Assembly (NCBI GenBank): GCA_014905635.1 | Contig: JABVCE010000029.1 | Span: 124,001 to 188,000 of the forward strand | DNA: 64,000 nt | Direction: 5' to 3' | From: Scenedesmus sp. PABB004 | Taxonomy: Eukaryota | Shown: one piece after another, positions 1 through 64,000 of the stretch | How the letters are laid out: each line of letters opens with the position of its first letter | How positions within the stretch are numbered: the stretch's first letter is position 1 | Translations under genes and position numbers: made by a program | The notes under the pieces: model-generated | Database searches by the model: none | What the model was told of the DNA's origin: nothing | The model's input: the letters and a program-made list of their open reading frames with translations, nothing else

Positions 1-848
1 GGCTTTGGCGCGGCGCCGGTCGAGGCGGGCGGCGCGTACCCGCGCATGGACGCGGTCGCGAAGGCCAACCCGGTGCTCGCGGACTGGCGCACGCTGATGC
101 AGCTGGCCATCCGGGACCTGATGCTCAACACGCGCGGCGTCACGCGGGCCCAGGTCGCCGCGTTCGTCGGCGGCCTCGCGCCCGGCGTCGCGGCGCAGCT
201 GCTCGGCGGCGCCGGCGCGACGCCCGAGGCGCAGGCGGCGCGGCTGCGCGAGCTGCTCGCCGCGCTGGCGGCGCAGGCGCAGCCGGCGCAGCCGGACAGC
301 CTCGCGGCGACGGCGGCGGCGGTCGTGGCTACGCTGGGCCACCAGCAGCAGCAGGCCAAGCAGGCGCCCGCGCTGGGGCTGCTGGTGGAGCCGTGCCAGG
401 CGCCGGTGGTGCAGGCCGGCGGGGGCCAGCAGCAGCGCGACCGGCCGGCGCCCGGCGGCCTCGACCCGGCGGCGGGCGACGCGGCGGCGGCGCTCTGCCG
501 CTTCTGCGTCAGTGTCGTACCCAGCGCGGCCGCGGTGGAGCAGTCGCTCGCGGTGCTGGCCTCAGCGGCCGCCGCCGCGGCGGCGGCAGCGGCAGGCACC
601 GCCGACGCTGGCGCGCTCTTGGAGGAGCTGCGGCGGCAGCTCGCAGAGCCGGTGCTGCCCGTGCTCGCGCCTGCCGAGCCGGACGGCGGCGCGGTGGCGC
701 TCAACGTGCCGTGCGAGGCGCTGCCCTGGCTACAGAAGCAGCACGAGCAGGCGCTCGAGCGCAAGCGGCGGCGCGAGCAGCAGGCGGCGGAGCAGGCCGG
801 CGCGGGCGAGCAGCAGGAGCCGCAGGAGTCGCAGCAGCAGGAGGGGGC

Positions 849-919
<71 letters not shown>

Positions 920-3236
920 GGCAGGATCAGCAGCAGTCGGTGGATCAGGGCAGCCGCAAGAAGCGGCGAGGCGGCGAGGCAGGCCTGCAGCAGCAGCAGC
1001 CGGAGCAGAACGCGGCAGCGGCCGCCGAGGCGGGCGGCAAGAAGCGCAAGCGCGCGGTGGCCGACCCGTCGGCTGACCATCTGGCGGAGTCGCTCCTGGG
1101 CGAGCTGTACGACGCTGACGAGGCGGCACGCGCGGCGGCGGGCGGCGCCGATGGCACCGGCGCCGACGGCGGCGAGCCGGGCTCCAGCGACGACGACGAC
1201 GATGGCGGCGACCGCGACGGCAATGACAGCAGCAGCGGCGACTTTGACGACGGGCGGCACGACAGCCAGCTGCAGCTTGGCGTGCACGGCATGGACGAGC
1301 TGTCCAGCAGCGACGACGGCAGCGACGATGACGACAAGGAGGAGGGCGGCTTTGACCCCGGCACCGACGACGACCGCGGCGGCGCCGAGCCCGCGGCCCC
1401 GGGCGCGGCATCACCGCCGGCCGCTGGTGCCACCTGCCGGGCGCGCAGCCGCTGCACGGCGAGCTCGCGGCCGCGGTCGCCGCGCTCGCGGCGGAGGGCG
1501 GCCGCGACGCCGGCGCCGCGGGCGCCGCGCCGACGGCGCTGCACGGCGAGATCCTGCGCTTCGCCGCCGCCGCCGCGCCGACGGCCGCGGAGCGCCTGGT
1601 GCTGGGCTGCGCGATGCAGCAGCTGCAGGCCGCCGCGCAGCAGCTCTGGCCCAGCGCCGAGGCCGTGCTCTTTGGCTCCCAGGTGAGACGGCGGCGCAGG
1701 CCCGGCCCAGCACACGGCGCTGGGTGCACAGCGCACAGCGTGGCTGCGCGCGCCCGCTGGCCGCACCCGCTGACCGCGCCGCCGCCGCGCCCGCAGGCGT
1801 CCGGGCTGGCGCTGCCGGCGAGCGACCTGGACGTGGTGCTGCTTGGCACGCCCTGCCCCAGCCCCGGCCGCGGCGCGGCGGAGGGCTTCTCCACCAAGCA
1901 GCGCGCCAAGATCCGCACCCTGCTGCTCGACCTGCGCAAGGCGCTGCGGCGGTGCGCCGCGCCGCGCGCTGCGCAGCCAGCGCCGCGGCTGCCCGCCCGC
2001 GGCTCGCCGGCCGACGCGCGCCGCCCCCTTACCCCGTCGCGGCCCCGCTCTCGCGCAGGGCGGGGCTGACGCTGCCCAAGGCCAAGGGCCAGCCAGACCT
2101 GACCATCATTGATGCCCGCGTGCCGCTCTGCAAGGGCCAGCTGCGCTTCCGCGTCCCCCGCGCCGCCCTGGACAACGCGCTCGCGGCCGACGCGCCCGCC
2201 GCGCCCGGCGCCGGCGCGGCGCACCGCGCCGCCAAGCGCGCGCGGCCCAGCGGCCGCGGCGGCGGCGGGGAGAGCGTGGAGGTGGTGCTGCCCGTGGACA
2301 TCAGCCTCGGCGTGTCCAACGGCGCCGCGGCCGTCAGCTTCATGATGCGCCAGGTGCGGCGCGGAGGGGGCGGCGCTGCGCGGCGGCGCGGCGGCCGGCC
2401 ACGCGCGCGCCCGCGGCGTCGCGGCTGCCGCGGCGCCCCGCGGCCGCCGACCCCGCGGCGCCCACCCACGCCGGCCCCCTGCTGCGCGCGCGCAGGTGTC
2501 GGCGCTGCCGCCGCTGCGGCCGCTCGTGCTGGTGGCCAAGGCGCTGCTTAAGGAGGCGGGGCTCAATGCCGTCTACACCGGCGGGCTGTCGAGCTACAGC
2601 CTCATCAACATGGCCATCGCGCACCTGCAGGCAGAGGGCTGGGCCGCCGCGCCGCTGCCCGCCGCGGCGGCGGCGCGCGGCCGGCCGCGCGGCGGGCGCG
2701 CCGCGCGCGACGACGGCGCCGCGCCGGCGGCCGCGCCGGACGAGCCGGTCGTGAGCCAGGCGCGCGTCGAGGCGTACCTCGCGCGCCTCGCGGCCGGCGC
2801 GGCCGCCGCGGCGGCGTCCGCAGAGGGCGGCGGCGCCGCGCCCTCGGCGCCGCCCTCGGCCGCGCGGCGGCCGCCGCCCGCGCCCGGCGCGCCCGGCGGG
2901 GGCGCCGCCGACCTGGGGTGCCTGCTGCACGGCTTCTTCCTGCGCTTTGGCTCGCGCTTCTGCTACGCGACCGAGGCGGTCTCTGTCGGCGGCGGCGGCG
3001 TCGTGCCGAAGCGCGTGGGCTGGGTGCGCCCCGGCAAGGAGCACCTGCTGGCGGTCGAGGACCCGCAGCAGCCCGGCCGCGACGTCGCGGGCGGCAGCCA
3101 CGCGGTGCGCGACGCGCGGACCGCGTTTGCGTGGGCCGCCGACAGCGTCGCGCGGCTCGTGGCCCACTACGAGGCCACGCCCGAGGGCGCGGCGGCGCGC
3201 GCTGCCGCGGCCGCGGCGCCGCCGGGCGGCGACGCC

Positions 3237-3306
<70 letters not shown>

Positions 3307-4831
3307 GGGGCGCGCGGGGCCGAGCGAGGCGGCGCAGTGGGCGGCGGTGCAGGAGGACGGCCAGTCGCGCTCGGTCGAGGCCGCCGCCGCCGCGGGCGCG
3401 GGCGCGGGCCCCGACGGCGTCGCGCTGGCGGGGCAGCTGGTGATGCTGAGCAGCCTGGTGGACGTCACGGCAGCGCTGGGGCGCGGCGGCAGCGCGGACG
3501 CGCGCCGCGCGGAGCTCGCGGCGGCCGCCGCGGCCGCGCGGAGCGCCAAGCCGCCCGCCGCGCCTGGCGACGGCGACGGCGACGCTCCCGACGGCGGCGA
3601 CGCGCCCGACGGCGGCGACGCGCCGCCCGCCGCGGCGGCGCCGGCAGACCCGCTCGTCGCGCGCGCGGCGGGCGTCGGCGAGGCGTTTGGCGCGACGCTC
3701 GCGGCCGCGGCGGCGGCCGAGTCGGCGGCCGGCGCCGGCGACCTGCCGGCCGCCGCCGCGGCGCTGCGCGAGGCGCAGGAGGCCTTTGCCGCGGCCGGCG
3801 CGGCCGCCGCGGACGCCGCAGCGGCGGTGCCCGAGGCGGGCATGCGGGTGCCGGACGGCGCCGTGATGTCGGTGCTGGAGGCCAAGCACGTGGGCGGGCA
3901 CGTGCTGACCGCGTGCGAGGCGGTGCGCGCGGCCGCGCAGCGCGCGTCCGCCGCGCCGGCGCGCGCCTATGTTGGCAAGAAGACCCGCGACGCCACGGCC
4001 GCCGCGGCCGCGGCGGCGGCGGCGCCCGCCGCGGCCGAGGCGGCGGCGGGCGCGTCCGACGCGCTCGCCGGCGCGCTCGCGCCGCTCGAGGCGCAGCTCG
4101 CGCGCCTGCTGGGCGGCCGCGGCGCGCGGCTGGCGCCGGGCTCGTCGGACAAGACCGCGGCGCGGCTGACCAAGGGCACCCGCGAGTCGGAGCTCGCGGC
4201 GGGCGTGGTGCTGGACGCGGCCGCGGCCGCCGCGCTCGCGGCGGGGCACGACGACGTGCAGGCCGTCGCGGCGGCGGCGAAGCGCAAGGCCGTGCTGGCC
4301 AAGATTGCCAAGGCCGAGGCGCGCACGGCCGCGAAGAAGGCCAGCCGGCAGCGCGCCAAGGCGGCCGCCGCGGAGGCGCTGGCCGAGGCCGCGGCCGCGC
4401 ACCTGCCCGGGCGCGGCGGCGGGCGCGGCGGCGGGCGCGGCGGCGGCGGCGGGCGCGGCTTTGCGCACCAGCGCAAGGGCGTGAAGCGCGGCGGCCCGCC
4501 CCAGGGCCTGGGCGTGGTGCGCAAGGCGCTGAAGGCTCAGGACAAGAAGAAAAAGAAGGGACAGGCGGCGCCGCCCGACGGCAAGGGCGGCAAGGCCAAG
4601 AAGGCCAAGAAGGCCGCCGCCAAGCAGGCCGCGGCGGCGGCGGGCGACGGCGCCAGCCCCAGCGGCGGCGGCGGCGGCGGCGGCGGCGGCAAGAAGAAGC
4701 GCGGGCAGGAGGGCGCGGGCGGCAGGGGCGGCAAGGGCAAGAAGGGCGCGGCGCGCGCGAGCCCGCGCGCCAAGCGCGGCGGCGGGGGCGGCGGCGGCGG
4801 CGGGCGCGGGTGGGGGCACGACGACGCCTGA
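1..4831 (+). CDS. TRF4/PAPD5 (TENT4)-like non-canonical poly(A) polymerase / terminal nucleotidyltransferase; spliced, probably 5'-partial, two apparent frameshifts
   Basis: Spliced motifs LHGEILRF..PTAAE, LFGSQ|ASGLALPASDLDVVLL (GS..DxD), IIDARVPLCK, VDIS, LRPLVLVAKALLKEAGLNAVYTGGLSSYSL, DLGCLLHGFFLRFG and LAVEDPQQPGRDVAGGS (PAP-associated domain). PolyQ/acidic N-terminus, Lys/Gly-rich C-terminus, TGA at 4829-4831. The frame is open back to base 1. Confidence 0.85.
850..918 (+). repeat. (CAG)23 coding microsatellite (polyQ)
   Basis: Uninterrupted CAG run in the N-terminal reading frame of the nucleotidyltransferase gene. Confidence 0.95.
3237..3305 (+). repeat. (GGCGCG)n hexamer repeat encoding a Gly-Ala run
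   Basis: Tandem GCGGGC units read directly from the sequence. Confidence 0.9.
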
Positions 4832-5347
4832 CCGTGTTGACGGTGTGCCCCTGAGCGCGGGCCGCGCGCGTGTATAGTCTAGCCGGGGGCGGCGAGGCCG
4901 GTTACACTTCAATGCCTCGGTGCCGCCACTCATCGACGCCAGCGGTCAGTGGCGATCTCCCCCCCCCCCCCCCACACACACACACACCTCTGCCCTGGCT
5001 TCCAGTGCCGCCAGTGCCGCCCCGTCGCGACTGTCCCATCCCGGCCGCCTCGCCAGCCGCCCGGCGACGCGCACCCCAGCCCAGCCTGGTCGTGCCGAGC
5101 CCCGCGCGTTCAGCAGCGCGCCTGGAGGTGATGCAGTGCGCTCGCCACACGGCGCATTGTCGCGCACAGCCAAGGAGGTTGTCGTTCGTCCAGCCCAGAG
5201 CTAGCGGCTGCCCAGGTTTGAGGGGTTTCTGCGAGATCGAGGCCCCACAGGTTCACACGAGCTCAGTTGGGTTTGGCAACCACAGAGGCAGTGCAACGAG
5301 AGTTCAGAAAGTGCTGGTGGCGGAGCCTGGCCAGGCCTGCCGCGCCG

Positions 5348-7159
5348 TCACCCATGCGGCGCGGCGGGCCCAGCGGCGACGCCCGCCGCCCACGGCCCCG
5401 CCCGCCACGCCAGGCTGAGCGCGCCGCCGAGCGCGGAGCCGACCTGCAGCTGCATCGCAAGCACCGACTCGACCTGGGTGCGGCGGGCGGGCGGGGCGGG
5501 ACGGGGGCGGGGCGGGGTCGGCGGCCGGCGCCCAGCCCAGCACGGGGGCAGTGTTGCGCGGGCGGTCGGCGCGCTGCCCTGGGCGCGACGGCGGCGGCGG
5601 CGAAGGAGTCTGGTGGCAGGCGCCGCGCGCACCATGTACGCGTCGTTTGGGTGCAGTCCCTCGCAGGCCATGCCAAAGATTGTCACCTCGTACCTGCGAG
5701 CACGCGTGAGACATGCAGGGGGGGCGCGCGTGAGCGCGCCCGCGCCCGCGCGCGCGCGCGCGCAGGCTGCCAGCAGCTGCGCCCGCCGCGCACCAGGTGG
5801 TGAGGGAGAGCAGGAAGGCGAGGGGGAACCACACGCCCGGCCCGGCGCGCAGCTGCAGCGCGGCCGCAAACGCGGCGTAAAACGCCGCCAGCCGGGCCAC
5901 GGCGATCGCCAGCACCGTCGCCTGCGGGCGGCGCGGCCGCCACACTGCGTGCGCGCAGTGGCGGGCACGCGCGCGTGCGTGCGGCGTCGAAGCGGGCGGG
6001 CGGGCGGGCGTCGGCATCGGCAGCGTCGGCGTCGCAGGGACGCGCGCCGCGCGCGGCCGCGCGGCCGGCCGGCTGGCGGCGCGCCCCGCGCTGCGCCGCT
6101 CACGCGGGAGCAGCTTGCCGGTCAGGTCGCCCAAGCCGTACGCCGCGACGCGCAGCAGCCCGAACCAGCTGCCCAGCGCGGGCACCTAGCGCGGCGCGGG
6201 CGGTGCCAGGTGGGCGGCGCCGCGTGCGCAGCGGCCGCCCAAGGCGCGCGCGCGCGTGGCCGCCGGTCCGGGCGGCGGCGGCGTCCGCGGCCTCGCGGCC
6301 CTTGCAGCGCGATCACCCACCGGCGGCACGAAGGAGATGTAGATTGGATACACGCCATAGTTGGCGGCGTAAGCGAGCACCATCGCGGCCACCCACGCCG
6401 CGTTGCCATGCAGCGCCACGCCGTTGGCCCGCAGCGCGCCCCGCCCGGCCACAAAGTAGCGCGGCGCCGCCGCCTGAGCGCTCACCGCCTGCGCCGCGGC
6501 GGGGCGGGGCGGGGCGGTGGCCGGGGCGGCGTCGGCGCCCGGGCGCTGCGCGCCGCGCCACGCTGCGCCGTGCTGCGCCGAGCCGTGCCGCCAAGAAACA
6601 ACCCAGCCCAGCTTCACCTGGTCCAGCAGCGCGTCCATGACCTCCGTGGCGAGGCCGCTCCGGCTCGCGGTGCGGGCCTGCCGCGACGTGAGGCTGCGGC
6701 CGCGGAGGCTCGACAGCGCGCGCGACACCGCGGCCGTGTCGCTGCGCGGCAGCGAGCGCAGCCGCTCCAGCACCGCGTCGTTGGCCCGAATGACGCCCTG
6801 GTGGGCAAAGGGGCTGGACAGCAGGTCCTTGAGCACGCGCGCCGGCACGCCGTCGCCGCCGCCAGCGCCACCGCCGCCGCCGGGCGGGCCGGCATCTTCG
6901 ACGTCCTTGCCCGACCCCGCCGCCGCCGCCGACCACTTTGCATCGGCCCCAACGATGGTGGCAGCGAGCTCCAGGTCGGGGTCCTCCGCGATGCTCGCCG
7001 GCTGGTCGCTCAGTCCCTGGCTGCTCAGCGCAAACGTGACGCCCCGGCCGCCGCCGCGCCGGAAGGGCGTCCGCTGCCGCGCCAGCGCCCTGGCCGGCTC
7101 GCCGCCGGCGCCGCACGCCGGCGGGAACGTCGCGTGCTTGGCGAGCTGCTGCGCGTTCT

Positions 7160-7190
<31 letters not shown>

Positions 7191-8881
7191 CAGGACGGCT
7201 GGCGCCGAGCTGACGGTCGCCGCCGCCGCCGCCGCGGCGGGCCGCGACGCCGCGCTGCTGCGCGAGCGGCTGCTGCCGCTGCGCCAGCGCCGCGAGATGC
7301 GCGCCGCGAGCGCCGAGCCCAGCGCGTGGGGCGGCACTGCGCGCGAGTCCACGGTGCCGTGCTCCTCCATCCAGTCGACCGCCCCGGCGGCGGCGCCGAC
7401 GCGCAGCAGGCTGGCCGGCAGGCTCGTGTGCACGCGGTGCACGAGCAGCGACGTCCCGCGCATGCTGCTGGCGACGGACAGCAGCAGCAGCGGCGCGCTG
7501 CGCGCCGCGCCGCGCCGGCCCGGGCCGCCGTGCGCCGCGCCGCTGCCAGCTTGCGCGCCGCCGCCGTGCGAGCCGCCGGCATCGTCGCCGTCCTCGCCGG
7601 GCGGCGCGCGGGGCATGAGCGTGGGCACGAGCGGCAGCACGCCGAGCTCGTCCGCGTGCGGGCTGCCGCGCGCGGCGCCGTACGCCGCCGCAGCAACCGC
7701 GGGGAGCACCACCCACAGGTACACCGCCAGGCCCAGCAGCAGCACCGCGGCGGCGGCGGCAAAGTAGGCGCAGAGCGAGATGCGCAGCCCCGCGGTCGTG
7801 GGCGGCAGCGCGGCCTTGAACGTGATCCGCAGCACCGCCAGCATCGGCATCACGCCCGCGGTGCCCGCGACCAGCCCCTGCGCGCGCGCACGTGTGCACG
7901 TGAGCCGCCGGCGGCGGCGGCGCTGCCGGCGGACGTCTTGGGCGCTGGCACGCGGCAGGGCGGCGGCCCGCCCAGTGAGCTCACGTGCGCGCAGGACGGG
8001 CCCAGCAGCGCGGCCTCGCCAAACACGGCGCCCAGCGAGATGCCGTCCAGCAGCCCGGTGAGCGTCACGACCGCCAGCAGCACGCCCAGGGCCGCCGGCG
8101 GCGGGGCGTCCGTCTCGCCCACCAGCACGCGGTCCCACTGCGGGGCGCGGCGGGCCCGGGGGCGCGCGCTCTTGTGTATGGCGGCGGCGGCGGCGCGGGC
8201 TCGGGCGCGCGTGCTGCACCGCGTTCCCCGCCCGGCGGCGCTGCCGGCCCGGCGGCGCTGCCAGCCCGGCCAGCGGCGCTGCCAGCGGGGCGCGTCACTG
8301 ACGATGATGACGAACACCATCAGGCAGGCCACGCCGACGTGGCGCAGCTCGATGCGCGCCGCGCGGCTGAGCGGCAGCCGCGCGTCGCCCAGGTGGCAGA
8401 CGAGCTGCATGGCCACGAACGCCGCCAGGTGGCACACCGTCACCTTGGGCGCGACCTGCTGGCCCTGCGCGGCGGCGCGGCGGCGCGGCGCGGCGGCCGA
8501 GCGCTGAGCGCTGAGCGCTGAGCGACGGCGCGCCGAGCGCTGCGGCGGCGGCGGCAGCTCGCCGCACCGGAAAGGCGGTGTTGTAAAAGTCAATGGTGAG
8601 CGTGAAGCTGCTGAACGGCGTGAACAGCGACACGCCTGCGGGAGAGCAGCGGCGGCGGCGGCGGCGGGTGACAAAGCTTTCCGTGCAGCTGCGCCGGCCG
8701 GCTGGAACGTTTCTGGGCCTTTACAGCACGTCCAGGACCGCTGCGCGGGTCATGCTGGGCCGCGCAGCGCCGGCACGACACGCCCGCGCTCTGGTGGCTC
8801 GGACAGCAGCGCGCCGGGCCGCCCCCAGGGCGCGCCAAGCTCACCGAGGGCAAACGCGGACAGCCACAGCGCGCTCGCCAT
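5348..8881 (-). CDS. Equilibrative nucleoside transporter (ENT/SLC29 family) with a very long low-complexity central loop; spliced
   Basis: Exons join as MASALWLSAFALG|VSLFTPFSSFTLTIDFYNTAFP ... LTGLLDGISLGAVFGEAALLG ... GLVAGTAGV..LRITFKAALPPTTAGLRISLCAYF ... ANYGVYP ... AYGLGDLTGKLLP ... VARLAAFY ... LQVGSALGGALSLAW, matching the ENT transmembrane pattern. Confidence 0.8.
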
Positions 8882-9798
8882 CGCGCCCGCGACCGCGCGG
8901 CCCGCCACCGGCGCGCAGGCGGCAGCGGCAGCGGCGGCGTTCGCCTGATCGAGGGAGGCTGCCCGCCGACGATCGAGGGATGCGGTGAAGAGGAAACCCC
9001 GTCCCGTGACGCACGGGAGTGCGCTGGGGGACGCCCGCCGCCAGGCGGCACCGCGCGGCGGCGGCGACAGCACGCGCGACGCTCGGCTGACCCCCAGCCG
9101 CCGCGGCCGTCGGTTTCGATTGGGCTGCGGCGCTCGATGGTGTTGCACGCGGGACGATCGAGCCAGTGCAAGCACACACCACGCAAGCCTAGGGGGTTGA
9201 ATGAATGCATCAGGCGGCCCGCTTGGTCAAAAATGGGGTGACACACACCTAGCGAGAGAAGAACCACGAACACGCGCGGCGCGGGCAAAACCGCCCAGCC
9301 CTTTTGCAGGCGGGCGACGTCGACGTCGACGCAGACAGATGCGGACGGCAGGCGCGCGCGCACCATGCCGGGGGGAGAGGCCCCCGCGCGCCCCGGTGTG
9401 CGCTGAACAGGGTGGCGGCCGCCCTCCTGCGAGGCCAGTGCAGCTACAGCGAACATGCGTCGACGCACACGCACAGGCAGAGCATACAAGCACGGGTCGG
9501 CCCCACCACCAAAAAAGGGGTTTGAACAGCGCGGGCGGCGCGGCCAGGCACGGACGGCGACGCGCGGCGCGGCGTGGCATTGGCGCCGCGCCGCGCGCGC
9601 CCCCGGCGTTGTGGGCTAGCAGTACAAGCGCGCCCGGCGCCGCCATTGGAGCGCGCGCTCCGCATGCGGCGGCGCCGGCGAGCGGCCGCGGCGGCCTCCG
9701 TCACCGATCCCCGTCCGCCCCGCCTCCCCGTCCCACGCCGTCCCACCACCGCGAACGCGCGCGGCAGCGCGGGCGCGGCGCGCCGGCGCGGGCGCGGC

Positions 9799-11093
9799 TC
9801 AGTGCACGCCCAGCGCGGCGGCCTCGGCAAACGCGGTGCCGGCGGCGTTGCCGTCGGCCGCACGGTAGTGGTACGGCTGGCGGGCGGCGGCGTACTGCGG
9901 GATGTAGGGCCGCGCCTTGGCGGGCGTGGTGTCGGGCACCTCGTTCAGGTGGGACGACTCGAAGCCGCGCCACCTGGCGGCGGTAGCAGAGGCGCGGCGG
10001 CAGCGGCGGCGAGGCGGCGCGCGTCGGCTGCGAGGCAGGCGGCGGCCGCAGGCGCGCGCGCGCGCGCGCGTTGATGCGCCGACGCGCGCGCAGCCCGCTG
10101 CTGCGGCCCCGCGGTCGCCTCACCACTGCACCTCCTTCTCCTTGCGCGCCGCGGGCGCCTTGTAGGCGTCCAGGCTGGTGCGCGGCGTGCCGCCGCCGCT
10201 GCCGGCGTGCGACAGCGGCGTCTGCGCGCGGGCGCGGCGGGCGCGCGCGGTGAGGGCGGCGGCGGTGAGGGCGCGGGCGGCGCGCGCTCGGGGCGGCGCG
10301 CGCCGCCGCGGCAGCGCGCCGCGGCGCGCCGGCCGGCCGGCCGGCGGGCGGGCGGGCTCACCCCCGGCGAGGCGGGGCGCAGCAGGTCGTAGCGCTCGCC
10401 GCGCGTGACGGGCACCGACTGCAGGCGCTGCAGCCCCCGCGCGCCCCCGAGGGCGCCGACGGGCGCGGCCTCCTTGAACGAGCCCGTGGGCGTGAGCGCC
10501 GGCGCCGCCGCGCCGGCGGGCAGCGAGGCGCGGCGCAGCGAGGGCGGCATGGACAGCAGCCGGCTGAGCGGCGCCGACGTGCGCTCGAGGTTCGGCGCAC
10601 CCTCGCGCTGCGCCCTGCGCGGCGTCGGGCCGGGCGGCGGGCGGGAGAGATGGACAGCGTTGGTGGGCAGGGTGGCCGGCTCTGGCGGCGGCGGTGCCGG
10701 CCGGTGCCCGCGCGGCGCGCGCGCGCCGGCTGCGCTGACTGGCCGCACCGCTTCAGGCGCTCGCGGGTGGCAAAGTAGCCGAGATCGCCGGCGCCGTCGT
10801 CCTCGCTGTAGTCCTGGAAGTCTGCGGTGCGGGGGGCGCGATAAGGAGGGCAGCGGGCGTGGCCGGTGAGCGGCGTGCCGACTGCAGCATCCCCCCCGCC
10901 CCCGGCGCGGCGCGGGGTCCGATTGCTCGCAGCGCGCGCCCTGGGTCTGGTCACGCTGCCCAACGATCGGTGCGTGCGCGGCCGCGGCCCCGGACCCCGC
11001 GTGCGGGCGGGGCGGGCCCCGGCATCGCGCCAGCACACCTTTCGGCGCCACGCCGGGCGTCCGCTCGTCCCAGCCGGGCAGCAGGGACCCCAT
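9799..11093 (-). CDS. Small spliced hypothetical protein
   Basis: About five exons with good splice sites: MGSLLPGWDERTPGVAPK | DFQDYSEDDGAGDLGYFATRERLKR | ...SMPPSLRRASLP... | ...KEKEVQW | WRGFESSHLNEVP...LGVH*. The MGSLxxGW and WW..S..LNExP motifs resemble, from memory, an uncharacterised green-plant family. Confidence 0.65.
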
Positions 11094-11311
11094 GGCGGTG
11101 CGAGGAGTGGTGAGAGACGGCGAGCGGGGGCGCCCGGGCACGGGCGAGCGCGGTCTCGGGTTGCGGAGCGGGCGTTCGACAGGTGCGGCGCGGCGTGGCT
11201 GGGGCGCTGCGCGGGGAGTCGTCGTGGGCACCACACTGGAGCGGGGCGGTCCGCGGGCGGGCCTTGGCGCGGCGCGACGGCTGCGGTTCCGCGCGCGCTC
11301 CACCGCGCCGC

Positions 11312-13550
11312 CTACGCGCCGCCGGCGCCGGGCAGCTCCGACGGCTCCCACTCGTCCTGCAGCGGCTGGTAGGCGCCGAACATGCGCTCCTGCAGGCAGC
11401 CCTGCAGCGCGCGGCGGCGGCGGCCGGGCGTGAGCCGCGCCGCGCGAGTCGGCCGCGCGGTGCGCCTGCGCGGCCGGCGGCGGCGCACCGGGTTGAACAC
11501 GGTGCAGCCCTCGTGCTGCACCATGGCCTGCGGCGACGCGTCCGCGAGCACCACCGCGTGGGGCAGGGGATAGAGCGAGAGCGCCTGCGCGACAGGGGGC
11601 GGGCGGGGCGGGACGGGCGGGCGCCGGGCGAGGAGGGGCCCCGGTGTGTGCCGGGCGAGAGCGGCGCGCGCGCCGCCCGCGCAGCAGCCCGCCGCGCGCG
11701 CAGCAAGCCCGCCGCACGCGCCTGGTCGTGCGCCCAGTGGACGGGCTGCACCGCGAGCGGCAGCGGGCACAGGCAGGCCTGCTGCAGCACCGTCGACGCG
11801 AGCGCGCCAAAGAGCGCCTGCGGGTCGTCCGCGACGTCGTCTGCGGCAGCGGCGGTCGGCGCGTCGGCGCGGCGTCGCCGGGCGTCGGCGCTTTTTGGCG
11901 CAACGGCGCGGCGGCGCGGCGGCCGCGCCCGCCGCGCAGTGCCGCCCACGCGCGCGCGCCAGCGGCCGCGCGCGGCGCACCCGGGGGCTGCTCGAGGCAG
12001 CGGCGGCGCATGTGCTTCATGAGATCGGACCGGAAGACCACGACCTCCCGGCCGTAGTAACGAATCCTGCGCGACAGGCACACACGCGGCGCGTGTGACC
12101 GGCGTGTGTGACGGGGCGCGGAGGCCCGACGGCACGCGCAGGGCGGCGACGGCCGGGCGCGCGCGGCGCGCGGCACGCGCGGCGCTGCCACCCATAGCCC
12201 GCCCGCCCACCGGCAGGGGTTGCTCGCAAAGACGGCGCTCGGCAGCACCGCGGCCAGGTCTGCCGTGAAGTAGCTCGCGAGGCGGGGCTGCGGCAGCAGG
12301 TGCCCGAGCCCGGGGTCGTGCGGGCCCGGCACAAACACAAAGCGCGCGCCGTCCTGCGCGGCGCGGGCGCAGGCGCGGGCGCGGCGGGCGCGGCGGCGCT
12401 CGGCGGCGCTCGGCGGCGCTCGGCGGTGCGGCCGCGGCACAGGGCGGCGGCGCGCGGCGTCGGCGTCGGCTGCTGCGGCGCGCGCACGCGTATGCGTGGG
12501 TACGTGTCGATGAGCCGCGCGAGCTGGGTGAAGCCCTCGCGCAGGCCCGCGTAGTCGGCGTCGGGGCTGGCCGCCGTCGCGGCCGCGCTGAAGTTGCCCA
12601 TCAACACCAGCAGCGCCGGCACCGCGCCGGCGTCCTGCAGGCCTGCGGCGTTGACCAGCACGGCGGCACCGCGTGCGGGTCGGCTCGCGGGCAGGTCGGC
12701 CGGCGGCGGCGGCCGCGCGCGCCCGGACGCCGGGCGCGCGTGTGTGCACCGTGAACCCTAAACCCTGACCCCCGCACCGCTGAAGAGCAGGTGCAGCGCA
12801 TCAAACGTGGCGGGGCGGTCGAGCCAGACGTTGGCGAGGAACATCATGCGGTCGTGCGCGTGGTCCGCCGCGTCGACCTCCAGCCGCGCCGCGTCCTCGT
12901 GCCCCAGCAGCGGCGCGCCAAAGAAGTTGAGCTTCTGGCGGAGCGGCCGGCGACCGCGCGCGGCGTGGCCGGCTGAGCGCGCGGGCGTGGTGGGGCGCGC
13001 GGCGCGGTGCACGGGCCGGGGCCGCCGCGGCCGGCGCGTGGGCGCGCGTGCGCGGGCGGCGCCGTGCCTGCGCGGTGGAGGGCAGCGCGGCGCGCGGCTC
13101 GCAGGTGGGCGAGCCCAGTGCCCGCACGACAAACACGCCGTCGTGGCCGACCTCCCCCTCCGCCACGACGACGCAGCCCTCTGCGCCGGCGCCGGCGCCG
13201 GCGGTTTCAGGGCGCGCCCCAGCGCCGGCGCGCGCGCGGGCGGCGGAGGGGTGCGCGCACGCCCACGCCGCGCCCCTGGAACGGCCAGCCGGCCGGCGCG
13301 CGCTCGCGCGCACGCCGCACCCGTGATGAGGCCGCCCGCCACGGTCGCGTGCGTGAGGTCGACCGGCAGCACCGCGCCCTCGTCCTCGAGCGTGGGCGCG
13401 CCGTCCTCCTGGCTGCCCAGGAGGCCCATGACGATGCAGCTCCGCCCCACGTTGCCCTTCAGCCCAGTCAGCTCCGTGATCTCGGCGTGGCGCCGGTGCT
13501 GCGGCATCGACGCCTGCGCCCCGGCGGCGGCGGTCGCGGCGGCGGCGGTC

Positions 13551-13609
<59 letters not shown>

Positions 13610-14443
13610 GGGACCGCGCCGCGCGGCCGGCCGGGCCGCGCGCCGCCGGCGCCGCGCGAGCCCGCGCGAGCCCGCGCGCGCGCGCGCGCGCGCGCGCCGC
13701 GCCTGCACGGCGTTGAGCGGCGCGAACTGCGCGCTGCGGCGCAGGCGCTGCGCGAGCATCGCGAAGCGGCCCTGGTAGAGCCGGACCTTGGCCTGCCGCC
13801 GGCGGTGCGGTGCGGCGGGGGCGCGGCGCGGGGCGCGGCGTCGGGCGGCGCGGCGACGCAGCGGCCCCAGGCCGCGCGCCGGGCGTGCGAGGCGTCGCGC
13901 GGCGCGGCGGGCGGGGCCGGCGGGGAGGCGTGCGCTGCCGCCGCAGCGCGCACCTCTGCGGGCGCCTGCAGGCTGCGCGGCGCGCCGGCGTCCTGGACGA
14001 GGCGCTTGTGGATCGGGTCGTAGCGCACGCGCGGCACCGAAAACGCGTCCACAAACACCACGGGCGGCGGCCGCCCCGCGCCGCCGCCGCCGGCGCCGGC
14101 GCCGGCGCCGCTCTCGGCGATCGCCGCCGCGACCGCCGACGAGCTCACGCCGCCGTTCTCGTCGAGGCCTGCGGCACGCGGCGGCGGCGCGGGGGTCGGC
14201 GCCGCGCTGCGCACTGCGCGGCCCGCCCGCCCGCCCGCCCGCGCTCGCGCGCCGCTCACTCTGCCTGAGGCGCTCCAGTAGCGGCTGCAGCACGTCCAGG
14301 TCGCCCTTGACCTCGGCCGTGAGCGAGAGCAGCGCGCGGTAGGCGTCCGCCTGCAGCGCGCCCTGCAGCCCCGCCTCGCCGAGCTTGGCCTGCAGCGGGC
14401 GGCCGTAATCGCGCTGCGCCTGCTGCAGCTCCCTCGCCGCCAT
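11312..14443 (-). CDS. POLE2: DNA polymerase epsilon subunit B; spliced
   Basis: Motifs VDAFSVPRVRYD, NFFGAP, FLANVWLD, LVLMGNF, FVFVPGPHDPG..LLPQP, FASNPCRIRYYGREVVVFRSDLMKHMRR, TVLQQACLCPLP..QPVHWAHDQALSLYPLPHAVVLAD and VFNPG, characteristic of POLE2/DPB2. Confidence 0.92.
13553..13607 (+). repeat. (GGC)n microsatellite in a POLE2 intron
   Basis: Pure CGG/GGC run. Confidence 0.9.
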
Positions 14444-14608
14444 GGCAGGCGCTGCTGTGCAGACGCAGGCGGCAGCAGCGCCGCGCGCGGTGGTGCGGGC
14501 GCGGTGCGGCGCCGGGGCGCCTGGCGGCCGTGCCGGGCCGGGAGCGCTCGCAAGGGCGCGGGTGGGCGACAGGCGGAGGCGCGCTCTGGGCGGCGCTGAT
14601 CGGCGCGC

Positions 14609-15206
14609 GGCGCGGGCGGCGCAGGCGGCGCGCTGCGGCAGCTCGCGGGCCGTGCGGGGCGCAGGGCGGGGTGCGGGGCGCCGATCGGGCTGCGGCCGGT
14701 CGCCTGGCGCGCTGCAGCGCTGGTGCGGGCAGCGCGGGCGCGGCGCGTCATGTTTTTCGAACACGTCGGCGGCGGCGGCAGTCGCTGCCCCCCTGGCCCG
14801 CAGCCCACACCCGCCCGCCGGCACCAGCACGCCGCGCCTGCACGCCAACCGGCACGCGCCGCCCCGATCACCGCCGCCGGCGCCTGCCGCTGCTGCGCAG
14901 GCGCGCCCCGCGCCGCCGCACCAGCGCTGCCGGGGCCCCAGGGCCTCCACAGGCGCAGGCCGGCGGCGGCCCTCATGCGCGGCGCGCGGCACGCGCGGCC
15001 GCAGCGGCCGGCGCGCTGCGCGCGGACGCGCAGCAGCAGCAGCAGCGGAGCGGCGGCAGCGCGATGCGGCGGAGCGCGGAGGAGCACCCGCTGGTCGCGC
15101 AGGCGTGGCCATGAGCTTTGCCCCGCGCCACGCCGCCGCGGCGCTGGCGGGCTTCGCGGCCGCGGCCGCGGCCGCGGCCGGCGGCGGCGACGCGGCGCGC
15201 CTCAGC
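14609..15206 (+). repeat. Direct repeat copy A of the RecQ upstream region and first codons (~600 bp)
   Basis: Aligns by eye with 22936-23519, e.g. the shared gcgcgtcat(g/c)tttttcgaacacgtcggcggcggcggcagtcgctgccccc block. Confidence 0.9.
15064..15206 (+). pseudogene. Truncated, frameshifted copy of the RecQ N-terminus
   Basis: MRRSAEEHPLVAQA, then a 1-nt deletion, then MSFAPRHAAAALAGFAAAA..GGDAARLS, versus RecQ MRRSAEHHPLVAQAVAMGFAPHHAAAALAGFAAAAAGGDASRLS. No helicase sequence follows. Confidence 0.7.
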
Positions 15207-15923
15207 ACGCCCGCGCCGCCTGCAGCCGCCGGCGCCTGCCCGGGGTCTCTCCCCCTCCACGCCGCTGTTGGGCACCGGGGAGCAGCAGCGCGCTGTGCGC
15301 ACACCGCTCGCCGCCGACCCGCCGGCGCCGCGCGCGCTGCGCCCGGCGCGCGCTGACCGCGGGCCGCCCGCATCGCGCCGCTCAGCACGTACATCGGCAG
15401 CTGTGCTGTCGGGCGCGCTGCTGGACGCGCACGACGTCAAGCAGGGCGCGCCCAGGGGCCGCGCCGCAGCGAAGGAGCCCCGCCCCGCTCGGGAGGGCGG
15501 CGGCGCGCTTGTTCGGCCGCGCGAGCGAGGTCTGCGTGCCGAGAGCAGAGCTCAGGACCGGCGCCAGGCAGCGGCGGCCTCGGGCTAGGGAGGGAGGGTG
15601 AGCGCGCGCGCGCGGCGCGCAGCGCTCGGGGGCCGCTGCGGCGCTGTTGGGCGCTTGGCCTGGCGAAAGGGCGCACGCTGGTGGCGCGGAACCGGCTGGC
15701 TGGAAGATGTTCGTAAAATGGCGACCGCGGCCTGGCCTTCCACCAGCCGCCGCGCCCTGCCCCGGCGCCCGCACTGTCCCTCCACCGCGCCCCGGTCCGT
15801 GTCCTCCGCTACGCTGCGTGCCCAACAGACGCTTCCCCAGAGCTCCGTTGTAGAAGCATCCCTGCCCCTCGCCCGCCCGCGCGCCCGCTCGCCCGCGCCA
15901 GCCGCCATGGGCCACCGAACGAC

Positions 15924-18900
15924 ATGAGCCGGCAGAGCCGCGCCAGGGCCATGGCCCGGCGCTGGCTGGCCGCGGCGCAGCTCCTGCTGCTCGTCCTGGC
16001 CGCCTCGGCGCGCTCGCACAGCGGTGAGCGCGGCGGCCGCTCGCTTCCCTGCTGCTGAGCGCCGGGCCAGGCCTGGGGCTGAGCGGCACCGCCGCCGCCG
16101 CCGCAGGCGCCGCCGCAGGCCGCCGCACGCTGCTGCAGCAACGGAGCTGCCCGGAGGGCTGCGCGACGACGCCCGGCGCGTGCGTCCCCGACGGCTCATC
16201 GGGCGGCTTTGTCTGCCTTCAGTGCGTCGACAACCGCGTCCCGGCGGCGGACGGCAGCTGCGGTGGGTGCCGCGGCGCGCCGGCGCGCTGCGCACCCCCC
16301 CCCCCCTCCAGAAAAGAACGGCTGCAGCGAGCCCGCCCCCTGCCGCCCCCGCCTGGCAGGCTGCTCGCCGGGCCGCGTCCTCAACACCAGCACGCGGCGC
16401 TGCGACCTCTGCGCCACCGGCAGCTGGTGCCCCGGCGGCGGCGAGGTCCAGGCCGCGTCGTCGACGGCGTGCGCCGCCGGGCTGACCACGCGCGCGCCCG
16501 GGGCCTCGTCGCGCGCCGACTGCGGTGAGCCCGCAGCCGGCGCTGGGCAGCGCGCACGGCGCCGGTCAGCGCCCGCGCGCGCGGCTCACCCGCGCACGCC
16601 GCCCCCGCACGCAGTCAACGCGCCCGGCTACAGCTTTGGCCTGGATGCCAGCGGCGCGCCCAGCGCGACGCCCTGCCCCGCGCACTCATACTCGGTCGGC
16701 TACCTGCGGCAGCCGCGCTGCACGCCGTGCGCCAGGGGCCTGCGCACAAATAACACGGGCGCCGACACCACGCGCACCTCTGCGGCGGTGTGCCGTGAGT
16801 CGCCGCTGGCTGCGAGACGCGCGCGCGCGCGCGCGCCGGCCGAGCGGGGAGGCGCAGCAGCCTGCCAATCGCAGCGGGCGCCGGCCGAGCCCTCCTGCCT
16901 GCGCCGCGGCCGCGCCGCAGTGGTGCCGCCCGGCCGGCGCTGGGGCGCCGGCGCGGCTGTCCGCTGCGCACGCGGCACGTTCCGCGATGGCTGGGCGGTG
17001 CCGAGCGTGGATGCTGCCACCTGCGCGTCGTGCCCCACCGGCACCACGACTAACGGCACTGGGAGCACAAACTGCGCAGGTGAGGGGTGCAGCTGGTGCA
17101 CCGCTGCGCTGCGCTGCCGGCGTGCCGCCGCCACGGCCACCAGCGCGGGCGCGAGCACTGCACTCCCCCGGCTGACGGCGCCGGCCTGGCGCGCCCGCAG
17201 CTGTCACGGTGGGCTTTTATTGGCTGAGCGCCACCACCGTGGCGCCGTGCCCGCTGGACAGCTTCTGCCCCGGCTCCACGCTGCCGCCGGCGCCAGGCGT
17301 TGGCAGCATCACGTGCAGCAGCATCCGCGCCGGGCTGCGGACGCAGGCAACGGGGACGAGCACGTCCGACGGCTGCCGTGAGTGGCGGCGCGCCGACGGC
17401 AGGGCGCGCCGGGGCGCCGGCGCTGGCGGCGGGGGGCGCGTGGGTGGGCGCATGTGCCAGGGCGCGCTCGACACGCCGCCCTGCCTGCCCGCCCGCTCAC
17501 TGTCGCGCGCAGTCATCCCGCCGGGCTTCGGCGTGACCAGCGGGGTCGTGAGCCAGTGCAGCAATAACGTTGGCGGCCAGGGCTTTTACCAGCCAAGCTG
17601 GCTGCCCGGCAACTCCAGCGACGCGTGCCAGGCGTGCGGCGCGGGCATTCTGTCGGAGAACAGGGAATCCAGCGCGGTGCCCGGCGAATCGGCAATCCTG
17701 CTGCCCCGCACGTCGGCGTCCTGCTGTGAGTGCACACGCACGCATGCACGCTGCTGCGGCCAGGGCTGCTGCTGCCGCTGCTGCGCGCCATGCCTCATGC
17801 CCGCCCGCCTGCCGGCCGCGCAGACATCACGGGCGGGCAGAGCGTCGTGTTGTCGAGCGTGCTCGAGGCGGCGATGCTCATCAACCCCACGCCCCCCGTC
17901 CGGGCGGCGACCTGCAACGGCAGCACCCAGTACAGCACAGTGAGCTCAAACACCAGGCAGTATGGCCTCAACCTCACGCGCTGCGGCGAGTGCACGCGCG
18001 GCACGTTTGTGCTCGCCCCCAACGCCACTGGCAACGTCGGGCTCGCGTCGTGCAGCAGAGTGACGGCCGGCTTTGGCTACGACCCGGCCGCCAGCTCGCT
18101 CGTCACGGCGGTGGCCAGCACCAAGCCCTGCCCAGGTGCGGCTCGCGGGCAGCTGGGGGCGGGCGGGCGGCGGCAGCTTGGTTTGGCGTGTGCGCGCGTG
18201 ACGCCCGCCGCACCGCCCGCCCGCCCCCCACCGCAGCCAACAGCAATAACCCCAACGCGACGCTGCCAATCACCGTCAACGGCACGAGCTGCACGTGCGT
18301 CGCCGGTACGGGCAGCTACTCGTTCGCGGCCGGCTGCTCCGCGTGCACGGACGGCACCTTCAGCACCGGCGGCAGCACGGCGCCCTGCACATCGTGCGGC
18401 CCCAACGCCGGCGTCAGCGCCCTGCCGCGCACGTCGTCGGCCAACTGCACCTGCAGCGCCGGCTACGCCACCTACGCCTCACCCAGCAGCGGCTGCACAC
18501 AGTGCGCCACGGGCTTCGGCCGTATTAGCGCCGTCGGCGCCAGCCCCATCAACTGCACCGCGTGCACCGGCTCCCGGACCACCGCCGGGCCCGGCACGAA
18601 CGACACCTCGTTTTGCTGTGAGCGCGCGTGCTGGCCCGCCCGCCCTGCGCGCTGTGCTGCGCGCGCCCTGGCCGCGCCCTGGCCGCGCCCTGGCCGCGCC
18701 CTGGCCGCGCCCTGGCCGCGCCCTGGCCGCGCCCTGGCCGCGCCCTGGCCGCGCCCTGGCCGCGCCCTGGCCGCGCCCTGGCCGCGCCCTGGCCGCCCCC
18801 TGACCGCGCCACGCGCGCCTGCTCGCGCAGGGTGCCCCGCCGGCACGGGCGCGCTGCTCACGGGCGGCACCTGCAGCGACTGCGGCATCGGCAGCTGGGG

Positions 18901-21564
18901 CGCGTTTGACGCCACCGACCCGTGCGTGCAGTGCGTCGCGCCGTCGATGTCGTTTGTGTTGTTTGGTATGGTCAACCCCGTCGCGCTCATCACGACCGCG
19001 GCGACGCGGTCGACCGCGAGCACCGACTGCGTGCGCGGCGTGCTGTCGAGCCCGACGGGGATGACCGTCACAACCGTCACCAGCGCCACCACGGTGCAGT
19101 TGTGCGCGACCGCGTGCTCTAACAGTGGGTGCGCATACTTCACCTACAACCTGGCGACGGGCGCGCCCGCCACGGAGCAGGGCGCATCGGCCGTGACCAA
19201 CTGCCGCCTGCACAGCGTCAACGTCGCGGCCATGAACGACACGTGCGCGGCTCGCGCGCGTGGCCGACGCGCGGCTGGCTGGCCAGCCGGCGCTGCTGGC
19301 GCCCCGCACGCGCCTCCGACGCACACGCCGCCGCCCTGCCCCCTGTGCTGCTCTCCTCTACTCTCCGCCGCAGGTTCCGGGTGGCGTACAAGCTCTCCAA
19401 CAGCACCACCTACTCGTGGTGGCGCCACGTCGCCAGCCTCGACGCCGCCAGTATCGGCGGCCTCCCGCTGGCGACGGCCAGCGGCAGCACCGTGACGCAG
19501 TGCCTCTCCGACTGCAGCGCCCAGGCGGCGTGCGCGGCGGTGCTGCTGAACAGCGCAAGCTGGACCACGCCCACGAACGTCGCCTGCACCCTGGTCATGG
19601 GCCAGGTGGCCAATGCGACGCTGCCCGCGGACCGCACGCTCCTCGCAAACATGGCGCCGACGGCGTCCAACGCGACAGCCCCGCTGCCGTCGATAGGTGC
19701 GTGTGCTGGCATGTGTCTGGCTGGCTGGGGGGCTGGCGGCTGCACGCGCCGGCACACCTCGCCGCCGTTGGCGCCAGCGCAAGCGCACGCCACGGCTCCT
19801 CCCCTCCCCTCCCCTCACGTTCTGACCCACGCGCCGCCACGCCGCCACTCCTCCTTTCCGCACGCGCGCAGCCAACATCGCGCCGAACTTCACCCTGGCG
19901 CAGTCCAACGTGACGGTGCTCGAGGACGCGGGGGCGCAGAGCGTGCCCAACTTTGTCACAAACGTGGACCCGCGCAACCCCGGCCAGAGCATTATCAATG
20001 CCACGATCACCTGCACCACCAACCCGTCGGGCCTCTTCTCCGGCGGCGCGCCGCCGGCGCTGGCGGCCAACAGCGCGAATGCAGCCAACTACGACCTCAC
20101 CTTTACGGCCGGGCCCGACGCCAACGGCGCGGCGAGCTGCACTGTGACGGTCACGGACGACGGCGTGGGCACGGTTGGCGGCGCAGCGAGCGCGACACAA
20201 ACCTTCACCATCACCGTCATCTCAGGTGCGCGCGCGCTCGCGCACACGCACTGACAACGCGCGCGGCGCCCGCGCCTCTCGCACGCCCGCCCCGCCTCTC
20301 TTGCACGCCCGGCCCTGCCCCGAGCGCTGCTCCCCAGCCGCCGCTGACGTACCCCCCCCCCCCCGCCCTCTGTGTCGCCGCCCCTGCTCGCGTGCGTGCG
20401 CGCAGTGAACGATGCGCCGAGCTATGTCAGGGGCAGCGCCTGGACCGCGAGCTCGACGTATCGGCTCCTGCGAAGCTCGGTGAACATCAGCACATCAGTA
20501 CAGTCCTTTGTCACCAACGTCACCCGCGGCGCGGCCAACGAGGGCGGCCAAGGCCTGACCTTTGTGGTGACCAACAACAACAACGCCCTGTTCAGCCCAA
20601 CCGGCCAGCCGGCCATCAGCTCTCCCGGCGTCGGCGTAACTACCGCCACGCTCTCGTTCACGCCGTTGGCTGGCGCAAGTGGCTCGGCGACGGTCACGGT
20701 GGTGCTGCAGGACGATGGCGGCACGGCCAACGGCGGCGTGGACCGCACCGTCGCGCAGACCTTTGTCATATCTATCGGTGAGCTCCGGACAGGGCGGGCT
20801 GTTGACTGCTGCAGCGCGCGACGGGCGCGCACGGCGCACCGGGGCCCGCATGTTCCGCGACCGCGCCACACCCACCTAAGCACGCACTGCACGTGCTCGC
20901 CCGCCCTGCAGGCGTGAGGTACCCTACGAATTTCAATATCACACTCGACCAGCTGCCTGGAGGTACAAACCAAGCCACCACCGTGGTCGAGGGCACCGGC
21001 TACCCCCTCACCAGCTTGGTACCCCCCATTAGCTACTTTTACTACCTCTGGGGCGCGACGACCCTCACGGCCGGCGACGGGAGTTCAAACGGCGGAGGGC
21101 TTTACGTCTTTCGGACCATCGGCGGCTCCGACTACGCCCTGGGCTCGCTCCCCAAAAACAATGCTCAGTTCAAGTACGGTGTGGCCGTCAACAACGCGGA
21201 GACCTGGACAGCCGGGCGCGCGGAGGTCACCTTCACGCTGGAGACGTGGCGCACCGGCAGCCAAAAAGACAACGTCACGGTTGGGCTGGCCGTGGTGGGG
21301 ACCGCCCCCCTGGGTACCACCCCGCCCGCACTGTTTCCCGGGACGTCGCAACCCATCGAACCCGCGGGCGCTTCTACTTCAACACGTGCCGTCGACGGCA
21401 ACTCGGCCGCCAACAGGGTGACGCAGACCATCAGCGGCCCCATCAGCGCCACGGGCGGGTCGCGCGTTATGCTGGTCGTCTCCGACGCCAGCTCCGGCAA
21501 TGGCGGCAACGTCAACTTTGGCACCGCCGTGGACGACCTCGTCTTTGTGCTCTACCCAGTGTGA
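15924..21564 (+). CDS. Large secreted Cys-rich repeat protein with PAN/Apple-like modules, two bacterial-type cadherin/Ig-like repeats and a C-terminal beta-rich domain; dispersed member of the array family
   Basis: Signal peptide MARRWLAAAQLLLLVLAASARSHS (start at 15924 or 15951). GRRTLLQ, then CPEGC..ACVP..GGFVCLQCVDNRV..DGSC as in the array genes; CxxGxY/CxxCP repeats; CATACSNSGCAYFTYN and YSWW..QCLSDCSAQAACAAV (PAN-like); VTVLEDAGAQSVPNFVTNV...FTITVISVNDAP...LQDDGGTANGGVD. Confidence 0.8.
18663..18794 (+). repeat. Intronic minisatellite (GCGCCCTGGCC)x12
   Basis: Perfect 11-bp tandem units filling most of a GT-AG intron. Confidence 0.92.
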
Positions 21565-23387
21565 GGCTTCAGCCTCAAGCGTGGGCGCGGCGCCGGCCGG
21601 GCGCGCGCGCCGCGCGCCCCCCGCCAGCACGGGGCGGGGCGGGGGAGGAGGCGCCGCGAGCGCCGCTGCGGTCGCTCGATCGGCGCCACCCCGGCCTGAC
21701 CGAGGCCGGCTGTGTGTCAGCGTGTGTGTGAGTGTGTGTGTGTGGGGGGGGGGAGCTGCTGCATGACACCTGCCGCCGCCGCCGCTGCGGCCGTGGCCGC
21801 CGCCCGCGCGTGTGGCCGCGCGTGCGCTGGGCGGCGCGGCTGGGCTTGCAGTTGGGGGCGCATGGCGGCGCGCCTCGGTGCGCGCGCGCGAGCCGCCGTG
21901 CTGGTGGCTGGCTGTCTGCTGCGCGTCGCGGCAGCGCACACCGCGCAGGGCAGCCCTGCTCTGCAGACGCCAAAGGCCCACGCACCGCGTTGTGCGCGTC
22001 GCTCGGGCCGGGCGCGCTGAGCGCGCGCGCTGAGTGCGTGCCCGCCGCTGGCCGCCGCGCTGCGCCGCGCCGGCGCGCCGCCGCCATGCGTGCTGAGCTG
22101 AGCTCAACCCTGGGCTGACGACTGACGACTCGCTTCCTTGTCTTCTCACCGCCTCTCGTGGATGCATGCTTCCCTCTCTCTCCTCCCCGGCCTTGCGCCG
22201 GGGGGCTGGGCTTAAGTTTGGCGCGCGCGCGCTCTCGCGCACGCACGCGCGGGGATGGGGACTGGGGGATGGGGGACAGGGCGGGGCTGAACTGCATCTA
22301 TCTATGTCAGGGTGGGGGAGAGGGCGCGCGCCCGTATCGCGCGTGACCCACTTGCCGTCCTCAGCGGCGGCCTTGCTTGCTGCTGTGTGTATGTGTGAAG
22401 GGACGGTTGCGCGGCGTCATGCGACGCGCGCCGTGCTGCCCGCGCCGCATGACCAGTGGCCGCGGGTGAGCAGGGAGAGGGGAGGGCGACATAAAGTGGC
22501 CATCGCTGCCTGGCTGGCTGGCTCTCGAGCCTGCCAGCCAGACCTGCTGCCGCTGTGCTTGGCTCCATCCATCCACATCTCAAACCTCCATGCTCCAGTT
22601 TTGTCGCAGCTTCGCAACGAAGCGCCTCGTGACCCGAACGAACACAACACTGACTGCCTGGGAGTTTCTCGGGCTGAGTTTCTGGCGCACCTTGTGGGGA
22701 TGATGATGCACTGCAGCACTGGTATCGCGCCTCCAAGGCGCCGTGCAATAAACAGAGCCCACCGCAGCACCGCCGCGCGCTGCGCGCTGCGCCGCCGCCT
22801 GGCCGGCGCCCCGGGCAGCGCTGATCAGCCCCTGACCAGCCCTGGCAGCCGCGGGCATTGGTGCACCCCGACGGCGGCGTGGGCACGGACGCAGGCGTCC
22901 CGCGCGCTGCAGCGCGCCGCGCCCGTGTGCGCGCTGCGCGGGCGGCGCAGGCGGTGCGCTGCGGCAGCTCGCCGGGCCGTGCGGGGCGCAGGGCGCGCTG
23001 CGGGCGCGCCGATCGGGCTGTGGCCGGTCGCCGAGCGCCCTGCAGCGCTGGTGCGGGCAGCGCGGGCTCGGCGCGTCATCTTTTTCGAACACGTCGGCGG
23101 CGGCGGCAGTCGCTGCCCCCCTGGCCCGCAGCCCACACCCGCCCGCCGGCACCAGCACGCCGCGCCTGCACGCCAACCGGCACGCGCCGCCCCGATCACC
23201 GCCGCCGGCGCGTGCCGCTGCTGCGCAGGCGCGCCCCGCGCCGCCGCGCCAGCGCTGCCGGGGCCCCAGGGCCTCCACAGGTGCAGGCCGGCGGCGGCCC
23301 TCATGCGCTAGGCGCGGACGCCCGGCCAGCGGCGGCCGCAGCGCGGCGCGCGGGACGCAGCAGCAGCGGCGGAGCGGCGGCAGCGCC

Positions 23388-28562
<5,175 letters not shown>

Positions 28563-28648
28563 GCGCGCGGCCGGCGCGCGCACTGGCGTTGTCGCCAGCG
28601 GGCGTGGCTGTGTCACCGCCGCCACCGGGCGCGCGCCCGCCCCGCTCG

Positions 28649-30925
28649 TCAGAGCGAGTCGTCGTACTCGCCGCGCGCCTCGAGCGCGCCGCGCAGCTCG
28701 CCGAGCGCCGCCTGCAGCTCGCGCCGCGCGGCGGTGAGGTAGCTGCGCACGAGCGCCTTCTGGCCCGCGCGGTAGATCATCACACCGCGCAGCCACGCCG
28801 GCAGCAACCCCGCGTCGCCGCCACTGCCGTCGCCGCCGCTGCTGCTGCCGCCGCCGCTGCGCGCCGCCCCCGCCGCCGCCGCGCGCGCCGCGTCGTCGGC
28901 GTCGAGCCGCGCCACGTCGTCCTCGAGCGGGCCGGTGCCCTCCTCGCCCTCCATGGCGATGAGCTTCAGCTCCAGCAGCCGCACCAGCGTCGTCAGCACC
29001 GCCATGTCCATGCCCAGCGCCTCCAGCCGCGCCTCGCCCCTGGCGTCCGCGCCGCTGCCGGCGTCGTCAGCGCCGCCGGTCGCTGCGTCGCCACCGCCGC
29101 CGCCGTCCTGCAGGCGCTGCAGGTGGCCGGACAGCTCCGCCGGCTGCATCACAAACACCTCGAGCACCGCGCGCGCCGCGCGCGGCAGCACGCTCAGCGC
29201 ACCGCCGCCGCCGCCCGCGGCGGCCGCCGCCTCGGCGTTGGCGAGGTGCGCGGCCGAGAGGAAGAGCTGCGGCGCGAGGCCGCGCGCCTGCAGGAGGCGC
29301 ATGCGCGCGCCAAACGCGTCGTCCCACTCGTCGGCCGGCGGCAGCGGGCAGAGCAGCATGAGCGTCTCATGCGGGTTGCCCCGCAGCGCAAAGCCGTACA
29401 GCAGCAGCAGCTCCTCGTTGCCCTTGTCGCCGTACGAGATGGTCAGCTCCTCGCCCGCGCCGGGGCAGCACGCGCGGTTGGTGAGCAGCCGCACGACGTG
29501 CCCGCCGCCCTCCGGCGCCGCCACGCGCACGCCGCCGTCCGGCGGCTCAAGCTCCAGCGGCGCGCCGCGCTGCGGCTCGCCCTGCTGCTCCGGCTGCCGC
29601 GGCGGCGCCTCCGCGACCTCCCACCAGCAGCGCGCCTGCTGGCTGTGGTTGGCAAAGTCGAGCCCCGGCACAAGCCCCTCGCGCGTCTCGAGGCGCACCA
29701 GCGGCGCCGCGGCGGCGCCGTCCGCGCCCTCGCGCGCGATCGTGCGCGGCACGGGCAGGCCGAGGCCGCGCGACCAGAAGATCGCGGTCGCCCACCGGAA
29801 GTCCTCCAGCGTCGCCTCGCCGCCCACGCCGGCCGCCCTAAGCATGCCCCGACCGCCGGCGCGAGGCGCTCCCAGGACCGCGCGGTCGCCGCGCGCCGCG
29901 CTGCCGTCGCGCCCGCGAGCGTCGTGCCCGCGAGCTCGCGCAGCTGCGCGTCGTCAAACCACAGCGGCGAGTCAAACCTGCGCGGCGCGGCGCGGAGCGG
30001 CGCGGCGTGGGCGCCCGCGGTCAAGGCCCGGACGGCGACGCGCTCGCCCACCGCTGCGCCGCCGGCCCGCCGCTGCCCTAAACCCGTCACGCGCCCGCCG
30101 ATCGCCGCGCACCGCTCCGGCAGCAGCTGGATGTAGGGCGCCCAGCGGCTGCCCGCGCCGCGCAGGCGCTCGACCAGCAGCAGCGTGATCACCGCGCCGC
30201 GCTCGTCCAGGAGCCCCAGGTCCAGCAGCTCCGTGAACGCGGGGCCCAGCACCGGGTCGGACCTGCGCAGCGCGCGGCCGGGCTCTTCGGCGCGCGGCGC
30301 AGCGGCACCGCGGGGCTGGCGCGCCGTGCCGGCCGCCACACACACCTGGCGGTGTCGGCTGTCATGGCGAGGCCCAGCGGCAGGCTGCCCACGGTCACGG
30401 TCTGGTGTGCCTCGCCGCGCAGGAGCGCCGCGCCGACGCGCCGCCCGAGCCAGCGCGCGGTCATGCGCTGCCGCAGCGCGGGCGTCGCGAACAGGCCCAG
30501 CCCCGCGTCCGGGTCCTGCGGCGCCCCCCGGGCGCCGCCGCGGTCAGGGCGGGCGCCGCGGGCGGCGGCTGGACCGCGGGTGCCCGCGCAGCGCGCCCAC
30601 GCACCGCGCATGGCGCCACGGTGCCGCCGCCCCAGTCAGCGCCGTTGGCGGCCATCCAGGCCGCAAAGGCCTCCCGCTTGGCCTCGTCCGGCAGCTCCGT
30701 GGGCAGCTGCTGCTCGCCGTGCGCCACCGGCGGCAGCAGCCCGGCCGCCGCTGCTGCCGCCGCCGCTGCCGCCGCGGCCGCCGCCGCGCCGCCGCCGCGC
30801 CGCGCCCATGCGCCCCACGCTCCCTCGTGGCTGCCGCTGCCAGCAGCAGACGCGGCGGCGCAGAGCCAGCGCGCCGCGCACGGCGCCTGTGCAGCGGCGC
30901 GCACCGCGGCGGCTCGCAGCAGCAT
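28649..30925 (-). CDS. SET-domain protein lysine methyltransferase (Rubisco LSMT/SETD3-like) with a possible organellar transit peptide; one apparent frameshift
   Basis: FAAWMAANG, GLGLFAT, LLLVER..GSRWAPYIQLLP, PLWFDDAQLRELAGT, EDFRWATAIFWSR, LVPGLDFANHS and GEELTISYGDKGNEELLLLYGF. Ala/Arg-rich N-terminus. Confidence 0.88.
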
Positions 30926-31217
30926 CGCGCGCCGGGCGGCTCGCTGCAGCGTCCCTGTCTGACTGGCCACTGGTGGCGCAGCCTGAGCGTCCCAAGCGGC
31001 GGCGGCACCTGAACACAGAACAGCGCCCGGCCGACTGCCGGCGCGCTGGCGGGTCGCTCGTCGCCGCCGGCAGGCCTCATTGCTTCCCCCCCCCCCCCCC
31101 CTGCTCGTGACTACAGCGTGCTGCCGCGCCAGCGCCGCCCGATCAGCGCGCCGGCGGCGGTTGCGGCAGCGGCAGCGGCAGCGGCAGCGGCAGCGGCGCG
31201 GCCGCCTCGCAGCGATC

Positions 31218-33708
31218 ATGGCGCCGCTGTTCCTGGGGCTCGACGTCGGCACCCAGGCGCGACGCCGGGCGACCATCGGCGGCGGGCCGCAGCACGCCGG
31301 AGGGCGCCGGCGTGCCCGCGGCGCGCCGGCCAGCCGCGGCCACCTGAGCGCCGCCCCTGCCGCCACGGCTGCGGGCGCCGCGCCGCCGCACAGGGCGTCA
31401 AGGCGGTCGTGTACGACGCGGCGTCGCGGCGCATCGTGGGCCGCGGCGCGCAGGCGTACGGGCTCATCGACTCGCCCGTGCCGGGGCGCGCGGAGCAGCA
31501 CCCCGACACCTGGGTCGCCGGCGCGCTCGCGGCGGCGCGCGGCGCGCTGGCCGGCTTCGACGCGTCGTCCGTGCGCGGGGTGGGCGTGAGCGGGCAGCAG
31601 CACGGCATGGTCGTCCTGGACGGCGAGGACCGCGTGCTGCGCCCCGCCAAGCTCTGGTGCGACACCGAGTCGGCGCCCGAGGCGGCCGAGCTGTCGGCGC
31701 AGCTGGGCTACACGCTGGTGACCGCGCGCGCTGCCGCCGCCGGCGCCGCGACTGCCCCCTCGCACGGCGCGCCCTGCTCGCCCGCTCGCCCTCACCACCC
31801 GCGCGCGCCACAGGTGCCCTCCATCACCAGCACCAAGCTGCTCTGGCTGCGCCGCCACGAGCCCGACGTCTGGGCGCGCGTCGCGGCGGTGCTGCTGCCC
31901 CACGACTACATCAACCTCTGGCTCACCGGCCGCAAGGCGACAGAGGCACGCACAGCGCGCCAGCGCCCGCCAGCGGCCGTGCCGAGCCGCGCGCCCCGCG
32001 CCGGCGGCTGAAACGCAGCGCACCGCACGCCGCGGGCCGCCCCCGAGCGCGCGCGCGCCGGCGCCGGCGCCGCCCGTGCGCGCGCAGGCGGGCGACGCGA
32101 GCGGCACGGGGCTGATGGACATCGCCGCGCGGCGCTGGGACCCCGCCCTGGCGGCGATGATTGACGAGCAACTGCTCGGCTGGCTGCCGCCCATCCTGGG
32201 GCCGGACGAGGCACGCCAGCGCCAACGCCGCCGCGGCCGCCGCGGCCGCCGGGGCGCTGCGCCGCGGTCCGGCTGCCCGCGCCTCGCCCTGACCGCGCGC
32301 GCCGCTGCGCGCGCGCAGGCCGTGGGCGTGGTGCGGCCCGAGGTCGCGGCGCAGCTGGGGCTGGGCGGGGACGTGCTCGTGTCGCCCGGCAGCGGCGACA
32401 ACGCGATGGCAGCGCTCGGCGCGGGTATCAGCCAGCCGGGGCAGCTGGTGCGCCGCCCCGCTCCGCGGCGCTGCCCCGCACTGACCACGCCGCACTGGCC
32501 GCGCCGGCTGACCGCGCCAGCTGACCGCGCCCGCCGCCGGCGCTGCCCACACGACCGCGGCAGGTCGTGTCGCTGGGCACGAGCGCGACGCTCTTTGGCG
32601 TCGCCGGCGCGCCGATCGTCGACCCCGCCGGCGCGGTGTGCGGCTTCTGCGACGCGACCGGCGCGTGGCTGCCGCTGATCTGCACACTGAACTGCACGCG
32701 CCCCGCGGAGGACGTGCTGGCAGCGTTCGGCATCGACCACGCCGCCGCGACCGCGCTCGCCGCCGCCGAGCCGCCGGGTGCGCGCCGCGCCGCGCGGCCC
32801 GGCCTCTGGCTGGCTGTCAGCTCAACCACAGCGTTATGAAGAAGCGTAAGCTGTGGCGCACACACGCACAAACGTCCGCGCCGCGCCGGCAGGCTGCGAG
32901 GGCGTGAGCTTCCTGCCCTATCTAGTCGGCGAGCGCACGCCCAACTGGCCCGACAGCACCGGCGCACTGCTCGGCCTGCGCCCGGGTGCGCGGGTGCGCG
33001 GCGCGCGGCGGCAGGGGCGGCTGCGCGGGCACGCCGGCGGGGCTGCGCACACCGCACTGTGCCGCCCGCCGCACCCCAGGCCTGCTGCGCCCGGGCCTGC
33101 TGTACCGTGCCGCGCTGGAGGGCGCGACGCTCAGCCTGGCCGCCGCGCTCGGCGCGGCGACGCGGCTGGGGCTCGTGCCGACGGAGCTGCGGCTCGTCGG
33201 CGGTGGCAGCAAGAACGGTCTGTGGCGGCAGATCGTGGCGGACGTGTTCCAGCTGCCAGTGCGGTGAGCGCGCCGGCCGGCGCAGCGGCGGCGCGCCGTG
33301 CTGCGGCGGCGGCGCGGCGCTGGGGCGTGGCACGGAGGCCGCGCCGCCGCGCCCGGCGCAGGGTGCCGCTCGAGGCCGAGTCGGCGGCGCTCGGCGCGGC
33401 GCTGCAGGCGGCCGCGGTCGCGAGCGGCGTGCCTGTGGGGGAGTTCATCGCTGAGAATCAGCCGCCCATGGCGGACGAGGTGGGCGGGGCGGGGCGGGCA
33501 CAGTGCTGTGGCGGGGCGCGCGGCCGGCCGACGCGCGCGCGCGCGGGCCCGCACACCGCGCCGCCCGCCCGGCGCGCCGCGCGCGCAGGTGGTGCAGCCC
33601 AACCCCGCGCACAACGAAGCGTACGCCGCGTCGCTGGCGCGGCACGTGTCGCGCGGCGAGGCGCTGTTCGGCGGCGGCGCGGCAGCTGCGCGCGGCGCTG
33701 CGCAGTGA
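31218..33708 (+). CDS. xylB: Xylulokinase (FGGY carbohydrate kinase, bacterial XylB-like); spliced
   Basis: LFLGLDVGTQ|GVK, EQHPDTW, GVSGQQHG, RPAKLWCDTES, LLPHDYINLWLTG, GDASGTG, GDNAMAALGAG, SLGTSAT, GFCDATGAWLPLICTLN, FLPYLVGERTP and GGGSKNGLWRQIVADVF. Confidence 0.88.
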
Positions 33709-34052
33709 GGGCGCGAGCGCGGTCGGCGCCGCGGCGTTTGTTCGTCGCACGTCCGTGTTAACCGCCGCCACACCCACGACTCGCGACCCCAGGGTGCGCA
33801 GTGCAACCTCCCAGCCTCCCAGCCGCAGTGCAGCCATACAGCCGGCGCAGTCACTGCAGCTTCTCAAACAGCTTGCCAAGCGCTCCTCTGGCAGTACTGC
33901 CTGCCGCACTCGTTATAACGTTCCGCCTCGCAGCGGGGGCGATGCCGATCAAAAAACGCCGCCGCCGCGCTGCGAGCGCCGCCTCGCCGCAACACGACCG
34001 CCAGGGCGTGTGTGACAGGCGCCGCGCGCGTCGCCTCTTGCAGCCGCCGTCA

Positions 34053-37000
34053 TCAGCCTGCGGCGAGAGGTGGGAGGGGGTGAGCGTCAGCAGCAGCCAG
34101 CCACACTGCGCGGCGCCCGCCGGCGCTCGCCGCCGCCGCGCGCAGCGCCGCCCCCGGCGCCCGCCCGCGCCCGCCGCGGCGCGGGCGCTCACCGAACGGC
34201 GTCGCCGGCTGCAGCGCGGACGTCTTGGCCCGGATGAGTCCACGCACCGCGCTGACCGGGCTCGACACGCCGCGCACGAGCACGCAGGACGTGAGCGCGC
34301 GCGTGCCCAGGTCATACTCCAGCCGCACCGCCGCGCACGTGGGCGCCTCGGTGCACGCGTTCATGCACCCGCGCTGCGTCAGCGGCGGCGTGAGCGTGCG
34401 CAGCGTGACGCCGACGGCCGCCGCCGTGTCGTCGCGCCACCACGAGAACGCGCCCGAGCCCATCGACGCCGGGCTCACGGACGCCGCCGCCACCGCCGCC
34501 GCGCCGCCCCACGTGACCGCGGACGAGGGCATGAGCTTGAGCGCCAGCATCGTCCCGCCCACGCCCGAGCCCACCACACGCAGCTGGCAGCGGTTGCCGG
34601 CCGCGGCGGACGCGTACGAAAAGGTGACAAACTGGCAGCCGTCGCCGGGGTGGACCCGGCAGGCGTCGAGGCACGCGTCGACGCTGCCCGCGCTGGGCGA
34701 CGCGACAAACCCGCTGCTCGCGTCGAGCCGCCAGTTGCCGTCGTCGGCGGGGGCAAACTCGGCGAGGCACGCGGTCGGGCTCGCCGCGCCGGCCGGCGTG
34801 GCGGCGCGGGGCGAGAAGGGGTTGGAGGAGCCGTTGGCCGAAAACATGAAGGTCTGACCCGCGGTGGAGCACGCGGCGCAGGCGAGGTCGCCCGGGTTGC
34901 GGCTGTCGTCGCCAAACGTGCCGCTCGGGCAGGTGACGCAGGCCGCGCCCGCGGTCGCGGCGCCGGTGCCGGGCGGGCAAACTGCGGGGGCGGGGCGCGC
35001 GGGCGCGGGCGGGTGGGTCGGGAGCGGCCGCGCGGGCCGCGGGCGGCGGGAGCGGGGCGCCGGCGCGCCGCGCCGCTCACTGGAGCAGTCGACGGTGCTG
35101 TCCGAGCCCTCATCCGTCGTCGACCGACCGTTGGGGCACGCGCTGCAGGTGCCGGACGTGGAGTTGGGCGCGAGCGGGCGCTCGCTGTCGGCGTACGTGC
35201 CGACGGCGCACAGCGCCACGCTCTCCAGCGGGCTGGCGCTCGACGGCGCGCCATAGCCCGGAAGCACCACGGAGCAGGCGTCGAGCGACGGCGCCTTGGT
35301 GCCGGGCGTGGTGGTGCCGTCCGGGCACGCCGTGCAGCGCCCCGGCTGCAGCCCGTCGTCGCCGTAGGAGCTGTACGTGCCGCGCTGGCAGGGCACTGCC
35401 GAGTCGCCGGCAAAGCCCCAGCCGGGGAGGGGCCGGCAGGCCTCGGGCGACGAGAAGCCGCCCGTGTCTGGCGAGAAAAAGTAGCGGCCCGGGTCGGCGG
35501 CCGCCACGTCCAGCGGCGGCGTGGTAGTGCCCGTCGGGCTGGCGGCGCGGCGGGCGGGCAGGAGTCAGGGCCGCGGCGCGGAGCCGGGCGCCCGCACGCG
35601 CGCGCGCGCGCTGCTCCGGCCGGTCGCCGCTGCGCTCACCATGGCAGGCAGGGCAGGGAAATGAGGCCGTAGCTGGCGTTGTCGCCCGGCCCAAACTGCG
35701 CGTACGTGCCGTTCACGCAGGTCGCTGCCGACCAGATCGTGTCGTTGCTGTTGCTGACGTTGCGGCCCTCCAGGCCCTGCCCGCGCCGGATGTCTGCGCC
35801 GCAGGCGGGCGCCGCGCGCGAGGCGGGGCGGCGTGAGCGCGCGGCGCGCGTGACGCCGCGCGGCCGCCGGGCTGCGGCGCGCCCGGCGGCGGGCGCGGCG
35901 CGGCGCGGCGCGGCGCGGCGCGGCGGTGCGGCGCGGCGCGGGGCGCGCGCGACGCACAGCACGCCGACGGGAGGCCCGCCACCAGCCTTGCGGGGGGGTT
36001 GCCGGCGCCGTCGTCGCTGATGCCGTACCGAGGGAGCGGCTGGTTGCGCATGGAGAGCACGCCCGCGCCGCACGGCACGCAGGCGCTGAACGCCAGCGTG
36101 TCGTTGGGCTGCAGCCACAGCGGCTGGTACTCGCCGGGCGTGTTGGTCGTGGCGTTGCCGTTGGAGCAGGGCGCCACGCTCGGCACGCCGGAGCCGTCCC
36201 GCACCAGCTGGTGGCCCTGCGGGATGACTGCGCGGGCGGGAGGGGGCGAGGGGAGGGGGCGGAGGGGCGGGGCGAGGGGGCTGGGCGGTCGGCGGCGGCG
36301 TCGCTCGCGCGCGGCGACGGCACGCTGGCCGCGACCGCGGCGCCGCCGCGCGGCGGCTGCGGCTGCGCACCGCAGTCGACTGACGCGTTGGCGCCCGGCA
36401 CGCGCGTCCAGAGCCCCTTGACGATGTCGCTGCAGGGCAGGACGCCGCTGCCGTTCACGCGGCCGCCGGGGCAGTAGTAGTCCTGCGGGCACAGCTGCGC
36501 GGGCGAGGGCGCCTGGCCGTCCTGGGCCACGAGGTCGCCGTTGATCTGCCGCGCCGGATCGATCCAGGCAAACCCAGGGGCCAGGGCTGCGCGGCGCACG
36601 CGGGGGCGGGCGCGGGCACGGGCGGACGGGCGGGAGGGCGGGCGCGGCGGTGTTGGGCTCCCGCCGCCGCGCGGCGCGCGCCGCAGCGGCCCCGCGCGCC
36701 GGCGAGCGGCGGCGCCGCGGCCGCAGGCGGGCCCCGTGGGCCCGCGCGGCGCGGCGCGGCGCGGCGCGGCGCGCACCAACGCAGTTCTGGAAGGCCTTGG
36801 CCGCCTTGAAGCGCGTCATCGTGCCCCGCGGGCAGCGCCGGCAGCGCAGCACGTCGGGCGAGCTGGGTGCCAGGTAGTCGGGCCGGTAGTGGCCCATGAG
36901 GCAGCGCACGATGGGGCCCTGGCCCTTGTTGCTGATGAACCAGCCGGGCGGCACGACTGGCGGGACGGGCGCGGGCGCGGGCACGGGCGCGGGCGCGGCG

Positions 37001-37853
37001 GGCGCGGCGGGCGCGGCGGGCGGGTCGGGGCGCCGCGCGGCCGCGCGCGCGCGCGGCGGCGGCGGCGGCGGCGGCCGGGCCGGCAGCGCCGCGGCCGGGC
37101 GCTGCGCGGCGCGACGCACGGCAAGAGGCGATGGTCGCGGGCGGTGTCCCTGCCCGGGGGTTTGTGCGCAGGCCCGCCGGGCATGCGGTGCAGTTCTGCT
37201 GCTTGAGCAGCCCTGGCGTGTACGTGTCGGCTGGGCACCTGCCCCCGCCCGGCCGGATGGTGGTTGGGGGGTCAAGGTAGCGAAATCCAGGCATGTTGAC
37301 TGCGGGGCGGGCAGCAGCAGCGCCGGGCGTGAGGGCGACGGCGGCGCGCCCGGCCGCGCCGCACGCAGCACGCATGGCGCGCATCGCCACGCACTGCAGT
37401 CGTCAAAGCTCGACGCGCCGGGCTCCAGTGTGGTCAGGCCGACGCTTTGGGGGCCGTTGCACTTGGCAGGCGGAATCAGCCCGCCGCGGCAGATGCTGGC
37501 GATCGGGCAAGTCACGCACGCTCCAGTCGTATTGACATAGTAGCTGCCCGGCGCGCAGCCCACCGGCTTCTTCAGCAGCCGCCGGCCCATACCTGCAAAG
37601 AGGGCGGCGCGGCGGCGGCGGTGAGCGGGCGGCGGCTGGCGGTGCGGCCGCTCGCCCGCGGCGCCCGGCCGCTGCTGCTGCCGTGCGGGCTCAGCGCAGC
37701 CCGGCTGCCTCGCCGCTCACCGCCTATCGACAGTCCCGCCGCCCCATCGCTCGACCAGCCGCCGCCAGCCGCCGCAGCGACGGCGCACGCGAGCAGGGCG
37801 AGCACGAGCGCGCGCCGCGCCGCCGCGGCGCGCGCCGGCGCGAGGGCGGCCAT
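34053..37853 (-). CDS. Secreted Cys-rich repeat / PAN-like protein, array member 1 (leader type A)
   Basis: MAALAPARAAAARRALVLALLACAVAAAAG|GMGRRLLK; CAPGSYY, CPADTYTPGL, YQPLW, SYGLISLPCLPC, GGFSSPEAC, NPFSP, CLAEFA, CQFVTFSY, MGSGAFSWW, CTEAPTCAAV. Confidence 0.8.
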
Positions 37854-38440
37854 GCAGGCGCGGCTACGCGGTCACGCCGCCATCGCGCCACCCGTGGCTG
37901 CCGTGGGCGCGGTCGCGGCGACGCCCACGCGGCAGGAGTGGGGCAGAAGCGGGCGAGGGCGGACCTCTCGGCGCTGCCCGGCGCGCCGGCTGGCCCCGCG
38001 GCGCCCTGCGCAGCACGAGTGCGTCTATCGGGCTTGGGGCTAAGCTCCGGGCAGCACGGTCAGGTGCGTGGAGGGCGCTCGCCGCAGCGGGCTGGCCCGA
38101 GGAAGGCGGCTCCGGGCGGAGCGTGGGGGTGCTGCGCGGGTACGGCGAGGCGTCGTGGGCGTCTGTGGTGATGGCGGGACGCTGTGGGCGGCAGCGGGCG
38201 TCGCCGCGTGCTGCCAGCCGGGCGGGCGGCGAGCGCGCGATGCGGCGACCCGCCCGGCGAGCTGCCGGCGCCGTCGAGGGCCGCGCGGGGGCGCGCGAGA
38301 GGGACGCGGTGACCTCATTCTGCGAACGCACCGGCGCGCCGCGCGGATCGCTGCCCCCCGGCGCCGCGCCGGCGGCGGCACCGGGGCGCGACGCGCGCGC
38401 TGCTGGGCCGGCGGCGGCGGCGCAGGGGTGGGGCCAGGAC
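37592..38440 (-). repeat. Upstream region + signal-peptide exon + first intron, copy 1
   Basis: Near-identical to 53031-53890. Confidence 0.9.
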
Positions 38441-39071
38441 CTGTGCGTTTGCTGCACAGCAGGGCCCGGTACACTCCGGGAGGGTGAGCGGCTGGCCGGG
38501 TGCGCGAGGCGCTGGCTGCCAGCGAGGGTGGCGCGCAGCGCGGCGCACACCGCGCGGGAAATGTTCTGACCGCCAGATGGAGCGCGCGCCACGCCAGGTT
38601 ATTACCGTCCCGGCGCACAAGGGAAGGAAGGTATGCGGATGAGGAAGGAAGCATAGGTATTCGTTCATAAGTGTACGTGTACGTGGATTCGGGGCTGCCC
38701 CCACACACAAAGGTAAGCGCAAGCCAGGCGGCCTTACTTGCCCGCGCGATTATTCCAGTGCTCGCACGGCGGGCCCAGGCGCCAGCACGGTGTGGTGCCG
38801 CAGGCGCCCCAGACCAGGGCACGTACACAGCGTATTGTGTGCGTGCGATAGGCTCGAAGCAATAGACTTTGAAGGCCCCCTGCCGCCTCTGCCCCCCCCC
38901 CCCTGCTCACTGCATCTGGCGCCGCTGCCCCGCCTCGGTTTGCCGCCCGCCCCGGCCCAGCCGGCGCCGGTTCGTGTGTATAGACACAGTCAGTCGGCAG
39001 CAGCGCCGCTGGGGCCTCGACCCGGCCCCTGCGCCATGTGGTGACTGGTTGCGCAGCCCCCGCGCCCGCGC

Positions 39072-42000
39072 TCACGCCTTGAGCGCCTCCGGCTCGCTGT
39101 TGGCGACCGTGCGCAGCAGCGAGCGCCACGGGCTGGTCTGCACGCCCGCCGTGCCGCGCAGAAACATGCAGCGGACGGGGTTGGAGTCGGTGTGCACCTC
39201 GCCGTCGGGGAAGAACACGGCGGCGCAGTCGGGCGAGCGCGCGCAGTACGCCAGGCACTGCGTGGGCGACGCCTGCTCATACATGCCCTTATCGCCAGCC
39301 GTGACGCCCTTGACCACCTCCTCGCCGGCCATGGGCGTGCCCGCGGAGTCGCCGGCCTTGTCGGCCCACCAGCTGAACCTGCCGGAGCCCTGGTCGGCGG
39401 GCGCGGCGGACGCGCGGCGCACCAGGCCGGAGCCGGGCATGATCTTTAAGGCCACAAGCGGCAGGCTGCGGGACGCACGGGGAGGGGGGCGGGGGGCGTC
39501 AGCGCGGGCGGCGCGCGCCGCCGCTGCGTTGCTGCGCCGCCGCCGCCGCCGCCGCCGCCACCCGCGGCCTGGTGCCGCGCGCGCGCGCGCGCGCGCTCAC
39601 CCCTCGTTGCCCTCCGGCCGGCCGCCGTCGACCACGCGCAGGAAGCACTCTGTGGTGGCATAGTTGTACGAGACGTACTGGCAATAGTCCTGCTTGGAGC
39701 AGACCTCTGTGCATTTCTCGAGAGACATCTCCCCAGCCCCCTTGAGCCTGTCGACCTCAGGGTTATCGTTATTGTTGAGGAACCACTTGCCGTTCGCGAC
39801 CTGCGCATAGCCGACCAGGCACTGGCTGGGCTGCACCGCGCCCTCGGGCGACGCGGGGTCGCTGGAGAAGGGGTTGTTGGTGCCGCCGTAGTTGAAGGTG
39901 TACACGTTGGAGGGGCCGGCGCAGGCCACGCACTTGGTCTCCCCAGCGTCACGCCAGTTGGGGCCGTACGTGCCGCTGGGGCAGGGCTTGCAGTCAACCT
40001 TGTTGATGTCCTCACTGCCCCAGCCGGCGGGGCAAACTGCGCGCGGCGGCAGCGGCGGCGGCGGGGCGCGCCTCGGTGTCGGCGTGGCGGCGGCGGCGCG
40101 GCGGCGGCAAGGGCGGCGGCCATGGCACGCTGCGAGCGCGTGCAGCGCGCTCACTGGAGCACTGGGTCGCGTCAGACGCGCCCACCACGCCCGGCAGGGT
40201 GGCACTGGACATGGGGCAGGGTTCGCACGGCATCTCAGCGCCTGAGTCAAACTTGCGCTCCTTGTCAGCATACGTGTCTGCGCAGCAGGCAGGGGCAGGC
40301 GCCGGTGCTCAGTGCCAGCCGCCACGGCCTCGCCAGCGTGCGCGCGCGCGGGCGCCCGTGCGGGGACCCCCCCTCTCTCCCCAAACACACACACACACAC
40401 ACACGCACACAGCAGGCAGCGGCACACGCCCCTGCGCGCGCAGCAGCACTCACTCGCGCGGCAGGGGGCGACGACAAAGCCCTCGTCACCCTTGAAGCTG
40501 CCATAGCCAGCCTCTAGGAACCTGCAGCCGTCAGCGCTCATGCTGCTATCGCCCTCCGTGGTGGTGCCGTCGGCGCAGGCCTTGCACTTGTCGGCGGGTT
40601 CGGTCTTGCCGTCGTTCCAGGAGCCCTTGGCGCAGAGCGTGGCAATGGCGCCGGTCATGCCCCAGCCGGCGGGCACGGCGCACGCGTCCGCAGAGGCGTA
40701 GCCGCCAGATGCTGCCGGCTTGCTGTCCTTGGTGGTGGTGCCCGCGGGGCAGGACCTGGGGGCAGGCGCGGGGCGGCGTGCGCGAGGTGCGCAGTCGTGG
40801 GCGTGGCGCTCGCGGGGCGCCTGCGCGCCCGCAGCTGCACACGCCGGCGCCGGCGCGGCGGGGCGCGCGGTGCGGCGGGCTCACGTGCAGGGCGTGGCGA
40901 CGAGGCCGTAGGTCCTCTTAGCAGCACCATAGTTGTTGCCGTCGCACGTCAGGGCCTCAAACACGGGCTTGCCGGCGCCCGACACGGAGGCCTGCACCAG
41001 GCCCTGGCCGGGCTCAATGTCTGCGCGCGGTGCGGGGCAGGCGCGCGTCGGGTCGGGGCACGCGGGCGTGCCGCCGTGCAGCCGGCGCCCGCGCAGCACA
41101 GCGTGGTGCGGCCGGTGAGCCGGCGCGGAACTCACAGCACGAGGCGGAGGTGCGGCGAACCAGCTGCAGGGTCTCCTTCACCGTGCCGGTGATAGGGTTA
41201 TCCACCTCAACCTTGGACAGGGGCTCAACCGCCTCCGACTTGACGTCCGCGCCGCAGGGCGTGCAAGTGACGGTGGGTGTCTCCTTGGTGGGGCGCACCC
41301 AGTCGGGCTGGTAGGATGTCTCGTCACACTCCTTGACCTCCTTGCTGTCAAAGCTGTAGCCCGGCGGCACCACTGCGCGGGCGCGGCGAGCGGCGGCGAG
41401 CAGCGGTGAGCGGCGCGGTGCGGATGCCTGCTGCTGCCGGGCAAGCCCCGCCGCGCCGCGCCCCGCTGCGTCAGCGACGACGCCCGCGCGCGGCGCCACG
41501 CACTGCAGCTGGTCTCGCTCTTGGCGCCGACGGAGCGCGTCCACATGGCGCCGGGGCACTGCTTCTTGTCCGCACTGTCACCGCCCGGGCAGAAGAAGCC
41601 CTGAGGGCACAGCGCGGGGGTGCTGCCATCAAGGTAGTAGCCGGGCAGAATCTCTGGCGGGGAGGAGAGGCGAAGAGGGCAGAGGGCGTGAGGCGGGGCG
41701 GGGCGCCGCGCGCGTGCAGGGCCTCGAAACGGCTGTCTGCCTGCGCGCGCGCGCGCGCGCCGCCGGCTCACCAGCACAGCCGGACGCAGTGCCCAGCCCG
41801 CTGGTCGTGCTGCCGGGGGCGCACTTGGTGCACTGGGCGGCCTTGCGCTCGCTCGGGGCCAGGTAGCCGTCACGGGTCTCGCCCCTGGGGCAGGCCTGGA
41901 CACCGGAAGAGGCCGTCCAGAAGTAACCGGGCCTGACGACTGTGAGTGTGTGTGTGGGGCGGCAGGGGGGGGGGTGAGGGCTGCTGCACGCAGCCACGCA

Positions 42001-43040
42001 CCGAGCGCCGCGCGCACTGCGGCGGCGCCCAGAAGCCGCCGGCCGAGCGCGCCACTCACGGCACACGCTCGAGCTCGTTTGGAGCTCAATGCTGTCCGGG
42101 TTGGTGTTGAGGCCCTTGGGGCAGGGCGTGCAGGCCGCCTGGCGGCGGAGGCCGGGCGAGAAGGTGTCGTCGCCACAGGGCTTGGCGGTGGGCCGCGCCT
42201 CCTTGGCGTCGCCCTTGATGTAGTAGTAGCCGGCCGCGTTGACTGCGGGGCGGGCGGGCGCGGCGCCGCGCGTCAAGCGCGCGCCAGGCGTGTTGGCGCG
42301 CATTGTGGCAGCGCGCGGAGTGCCATGTGTGTCTGCGGCGTTCCGCGACAGGCGGCGGCCGCCGCCCAAGCGCAGGCAAACGCGCGCGCACCGCAGGCGG
42401 TGAACGAGCTGGCGCGGTCGCTGCGCGTGGTCAGGCCGTCGGTGGTCTTGTCGTTGTTCCAGTTGCACGACTTCCGCCCGTCATTCTCAGCCAGCGACGC
42501 GGTCATGCTGCCGCCGAGACTGCGCAGGGCGGCGTGCGGCGGCGGGGGTGAGCTCGCCGGTGCCGGCGCAGGGCGCGCGCGCGCACGGGTGCGCCCCTCC
42601 CAGCTCGGCGCACGCACCAGTAGTAGCCCTTGTCGCACTTCGTGCAGCTCTTGTCGTCAGTCTTTTTGAGGAAGAAGCCCGGCTTGCAGCCGCAGCTGCC
42701 GTCGCGCGCCACGACGCGGTCGCCGACGCAGTTCGCGCAGCGGAAGCCGCCGCCCGTCGCCGCCGGCACGCACGTGTTGCAGCCGGCGGGGCAGTCCTTC
42801 TGGTCCTGTAGCAGGCGCCGGCCGGGCCCTGCGGCGACGGGGGGGGGGGAGTGGACGAGAGGTGCGGACGACTGGTCAGCGCCTCATCCGGCCGCGCGGC
42901 CCGCCCGCTGCGCGCGCGGCCGCGCGCTGCGGCCCGACGAGTAGCTACGCGTGCCTCGCACCTCCAGCCGCGGCGCGGCCGGCCAGGGCCATCAGCGCGA
43001 GCAGCGCGAACGCGCGCGAGGGGCGGGCCGGGAGCGCCAT
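39072..43040 (-). CDS. Secreted Cys-rich repeat / PAN-like protein, array member 2 (leader type B, Lys/Asp/Glu-rich)
   Basis: MALPARPSRAFALLALMALAGRAAAG|GPGRRLLQDQKDCPAGC; NAAGYYY, FSPGLRRQAACTPCP, YQPDW, LVRRTSASCY, TYGLVATPC, NNPFS, CLVGYAQV, CQYVSYNY, DQGSGRFSWW, PWRSLLRT. Confidence 0.82.
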
Positions 43041-43103
43041 GGCTGCGCGTGTGTGGAAGCACTTGTGGCGGACAATGAGCTCTCGAGGAGACGCAGTGGT
43101 CTA

Positions 43104-43109
43104 TTTATA
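43104..43109 (-). promoter_or_regulatory. Candidate TATA box of array member 2
   Basis: The minus strand reads CTATAAATAG about 65 nt upstream of the ATG at 43040, in an otherwise very GC-rich background. Confidence 0.5.
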
Positions 43110-43920
43110 GCGCGCGGATGGGCGGCGGTCCGCTCGCCGGGCGCTCGCCGCGGCAGACGACCTACCGATTGGGACAGCAGTCGCCGGCCCGGGGCGACCT
43201 GCGGGCGCGCGCGCGCCCGGTCAGCCGGACAGCCGGCGACGCAGGCAGTTGCGACGAAGGCCGTCGGGCGTCGGCGGACGGCTGAGGGCGCCCGCCGGTG
43301 GCAGGAGACCGGCGGCGCCGGTACGATGCCCGCCGCCGCGTGCGGAGGGCGGCCGCCTGGGACCGCGTGGCTCGACCGCACGGCTTCGGCGCGGCGCCTG
43401 AAGCTAGCTTGAGCCGTCGTGGCGCGTGGATCGCTGCCGGCGGGCGGCGGCACCGGTGCGCGCGCTGCTGCTGGGTGAGCGGCGGCGACGCACGGCGCCG
43501 GGCCGGGCTCGCACGGCGGCGTGAAGCGCTGGAGGGCCCGTTGAGAGCTCGTGTGGAGGGCGCGGCGCCTGGGACTCGCCGCCAGCGCGCGGGGGCGGCG
43601 GCACGCGTTCGCAGGCCGGCCAGGTTACTGCCGCGGGCAAGAGAGAATAGCAGTGTGAAGGTTCCCCCCGGCCGGGCCTGACCCCAGAGTTGTGGACAAG
43701 CGATTAGGATTCGCACAATAACAATTAAACACAGGAACAGCGGCTGCCCATGCATGCGTGAATGATACGCCCCGCGCCGTTGGTTATTCTCGCCGCCGGT
43801 CGCGTGCGCGCGGACCGGTGCCCGGCACCGCGCGGCGCGGCAGCGCGGGGCGTTCAAAGCAGGCCACGCTTATGTGCAATAATAAAAGGTTTGAGCTTGA
43901 AGCAACACTTGAAGTGCCTT

Positions 43921-43956
43921 CGGTTAGCCCCCGCCCCGCGGGGCGGGGGCTAACCG
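43921..43956. repeat. Perfect 36-bp spacerless palindrome
   Basis: CGGTTAGCCCCCGCCCCG|CGGGGCGGGGGCTAACCG equals its own reverse complement. Confidence 0.95.
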
Positions 43957-44133
43957 GCCAGTGCCGCTGCCCTGCCGCCTCGCCCCGATGCTGCGCCTTT
44001 GCCCCAGGCCCATGGGCCTGGCCAGCCGGCGCGTGCGTGTGCAAACACGCAGTCAGTCGCATCAGCGCCTCCGGGGGCGCGATCCGGCCGCTGCGCCATG
44101 CGGCGACTGGTTGCGCAGCCCCCGCGCCCGCGC

Positions 44134-47100
44134 TCACGCCTTGAGCGCCTTGGGCTCGCTGCCGGCAACCGTGCGCAGCAGCGAGCGCCACGGGCTGATC
44201 TGCACGCCCGCCGTGCCGCGCAGAAACATGCAGCGGACGGGGTTGGAGTCGGTGTGCACCTCGCCGTCGGGGAAGAACACGGCGGCGCAGTCGGGCGAGC
44301 GCGTGCAGTACGCCAGGCACTGCGTGGGCGACGCCTGCTCATACATGCCTTCCCCGTCTGTTGTGACGCCATTGACCAAGTCAACCTTGGCCATGCGCGT
44401 GCCCGCGGAGCCGCCGGCCTCATCGGCCCACCAGCTGAACCGGCCCGACCCCTGGTCGGCGGGCGCGGCGGACGCGCGGCGCGCCAGGCCCGAGCCGGGC
44501 ATGATCTTGAACGCAACCAGCGGCAGGCTGCGGGACGCACGGGGAGGGGGGTGGGGGGGGGGGGGGGGTCAGCGAGGGCGGCGCGTGCTGCCGCACTGCT
44601 GCGCCGCCGCCGCGCCGGCCGCGGCCTGGTGCCACGCGCGCGCGCGCGTGCGCGCTCACCCCTTGTCCTCGTAAATCGCCAACAGGCCGCCGGCGGCCAG
44701 GCGCAGCCAGCACTGCTTCTTGGAGTAGTCGTAAGAGACGTACTGGCAGTTTTCTGCTTGGTCAGTGCAGATCTTTACGCACTCGTCGAGATTGCCGTCC
44801 TTGGCAACAAGCTTCAGCCGCGGGTCGGCCTTGGGGTCGGCAGTCAGGAACCACTTGTCGTTGACGACCTGCGCGTAGCCCACCAGGCACTGGCTGGGCT
44901 GCACCGCGCCCTCGGGCGACGCGGAGCCGGCACGGAAGGGGTTGTTGGTGCCGCCGTAGTTGAAGGTGTACACGTTGGAGGGGCCGGCGCAGGCCACGCA
45001 CTTGGTGTCCCCGCCGTTGCGCCAGTCGGGGCCGTACGTGCCGCTGGGGCAGAACTTGCAGTCAACCTTGTTGATGTCCTCACTGCCCCAGCCGGCGGGG
45101 CAAACTGCGCGCGGCGGCAGCGGCGGCGGCGCGGCGCGCCTCAGTAGCTGCGCGGCGGCGGCGCCGGCGCCGCGGCGACCAGGGCGGCGGCCATGGCACG
45201 CTGCGAGCGCGTGCTGGTGGGCCGCTCACTGGAGCACTGGGTCGCGTCAGACGCGCCCACCACGCCCGGCAGGGTGGCACTGGACATGGGGCAGGGTTCG
45301 CACGGCATCTCAGCGCCTGAGTCAAACTTGCGCTCCTTGTCAGCATACGTGTCTGCGCAGCAGGCAGGGGCAGGCGCCGGTGCTCAGTGCCAGCCGCCAC
45401 GGCCTCGCCAGCGTGCGCGCGCGCGGGCGCCCGTGCGGGGACCCCCCCTCTCTCCCCAAACACACACACACACACACACGCACACAGCAGGCAGCGGCAC
45501 ACGCCCCTGCGCGCGCAGCAGCACTCACTCGCGCGGCAGGGGGCGACGACAAAGCCCTCGTCACCCTTGAAGCTGCCATAGCCAGCCTCTAGGAACCTGC
45601 AGCCGTCAGCGCTCATGCTGCTATCGCCCTCCGTGGTGGTGCCGTCGGCGCAGGCCTTGCACTTGTCGGCGGGTTCGGTCTTGCCGTCGTTCCAGGAGCC
45701 CTTGGCGCAGAGCGTGGCAATGGCGCCGGTCATGCCCCAGCCGGCGGGCACCAGGCAGTCCTCTGCGGAGGCGTAGCCGCCAGACTTCTGCGCCTCGCTC
45801 TTTGCGGTGGTGGTGCCCGCGGGGCAGGACCTGCGGGCAGGCGCGGGGCGGCGTGCGCGAGGCGCGCAGTCGTGGGCCTGACGCTCGCGGGGCGCCTGCG
45901 CGCCCGCAGCCGCACGTGCACACGCCGGCGCCGGCGCGGCGCAGCGCGCGGTGCGGCGGGCTCACGTGCAGGGCGTGGCGACGAGGCCGTAGGTCCTCTT
46001 AGCAGCACCATAGTTGTTGCCGTCGCACGTCAGGGCCTCAAACACGGGCTTGCCGGCGCCCGACACGGAGGCCTGCACCAGGCCCTGGCCGGGCTCAATG
46101 TCTGCGCGCGGTGCGGGGCAGGCGCGCGTCGGGTCGGGGCACGCGGGCGTGCCGCCGTGCAGCCGGCGCCCGCGCAGCACAGCGTGGTGCGGCCGGTGAG
46201 CCGGCGCGGAACTCACAGCACGAGGCGGAGGTGCGGCGGACCAGCTGCAGGGTCTCCTTCACCGTGCCGGCGATAGGGTCGTCCACCTCAACCTTGGACA
46301 GGGGCTCAACCGCCTCCGACTTGACGTCCGCGCCGCAGGGCGTGCAAGTGACGGTGGATGTCTCCTTGGTGGGGCGCACCCAGTCGGGCTGGTAGGATGT
46401 CTCGTCACACTCCTTGACCTCCGTGTTGTCAAAGCTGTAGCCCGGCGGCACCACTGCGCGGGCGCGGCGAGCGGCGGTGTGAGCGGCGGTGAGCGGCGCG
46501 GCGCGGATGCCTGCTGCTGCCGGGCAAGCCCCGCCGCGCCGCGCCGCGTCAGCGACCGTGCCCGCGCGCGGAGCCACGCACTGCAGCTGGTCTCGCTCTT
46601 GGCGCCAACGGAGCGCGTCCACATGCCGCCGTTGCACGCTTGCTTGTCGGCCTTGGGGCCGCCCGGGCAATAGGAGCTCTGAGGGCACAGCGTGGGGGTG
46701 TTGCCGTTGCTGCCATCAAGGTAGTAGCCGGGCAGAATCTCTGGGCGGGGAGGAGAGGCGAAGAGGGCAGAGGGCCAGGCACGGCATGAGGCGGGGCGGC
46801 ACAGCGCCGCGCAGGGCCTGGCAGCGGCTGTCTGCCTGCGCGTGCGCGCGCCGCCGGCTCACCCGTGCAGTCGGACGCAGTGCCCGGCTTGCTGGTCGTG
46901 CTGCCCACGGGGCACTTCTCGCACTGGGTGGCCTTGTCGTTGCTCGGGGACAGGTAGCCGTCACGCGTCTCACCCCTGGGGCAGCGCTGGGCGCCGGAGG
47001 AGGCCGTCCAGAAGTAACCGGGCTTGACGACTGTGGTGCGTGCGGTGGCGGAGAGGGGCGGGGAGGGCATGGGGGAGGGGGGGGGGGGGGGGGGTTGAAG

Positions 47101-48153
47101 AGTGCCGCAACGCGGCATCGAGCCATGCACCGAGCACCGCGCGCTGCGGCGGGGCCCAGTTGCCGCCGGCCGAGCGCGCCACTCACGACACACGCTCGAG
47201 CTCTTTCGGGGATCGGTGTTGCCGGGATCGGTCTCCAGGCCCTTGGGGCAGGGCGTGCAGGCCGCCTGGCGGCGGAGGCCGGGCGAGAAGGAGTCGGCGG
47301 GGCAGAGCGCGGCGCTGGGCCGCGCCTCCTTGTCGTTGCCCTTGATGTAATAGTAGCCGGCCGCGTTGACTGTGGGGCGGCGTGGGCGCGGCGCCGCGCG
47401 CGTCAGCGCGCGCGGAGTGCCGTGTGTGCCTGCGGCGTGTCGCGACAGGCGGCGGCGGCCGCCCCCCCCCCCCCCCCCCCCCCAATGCGCGCACCGCAGG
47501 CGGTGAACGAGCTGGCGCGGTCGCTGCGCGTGGTCAGGCCCTCGGTGGTTTTGTCCTTGTTCCAGTTGCACGACTTCTGCCCACCGGGCGCCAGCGACGC
47601 TGTCTCGCTGCCCCCGAGACTGCGCAGGCCGGCGTGCGGCGGCGGCCGAGCGGGTGAGCGCGCCGGCGCCGGCGCAGAGCGCGCGCGCGCTTGCACGGGC
47701 GCGCCCCTCCCAGCTCGGCGCACGCACCAGTAGTTGCCCTTGCCGCACGGCGAGCACAGTTCGTCGTCAGTCTTTTTGAGGAAGAAGCCCGGCTTGCAGC
47801 CGCAGCTGCCGTCGCGGGAGACGACGCGGTTGTTCACGCACTGCGTGCAGCGGAAGCCGCCGCCCGTCGCCGCCGGCACGCACGCGCCGTCCGCGCAGCC
47901 GTCGGGGCAGTTGGCCTGATCCTGCAGCAGGCGCCGTCCGGATCCTGGGCGCGCGCGGAGCGCGGGGGAGTGAGGCCTTTGCTCGCCCTCGCCTCGCCCG
48001 CCGCCCGGCCTGCCAGCCCGGTGCGCGCGCGCCCGCGCGCTGCCGCTCTTCACGTAGCGCGACGCACGCCTCACCTCCAGCCGCGGCGCCGCCGGCCAGG
48101 GCGAGCAGCGCGAGCAGGAGGAAGGCCCGCGAGGGGCGGGCTGGGCGCGCCAT
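44134..48153 (-). CDS. Secreted Cys-rich repeat / PAN-like protein, array member 3 (leader type B; closest paralogue of member 2)
   Basis: MARPARPSRAFLLLALLALAGGAAAG|GSGRRLLQDQANCPDGC. Same exon-intron layout as member 2, offset by ~5.07 kb. Confidence 0.82.
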
Positions 48154-49016
48154 CGCTGCGCGCGGCAGAGCACTCGAGGGGTCCGTCTGCGGCGTGGTGA
48201 GCTTTGTAGAGGTCCCAGGTGGCAGCGTAGGCGCTGCGCAGCGGTCCGGCGCTGCCCGCTGAGCGAGCACGCAGGCGGCCGCGGTCGCGCGCTCGTCGGC
48301 AGCTCGTTCGGGACGGCCGTATGAGCTCTGCGTGGCGTTGGCAGTGCGCCGACCGAGCGGGGAGGGCCGGGGTGCGTCCAGGGGGTTCACATGGATGGGG
48401 TGTGACCCGAAGGTGGGGGCGCGCCGCGCGCGCGCCTGCCCGCGGCCTGCGCCGCCTGGCGATGTGGTGCAACGAGGCAGCGGCGCCACGTGGAGCTGCC
48501 GATCTGCGGCGCCGCAGCAGCGGGCGGCGGCGCCGGGGCTGCGCGCGCGGCCAGGCCGCCGCGCGCACAGCCAGGCTGCCTGCGAGGGTCGCGCGCGCGG
48601 GCAGGGACTCGTGTCAGGGACTGTCACAAGACGAGAGGAACGTCGGGCGCAGTCGCGCAGAAGCAGAAAAAGGCGGACGCAGCACGCGGCCGCCGCCGTC
48701 AACGCCGCGACGCGCGGCTCTCTCACAGGCAGGGCGTCGTCGTGCCGCACGATCCAGAGGGGGGCGCCAAGCAAGCCCCAAATAGCTCCCACGCAGGAAC
48801 AAAACCCCGCCAGCACGCCCGCCGGCGACGCGTCGAGGGTTCCAGCGCCCTCGGTTATGCCGCCCGCCCGCCCGCCGCTGCTCACCCGTCCAGGGCACGG
48901 TGCGCGCTTGCTTTTGGTATCCCGGCAGTGCGGCAGTGCAACAACAGCGACAAGGACGCAGTAGGGGGGGGGGAGGCACCAATCTGTTATGCACCCACCC
49001 CCGCGCGCCGCCCCTC

Positions 49017-50133
49017 TCATGGCAGCGGGTTGTCGGCTTGGGAGGGGCGCGTGCGCACGAGCGTGCGCTGCGGGTTGCCCGCGGTCGACTGGCCCTTGAC
49101 GAGCGTGCAGGACGCCACCGCGCCGGACGCAACGCCGAAGCGCACCGCCGCGCACGCGGGCGCGAGCGTGCACGCGTCGAGGCATGCCGACACACCCCGG
49201 AACGTCGCCGGCTGGCCCTCGCTGACCGCCATCGGCACGCCGACCTGCCCCGGCGCGTCGTCGCGCCACCAGCTGAACACGCCGGTCCCGTAGTCGCTCG
49301 GCAGCGCGGCCGCCGCCGCCGCCAGGCCGGAGATGTCGGCGACCACCTTGAACGCGATCAGGCTCCTGCGCGCCCCGCAGCGGGCGGGCGGGCGGGCGGG
49401 CAGGCGTTGGCGCGTGCGCGCTCGGACGCCGCGCGGGGGCGGCCAGCCGGGGAAAGGGAAGAGGGGGAGGGGGGCAGCCGCGGCGCCGCGCCCCGCGCCG
49501 CGCGGCCCACCCGCTCGTGCCGGGCGCCGGCGCGCGGACGGCGCAGGTCTGGGTTGAGTAGTCGTACGTCAGAAACTGGCAGGACGCCCCGCACGCCGCC
49601 ACGCACGCGTCCAGGCTGGGCGGCGCGGCGCCGGCCGGCACTGCGGTCATGCCCGCGTCGTTGACCCTGTTCAAGAGCCAGTTGCCGTCAGTTATCTGCG
49701 CACGGCGCGGTGCGGCGCGGCGCGGCGCGGCGGGGCGGGGCGGGGCGGGGCGGGCTCGCGACCGCGCGCCCGGGGCCGCGGCGCGCGCCTGCCCGGCCGC
49801 CCACTGGCCCCCGCGCCGCGGCGGCAGGCGCGGCTGCAGGCGCGGCGGCGCGGCGGCGCGGCGCGCGCCTGTGCAAAGCCGGGCATGCACTGCCCCGACT
49901 CCGACGCGCCGGCGGGGGACACGGTGGGCGCGAGGTAAAAATTATTGCTGCCGCCCCAGGGGAAGCGGTAGAGCGCGGCGCCGGCGCGGCAGGCGATGCA
50001 GGCGAGGCCGGACGTGTCGGTGCCGTTCCCGGTCAGCCCCGGCCGCGTGTCGGGGCCGTAGGTGTTCTCGGGGCAGGGCAGGCACGTCGTGCTCGGCGAC
50101 TGCACGCCTGTGCCAGCCGGGCACGCTGCGCGC

Positions 50134-50185
<52 letters not shown>

Positions 50186-53100
50186 GGTGGCCGTCAGGCG
50201 CGGCGCGGGCAGCGCGCGCAGCGCGTGCGGCGCGTGCACGCCGGCCCAGGCCCCCCCTCTCTCCCCATCGCGCGCGCTCACAGTCGCACTCCGCGGCGCT
50301 GGTCGCGCCGTCGTCGCTGCTGGTGCGGCCGCCGGGGCAGGCCGTGCAGGGCTGGTCCGCAGAGGTGTCGATCACGCGACGGCTGTCGGCATACGTGCCT
50401 GCGCGGGCGCGGGCGGGGCGCGGCAGCGCTCGACCGTCAGCGCAGGCGGGCCGCAGCAGCGCGCGTAACGCCGCGCAGCGCCAGCTGCGCGCGCGCACCG
50501 GCGGCGCAGGGCGCGATGCTGCTGCGGATGGCGGCCGTGCTCGCGCCGCCGGCCGGGCGCACGTAGCCATAGCCCGCCACCACCCAGCGGCAGGCGTCCG
50601 CCGACGTGCCCCCGCTGGTTGCTGTCGGCGGGTCGCTCGTCGTGCCGTCGGGGCAGGCGGTGCACTGGCCCTGCGACCCGTCGCCCGGGTCGTTGTAGGT
50701 GCCCTGGGGGCACGGCATGGCCTGCCCGTTGAACAGGCCCCACCCGGGCGGCGTGTCGCAGGCCAGGGGCGACGTGAAGCCGCCGGTGGCCGGCTCGAAA
50801 AAGTAGCGCGCCGGGGCGGTGCCCGCGACGGCGAGCGTGGCGGTGGCCATGCCGGGCGGGCAGGAGGCGCAGGGGAGGGCGGTGAGCCCGTAGCTGTCCC
50901 CCGACACGCCGTAGCTGCCCTCCCCGCACGTCACCGCGCGCATCACGGGCTGCGCCGACCCCGGGTCGCTGTCCTGCAGCAGCCCCTGCCCCGCGCGGAT
51001 GTCTGCGGCGCCGCGGCGGCGCGATACGGCGCGAGCGCGTGGGTGCGTGCAGCGCGACGCGCGCAGGCGGACGTGCGCGGCGCGCGCCGGCCACGCGCGC
51101 TCCGCGCGGCCCCCGGCGGTGGCTCACAGCAGGAGGCCGAGCTGCGCGACACGAGCTTCACGCCGGTCGGCACGCGGTCGTCGGTGCTTGCGCTGTCAGC
51201 AAACAGGGCCACCGGGTCGGTGGCGCCCGCCATCACGCCCACGCCGCACGCCCTGCAGGCCGCGGCCTTGGGGTCGGCCGGCGCCAGCCAGTCGGGCTGG
51301 TACGTGCCCCAGTTGGCTGGGTCGCTCGCGTCGCCCGCGCCGGCGCGGTTGACGCACTGCGTGACCTCGCCGCCGGACGGCAGGAAGTGGCCGGGCGGCA
51401 CGACTGCGGCGGCGCGGGAGGGAGGGCGGGAGGGAGGGGGGGGGGGTCAGCGCGCCACGCCGCGCGGCGCGCGGCCAGGGGCGCCCAGGTGGTGGTGCCA
51501 GCGGGCAGGCAGGGCCCTGCGAGGCGGCGGCGCCACTCACGGCAGTCGGAGATCTTGATCGTGCCGCGCCCCCGCGTCCAGAGCCCGCGCGGGCACGCGA
51601 CGCGGCCGCCGCCCTGCTGCGCGGCGGGGGGCTGCGCGCCGCCGGCCAGCTGCGTGCCGGCGCAGTAGAAGCCCTGGCTGCACAGCCAGGGCGCCAGCGC
51701 CGCGGCCTGCCCCGCCGACGGCGGAGGGCCCCAGAAAAAGCCGGGCAGCAGCACTGCGGCGGCGGGGCGGCAGCGCGGTCGGCGCGGTCAGCGCCGTCGG
51801 CGAACCCCCCCCAGCGCGCCCGACAGCGCGCTCGGCAACGCCCGCAAGGCCTACCTGTGCAGTCGGCGGCCGTCGTGCTGCCCGCGCTGACGGTGTTCAC
51901 GCCCGACTGGCAGGGCGTGCACAGGATGGCCACGCTGCCCGGCGTCGCCCAGCCGTCCCGGAACTCGCCGCGGGGGCACCGAATGGCGGCGCGGCCCCAG
52001 TAGCGGCCGGGCGCGACCTCTGCGCGCGGTGGTGGTGGGGTGAGAGAGAGAGTGTGTGTGTGTGGGGGGGGGCGCCGTGCGCGCGCGCGGCCCGCCGGGC
52101 GCGGCGCGGCGCGCGCGCGCGCCGCCACTCACTGCACACGGCCACGCTCGTGCGGCCGGTCACGGGGTCGGACGGGTCGGTCCGCAGCCCCGCGGAGCAG
52201 GGCGTGCAGGCCGCCTGGCGGCGCAGCCCCGGGGAGAAGGTGTTGGCGGGGCAGAGCGCCGCGGTGTGGTTGGTGCCGGTGAGGCCGCCGGTGCCCACGG
52301 GCGTGGTGTCAGGGATGAAGTAATAGCCGGGCTGGTTCACTGCGGCCCGGGCGAGGGGGAGATGCGAGGCAGGTGAGACGGCAGGTGCTGCAGCGTGGCG
52401 CGGGGCGTGGCGTGCGCTGCGCAGCGCGCTCACCGCACTGCGCGCGCGCCGACGCGCGCGACCGCAGCGTCGTCAGGCCAAACGTCGACGGCGTGCCGGG
52501 CGGGGGCGGGGCCGTGTCGCCGTTGTAGTTGCAGGCGTACCGCCGCGACGCCGCCTGCGTGCCGCCGGGGCTGCGCGGCCGCGGCGGGGGCGGCGGCGGG
52601 CGGCGTGGGCCGCGCGACGCGCAACGCGGCGGGCCTGCGCCAGGCGCCGCTGCGCCCATCGCGCGCCCCGGCAGCGCTGCTCGGCGTGCCCCGGCAGCGC
52701 ACCAGTAGCTGCCGACTGGGCAGTCCTCGCAGGCGGATGAGCTGTTGAGGAAGCGGCCGGGCCGGCAGCCTGCGGACGGTCACGGCGGCGACGGCGGCGC
52801 AGCTCAGCACCCCCCTCCCCTGCTTTGGGCCCGGGCGGCAGAGCGTCCCGGGGCCGGTGCCGACGCTGGGCGGCGCCGCGCGCGCACCGCAGGTGCCGTC
52901 GACGGCGGGGGCGCGGCCGTTGAGGCAGTTCGTGCAGCGTATGATGCCGGTAAGGATGTCGAGCGCGCACGCGGCGGTCGCGCAGCCGTCTGGGCAGGTG
53001 ATGTTTTCCTGCAGCAGCCGCCTGCCCGCGCCTGCAGGAGGGGGCGGCGCAGCGGCGGCGGTGAGCGGGCGGCGGCTGGCGGCGCGGCCGCTCACCCCCA

Positions 53101-53293
53101 GCGCCCCGCCGCTGCTGCTGCCGTGCGGGCGCAGCGCAGCCCGGCTGCCTCGCCGCTCACCGCCTATCGACAGTCCTGCCGCCCCATCGCTCGACCAGCC
53201 GCCGCCAGCCGCCGCAGCAACGGCGCACGCGAGCAGGGCGAGCGCGAGCGCGCGCCGCGCCGCCGCGGCGCGCGCCGGCGCGAGGGCGGCCAT
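49017..53293 (-). CDS. Secreted Cys-rich repeat / PAN-like protein, array member 4 (leader type A)
   Basis: MAALAPARAAAARRALALALLACAVAAAAG|GAGRRLLQENITCPDGC; NQPGYYF, FSPGLRRQAACTPC, GTYQPDW, SYGLTALPC, GGFTSPLAC, CQFLTYDY, DYGTGVFSWW, CTLAPACAAV. Confidence 0.82.
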
Positions 53294-53890
53294 GCAGGCG
53301 CGGCTACGCGGTCACGCCGCCATCGCGCCACCCGTGGCTGCCGTGGGCGCGGTCGCGGCAACGCCCACGCGGCAGGAGTGGGGCAGAAGCGGGCGAGGGC
53401 GGACCTCTCGGCCCTGCCCGGCGCGCCGGCTGGCCCCGCGGCGCCCTGCGCAGCCCAGGTGCGTCTATCGGGCTTGGGGCTAAGCTCCGGGCAGCACGGT
53501 CAGGCGCGTGGAGGGCGCTCGCCGCAGCGGGCTGGCCCGAGGAAGGCGGCTCCGGGCGGAGCGTGGGGGTGCTGCGCGGGTACGGCGAGGCGTTGAGAGC
53601 CTCCTTGATGGTGGCGGGACGCTGTGGGCGGCAGCGGACGTCGCCGCGTGCTGCCAGGCGGGCGGGCGGCGAGCGCGCGATGCGGCGACCCGCCCGGCGA
53701 GCTGCCGGCGCCGTCGAGGGCCGCGCAGGGGCGCGCGTGAGGGACGCGGTGACCTATTGCGGCGAACGCACCGGCGCACCGCGCGGATCGCTGCCCCCCG
53801 GCGCCGCGCCGGCGGCGGCACCGGGGCGCGGTGCCCGCGCGCGCTGCGGGCGGGCCGCCGGCGGCGCAGGGGGTGCGGGGCCGGGCCTGG
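53031..53890 (-). repeat. Upstream region + signal-peptide exon + first intron, copy 2
   Basis: Near-identical to 37592-38440. Confidence 0.9.
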
Positions 53891-54573
53891 TGCGTGTGTA
53901 ATAGACGTTTCCTGGTGCACTGGTGGCGATGTGCGCGTGGCCGGGCGGCGGAAGGGCTGGGCTGGGAATGGCGGCAGCGCCGGCCTGGGGCTGAGGTGAG
54001 GTTTTACCGTCCGTCTGCGGCAAGGAACAATGATCAGCCTCTGCAAAAAAACGCGGACTCGGGGGAGTGGAGTGGAGCGTACGGGGCTCGAGGCTGCTGC
54101 TCCCGTGCACAAGGCAAGGCGCCACAGCGGGCCTTATTGTGCCCGCGCGCCGTTATTCACGCAGTTTGGCGCGGGGCCATGCGCAGCACCGCAGCGGGCG
54201 CGCCCAGCACGCCCCGCAGCAGCGCGCCCAGCGCGTTGCGTTGCGCTTGCTGCGCGGCGGCGCCGGGCGCGCCCCACACCAGGGGCACGTCCGCGTGCGT
54301 GCAATACAGACTCCAAGCACCGGCCTGTGATCAAACTGCCCCCCGCCGCCGCGGCCAGCCCGCGGCCCCGCCCGCCCCCGCTGCCCCGCCCGCCCCCCGC
54401 TGCGCCGGCTCAGTGCATACGTGTACAAACGCGCAGTGTGTGACCGGCAGCAGCGCTGCCCTGGGCCCGCGGCCCGGCCCATGTGCTGTGTCGGTAGTCG
54501 TAGAGTCGTTGCCGCGCAGCGCGCCCCGTGCCGTGGCGCAGTGGTTGCCCCCCCTTTCCCCCCTTGGATTGTC

Positions 54574-57500
54574 TCACGCGCTGGGGAGGCCCGCGGGCTC
54601 GGTGCCGGGGACCGAGCGAATCAGCGAGCGCCACGGGCTGTTCTGCACACCCTTTGTGCCCTTCAGGAACCTGCAGGTCGTGGTTGCGGCCAAGTCGCCA
54701 GTCGGGAAGTACACAGCCGCGCAGTCGGGCGACAGCGTGCAGTACTCCAGGCACGTCGAGGCCGCCACCGCCGTGGTAAGCTCGCCAGTCGTGCTGTTGG
54801 TCGCGACTCCCAGATCCGCGGTCGACATGGGCGTGCCCACCGGGACCCCGGTGGTGATGCTGGCGTTCCACCAGCTGAACGTGCCGGAGCCCTGGTCGGC
54901 GGGCCCGGACGAGCGGCGCGACAGGCCCGAGCCGGGCATGATCTTGAAGGCGATGTACGCAGAGCTGCGGGTGGTGCGTGGGGGGGGGGTTGTTAGCGGG
55001 GGAGCGGGGGAGCGGGGGAGCGGGGGAGCGGGGGCGGGGCCCGGGGCGGGGCCCGGGGCGGGGGGGGGGGGGGGCACAAATTGGCGCGGCCGCACACGCA
55101 CACGCACGCCCTGCGCGCTCACCCGCTGGTGAGCTTGCCCAGGTAGCACCCCAAACCCGAGGTGGCGTTGTAGTTGTAGGAGATGTACGAGCAGCCGCTG
55201 TCGACAGTGCAGGCGGCCACGCAGGCGGCGAGGTTTAAGGCGACGTCTGCCACCAAGGGGCCGTTGTCGAGGAACCACTTGCCGTTGACGACCTGCGCGT
55301 AGCCGACCATGCACTGGCTCGGCAGCGTCGAGCCGAGCGGCGACGCGGGGGCGCTGGCGTAGGGGTTGTTGGAGCCGCCCCAGCTAAAGGTGTACACGTT
55401 GGAGGGGCCGGCGCAGGCCACGCACGCGTAGTCGTTTGCGTCGCGCCAGTCGGGGCCGTACGTGCCGTTGCCGCACTTGCTTGTGCAGGTCAAGCCACTG
55501 CCGCCGTAGCCGGGGGGGCAGACTGCACGGCGGCGCGGGCTGCGTCAGCACGACGGCGGCGGCGGCGGCGGCGGCCGGCCAGCGGGCGCGCCGCGCGGCG
55601 TGCCCGAACGCGCGGGCGCCGCACTCACAAGTGCACTGGGAGTTGTCCACCGCGCCCACGACGTCCGGCAGGGTGACTTTGCCATCGGGGCAGTCAGTAC
55701 ACTCGTTTGCGTTGCCCGTGTTGAAGGTGCGCTCGGCGCCAAAGGTGTCTGCGCAGCAGGGGCGAGGGGGGGGGGGGGGCTCAGCGTCATCAGCCCCCTA
55801 TGCGCCGCGCACCCCGCACGGGCCCGCAGGCGCCCGTGCGGGGAGCCGCCGTCTAGCCCCCCAAACCGCTGGGCATCGGCGGGGCAGAGAGGGGGCCGGC
55901 GGCGCACTCACTCGCAGGGCAGAGAGAGATCAAGGTGCCATTGTAGCCGTACCCGGCCTCCAGGTAGCTGCAGTCAGCGGCACTCGTGCTGCCATTGCCT
56001 GCCGTGGTGGTGCCGTCGTCGCAGGAGACGCACTTGTCAAAGGTGCCGTTGTTCCAGGTGCCCTTGGCGCAGAGCGTAGCGATGCCGCCGGTCATGCCAT
56101 AGCCGGAGGGCAGGTTGCAGTCGTCCGCGGAGGCGTAGCCAAAGTCACCACTCCCCAGGGCCACGGTGGTGTTGGTGCCCTCGGGGCAGGACCTTGGGGG
56201 GGGGGGGGGGAGCAGACGCGGTGGGCCAGCAGTTCAAGAAGGGCGCGCGCGCGCGGGTGTGTGCGGCGCCTGCACGCGCGATTGCCGGGGCAGCGCAGCG
56301 CGCGGGGCTCACGTGCAGGGCGTGGCGACGAGGCCGTAGGTCCTGTTGGCAACACCGTAGTTTTTGCTAGTGCAGTTCACGGCCTTGAACACGGGCGTGC
56401 CCGCACGGGACTTGGAAGTCTGCACCAGGCCTTGGCCGCGCTCGATGTCTACGCAACGGGGGCGCGCGGGCGTTGGTCAGGAGGCGTGGCTGCCGCCGCG
56501 CAGCCCGTGCCCGCGCAGCACAATGTGACGCAGCGCGGCGAGCCAGCACGGCACTCACAGCACGAGGCGGAGGTGCGGCGAACAAACACAGAGCCGACCT
56601 CGCTGATCACGCTGCCAGTCGCGGAGAAGTTGGACAGGGGCTCGACCGCCTCCGACCCCACGCCGACGCCGCACAGCGTGCAGTTGACGGCATTGCGCGT
56701 CCAGTTGGACTGGAAGCCGCTGGTACACTTCACGATATCACTGTTTGTGCCGTCCCACGAGTAGCCCGGCGGCACCACTGCGCGGGCGCGGCGAGCGGCG
56801 GTGAGCGGCGCGGCGCGGGTGCCTCCTGCTGCCGGGCAAGCCCCGCCGCGCCGCGCCGCGTCAGCGACCATGCCCGCGCGCGGCGCCACGCACTGCAGTC
56901 GCTCTCGTTCTTGGCGCCGACGGAGCGCGTCCACATTGCCTTGGGGCACGCAGACTTGGTGGTGCCCGAGCAGTAGAAATTTTGAGGGCAGAGGTCGGTG
57001 CCGTCGTACCCAGCCACCCCTGGAGGGGGAGAAGAGGGGAGGGGGGGATGAGGCGGGCCTAGCAGCGGCGCCCTGCCTGCGCGCGCGCGGCGCCCATCTC
57101 ACCCGTGCAGTTAGACGACGACGTGGAGCCAGGCCCGCTGGTCGTCTGGCCAGCCGGGCACGGAGTGCACGCAGCGGCAGCAGCGTTAGGGGAGATGTAG
57201 GAGGTTTGATATTCGCCCTGGGGGCAGCGCTGGGCGCCGGAGGAGGCCGTCCAGAAGCGCCCGGGCGGGACCTCTGTGGCGTGCGGCGGAGAGAGGCGGG
57301 GAGGGCGCGGGGTCGGGGGCCGCGTAACAGACCCACGCACCGAGCACCGCGCGCTGCGGCGGCGCCGGGCGCTGCGCGCGCGCTGCCACTCACTGCACAC
57401 GGCCGCGCTCGTGCGGTCGGTCAAGACGGTCGGGTCGGTCTTCAGGCCCCTGGGGCAGGGCGTGCAGGCCGCCTGGCGGCGGAGGCCAGTCGAGAACGAG

Positions 57501-58302
57501 TTGTCGGGGCAGCGCGCGGCGGTGGGCGCGCCGCTCGAGCCCTTGATGTAGTAGTAGCCGGCCGCGTTGACTGCGGGGCGGGCAGGGGCGGGGGCGCGCG
57601 CGTCAGCGCGTGCAGAGTGCTGTCACATGGTGTGTGTGCGGCGTGTTGCGACAGCCTGGTACCAGCCGCGCCCGCGCTGCGCGCGCGTACCGCAGCCGGT
57701 GAACGAGGAGGTGCGCTGCCCGCGCGTGGTCAGGCCAGTGCCGCACGCCGTAATATTGGAGGCGCTCTGAGGGCCGCCAGGACTGCGCAGCAAGGCGTGT
57801 GCGGCCGGGTGGGCGCGCAGTGCGCAGCGGGACGGGCGGAGGGCGCACGGCGGGATCTGCGCGCCCAGCAATTCGGCGGCGCGCGCACCAGTAGGAGCCC
57901 GCGAGGCACGCCGTGCAGTTCACGTTGGTGTTAAGGCTGGTGAGGTAGGAGCCCTTCCGGCAGCCGCAGCTGCCGTCGCGCGCCACGACGCGGTTGCCGA
58001 GGCAGGCAGTGCAGCGCAGGGTGCCGTCGCTCCCGGGCACGCACGCGCCGTCATCGGTCGAGCAGCCGTCGGGGCAGCCCTGCAGCAGCCGCCGGCCGGA
58101 CCCTGCGCGCGGGGGGGCGAGCGGGAGTGAGCGGCATGCGGCCGGCGGGTTGCCGCCCCGCGGCCTGCCCGCTGCGCGCGGCCACGCGCTGCTGCCCCTC
58201 GCGTAGCACGGCTTGTCCCTCACCTCCAGCAGCGGCGCCGCCGGCCAGGGCGAGCAGCGCGAGCAGGAGGAAGGCCCGCGAGGGGCGGGCTGGGTGCGCC
58301 AT
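54574..58302 (-). CDS. Secreted Cys-rich repeat / PAN-like protein, array member 5 (leader type B, Ser/Thr/Asn-rich)
   Basis: MAHPARPSRAFLLLALLALAGGAAAG|GSGRRLLQGCPDGC; NAAGYYYIKG, FSTGLRRQAACTPCP, FVRRTSASCY, TYGLVATPC, CMVGYAQVVNGKWFL, DQGSGTFSWW, PWRSLIRS. Confidence 0.82.
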
Positions 58303-58754
58303 CGCTGCGCGCGGCAGAGCACTCGAGGGGTGCGTCCGCGGAGTGGGGGGCTCTGTGCAGGCCTCAGGGGGCAGCGGGGAGGCTGCACGGCGGTCGGCGC
58401 TCGCCGCGTCCGCCGCAAGCGGCGAGGAAGGACAGCGGTCGCCCCGGTCGGGAGGGTGGCGCAGCCTTGTTCGGGCCGCGTCAACGAGCTCTCTGGACCT
58501 CCAGGAGTGCCCCGCACGCGGCGTCGCGGGCTGGCGTGCGCCCGGCGAGCGGGGCCAACGGCGAACCGGCGACCTTCGCTGCCGACCTCTGCGAACCGGC
58601 GAGCAGCCCCAAACCTCCTCCGTCCGACCCCCACGCGCCCCCGCGCCCCGCGCTGCGAGCAGTGCGTGACCTGGGCAAGCGCTCCCGCGGCATCAGCGAC
58701 GCCACGGCCCCGCGCGCAGGCTGCTAGCTCGGGGCCGCCGTCTGAACACTAGCG

Positions 58755-59532
58755 CTGCACCGCACCGCACCGCCCGCACGGGCCGCGCGCGCCCTAGCCG
58801 GCATGGCCGTTGGCCGACGTGCCGCGTGCCCTGTCCGGCCGATCAGCGGCGCCGCGGCGGCGGCGGCGCAGCCAGCGCGCAGCGCGCGGCGCGCGAGCCG
58901 CGGCAGGGCTGGCAGCAAAAGCTCCGCAGCTCGGCTGGGTCAGACAGGCTGGCGGGGTTGATGTCACTGGGCCTATGGCGGTGTGGCCGAGGGCTGGGTT
59001 GCTGCTGCCCGCTCCGCGCCGCGCCCGTTCGCCGCTCGCTCGCTCGCTCGATTCGATCATCATCATCATCGCGGCCACCGGCAGCTCAACAGATTCTTTA
59101 CAGGGGGACGGGGGGCGGGGCAAGGACCCGCCTGTGGTGGTTATTAGCCGCGCGAATGTTATTAGAAAGGGCGCGGGCGGCGCGGCGGGATGCGGCGGCG
59201 CCGCGCCCGGCACGGGGGGGCGCGGCGCCGGCGGCCGCGCGCGGCACGCGTCGCCGCTCGACGGCGCGTGCAAATAGGGATCGCCACTTCTTGTTGGAAA
59301 CCCATCGAAACCCCCTCCGCCGCCCCCCTTTCACCTGCCAGTTCTTGCGCACCAAACCGCCATCTCCCGCCTCGCGGCAGGGAGTGGCATGTGCCGCGGC
59401 CCACAGCCCCCGCGCAGGCGGGCCGACCAGCGCGGCAAGTGTGCACATGAAATACGGCAGCGGCAGCGCCGCTGCCGGGCAGCTGCTGCGCCTGCACCAC
59501 CAACTCCGGCACCGGCGCGCACAGCAGCACAC
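58755..59532 (-). repeat. Duplicated 3' flank (copy behind member 6) with TGTAA poly(A) signal at 59098-59102
   Basis: Aligns with 61975-62730, e.g. acagattctttacagggggacggggggcggggcaaggacccgcctgtggtggttattagcc. Confidence 0.88.
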
Positions 59533-59783
59533 CACAACGGCGGCCCCTCGGGCTGCCGTTACCGGCGCGGCGGGTCGGTGTGCAGCACTGGAGCAGGCTC
59601 GGCGTTATCTGCTTGGTGATCTGCTGCAGGATCAGCTTGCTGTTCACTCTGTGGCAGATTATGTGATGGACCTCTGGAAGATGCGGGACACCGTCCTTAA
59701 GGGGCGCGGGACCAATGGGCGCGAGCCTGTGGTGTAACTATCTTTATCTTTATCTTTTTAACTATCTTGATCTTGATCTTGAT
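59533..59783 (+). mobile_element. Probable 5'-truncated non-LTR retrotransposon (LINE-like) insertion
   Basis: Absent from the paralogous flank near 62700 and lower in GC. Encodes ...LLGDLLQDQLAVHSVADYVMDLWKMRDTVLKG...* and ends in a (TCTTTA)/(TCTTGA) tandem tail. Flanked by cagcagcacac (59522-59532) and caccagcacac (59784-59794), a candidate target-site duplication with one mismatch. Confidence 0.65.
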
Positions 59784-59817
59784 CACCAGCACACGCGGCG
59801 CGCCGCGGCCGGCGCGC

Positions 59818-61973
59818 TCAAGGGCTGGTGGGGATGGCGACACTCGTCACCGTGGCTGCGTTCGTGCGCACGAGCGAGCGCCAGCTGCTGCTGATCTGCA
59901 ACGTGCCTTGCCGGAGCGTGCACGCCGTGACGCCGTTGACCCACGGGGTCGTCGTGGTGGTGGCCGAAAACCACACCGCGGCGCAGTCCGAGTTGTCGGT
60001 GCAGCTGTCGAGGCACGTCCCCACAAAGGTTGTGCTGGGGGTGCCCGTCGTAAAGGTGGTGATCGCCACGCCCACGTTGGCAGCCTCGGTGGTGCTGGCG
60101 CGCCACCAGCTGAACACGCCGGAGCCCTGGTCCTTGGGCAGCGCTGCGTGCAGGCTGCGCCGGCGGCTGGCGCTGGTGGGCATGATCTTGTAGGCGATGC
60201 GGTTAGTGCTGCGCAACGCGTGGCGGGGGGGGGGGGGGGGGGGTCAAGACGGGGCGGCGGCGAGACGCTGGCGGCTCGTACGTACGCGCGCAGCCCCTCC
60301 TCCCCCACCCCTCCAGGCAGGCAGGCGGGCGTGCGGCGCTCACTCGCTGATGCTGGTGTGCCTGAAGAAGAAGCAACGCGTCGTGCCCGCGGCGCCGGCA
60401 TAGTTGTAGCTGAGGAAGGCGCAGCTGGCGTCCGACGTGCACGCCCCCACGCAGGCTGTCAGGTTGGCGTGGCAGTCGGTGCCGGCCGCGGCGCACGCCG
60501 TCATGTTGGAGGGGCTGTTGTTGAGGTACCAGTTGGCGTCGACGACCTGCGCGTACGCGACGAAGCACTGGCTGCTGTCGGTCGCGCTGGGCGGCGCGAT
60601 GTTGGGGGGGCTGTAGGGGTTGTTGGTGCCGTTGTAGTAAAAGTTGTACACGTTGGTGTTGGTCGGGCACGCCGTGTCGTTCGCGGTGCGCCACAAGGGG
60701 CCAAACGCCGCCGCCGCGCTGGGGCCGCCGCACTGGGCGCACTGGTTGATGCCCGAGGGCGTGGCGCTCGTGGGCGTGCCCATGCCCTGGGGGCACACTG
60801 CGCACGGGCAGGCGGGCAACACGGTCAGCGGCAGCCACGCGCGCGGCCAGCCGGGCAGCAGGGGCCTGGCCTCCAGGCTCCTGCGGGCCTCTGCTGCGGG
60901 CAGCAGCCCGCGGGCGCGCGAGCGCGACCGGGTCGCAGCAGTGCCGCACCCAAGCACTCTGCCGCGCTGACAGCGCCGGTCGTGCCCAGCTGCCCGTTGA
61001 ACGTTGTGGTGCCGAAGGGGCAGGAGAAGCAGGTCACGTTGCTGGTCGAATACACACTCGTAGCGCCGCTCATGGTGAAGATGGTAGTGCTACCAGTGGT
61101 ATCTGCGTCCCTGTAGGTGCCTGCGGACCAGCGGCGCGCGCGCGGGCTCGGACACCGTGCGCATGCGCAGGCGCGGCGGCGCGTGCCCAGCCCGCGGCAC
61201 GCCCGGCGCGCGCGCGCGCGCCCCGCTGGGGCTCACCCGCGGAGCAGAGCCGGACGGTGTTGCTGACCGCCAGGAACTCGTAGCCCACGGAGAGGAGGTT
61301 GCAGGCGTCGCTGCTCGTGCTGCTGGACCCGGCCGTCGTGGTGCCGGTGGGGCAGGTCTTGCAGCGGTCGGCGGGCGCGGTGGTGCCGTCGTTCCAGGTG
61401 CCCTTGGCGCAGAGCGTGGCGATGGCGCCCGTCATGCCGCTGCCGGCGGGCACGGAGCACGCCTCGGGCGAGATGTAGCCGAAAGAGGAGCGCAGATCGG
61501 CGGAGGTGCTCGACGCGGTGCTCGTGCCGGCAGGGCAGCTGGTGCAGGGCTTGGCGTCAAGGCCGTAGGTCCTGTTGGGCGCGCCAAAGGTGTTGCCCGT
61601 GCAGTTGACCAGGCGGTACGTGGGCGTGCTGCTGCTGCCCGAGCCCGACGCCTGCACCAGACCCTGGCCGGCCTCGATGTCTGCGCAGCGGCGGCGCCGC
61701 GGCAGCGGGGGTCAGCGCGCGCGGCGGCGCTCGACGCGCGGCCCTGCTGTGCGCGCGCCGCGCCCCGCGGGGCGTGCGCGAGAGCGAGACACTCACAGCA
61801 CGAGGCGGCTGAGCGCGACACCAGCAGGACGGCGGACACGCCCGCGCCGGTGTCGTTGAGGGCCACCACGTTGATCGGCTCGGTCGGCTCCGAGTTGATG
61901 CCCGAGCCGCACGAGGTGCAGCTGCGCGTGTCGGTCCTGTCGAGCCAGTCGGTCTGGTACGTGCCCGCCGCGC
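59818..61973 (-). CDS. Array member 6: 3' half only (no signal peptide or N-terminal exons); headless module or pseudogene
   Basis: Intact exons GTYQTDW..LLVSRSAASCY|IEAGQG..TYGLDAKPC..CAKGTWNDG | ... NNPYSP..CFVAYAQVVDANWYL..CAFLSYNY | ..DQGSGVFSWW..SSWRSLVRT. The upstream sequence is the 3' flank of member 7. Confidence 0.65.
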
Positions 61974-61974
61974 C

Positions 61975-62730
61975 TGCACCCGCCCGCGCCGCGCGCGTCC
62001 TAGCCGGCATGACATTGCGACACGGAGCCGTCCGGCCGCGCCGATCAGCGGCGCCGCGGCAGCGGCGCAGCGCACGCGCAGCGCGCGAGCGCCGGCGTGC
62101 AAGGGCTAGCCGCTAAAGCTGCGCGGCTGGGCGGGGTCAGACAGGCTGGCGGGGTTGATGCCACCCGGGCCTATATGGTGGTGTGGGCCGAGGGCGGGGT
62201 TGCTGCTGCTGCTGCCCGCACCGCGCCGCGCCGCGCCCGTTCGCCGATCGCTCTAGTCGAGATCATCATCGACATCGCGGCCACCGGCAGCTCAACAACA
62301 GATTCTTTACAGGGGGACGGGGGGCGGGGCAAGGACCCGCCTGTGGTGGTTATTAGCCCGCGCGGATGTTATTAGAAAGGGCGCGGGCGGCGCGGCGGGC
62401 TGCGGCGGCGCCGCGCCCGGCGAGGGGCGCGGCGCCGGCGGCGCGTGCAAATAGGGATCGCCACTTCTTGCTGGAAACCCATCGAAAACCCCTCCGCCGC
62501 CCCCATTGCACCTGCCAGTTCTTGCGCACCAAACCGCCATCTCCCGCCTCACGGCAGGGAGTGGCCTGTGCCGCGGCCCACAGCCCCCGCGCAGGCGGGC
62601 CGACCAGCGCGGCAAGTGTGCACATGAAATACGGCAGCGCCGCTGCCGGGCAGCTGCTGCGCCTGCACCACCAACTCCGGCACCGGCACCGGCGCGCACA
62701 CACAGCGGCGCCACCACACCAGCACACGCG
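61975..62730 (-). repeat. Duplicated 3' flank (copy behind member 7) with TGTAA poly(A) signal at 62307-62311
   Basis: Aligns with 58755-59532. Confidence 0.88.
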
Positions 62731-62750
62731 ACGCGCTGCGGCCGGCGCGC

Positions 62751-64000
62751 TCACGGGGTGGTGGGGATGGCGACGCTCGTCACCGCGGCTGCGTTCGTGC
62801 GCACGAGCGAGCGCCAGCTGCTGGTGATGTCGAACGTGCCGCGCCGCAGCGTGCACCCATTGACGCGATCCGACCACGCGGCGGCCGAGCCGGTCGTCGT
62901 AAACGACACCGCGGCACAGTCCGAGTTGTCGGTGCAGCTGTCGAGGCACGACCCCACAAAGGCTGCGCTGGGGCTGCCCGTCGTCAAGGTGCTGATCACC
63001 ACGCCCACGTTGGCAGCCTCGGTGGTGCTGGCGCGCCACCAGCTGAACACGCCGGAGCCCTGGTCCTTGGGCAGCGCTGCCTGCAGGCTGCGCCGCCGGC
63101 TGGCGCTGGTGGGCATGATCTTGTAGGCGATGCGGTTGACGCTGCGCAACGCGCGGCGGGGGGAGGGGCGGGGTGGTCAGGGCGGGGCGGCGGCGCGATG
63201 CTGGCGGCTCGCGCGCGTACGCGCGCAGCCCCCCCCCCCCCCCCCCCCCCCCACCCCACCCCCAGGCCCCCAGGCGGGCGAGTGAGCCGCTCACTCGGTG
63301 GTGCTGCCGTGCGTGAAGTAGAAGCAGCGCTGCGTGGTGCCGGCCGCGTAGTTGTAGCTGAGGAAAGCGCAGTTGCCGGTGCACGCCCCCGCGCAGGCCG
63401 TGAGGTTGGCGTGGCAGGACTCGGTGCCGGCCGCGCCGCACGCCGCCATGCCGGTCGTGGCGTTGGTGCCGAGGAACCAGTTGGCGTCCACGACCTGCGC
63501 GAACGCGACAAAGCACTGGCTGCTGTCGGTCGCCAAGGCCGGCGCGACGTTTGGGGGGCTGTAGGGGTTGTTGGTGCCGTTGAAGTAAAAGTTGTACACG
63601 TTGGTGTTGGTCGGGCACGCGCGGCACGCCGTGTCGTTTGCGGGGCGCCACGAGGGGCCAAACGTCGCCGCCGTGCTGCCGCAGGCGGTGCACACGTTGG
63701 AGAGCGAGGGCGCGCCGCTCGAGGGCGTGCCCATGCCCTGGGGGCACACTGCGGGCGGGCGGGCGGGCGGGCGGGCGGGCGACGTGGTCAGCGGCAGCCA
63801 CGCGCGCGGCCAGCCGGGCGGCAGCCGGGCCCCTGCGGGCCTCGCAGATGCTGCGGGCAGCCCGTCGCGCGTCAGTGCCGCACCTGAGCACTCGGCCAGG
63901 CTGATGGCGCCGGTCGTGCCCAGCTGCGTGTTGAACGTCGTGCCGCCGCCCGGGCAGGTGGTGCAGTTCATGCTGGCAGACGGCGTCCTCGAGGCGCCGC
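62751..64000 (-). CDS. Array member 7 (3' exons; 5' part lies beyond the window)
   Basis: CTTCPGGGTT..AEC | VCPQGMG..NNPYSP..CFVAFAQVVDANWFL..CAFLSYNY | NRIAYKIMPTSASRRRSLQ..DQGSGVFSWW..SSWRSLVRT. Closest to member 6. Confidence 0.8.

Follow-up and report, generated by a model that had tools for sequence, protein, structure and literature searches.

How does a gene of a green alga come to end in exons that look as if they had been borrowed from bacterial surface proteins? The question is raised by a stretch of 64,000 nucleotides from Scenedesmus sp. PABB004 (the window, in what follows), where the initial annotation had singled out two exons at 19872..20777, each encoding about one domain of the cadherin-like or tandem-95 type, and had ascribed them to horizontal acquisition followed by intron gain and exon shuffling. 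Bacterial-type Ig and cadherin-like modules have already been reported in the surface proteins of protists and algae. The finding is unsurprising in itself, and we present it as a small but clear-cut case in which domain borrowing is combined with exon shuffling. Its best explanation as a whole, which we hold to be likely, is that both exons are real coding exons of a gene for a secreted mosaic protein, and that they belong to a bacterial-type add-on brought in by transfer and shuffling.

The gene is predicted to span approximately 15951-21564 on the plus strand and to specify one secreted mosaic protein. This protein would comprise, in order, a leader, Ephrin_rec_like repeats, two PAN-like domains, two cadherin-like domains and a C-terminal domain of 216 residues. 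The corresponding features are as follows.

15951..16023, plus strand: exon 1, with the start codon and a hydrophobic, signal-peptide-like leader (frame translation; best donor at 16024, phase 1)
16362..17081, plus strand: three Cys-rich exons of the Ephrin_rec_like type (Pfam PF07699), with introns between them
18833..19246, plus strand: exon 10, a Cys-rich stretch and the first PAN-like domain (PAN_1, E 1.6e-3; 52% identity to the homologue P0166)
19345..19696, plus strand: exon 11, the second PAN-like domain (PAN_1, E 0.09), ending at a phase-1 donor, G/GTGCGT, at 19697
19697..19871, plus strand: intron before exon A, 175 nt, phase 1, G/GTGCGT...GCGCAG, GC 0.75
19872..20225, plus strand: exon A, 354 nt, 118 codons including split codons, one degenerate Big_9/cadherin-like domain, GC3 0.89
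20226..20405, plus strand: intron between exons A and B, 180 nt, phase 1, G/GTGCGC...GCGCAG, GC 0.81
20406..20777, plus strand: exon B, 372 nt, one well-preserved Big_9/Cadherin_5-like domain with a VNDAPS start and a QTFVISI end
20778..20911, plus strand: intron after exon B, 134 nt, phase 1, G/GTGAGC...CCCTGCAG
20912..21564, plus strand: terminal exon, a bacterial-type domain of 216 residues without hydrophobic tail, stop codon at 21562-21564

The splice sites are canonical. The intron between exons A and B is the sole GT-AG candidate that keeps the frame between them, the gene has nine or more introns whose best candidate is in phase 1, and the donor of exon 11 agrees in phase with both exons. 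The division into two exons of one domain each, already proposed for this locus, was borne out: phase-1 GT-AG introns lie on both sides of each, and the peptides and interval first reported begin exactly with the first base of exon A and end exactly with the last base of exon B. Neither exon contains a Met codon, so that neither can begin a protein, and the frame upstream of exon A is shut 15 codons ahead of it. GC3 amounts to 0.89, 0.83 and 0.81 in exon A, exon B and the terminal exon, to be compared with 0.82-1.00 in the upstream exons; the codon usage of the three added exons is fully host-like. The host DNA is very GC-rich, and at 65-80% GC long open frames arise cheaply. Contigs from freshwater metagenomes, 80-99% alike, span exon A with both its splice sites and parts of exon B and of the terminal exon, in a cover that leaves some bins of the stretch bare. 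In one metagenome run the indels listed in exon A measure 3, 2 and 1 bases, summing to 6. Several metagenome joints of low likeness (one leads from 20747 to 19905 and has only 36 letters on its short side) were taken as unrelated or repeat-derived.

What kind of domain do these exons encode? They are paralogous domains, 33% identical over 112 residues (E 5e-10). In single-domain phmmer comparisons exon B scores up to 81.2 bits and exon A up to 50.8. A phmmer search with exon B in a set of 1.84 billion representative proteins gave 6267 matches at E<=1e-3, 835 of them at E<=1e-30, a similarity well outside what chance would produce. Over its full length exon B can be aligned with 40 bacterial segments, at identities of 43-56%, the mean column identity among the bacterial domains themselves, across phyla, being 58%. 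At E<=1e-3, 28 of the 42 rows of this alignment (A1) match Big_9 and 16 match Cadherin_5. The best bacterial partners carry Big_9, Cadherin_5 or Cadherin_4 precisely at the matching residues (Cadherin_5 or Big_9 stretches in P0035, P0056 and P0118), and one of them, P0007, passes the NCBIfam cut-off for tandem-95 repeat proteins (90 bits) with a score of 648. In the protein atlas exon B adjoins Big_9/Cadherin_5 clusters with a score of 0.97; the 75 loci from genome records have titles that name organisms of at least 10 phyla. The columns conserved in at least 80% of the 40 bacterial rows are kept at 35 of 41 positions in exon B and at 21 of 41 in exon A. In exon B they include the NDAP start, the DDGGTANGG loop and the terminal F.I, and two insertions, of 8 and 6 residues, set it apart from the bacterial consensus. 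Exon A has two Cys residues, where bacterial rows average 0.05. Of the 15 candidate Ca2+-ligand columns, where 70% or more of the bacterial relatives have D, E or N, exon B retains 11 and exon A 8. Counts of N-glycosylation sequons (three in exon A, two in exon B, a bacterial mean of 2.2) gave no signal.

Family models speak less loudly. Big_9 (PF17963, gathering cut-off 23.6) gives 13.5 bits with exon A and 15.2 with exon B, Cadherin_5 (PF17892, cut-off 26.5) gives 10.8 bits with exon A, and exon B matches no Pfam family at E<=1e-3. The tandem-95 model NF012211 (cut-off 90 bits) gives 12.1 bits with exon A and no match with exon B; PF00028, the Cadherin family, finds nothing in either exon at E<=1; scans with PADLOC and PHROGs brought nothing useful. 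As their scores lie under the Pfam cut-offs, we call the exons divergent relatives of these families rather than members that Pfam would recognize. With this proviso, sequence comparison supports the class first suggested for them: exons A and B would be domains of the bacterial Big_9/Cadherin_5/tandem-95 class, exon A being the more degenerate copy.

The predicted fold points in the same direction. Modelled by AlphaFold2 from the alignment of 42 sequences, exon B forms a seven-strand sandwich (pLDDT 87.2, pTM 0.80); from exon B alone the model was poor (pLDDT 44). A structure search returned, among its best 50 rows, 29 EC domains of the cadherin family and 3 cadherin-like modules of SraP, at Z 6.8-8.0, and Ig-like and cadherin matches reached Z 8.7 at most; Z 7-8 is a range that the tool itself deems common for beta-sandwiches. 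Foldseek found no match in the PDB at E<=1e-3, and phmmer with single sequences found nothing significant there for exon A, exon B or the terminal exon. The best PDB sequence match of the family profile was EC4 of C-cadherin (E 0.017). Each exon is predicted to encode one complete beta-sandwich domain, Ig- or cadherin-like, of about 90-110 residues.

Where else do such domains occur? In the window, tblastn with both exons recovered these two copies only at E<=1e-3, in agreement with the remark that no other member of the local gene array has them. Among 78 metagenome loci no relative of exon B exceeded 63% identity, and the one that was checked, L088, is an uninterrupted ORF of bacterial type. 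Among 72 short proteins identity ranged from 36 to 71%, the match at 71% spanning 25% of the query; at 90% coverage or more the best identity was 52%, and none was of algal grade. Neither collection is eukaryote-wide, so that the missing algal orthologue of exon B is no evidence of absence. Viral contigs contributed 3 related stretches out of 49 candidates, the best at 42% identity, and no sign of a viral vector.

The exon that closes the gene adds another piece to the puzzle; the first reading of this DNA did not flag it as a bacterial-type domain. Its frame runs for 216 codons past exon B, closes with ...DDLVFVLYPV before the stop, and contains no long hydrophobic stretch. The domain at the N-terminus of a secreted Endonuclease_1/Big_5 protein is similar to it (E 9.5e-5 per genome), and BLASTP to this bacterial domain gives E 2e-6 over 168 columns; identity is 27%. 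In that protein (locus L154 of genome G004) about 160 residues align with the terminal exon, sharing the pattern AGDGS..G..Y.F...ALG...E.WR.G...DGN.AAN...DD.VF. A profile made from 30 bacterial segments scores the exon at 41.5 bits, as against a maximum of 7.1 in 1000 shuffles. The bacterial domain, for which there is no Pfam or NCBIfam family, turned up in 54 of the 201 genomes searched from a single order of gammaproteobacteria. A class-wide search matched 1 genome in 300 with the algal query and 1 in 300 with the bacterial domain (E<=1e-5); the exon had no relative among the longer proteins or in the metagenome scan, and in the atlas it approached only unnamed bacterial clusters (0.88-0.89, under the lead threshold). 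As judged from these alignments, the terminal exon is a different, third bacterial-type domain, an unnamed module of secreted bacterial nucleases and adhesins. Its place differs, however: C-terminal in the alga, it is N-terminal at 30 of 30 bacterial loci, and in none of these (0 of 30) does it have a neighbour of Big_9 type at the same locus. The bacterial giant P0007 contains both the Big_9-type and the terminal-domain families.

Upstream of these exons lies a backbone of another nature. Two of the nine upstream exons scanned pass the gathering cut-off of Ephrin_rec_like PF07699 (23.1 bits), with 28.3 bits at 16362-16526 and 29.3 bits at 16920-17081; a third Cys-rich exon (16617-16799) remains under it with 18.6 bits. 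PAN_1 (PF00024, cut-off 21.4) gives 18.7 bits with the first PAN-like domain, in exon 10, and 13.0 bits with the second; P0166, 52% identical to exon 10, has precomputed PF00024 and PF14295. This homologue is the hypothetical protein HT031_002761 of Scenedesmus sp. PABB004 (KAF8066437.1), annotated with PAN_4, Ephrin_rec_like and PAN_1. It shares with the paralogous genes of the window the same Cys-rich and PAN-PAN backbone as the gene studied here; this backbone is common in the local array and in Scenedesmus. P0166 and the paralogues end after the PAN domain, without Big_9-like domain or counterpart of the terminal domain: in four paralogous PAN exons of the window an in-frame stop comes 0-28 codons past the end of the alignment, where the studied gene has its donor. 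Since these four paralogues stop at the splice point and P0166 stops without the add-on, it is right to describe the last three exons as an add-on grafted to a Cys-rich/PAN backbone, and the chimeric architecture first perceived at this locus holds.

As to how the add-on arose, a bacterial origin of its domains by horizontal transfer is likely but unproven. The domain tree is star-like, with 5 of 39 inner branches well supported and bacterial phyla scrambled; lacking resolution, it allows neither donor nor nesting to be demonstrated. Of the interpretation in the initial annotation, the domain class, the allotment of one domain per exon and the graft stand; horizontal transfer as such, intron gain and an adhesin role stay proposals. 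Holding exons A and B together as one clade was not rejected (p-AU 0.387). Transfer of a single colinear block is unsupported, because the algal and bacterial domain orders differ, the unnamed domain being N-terminal at all 30 bacterial loci and devoid of a Big_9-type neighbour within them. We propose that two domain families came from bacteria, at some depth in the algal lineage, that they were joined as phase-1 modules to the Cys-rich/PAN backbone through exon shuffling, and that their codon usage later adjusted to the host. By analogy with bacterial RTX and Bap adhesins, the two cadherin-like domains might make a short spacer, possibly stiffened by Ca2+, at whose far end the C-terminal domain would serve as binding tip, within the cell wall or the extracellular matrix; the PAN domains could add carbohydrate or protein binding.

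Might the same exons and the same protein have come about without direct transfer from bacteria? The Big_9-like and terminal domains could stem from an older pool of eukaryotic domains, handed down or exchanged among eukaryotes, and have been assembled purely by exon shuffling within the algal genome. We find this unlikely, yet far from negligible. All the domains lie on symmetric phase-1 exons, as modules that travel as exons should, they follow an order other than that in bacteria, codon usage is fully that of the host, a single clade of A and B is compatible with the tree test, and FUS1 and GEX2 are described as having ectodomains made of bacterial-type Ig-like domains (bioRxiv 10.1101/2021.09.03.458930). 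Against such a pool, exon B stands no further from bacterial domains (43-56% identity) than bacterial domains of different phyla stand from each other (58%), none of the 78 metagenome loci rises above 63% identity, the 72 short proteins yield no algal-grade match (52% at best with at least 90% coverage), and the domains are missing from the four paralogues and from P0166.

It could also be argued that exons A and B lie outside the mRNA of the Cys-rich gene, as decaying pseudo-exons or in a separate transcript, open frames being easily found in DNA so rich in GC. This we consider quite improbable: the absence of Met from both exons, the closure of the frame 15 codons before exon A and the fit of the exon 11 donor phase to both exons speak against it, and so do the 35 of 41 conserved columns kept in exon B and the freshwater-metagenome contigs that retain exon A with both splice sites, where indels of 3, 2 and 1 bases sum to 6. 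That the closest relatives are bacterial might even evoke a chimeric assembly, or contaminating bacterial DNA built into a contig of the alga. We can hardly credit this, because between the domains lie GT-AG introns, rich in GC and 134-180 nt long, whose donors and acceptors are in the style of the rest of the gene, GC3 is host-like, the borders of exon A recur in separate metagenome contigs, and the bacterial relatives, such as L088, are uninterrupted ORFs.

Returning to a bacterial-type add-on gained by transfer and shuffling, a bolder version may be entertained, to which we grant a small chance: the alga would have captured the working parts of an adhesin, namely two extender domains and the unnamed tip domain, each as a phase-1 exon, and bolted them to a native Cys-rich/PAN wall protein. 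If this were true, the protein would possess a bacterial-style, Ca2+-dependent binding arm that might recognize bacterial exopolymers or DNA in the phycosphere, and the locus would record, in a lineage other than animals, a transfer that can be dated, with introns then gained where domains meet and exons then shuffled. Independently of this scenario, we have here a base-resolved green-algal case of extracellular domains combined, on symmetric phase-1 exons, into a mosaic secreted protein. Such mosaics have so far been documented mostly in animals, and in the present one two module families look bacterial. Should spliced transcripts and a lineage-restricted distribution hold, it would offer a compact model for the domestication of bacterial domains into intron-bearing eukaryotic genes. 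The unnamed bacterial extracellular domain, with its 54 of 201 genomes in one gammaproteobacterial order, deserves a family definition and a function.

How does this protein compare with known adhesion systems? With the EC domains of classical metazoan cadherins (C-cadherin, 1L3W; cadherin-23 and protocadherins) it shares a predicted Greek-key sandwich of about 100 residues and an NDAP-type linker at the domain start, and the family profile covers one whole EC domain of C-cadherin (E 0.017). It differs from them in having no PF00028 match, Z values of 7-8 only and what looks like an incomplete set of acidic motifs, and lacks their transmembrane segment and catenin-binding tail. Within the green lineage, Chlamydomonas FUS1 and plant GEX2 are described as extracellular gamete adhesion proteins with bacterial-type Ig-like ectodomains (bioRxiv 10.1101/2021.09.03.458930; PMC10602792). 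By their published description, FUS1 and GEX2 carry Ig domains of the invasin/intimin or filamin type, seven in succession, on a membrane-anchored protein, whereas the algal protein studied here has two cadherin-like Big_9 domains and no visible anchor.

The nearest parallel is found in bacterial giant adhesin-like proteins, among them the RTX-type P0007 (4974 residues) and P0056 from Chryseosolibacter histidini. Exon B, a predicted seven-strand sandwich, is 43-56% identical to their domain all the way from the opening VNDAP to the closing ...TFxIxV, with the DDGGTANGG loop in common; in exon A about half of the conserved columns are lost. Unlike these proteins, which have up to 38 matched stretches, the alga has two repeats, without RTX, CHU_C or other bacterial secretion signal, and its domains are split by spliceosomal-type introns and fused to Ephrin_rec_like/PAN modules of eukaryotic style. 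An account of such adhesins presents Big_9 and cadherin-like repeats as extenders that depend on Ca2+ and push the binding domains at the C-terminus outward, and the layout given there for BapP of Pseudoalteromonas tunicata is alike: repeats, then a different, distal C-terminal domain (PMC12153261).

The initial annotation had placed its repeats at 19872..20777; these positions prove to be the first base of exon A and the last base of exon B, and the peptides that it quoted are the translations of these two exons. Short GT-AG introns break up the open frames of the window. Those of the gene studied were located by a coordinate-based search for frame-keeping GT-AG pairs, and the gene model and every junction are those predicted from the sequence.

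Predicted features of the studied gene
15951, + strand: start codon, then a hydrophobic leader, in the upstream part of the gene
19697-19871, + strand: intron exon 11-exon A, G/GTGCGT...GCGCAG, clear best candidate, phase 1
19872-20225, + strand: exon A, 354 nt
20226-20405, + strand: intron exon A-exon B, G/GTGCGC...GCGCAG, single candidate, phase 1
20406-20777, + strand: exon B, 372 nt
20778-20911, + strand: intron exon B-terminal exon, G/GTGAGC...CCCTGCAG, clear best candidate, phase 1
20912-21564, + strand: terminal exon, a single last exon, open up to its stop

As these three introns are all of phase 1, each of exons A and B forms a symmetric 1-1 module whose length is a multiple of three; across the gene, the best candidate is of phase 1 for nine or more introns. 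A Met codon is absent from both exons, and the frame of exon A is shut 15 codons 5' of the exon, so that both would be translatable only as internal exons. With 28.3 and 29.3 bits, two of the upstream cysteine-rich exons lie above the cut-off of Pfam Ephrin_rec_like (23.1), and two upstream exons have PAN_1 matches, both sub-threshold. No hydrophobic tail is found at the end of the terminal exon. The intron between Cys-rich exon 9 and exon 10 carries a tandem repeat (18662-18810; 11-nt unit, 13.5 copies, 97% matches) which in one frame reads as a repeated ALAAPWPRPGR peptide. G+C is about 78% across the window; it falls to 0.70-0.74 in the bins over the 3' part of the gene (18001-22000), where 20001-22000 has the minimum for the whole window (0.705). 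For the genome of Scenedesmus sp. PABB004, a table in PMC12571836 gives a GC of 78.5%, exceptional among Sphaeropleales.

The backbone of the gene has counterparts in Scenedesmus and in the window. Exon 10 is 52% identical to the hypothetical protein HT031_002761 of Scenedesmus sp. PABB004, which has 811 residues, matches to PAN_4, Ephrin_rec_like and PAN_1 and three Cys-rich/PAN-PAN units, its C-terminal end coming after the last PAN domain. The minus strand of the window holds a tandem array of related genes, and exon 11 has four paralogues.

Paralogues of exon 11, each with an in-frame stop after the alignment
39084-39440
49020-49289
59905-60174
62838-63107

In all four the stop lies 0-28 codons past the end of the alignment. 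At this very point the studied gene has a phase-1 donor, which makes the three 3' exons an extension peculiar to it. A grafted architecture is thus a fair description: the four paralogues and HT031_002761 all end without the add-on. That no array member has the domains was also borne out, a tblastn of both exons against the whole window (E<=1e-3) finding no third copy. The array itself is made of tandem and dispersed paralogous Cys-rich/PAN genes, with duplicated blocks of 84-94% DNA identity (38957-41981 vs 44022-47068; 59784-60861 vs 62717-63824; 37570-38448 vs 53009-53895); no long duplicate of this kind was found in the window for the studied gene. A 580-nt block is present at 14603-15176 and, about 8 kb away, at 22929-23502 (93% identity), the latter copy being upstream of an exon near 24.4 kb that bears a RecQ-helicase-like motif.

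Exons A and B encode paralogous domains (33% identity, 112 residues, E 5e-10). Scanned directly, they remain sub-threshold in Pfam (Big_9, E 0.14 and 0.041; Cadherin_5, E 0.44) and in NCBIfam (tandem-95, E 0.14). Among 1.84 billion representative proteins, phmmer with exon B gave 6267 matches at E<=1e-3, 835 of them at E<=1e-30; those ranked highest have 800-7000 residues and up to 38 matched stretches, at 39-58% identity. Named matches include Verrucomicrobiota and Proteobacteria MAG proteins, a "gliding motility-associated-like protein" and a VCBS/FG-GAP protein of Chryseosolibacter histidini. Among 162 proteins retrieved there were 161 that match exon B and 158 that match exon A, with best single-domain scores of 81.2 and 50.8 bits. 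In eight of these proteins the residues matched by exon B are annotated by Pfam as Big_9, Cadherin_5 and Cadherin_4, with FG-GAP, He_PIG, CHU_C and other modules of the adhesin type as neighbours. The giant adhesin-like protein P0007 belongs to the tandem-95 repeat proteins of NCBIfam (648 bits vs a cut-off of 90) and carries Pfam Cadherin and RTX repeats as well. Scanning one genome for each prokaryote species yielded 75 loci at 39-60% identity, in organisms of at least ten phyla by record titles. With 40 of these exon B aligns from VNDAPS to QTFxIxV (43-56% identity), its main departure being two insertions, of 8 and 6 residues. Big_9 is matched at E<=1e-3 by 28 of the 42 alignment rows and Cadherin_5 by 16; of the 41 columns at least 80% conserved among bacterial rows, exon B keeps 35 and exon A 21. 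The relatives' identity and these conserved columns vindicate the class first proposed, cadherin-like, tandem-95-type bacterial Ig repeats; the algal copies are too divergent and too few to pass curated models unaided. Exon A has two cysteines, against a mean of 0.05 in the 40 aligned bacterial domains; in the eukaryotic copy they may have added a disulfide. The exon B domain also has a full-length relative (42% identity) on a 19 kb IMG/VR contig (L189, 2465-2782), which may be phage, giant virus or a mis-binned bacterium.

The fold predicted for exon B by AlphaFold2 from a 42-sequence alignment is a confident seven-strand sandwich (pLDDT 87.2, pTM 0.80). Foldseek returned weak Ig-like matches only, while an all-against-representatives structure alignment gave Z 6.8-8.7, values that by the tool's own note support a common fold and no more; among the best 50 rows are 29 cadherin-family EC domains and three SraP cadherin-like modules. 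The best PDB sequence match of the family profile is C-cadherin EC4, aligned over the whole EC domain (E 0.017).

Searched by sequence, Pfam, NCBIfam and PDB gave no match to the terminal exon. A six-frame search of five bacterial genomes matched it (E 9.5e-5) to the N-terminal domain, residues 51-211, of a 1165-residue secreted protein that also has Big_5 and Endonuclease_1; by BLASTP the two share 27% identity in 168 columns (E 2e-6). The bacterial domain (1375-1986 at locus L154) is itself without a Pfam or NCBIfam model. Within one gammaproteobacterial order, 54 of 201 genomes carry it, often in several copies, in open frames of about 300-3300 residues. Against a profile of 30 bacterial segments the terminal exon scores 41.5 bits, the best of 1000 shuffles reaching 7.1. 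Judged by its sequence, it is a second bacterial-type module, and the unnamed extracellular domain looks like a candidate new family. The domain and the Big_9-like family occur together in one of the 162 proteins checked, P0007, where the domain lies at residues 60-256, ahead of 36 Big_9-like stretches. The algal order, Big_9, Big_9 and then the unnamed-type domain, thus reproduces no known bacterial one: in all 30 bacterial loci examined the domain comes right after the N-terminus, and none of them has a Big_9-type neighbour within the locus.

Could the join be an assembly artefact? Contigs 80-99% alike to the gene's 3' part come from two runs of a single freshwater-metagenome study; they lie on exons 10 and 11, exon A, parts of exon B (20377-20476 and 20554-20748) and the terminal exon (21170-21568). 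A 526-nt contig spans 19826-20252, and so takes in exon A and its two splice sites, at 33 differing letters and 7 gaps; another reaches over 19815-20129. The indels that one run lists within exon A measure 3, 2 and 1 bases, 6 in sum. A related organism thus carries the same exon-intron arrangement in its DNA, which argues against an artefact. In each run (X1, X2) one contig links sequence resembling the end of exon B (20747) to sequence resembling the start of exon A (19905), going back 843 with a short side of 36 letters; it could reflect conserved motifs that match by chance, or another organism with an intron-less tandem array.

We regard a bacterial origin of the domains, by transfer, as moderately probable. 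The Big_9-like family is very large in bacteria and spans many phyla; the domains are absent from the window paralogues and from HT031_002761; exon B falls within bacterial diversity (end branch 0.8 vs a median of 0.42), its identity with bacterial rows being similar to that among them. No closer relative was found among the metagenome loci and short proteins searched. The horizontal acquisition proposed in the initial annotation gains from this breadth and placement, but the domain tree is a star with phyla scrambled, so that no donor can be named. Exons A and B as one clade are not rejected (p-AU 0.387); there may have been one acquisition with duplication, or two acquisitions. Codon usage is host-like (GC3 0.81-0.89): the transfer, if any, was not recent. 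Introns may have been gained at the edges of the domains; alternatively, these may have come in already as exons.

With reference to function, passages of PMC12153261 describe how, in bacterial RTX/Bap adhesins, Big_9 and cadherin-like repeats act as extenders that Ca2+ makes rigid and from which a distal C-terminal binding domain projects; they also cite the bacterial Saccharophagus and RapA2 cadherin-like domains as Ca2+-dependent carbohydrate binders. In PMC11839794, PAN/Apple proteins appear among putative Scenedesmus wall-material proteins, with carbohydrate binding noted. By analogy, the product would be a secreted wall or matrix protein in which the pair of cadherin-like domains would serve as a spacer for a C-terminal binding domain. 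Any dependence on Ca2+ is uncertain, since exon B retains no more than 11, and exon A 8, of the 15 candidate Ca2+ ligand columns.

The gene is predicted to encode a eukaryotic secreted mosaic protein with bacterial-type Ig or cadherin-like modules, a kind already known: the FUS1/GEX2 ectodomains have been described as bacterial-type Ig-like domains in passages of bioRxiv 10.1101/2021.09.03.458930 and PMC10602792. Its interest is modest, and lies in the strict layout of one domain per phase-1 exon and in a second module that belongs to an unnamed family. The closest known things are, for the domains of exons A and B, the bacterial Big_9/tandem-95 adhesins and, for the backbone, the Cys-rich/PAN proteins of Scenedesmus.

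Follow-up and report, generated by a model that had tools for sequence, protein, structure and literature searches.

A probable relic gene tail, apparently still exchanging sequence with its neighbours, in a green-algal array of genes for secreted Cys-rich proteins

A choice between alternative 3' modules of one primary transcript is known from IgM/IgD, and pilS, the vlsE cassettes and the chicken pseudo-V genes are silent donor cassettes for gene conversion. A third point of reference is the 5'-truncated tandem duplicate, an unprocessed pseudogene under concerted evolution. The gene tail described here (member 6) is like such duplicates in that it keeps introns, lies beside its parent, lacks a promoter and first exons, begins at a non-homologous junction and shows the patchy identity that comes from conversion. 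The related full-length products are green-algal secreted proteins of ~800-900 aa that combine ephrin-receptor-like/TNFR-like Cys repeats with two PAN/apple-like modules at the C-terminus, such as KAF8066436.1 (Scenedesmus sp. PABB004), P0014, P0049, P0053 and P0060; their C-terminal order of motifs and modules is that of the five exons of member 6, which has neither the signal peptide nor the N-terminal repeats. A literature search on partial gene duplication, alternative last exons, alternative polyadenylation and tandem duplication returned only unrelated papers, and the passages on Scenedesmus sp. PABB004 from PMC11839794 contained nothing on this family.

The window, the whole 64,000-nt stretch of DNA that was analysed, holds several paralogues of this family, and the features that concern us lie near its end:

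58774-59097, minus strand: 3' flank of member 6 (F'), homologous to 61979-62306
59098-59817, minus strand: 3' UTR of member 6, with TGTAA at 59102-59098; 59505-59100 is ~97% identical to the member 7 UTR
59547-59784, no strand assigned: 238-nt insertion specific to the member 6 UTR, 54% GC, overlapping the lowest-GC stretch of the window and unique within it
59818-60208, minus strand: exon E5' of member 6, second PAN-like module, ending at TGA 59820-59818
60344-60797, minus strand: exon E4' of member 6, Cys-rich repeat and first PAN-like module
60950-61120, minus strand: exon E3' of member 6
61237-61680, minus strand: exon E2' of member 6, CxxCPxG repeats, lacking the intron that splits the same exon in members 2, 3 and 5
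61797-61973, minus strand: exon E1' of member 6, 5'-truncated, with 16-30 codons missing from the start of the family exon, its first Cys among them
61922-62754, minus strand: 833-nt 'intron' by which a public merged gene model joins member 7 to member 6
61974-62306, minus strand: 3' flank of member 7 (F), ending in GTGCAG (61979-61974) at the junction, with an in-frame ATG (62010-62008) and an out-of-frame ATG (62015-62013)
62307-62750, minus strand: 3' UTR of member 7, with TGTAA at 62311-62307
62751-64000, minus strand: visible part of member 7 (E5 63141-62751, E4 63748-63295, E3 from 63884 to the window end)

Member 6 (59818-61973, minus strand) is a 5'-truncated paralogue of five exons and four introns with an open reading frame. 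A first-pass annotation had proposed that it starts in mid-exon inside the 3' flank of member 7, that its exons are stop-free with intact splice sites, and that it keeps its own TGTAA, and each of these observations held. The start directly follows the member 7 flank (junction 61979/61973), with the homology break placed by self-BLAST at 61979, paired with 58773, and the minus-strand frame from 61973 reads ...AGAGAAGTYQTDWLDRTDTRSC... The equivalent exon in complete paralogues opens (M/L)VPPG...C...YQPDW after a phase-1 intron, as we found in members 2, 3, 4 and 5. The breakpoint (61979-61973) is non-homologous, lies inside the gene and falls at the position of the first Cys of exon 7. From there the frame is intact for 519 codons down to the TGA at 59820-59818, with no stops or frameshifts, and all four introns are GT..AG (all 8 splice dinucleotides kept). 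The TGTAA at 59102-59098 is one of only two on the minus strand between 58700 and 64000, the other (62311-62307) belonging to member 7. Because member 6 keeps four introns at family positions and lies in tandem, a processed (retro-)pseudogene was ruled out. Searches of Pfam with the peptide read from the 238-nt insertion (59547-59784) and of Rfam over 54000-64000 gave no match.

The ATG at 62010-62008 is in frame with member 6, and the frame stays open to 59818. A truncated gene that starts independently within the 330 bp following the member 7 poly(A) signal could thus encode a 557-aa protein, but we regard this as very improbable. Both this ATG and the GTGCAG are part of a duplicated 3' flank and recur in the flank of member 6 itself near 58760-58805, the out-of-frame ATG lies 5 nt upstream, and the product would have no signal peptide although its domains are disulfide-rich and of secreted type. 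It is likewise hard to credit that the junction of flank and mid-exon is a false join made during assembly, as might happen in a GC-rich, repetitive array, given the 11-17% difference between the copies on each side of the junction and the presence, upstream in the same assembly, of a second copy that is identical in exon content.

That second copy is found in P0001, a public gene model of the same assembly (5,039 aa), which was recovered by profile search and threads seven members of the array. P0001 shares 519 consecutive identical residues with our model of member 6, as well as 777 identical residues with member 5 and 319 with member 7. Its tails come in the order mA (complete), mB (headless), member 7 (a whole exon 7, no leader exons) and member 6, where mB is 97-98% identical to member 6 (0.98/0.98/0.97 in E2-E4). 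The upstream exons of member 7 would lie outside the window (beyond 64000). P0001 includes the leader exons of members 5, 4 and 3, but just before member 7 it has only a 21-residue linker and the whole VPPGYY exon, with no signal-peptide or leader exons, so member 7 probably lacks six leader exons of its own; this is read from the gene model and not from DNA. By the same model, the locus would consist of one complete gene (mA) followed by three tails (mB, member 7 and member 6). The 833-nt 'intron' through which P0001 passes from member 7 to member 6 has a donor (CC/GTGAGC) that overlaps the member 7 stop and an acceptor AG (61923-61922) inside E1' that scores -4.2 bits. The public protein therefore calls for correction, as it is seven genes and gene tails joined via improbable introns. 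In the merged model P0002 of the orthologous array (Scenedesmus sp. PABB004), a complete gene immediately follows the mA orthologue, and there is no headless tail like member 6.

The modules encoded by member 6 are recognisable at the margin of profile detection. E4' scored 17.8 bits against PF00024 PAN_1 and E5' scored 14.6 bits against PF08277 PAN_3, below the gathering cut-offs of 21.4 and 21.1, respectively. E2' reached 23.0 bits against Ephrin_rec_like (PF07699; cut-off 23.1), and its CxxCP.G motifs are visible. A PAN fold is a helix packed on a five-stranded sheet and held by disulfides; the AF2 model of E5' (mean pLDDT 68.8) has the order beta-beta-beta-helix-beta-beta. Foldseek found no PDB match to this model at E <= 0.001. 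The best VIA-align Z was 4.2, with PAN/apple named in four row titles (2msx, 7qox, 4a5v and 1hky), and several others (HGF N domain, kallikrein, MIC4 and HAI-1) are PAN/apple as well. Atlas leads pointed to PAN clusters at 0.77. Searches for homologous proteins with E2' and E5' retrieved none at E <= 0.001, and a metagenome scan with E4' returned one locus (L001; 29% identity). Within E4', 9 nt are deleted in frame between 60673 and 60672, at the cost of one Cys in a CxxC that is otherwise invariant. This Cys is missing from both B-type tails (mB and member 6) and is kept in 6/6 other window paralogues, the outgroup, mA and member 7; mB carries an additional C->R change.

The first-pass annotation had also read the GTGCAG at 61979-61974 as a potential splice acceptor that would give phase-1, in-frame entry into member 6. 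Its position and the phase of entry at 61973 were correct, but it does not look like an acceptor and is simply flank sequence: its pyrimidine fraction is 0.37 compared with 0.56-0.96 in 17 real sites, and its PWM score is 1.7 bits, lower than 14 of the 17 real sites and matched or exceeded by 58 of 420 AGs. Member 6 has no convincing acceptor at its 5' end. A better-scoring AG at 62118 (9.0 bits) was rejected because all three frames from it hit a stop before E1', as was the GTGAGC overlapping the member 7 stop as a donor into 61973, its phase being 2 and that of the acceptor 1.

These results bear on the possibility that member 6 is an alternative 3' cassette. The annotation had suggested that upstream exons of member 7 are spliced to either of two 3' halves, an arrangement made less likely by the missing leader exons of member 7 in P0001, the weak acceptor and the need to read through an intact TGTAA. 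In a modified form, a transcript from the mA head would read through one to three poly(A) sites, and a phase-1 donor of its leader exons would splice to one of several tails to give different PAN-like tips. One head followed by three tails with intact reading frames, each with its own stop, would suit such an arrangement, as would the TGTAA of both member 6 and member 7, the in-frame indels of the B lineage (see below) and phase-1 entry at 61973, phase 1 being the commonest intron phase of the family (8 of 11 introns in member 5). However, the candidate AG is purine-flanked as well as low-scoring, the TGTAA of member 7 is intact, in the product both the first Cys of exon 7 and one partner of the invariant CxxC would be missing, and no such tail occurs in the merged PABB004 model. 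We therefore consider a cassette unlikely, and nothing marks member 6 as the swappable PAN tip that had been envisaged.

The divergence between members 6 and 7 is a mosaic, with identical runs of 82 and 73 nt (permutation P = 0.0006, dispersion 3.5). The pattern of identity among the four tails differs from exon to exon: member 7 equals the B type in E1-E2, mA and member 7 agree at almost every one of the final ~57 aligned residues of E5, and E5 of mB is a hybrid. Members 2 and 3, used as a control pair, have undergone strong conversion, with pS of 0.249 and 0.031 in the two halves (P = 1e-8). The mosaic pattern indicates gene conversion between member 6 and its neighbours. Together with the truncation breakpoint, it supports what the annotation had offered as its fallback, namely that member 6 is a partial duplicate or gene-conversion partner. 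If headless tails were kept because they feed diversity into the tail of the expressed gene by conversion, member 6 would be a selected silent donor. Its lack of promoter and head, its kept frame, the long identical runs, the discordant relationships and the conversion in the control pair would all be expected of such a donor. But conversion is expected in any tandem array without need of selection, and the Cys losses that the donors carry would harm a recipient, so that selection for this role seems improbable to us.

To gauge constraint, members 6 and 7 were compared with the control pair of members 2 and 3. Differences at the three codon positions numbered 54/49/43 for members 6 and 7 vs 45/34/58 for the control. 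NG86 dN/dS was 1.05 vs 0.67, and ML omega was 0.39 vs 0.24. In calibrated simulations, one neutral lineage and one family-typical lineage gave an omega of 0.38, while two constrained lineages reached 0.39 with P = 0.03. The omega of this pair, once calibrated, fits one unconstrained copy, and the dN/dS comparison that the annotation had proposed thus speaks against a cassette. Rejection of omega = 1 by ML (2dlnL = 16) was discarded as evidence for constraint, as 75% of 24 fully neutral replicates gave values above 3.84 in this test; under full neutrality the median ML omega was about 0.5. The stop-free frame is also weak evidence at this GC content because the antisense frame is open for 471 aa and the neutral simulation gave a probability of 0.18-0.25 of no stop. 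At 75-80% GC, neither an open frame nor a likelihood test of omega = 1 is a safe guide unless calibrated.

Other features suggest that the loss of constraint is not old. All coding indels between members 6 and 7 are multiples of 3 (7/7, vs 8/20 non-coding; Fisher P = 0.007), indel density in exons is 2.7-fold below that of non-coding sequence, and the 5 indels assigned to the B lineage all preserve the frame. Relative-rate tests, of which those based on distant window paralogues have little power, revealed no excess of derived changes in member 6 or in the B lineage (13 vs 11 nt, 3 vs 3 aa, 9 vs 6 aa). Between members 6 and 7, conservation is higher in the 3' UTR (0.94-0.97) than in the exons. 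Because the frame is intact, the indels are in frame, the rates show no excess and the UTR is better conserved than the exons, it is unlikely that the tail has been headless and neutral since an old birth. These features can be accounted for only by a late decapitation or by conversion that refreshes the copy.

We propose, with moderate confidence, that member 6 is a relic, a non-autonomous tail that probably lost its head late, was then copied as part of a two-tail block and still exchanges sequence with its neighbours. It is the 5'-truncated tail of a gene for a secreted Cys-rich protein with PAN-like C-terminal modules, left with no promoter, signal-peptide exon, leader exons or natural acceptor. 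Together with mB it would form a pair of near-identical B-type headless tails that alternate with the tail of mA itself and with member 7 behind the single complete head of mA. A B-type gene may have been translated for most of its divergence. It may then have lost its head, or a copy may have been made without one, at the non-homologous junction of a 3' flank with the first Cys codon of exon 7. A block that started at intron 6 of the upstream tail and ran on through the B tail would next have been duplicated in tandem to give mA-mB-m7-m6, and gene conversion would have patched the copies together since then. As a young relic, member 6 is most likely not translated today.

The same arrangement could be read as a unit of one head and four tails, in which a single promoter and leader-exon set (mA) serves four tails with intact reading frames and their own stops (TGTAA is seen for the two in the window, members 6 and 7). 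The alga would use such a unit to give a secreted Cys-rich protein varied PAN-like tips, via either read-through with alternative splicing and polyadenylation or gene conversion from the headless tails into the expressed tail. We think this improbable; if it were true, selection on cassettes that are never autonomous genes would account for the B lineage having in-frame indels only.

If member 6 is only a relic, the locus provides a worked case of how a rapidly evolving family of proteins that algae secrete is shaped by partial duplication and conversion. Use of the tails would instead make it a rare example, in a green alga, of an extracellular recognition-type protein diversified through 3' cassettes. 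As in IgM/IgD, several 3' modules follow a shared set of 5' exons in tandem, every module having a stop and a poly(A) signal of its own, and intron phases are compatible; the difference is that member 6 has no convincing acceptor and its module is short of conserved cysteines. With pilS, vlsE and the pseudo-V genes, it shares the form of a promoterless, 5'-truncated copy that lies beside an expressed gene and shows signs of sequence exchange, but directed or programmed conversion, a dedicated expression site and a benefit from variation are not in evidence for member 6. It departs from 5'-truncated tandem duplicates in two ways: it keeps its frame, splice sites and in-frame indels over substantial divergence, and the truncated unit has itself been re-duplicated, giving one head and then three tails.

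A tandem array of intron-rich paralogues occupies the minus strand of the window (G+C content 70-84%) from about 34 kb up to the window end, and the green-algal poly(A) signal TGTAA lies near the 3' ends of its members. The members, mapped by tblastn with the spliced product of member 6 (m6, the 5'-truncated copy studied here) as query, and a complete model of m5 are as follows.

Ends near 34197, minus strand: m1
Ends near 39102, minus strand: m2
Ends near 44158, minus strand: m3
Ends near 49050, minus strand: m4
Ends near 54601, minus strand: m5
Ends near 59818, minus strand: m6
Ends near 62754, minus strand: m7, cut by the window end
16386-19683, plus strand: m0, the lone plus-strand copy
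58302 (ATG) to 54574 (stop), minus strand: complete model of m5, 12 exons, 801 aa

The m5 model has a signal-peptide-like N-terminus, and its 11 introns include 8 in phase 1. Stop-to-stop spacing is about 4.9-5.6 kb from m2 to m6 but shrinks to 2.9 kb between m6 and m7. The anatomy of m6, whose exons E1'-E5' correspond to exons E1-E5 of the other tails, is as follows.

61973-61797, minus strand: exon E1'
61680-61237, minus strand: exon E2'
61120-60950, minus strand: exon E3'
60797-60344, minus strand: exon E4'
60208-59818, minus strand: exon E5'
59820-59818, minus strand: stop codon TGA, up to which the frame is open
59102-59098, minus strand: TGTAA

All four introns are GT..AG. Because 519 consecutive residues of this model recur without change in a public protein model from this assembly, the exon boundaries are backed independently of our own modelling. 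Whereas the corresponding exon of complete members (m5 exon 7) opens with (M/L)VPPG...C...YQPDW behind a phase-1 intron, m6 opens at ...GAAGTYQTDW and is 16-30 codons short, with the first cysteine of the exon among the missing residues. Self-BLAST and global alignment showed that the 3' flank of m7 (61979-62306) is homologous to that of m6 (58774-59097), and that this homology ends at the junction. The first-pass annotation had described m6 as starting mid-exon within the flank of m7, with stop-free exons, intact splice sites and its own TGTAA, and all of this held. We consider it very improbable that the junction is an assembly artefact. An intron splitting E2 in m2, m3 and m5 (56193-56312 in m5) is absent from m6 (61540-61545) and, it appears, from m4; paralogues of one array thus differ in which introns they have.

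Pfam returned only sub-threshold matches for the m6 product, namely Ephrin_rec_like (23.0 bits, cut-off 23.1), TNFR_c6 (21 bits, cut-off 29.4), PAN_1 (17.8 bits, cut-off 21.4) and PAN_3 (14.6 bits, cut-off 21.1). An AlphaFold model of E5', with eight window-paralogue sequences as the input alignment, had a mean pLDDT of 68.8. Foldseek found no match to it at E <= 0.001, and many top rows of VIA-align were PAN/apple structures at a best Z of 4.2, which is too low to decide. Among 1.84 billion representatives, a profile of the E5 module matched 167 proteins (E <= 0.001), some of them 800-900 aa long, with a signal peptide and modules in the same order. Calling the m6 C-terminus a PAN-like tip is reasonable but formally unproven.

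The top match of this profile was P0001 (5,039 aa, NCBI nr), a gene model from the same assembly that contains, letter for letter, the 519 residues of m6, 777 of m5 and the 319 visible residues of m7. This merged model strings together seven members of the array, two of which (mA and mB) lie upstream of the window DNA.

Residues 1-917: mA, complete, with a signal peptide
From residue 918: mB, starting at CTSCGSG inside exon 7, like m6
After a 21-residue linker: m7, with the whole of exon 7 (VPPGYY...) and without leader exons
Downstream of m7: m6, m5, m4 and m3, in that order

The m7-to-m6 bridge is an 833-nt 'intron' (62754-61922) whose donor overlaps the m7 stop codon and whose acceptor, inside E1', scores -4.2 bits; the m6-to-m5 bridge splices into the ATG exon of m5 and leaves a signal peptide in mid-protein. 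We take these bridges as prediction artefacts and no evidence of splicing. Long bridging 'introns' begin at or near stop codons across the model (window 44158-64000 and beyond), and P0001 is very likely an over-merged annotation of seven tandem genes and gene tails. Because it includes leader exons wherever these exist (m5, m4 and m3) and has none ahead of m7, m7 probably lacks a head as well, and the locus, as read from the gene model rather than from DNA, would consist of one head (promoter and leader exons) followed by four tails.

The evidence on constraint in m6 points both ways. Signs of relaxation come from divergence and cysteine loss. Between m6 and m7, exon identity is 0.74 (partial E3), 0.87 (E4) and 0.89 (E5); the introns give 0.88 and 0.85, the 3' UTR 0.94 (about 0.97 at 59505-59100) and the flank 0.83. 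By codon position, the two differ at 54/49/43 sites (314 codons), compared with 45/34/58 (435 codons) for the complete pair m2-m3. The dN/dS check proposed by the first-pass annotation gave a value near 1 with NG86 (1.05, bootstrap 0.73-1.61, versus 0.67 for m2-m3) but a maximum-likelihood omega (F3x4) of 0.39, versus 0.24 for m2-m3. The likelihood test of omega = 1 is unreliable at the local GC3, and it falsely rejected omega = 1 in 75% of simulations under neutrality. We calibrated omega by simulations in which substitutions followed the spectrum of local non-coding sequence. The median was 0.51 (5-95%: 0.35-0.71) under full neutrality; accepting half of replacements in both lineages gave 0.24, equal to the m2-m3 control, and attained 0.39 in only 3% of 120 replicates; one neutral and one half-constrained lineage gave 0.38, matching m6-m7. 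Calibrated, the check fits one neutral lineage. Furthermore, a 9-nt deletion between 60673 and 60672 removed one cysteine of a CxxC from both B-type tails (mB and m6), a residue present in all six other aligned window paralogues, the outgroup, mA and m7; mB has an additional C-to-R change.

Signs of constraint come from indels and relative rates. Each of the seven coding indels that separate m6 from m7 has a length divisible by three, which holds for 8 of the 20 non-coding indels (Fisher P = 0.007), and indels are scarcer in exons (7 per 940 nt versus 20 per 1,005 nt). All five B-lineage indels, polarised with the outgroup, are in frame. Relative-rate tests found no excess in m6 with window outgroups (13 versus 11 nt, 3 versus 3 aa) and none in B in the tail alignment (9 B-derived versus 6 A/C-derived aa). 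The open frame itself is weakly informative, because the neutral probability of no stop in 519 codons is 0.35, 0.25, 0.18 and 0.13 at 4, 6, 7.5 and 9% divergence per lineage, and all six frames of 58700-62400 contain stop-to-stop ORFs of 100-470 aa. At this GC content, open frames and uncalibrated omega tests are not to be trusted in this genome.

The frame-preservation signal could suggest an alternative 3' cassette, and upstream exons of m7 had been proposed to splice to either of two 3' halves, with GTGCAG (61979-61974, within the duplicated flank) giving in-frame entry. The phase is correct, but phase 1 is the default of the family (exon-6 and E3 donors are phase 1, as the E1 and E2 donors of m7 would be if it is built like m6), so such entry is not special. 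The AG (61975-61974) is a poor acceptor: its upstream 27 nt are 37% pyrimidine versus 56-96% in 17 real acceptors of m5-m7, and 14 of these 17 exceed its PWM score of 1.7 bits (leave-one-out), a score equalled or bettered by 58 of the 420 AGs in 54-64 kb. Use of m6 would also require read-through of the m7 TGTAA (62311-62307) and yield a product without two conserved cysteines. With m7 probably headless in P0001, the splicing proposal was not upheld, and a cassette role appears improbable. A selected conversion donor, which would rest on the same signal, is unlikely. An autonomous truncated gene starting at the in-frame ATG (62010-62008), also within the duplicated flank, seems highly unlikely; its predicted protein has no signal peptide, and an out-of-frame ATG lies 5 nt upstream.

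We aligned the tails of mA, m7, mB and m6 with the PABB004 orthologue as outgroup, whose identity to each of the four is 0.56-0.60.

Amino-acid identity between tails in E1 (shared part), E2, E3, E4 and E5
mB and m6: 1.00, 0.98, 0.98, 0.97, 0.80
m7 and m6: 1.00, 0.94, 0.67, 0.73, 0.76
mA and m7: 0.88, 0.82, 0.79, 0.79, 0.91

In E5, the final ~57 aligned residues of mA and m7 agree almost throughout. These exon-wise patterns are discordant and thus require gene conversion or recombination. Identical runs of 82 nt (E5') and 73 nt (UTR) join m6 and m7 (permutation P = 0.0006 for the longest), and their divergence has an index of dispersion of 3.5 (99% limit 1.36). Mosaicism is stronger still in m2-m3 (pS 0.249 versus 0.031 in two codon halves, P = 1e-8), clearly a mosaic by conversion between two complete genes; overall, m2 (38957-41981) and m3 (44022-47068) are 89.6% identical, with sharply bimodal coding divergence. 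The 5' parts of the non-adjacent m1 and m4 have an 889-bp stretch in common (37570-38448 and 53009-53895) that is 93.8% identical, whereas outside it the two genes are far more diverged; this, too, points to conversion or segmental copying.

The distal 3' UTRs of m6 and m7 (59100-59505 and 62300-62676) are ~97% identical, above exons (87-89%) and introns (85-88%), and had no Rfam match; either recent conversion of this tract or constraint on a UTR element may explain the similarity. The m6 UTR also contains an insertion absent from m7.

59547-59784: 238-nt insertion, 54% GC

It overlaps the lowest-GC stretch of the whole window, is flanked by imperfect GTGTGCTG repeats and reads, on the plus strand, as an ORF end followed by short tandem repeats. 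No second copy was found within the window and no match in Pfam. It may be a 5'-truncated mobile-element fragment.

In-frame indels are hard to reconcile with m6 having been born headless long ago and drifting neutrally, and the calibrated omega, cysteine losses and missing acceptor are hard to reconcile with family-typical constraint today. The reading that reconciles both, which we favour by a modest degree on sequence grounds, is that the B-type tail was part of a translated gene during most of its divergence and was later made headless at a non-homologous junction. It would then have been re-copied together with the preceding tail as a block beginning in intron 6, which would account for an m7 that has exon 7 in full and lacks a head, and the tail copies would now swap tracts by conversion. 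A comparable array is represented by P0002 (KAF8066436.1), a merged model of the Scenedesmus sp. PABB004 orthologous array; P0002 and P0003 look merged in the same manner as P0001. P0002 contains no headless tail, and a second complete gene directly follows its mA orthologue.
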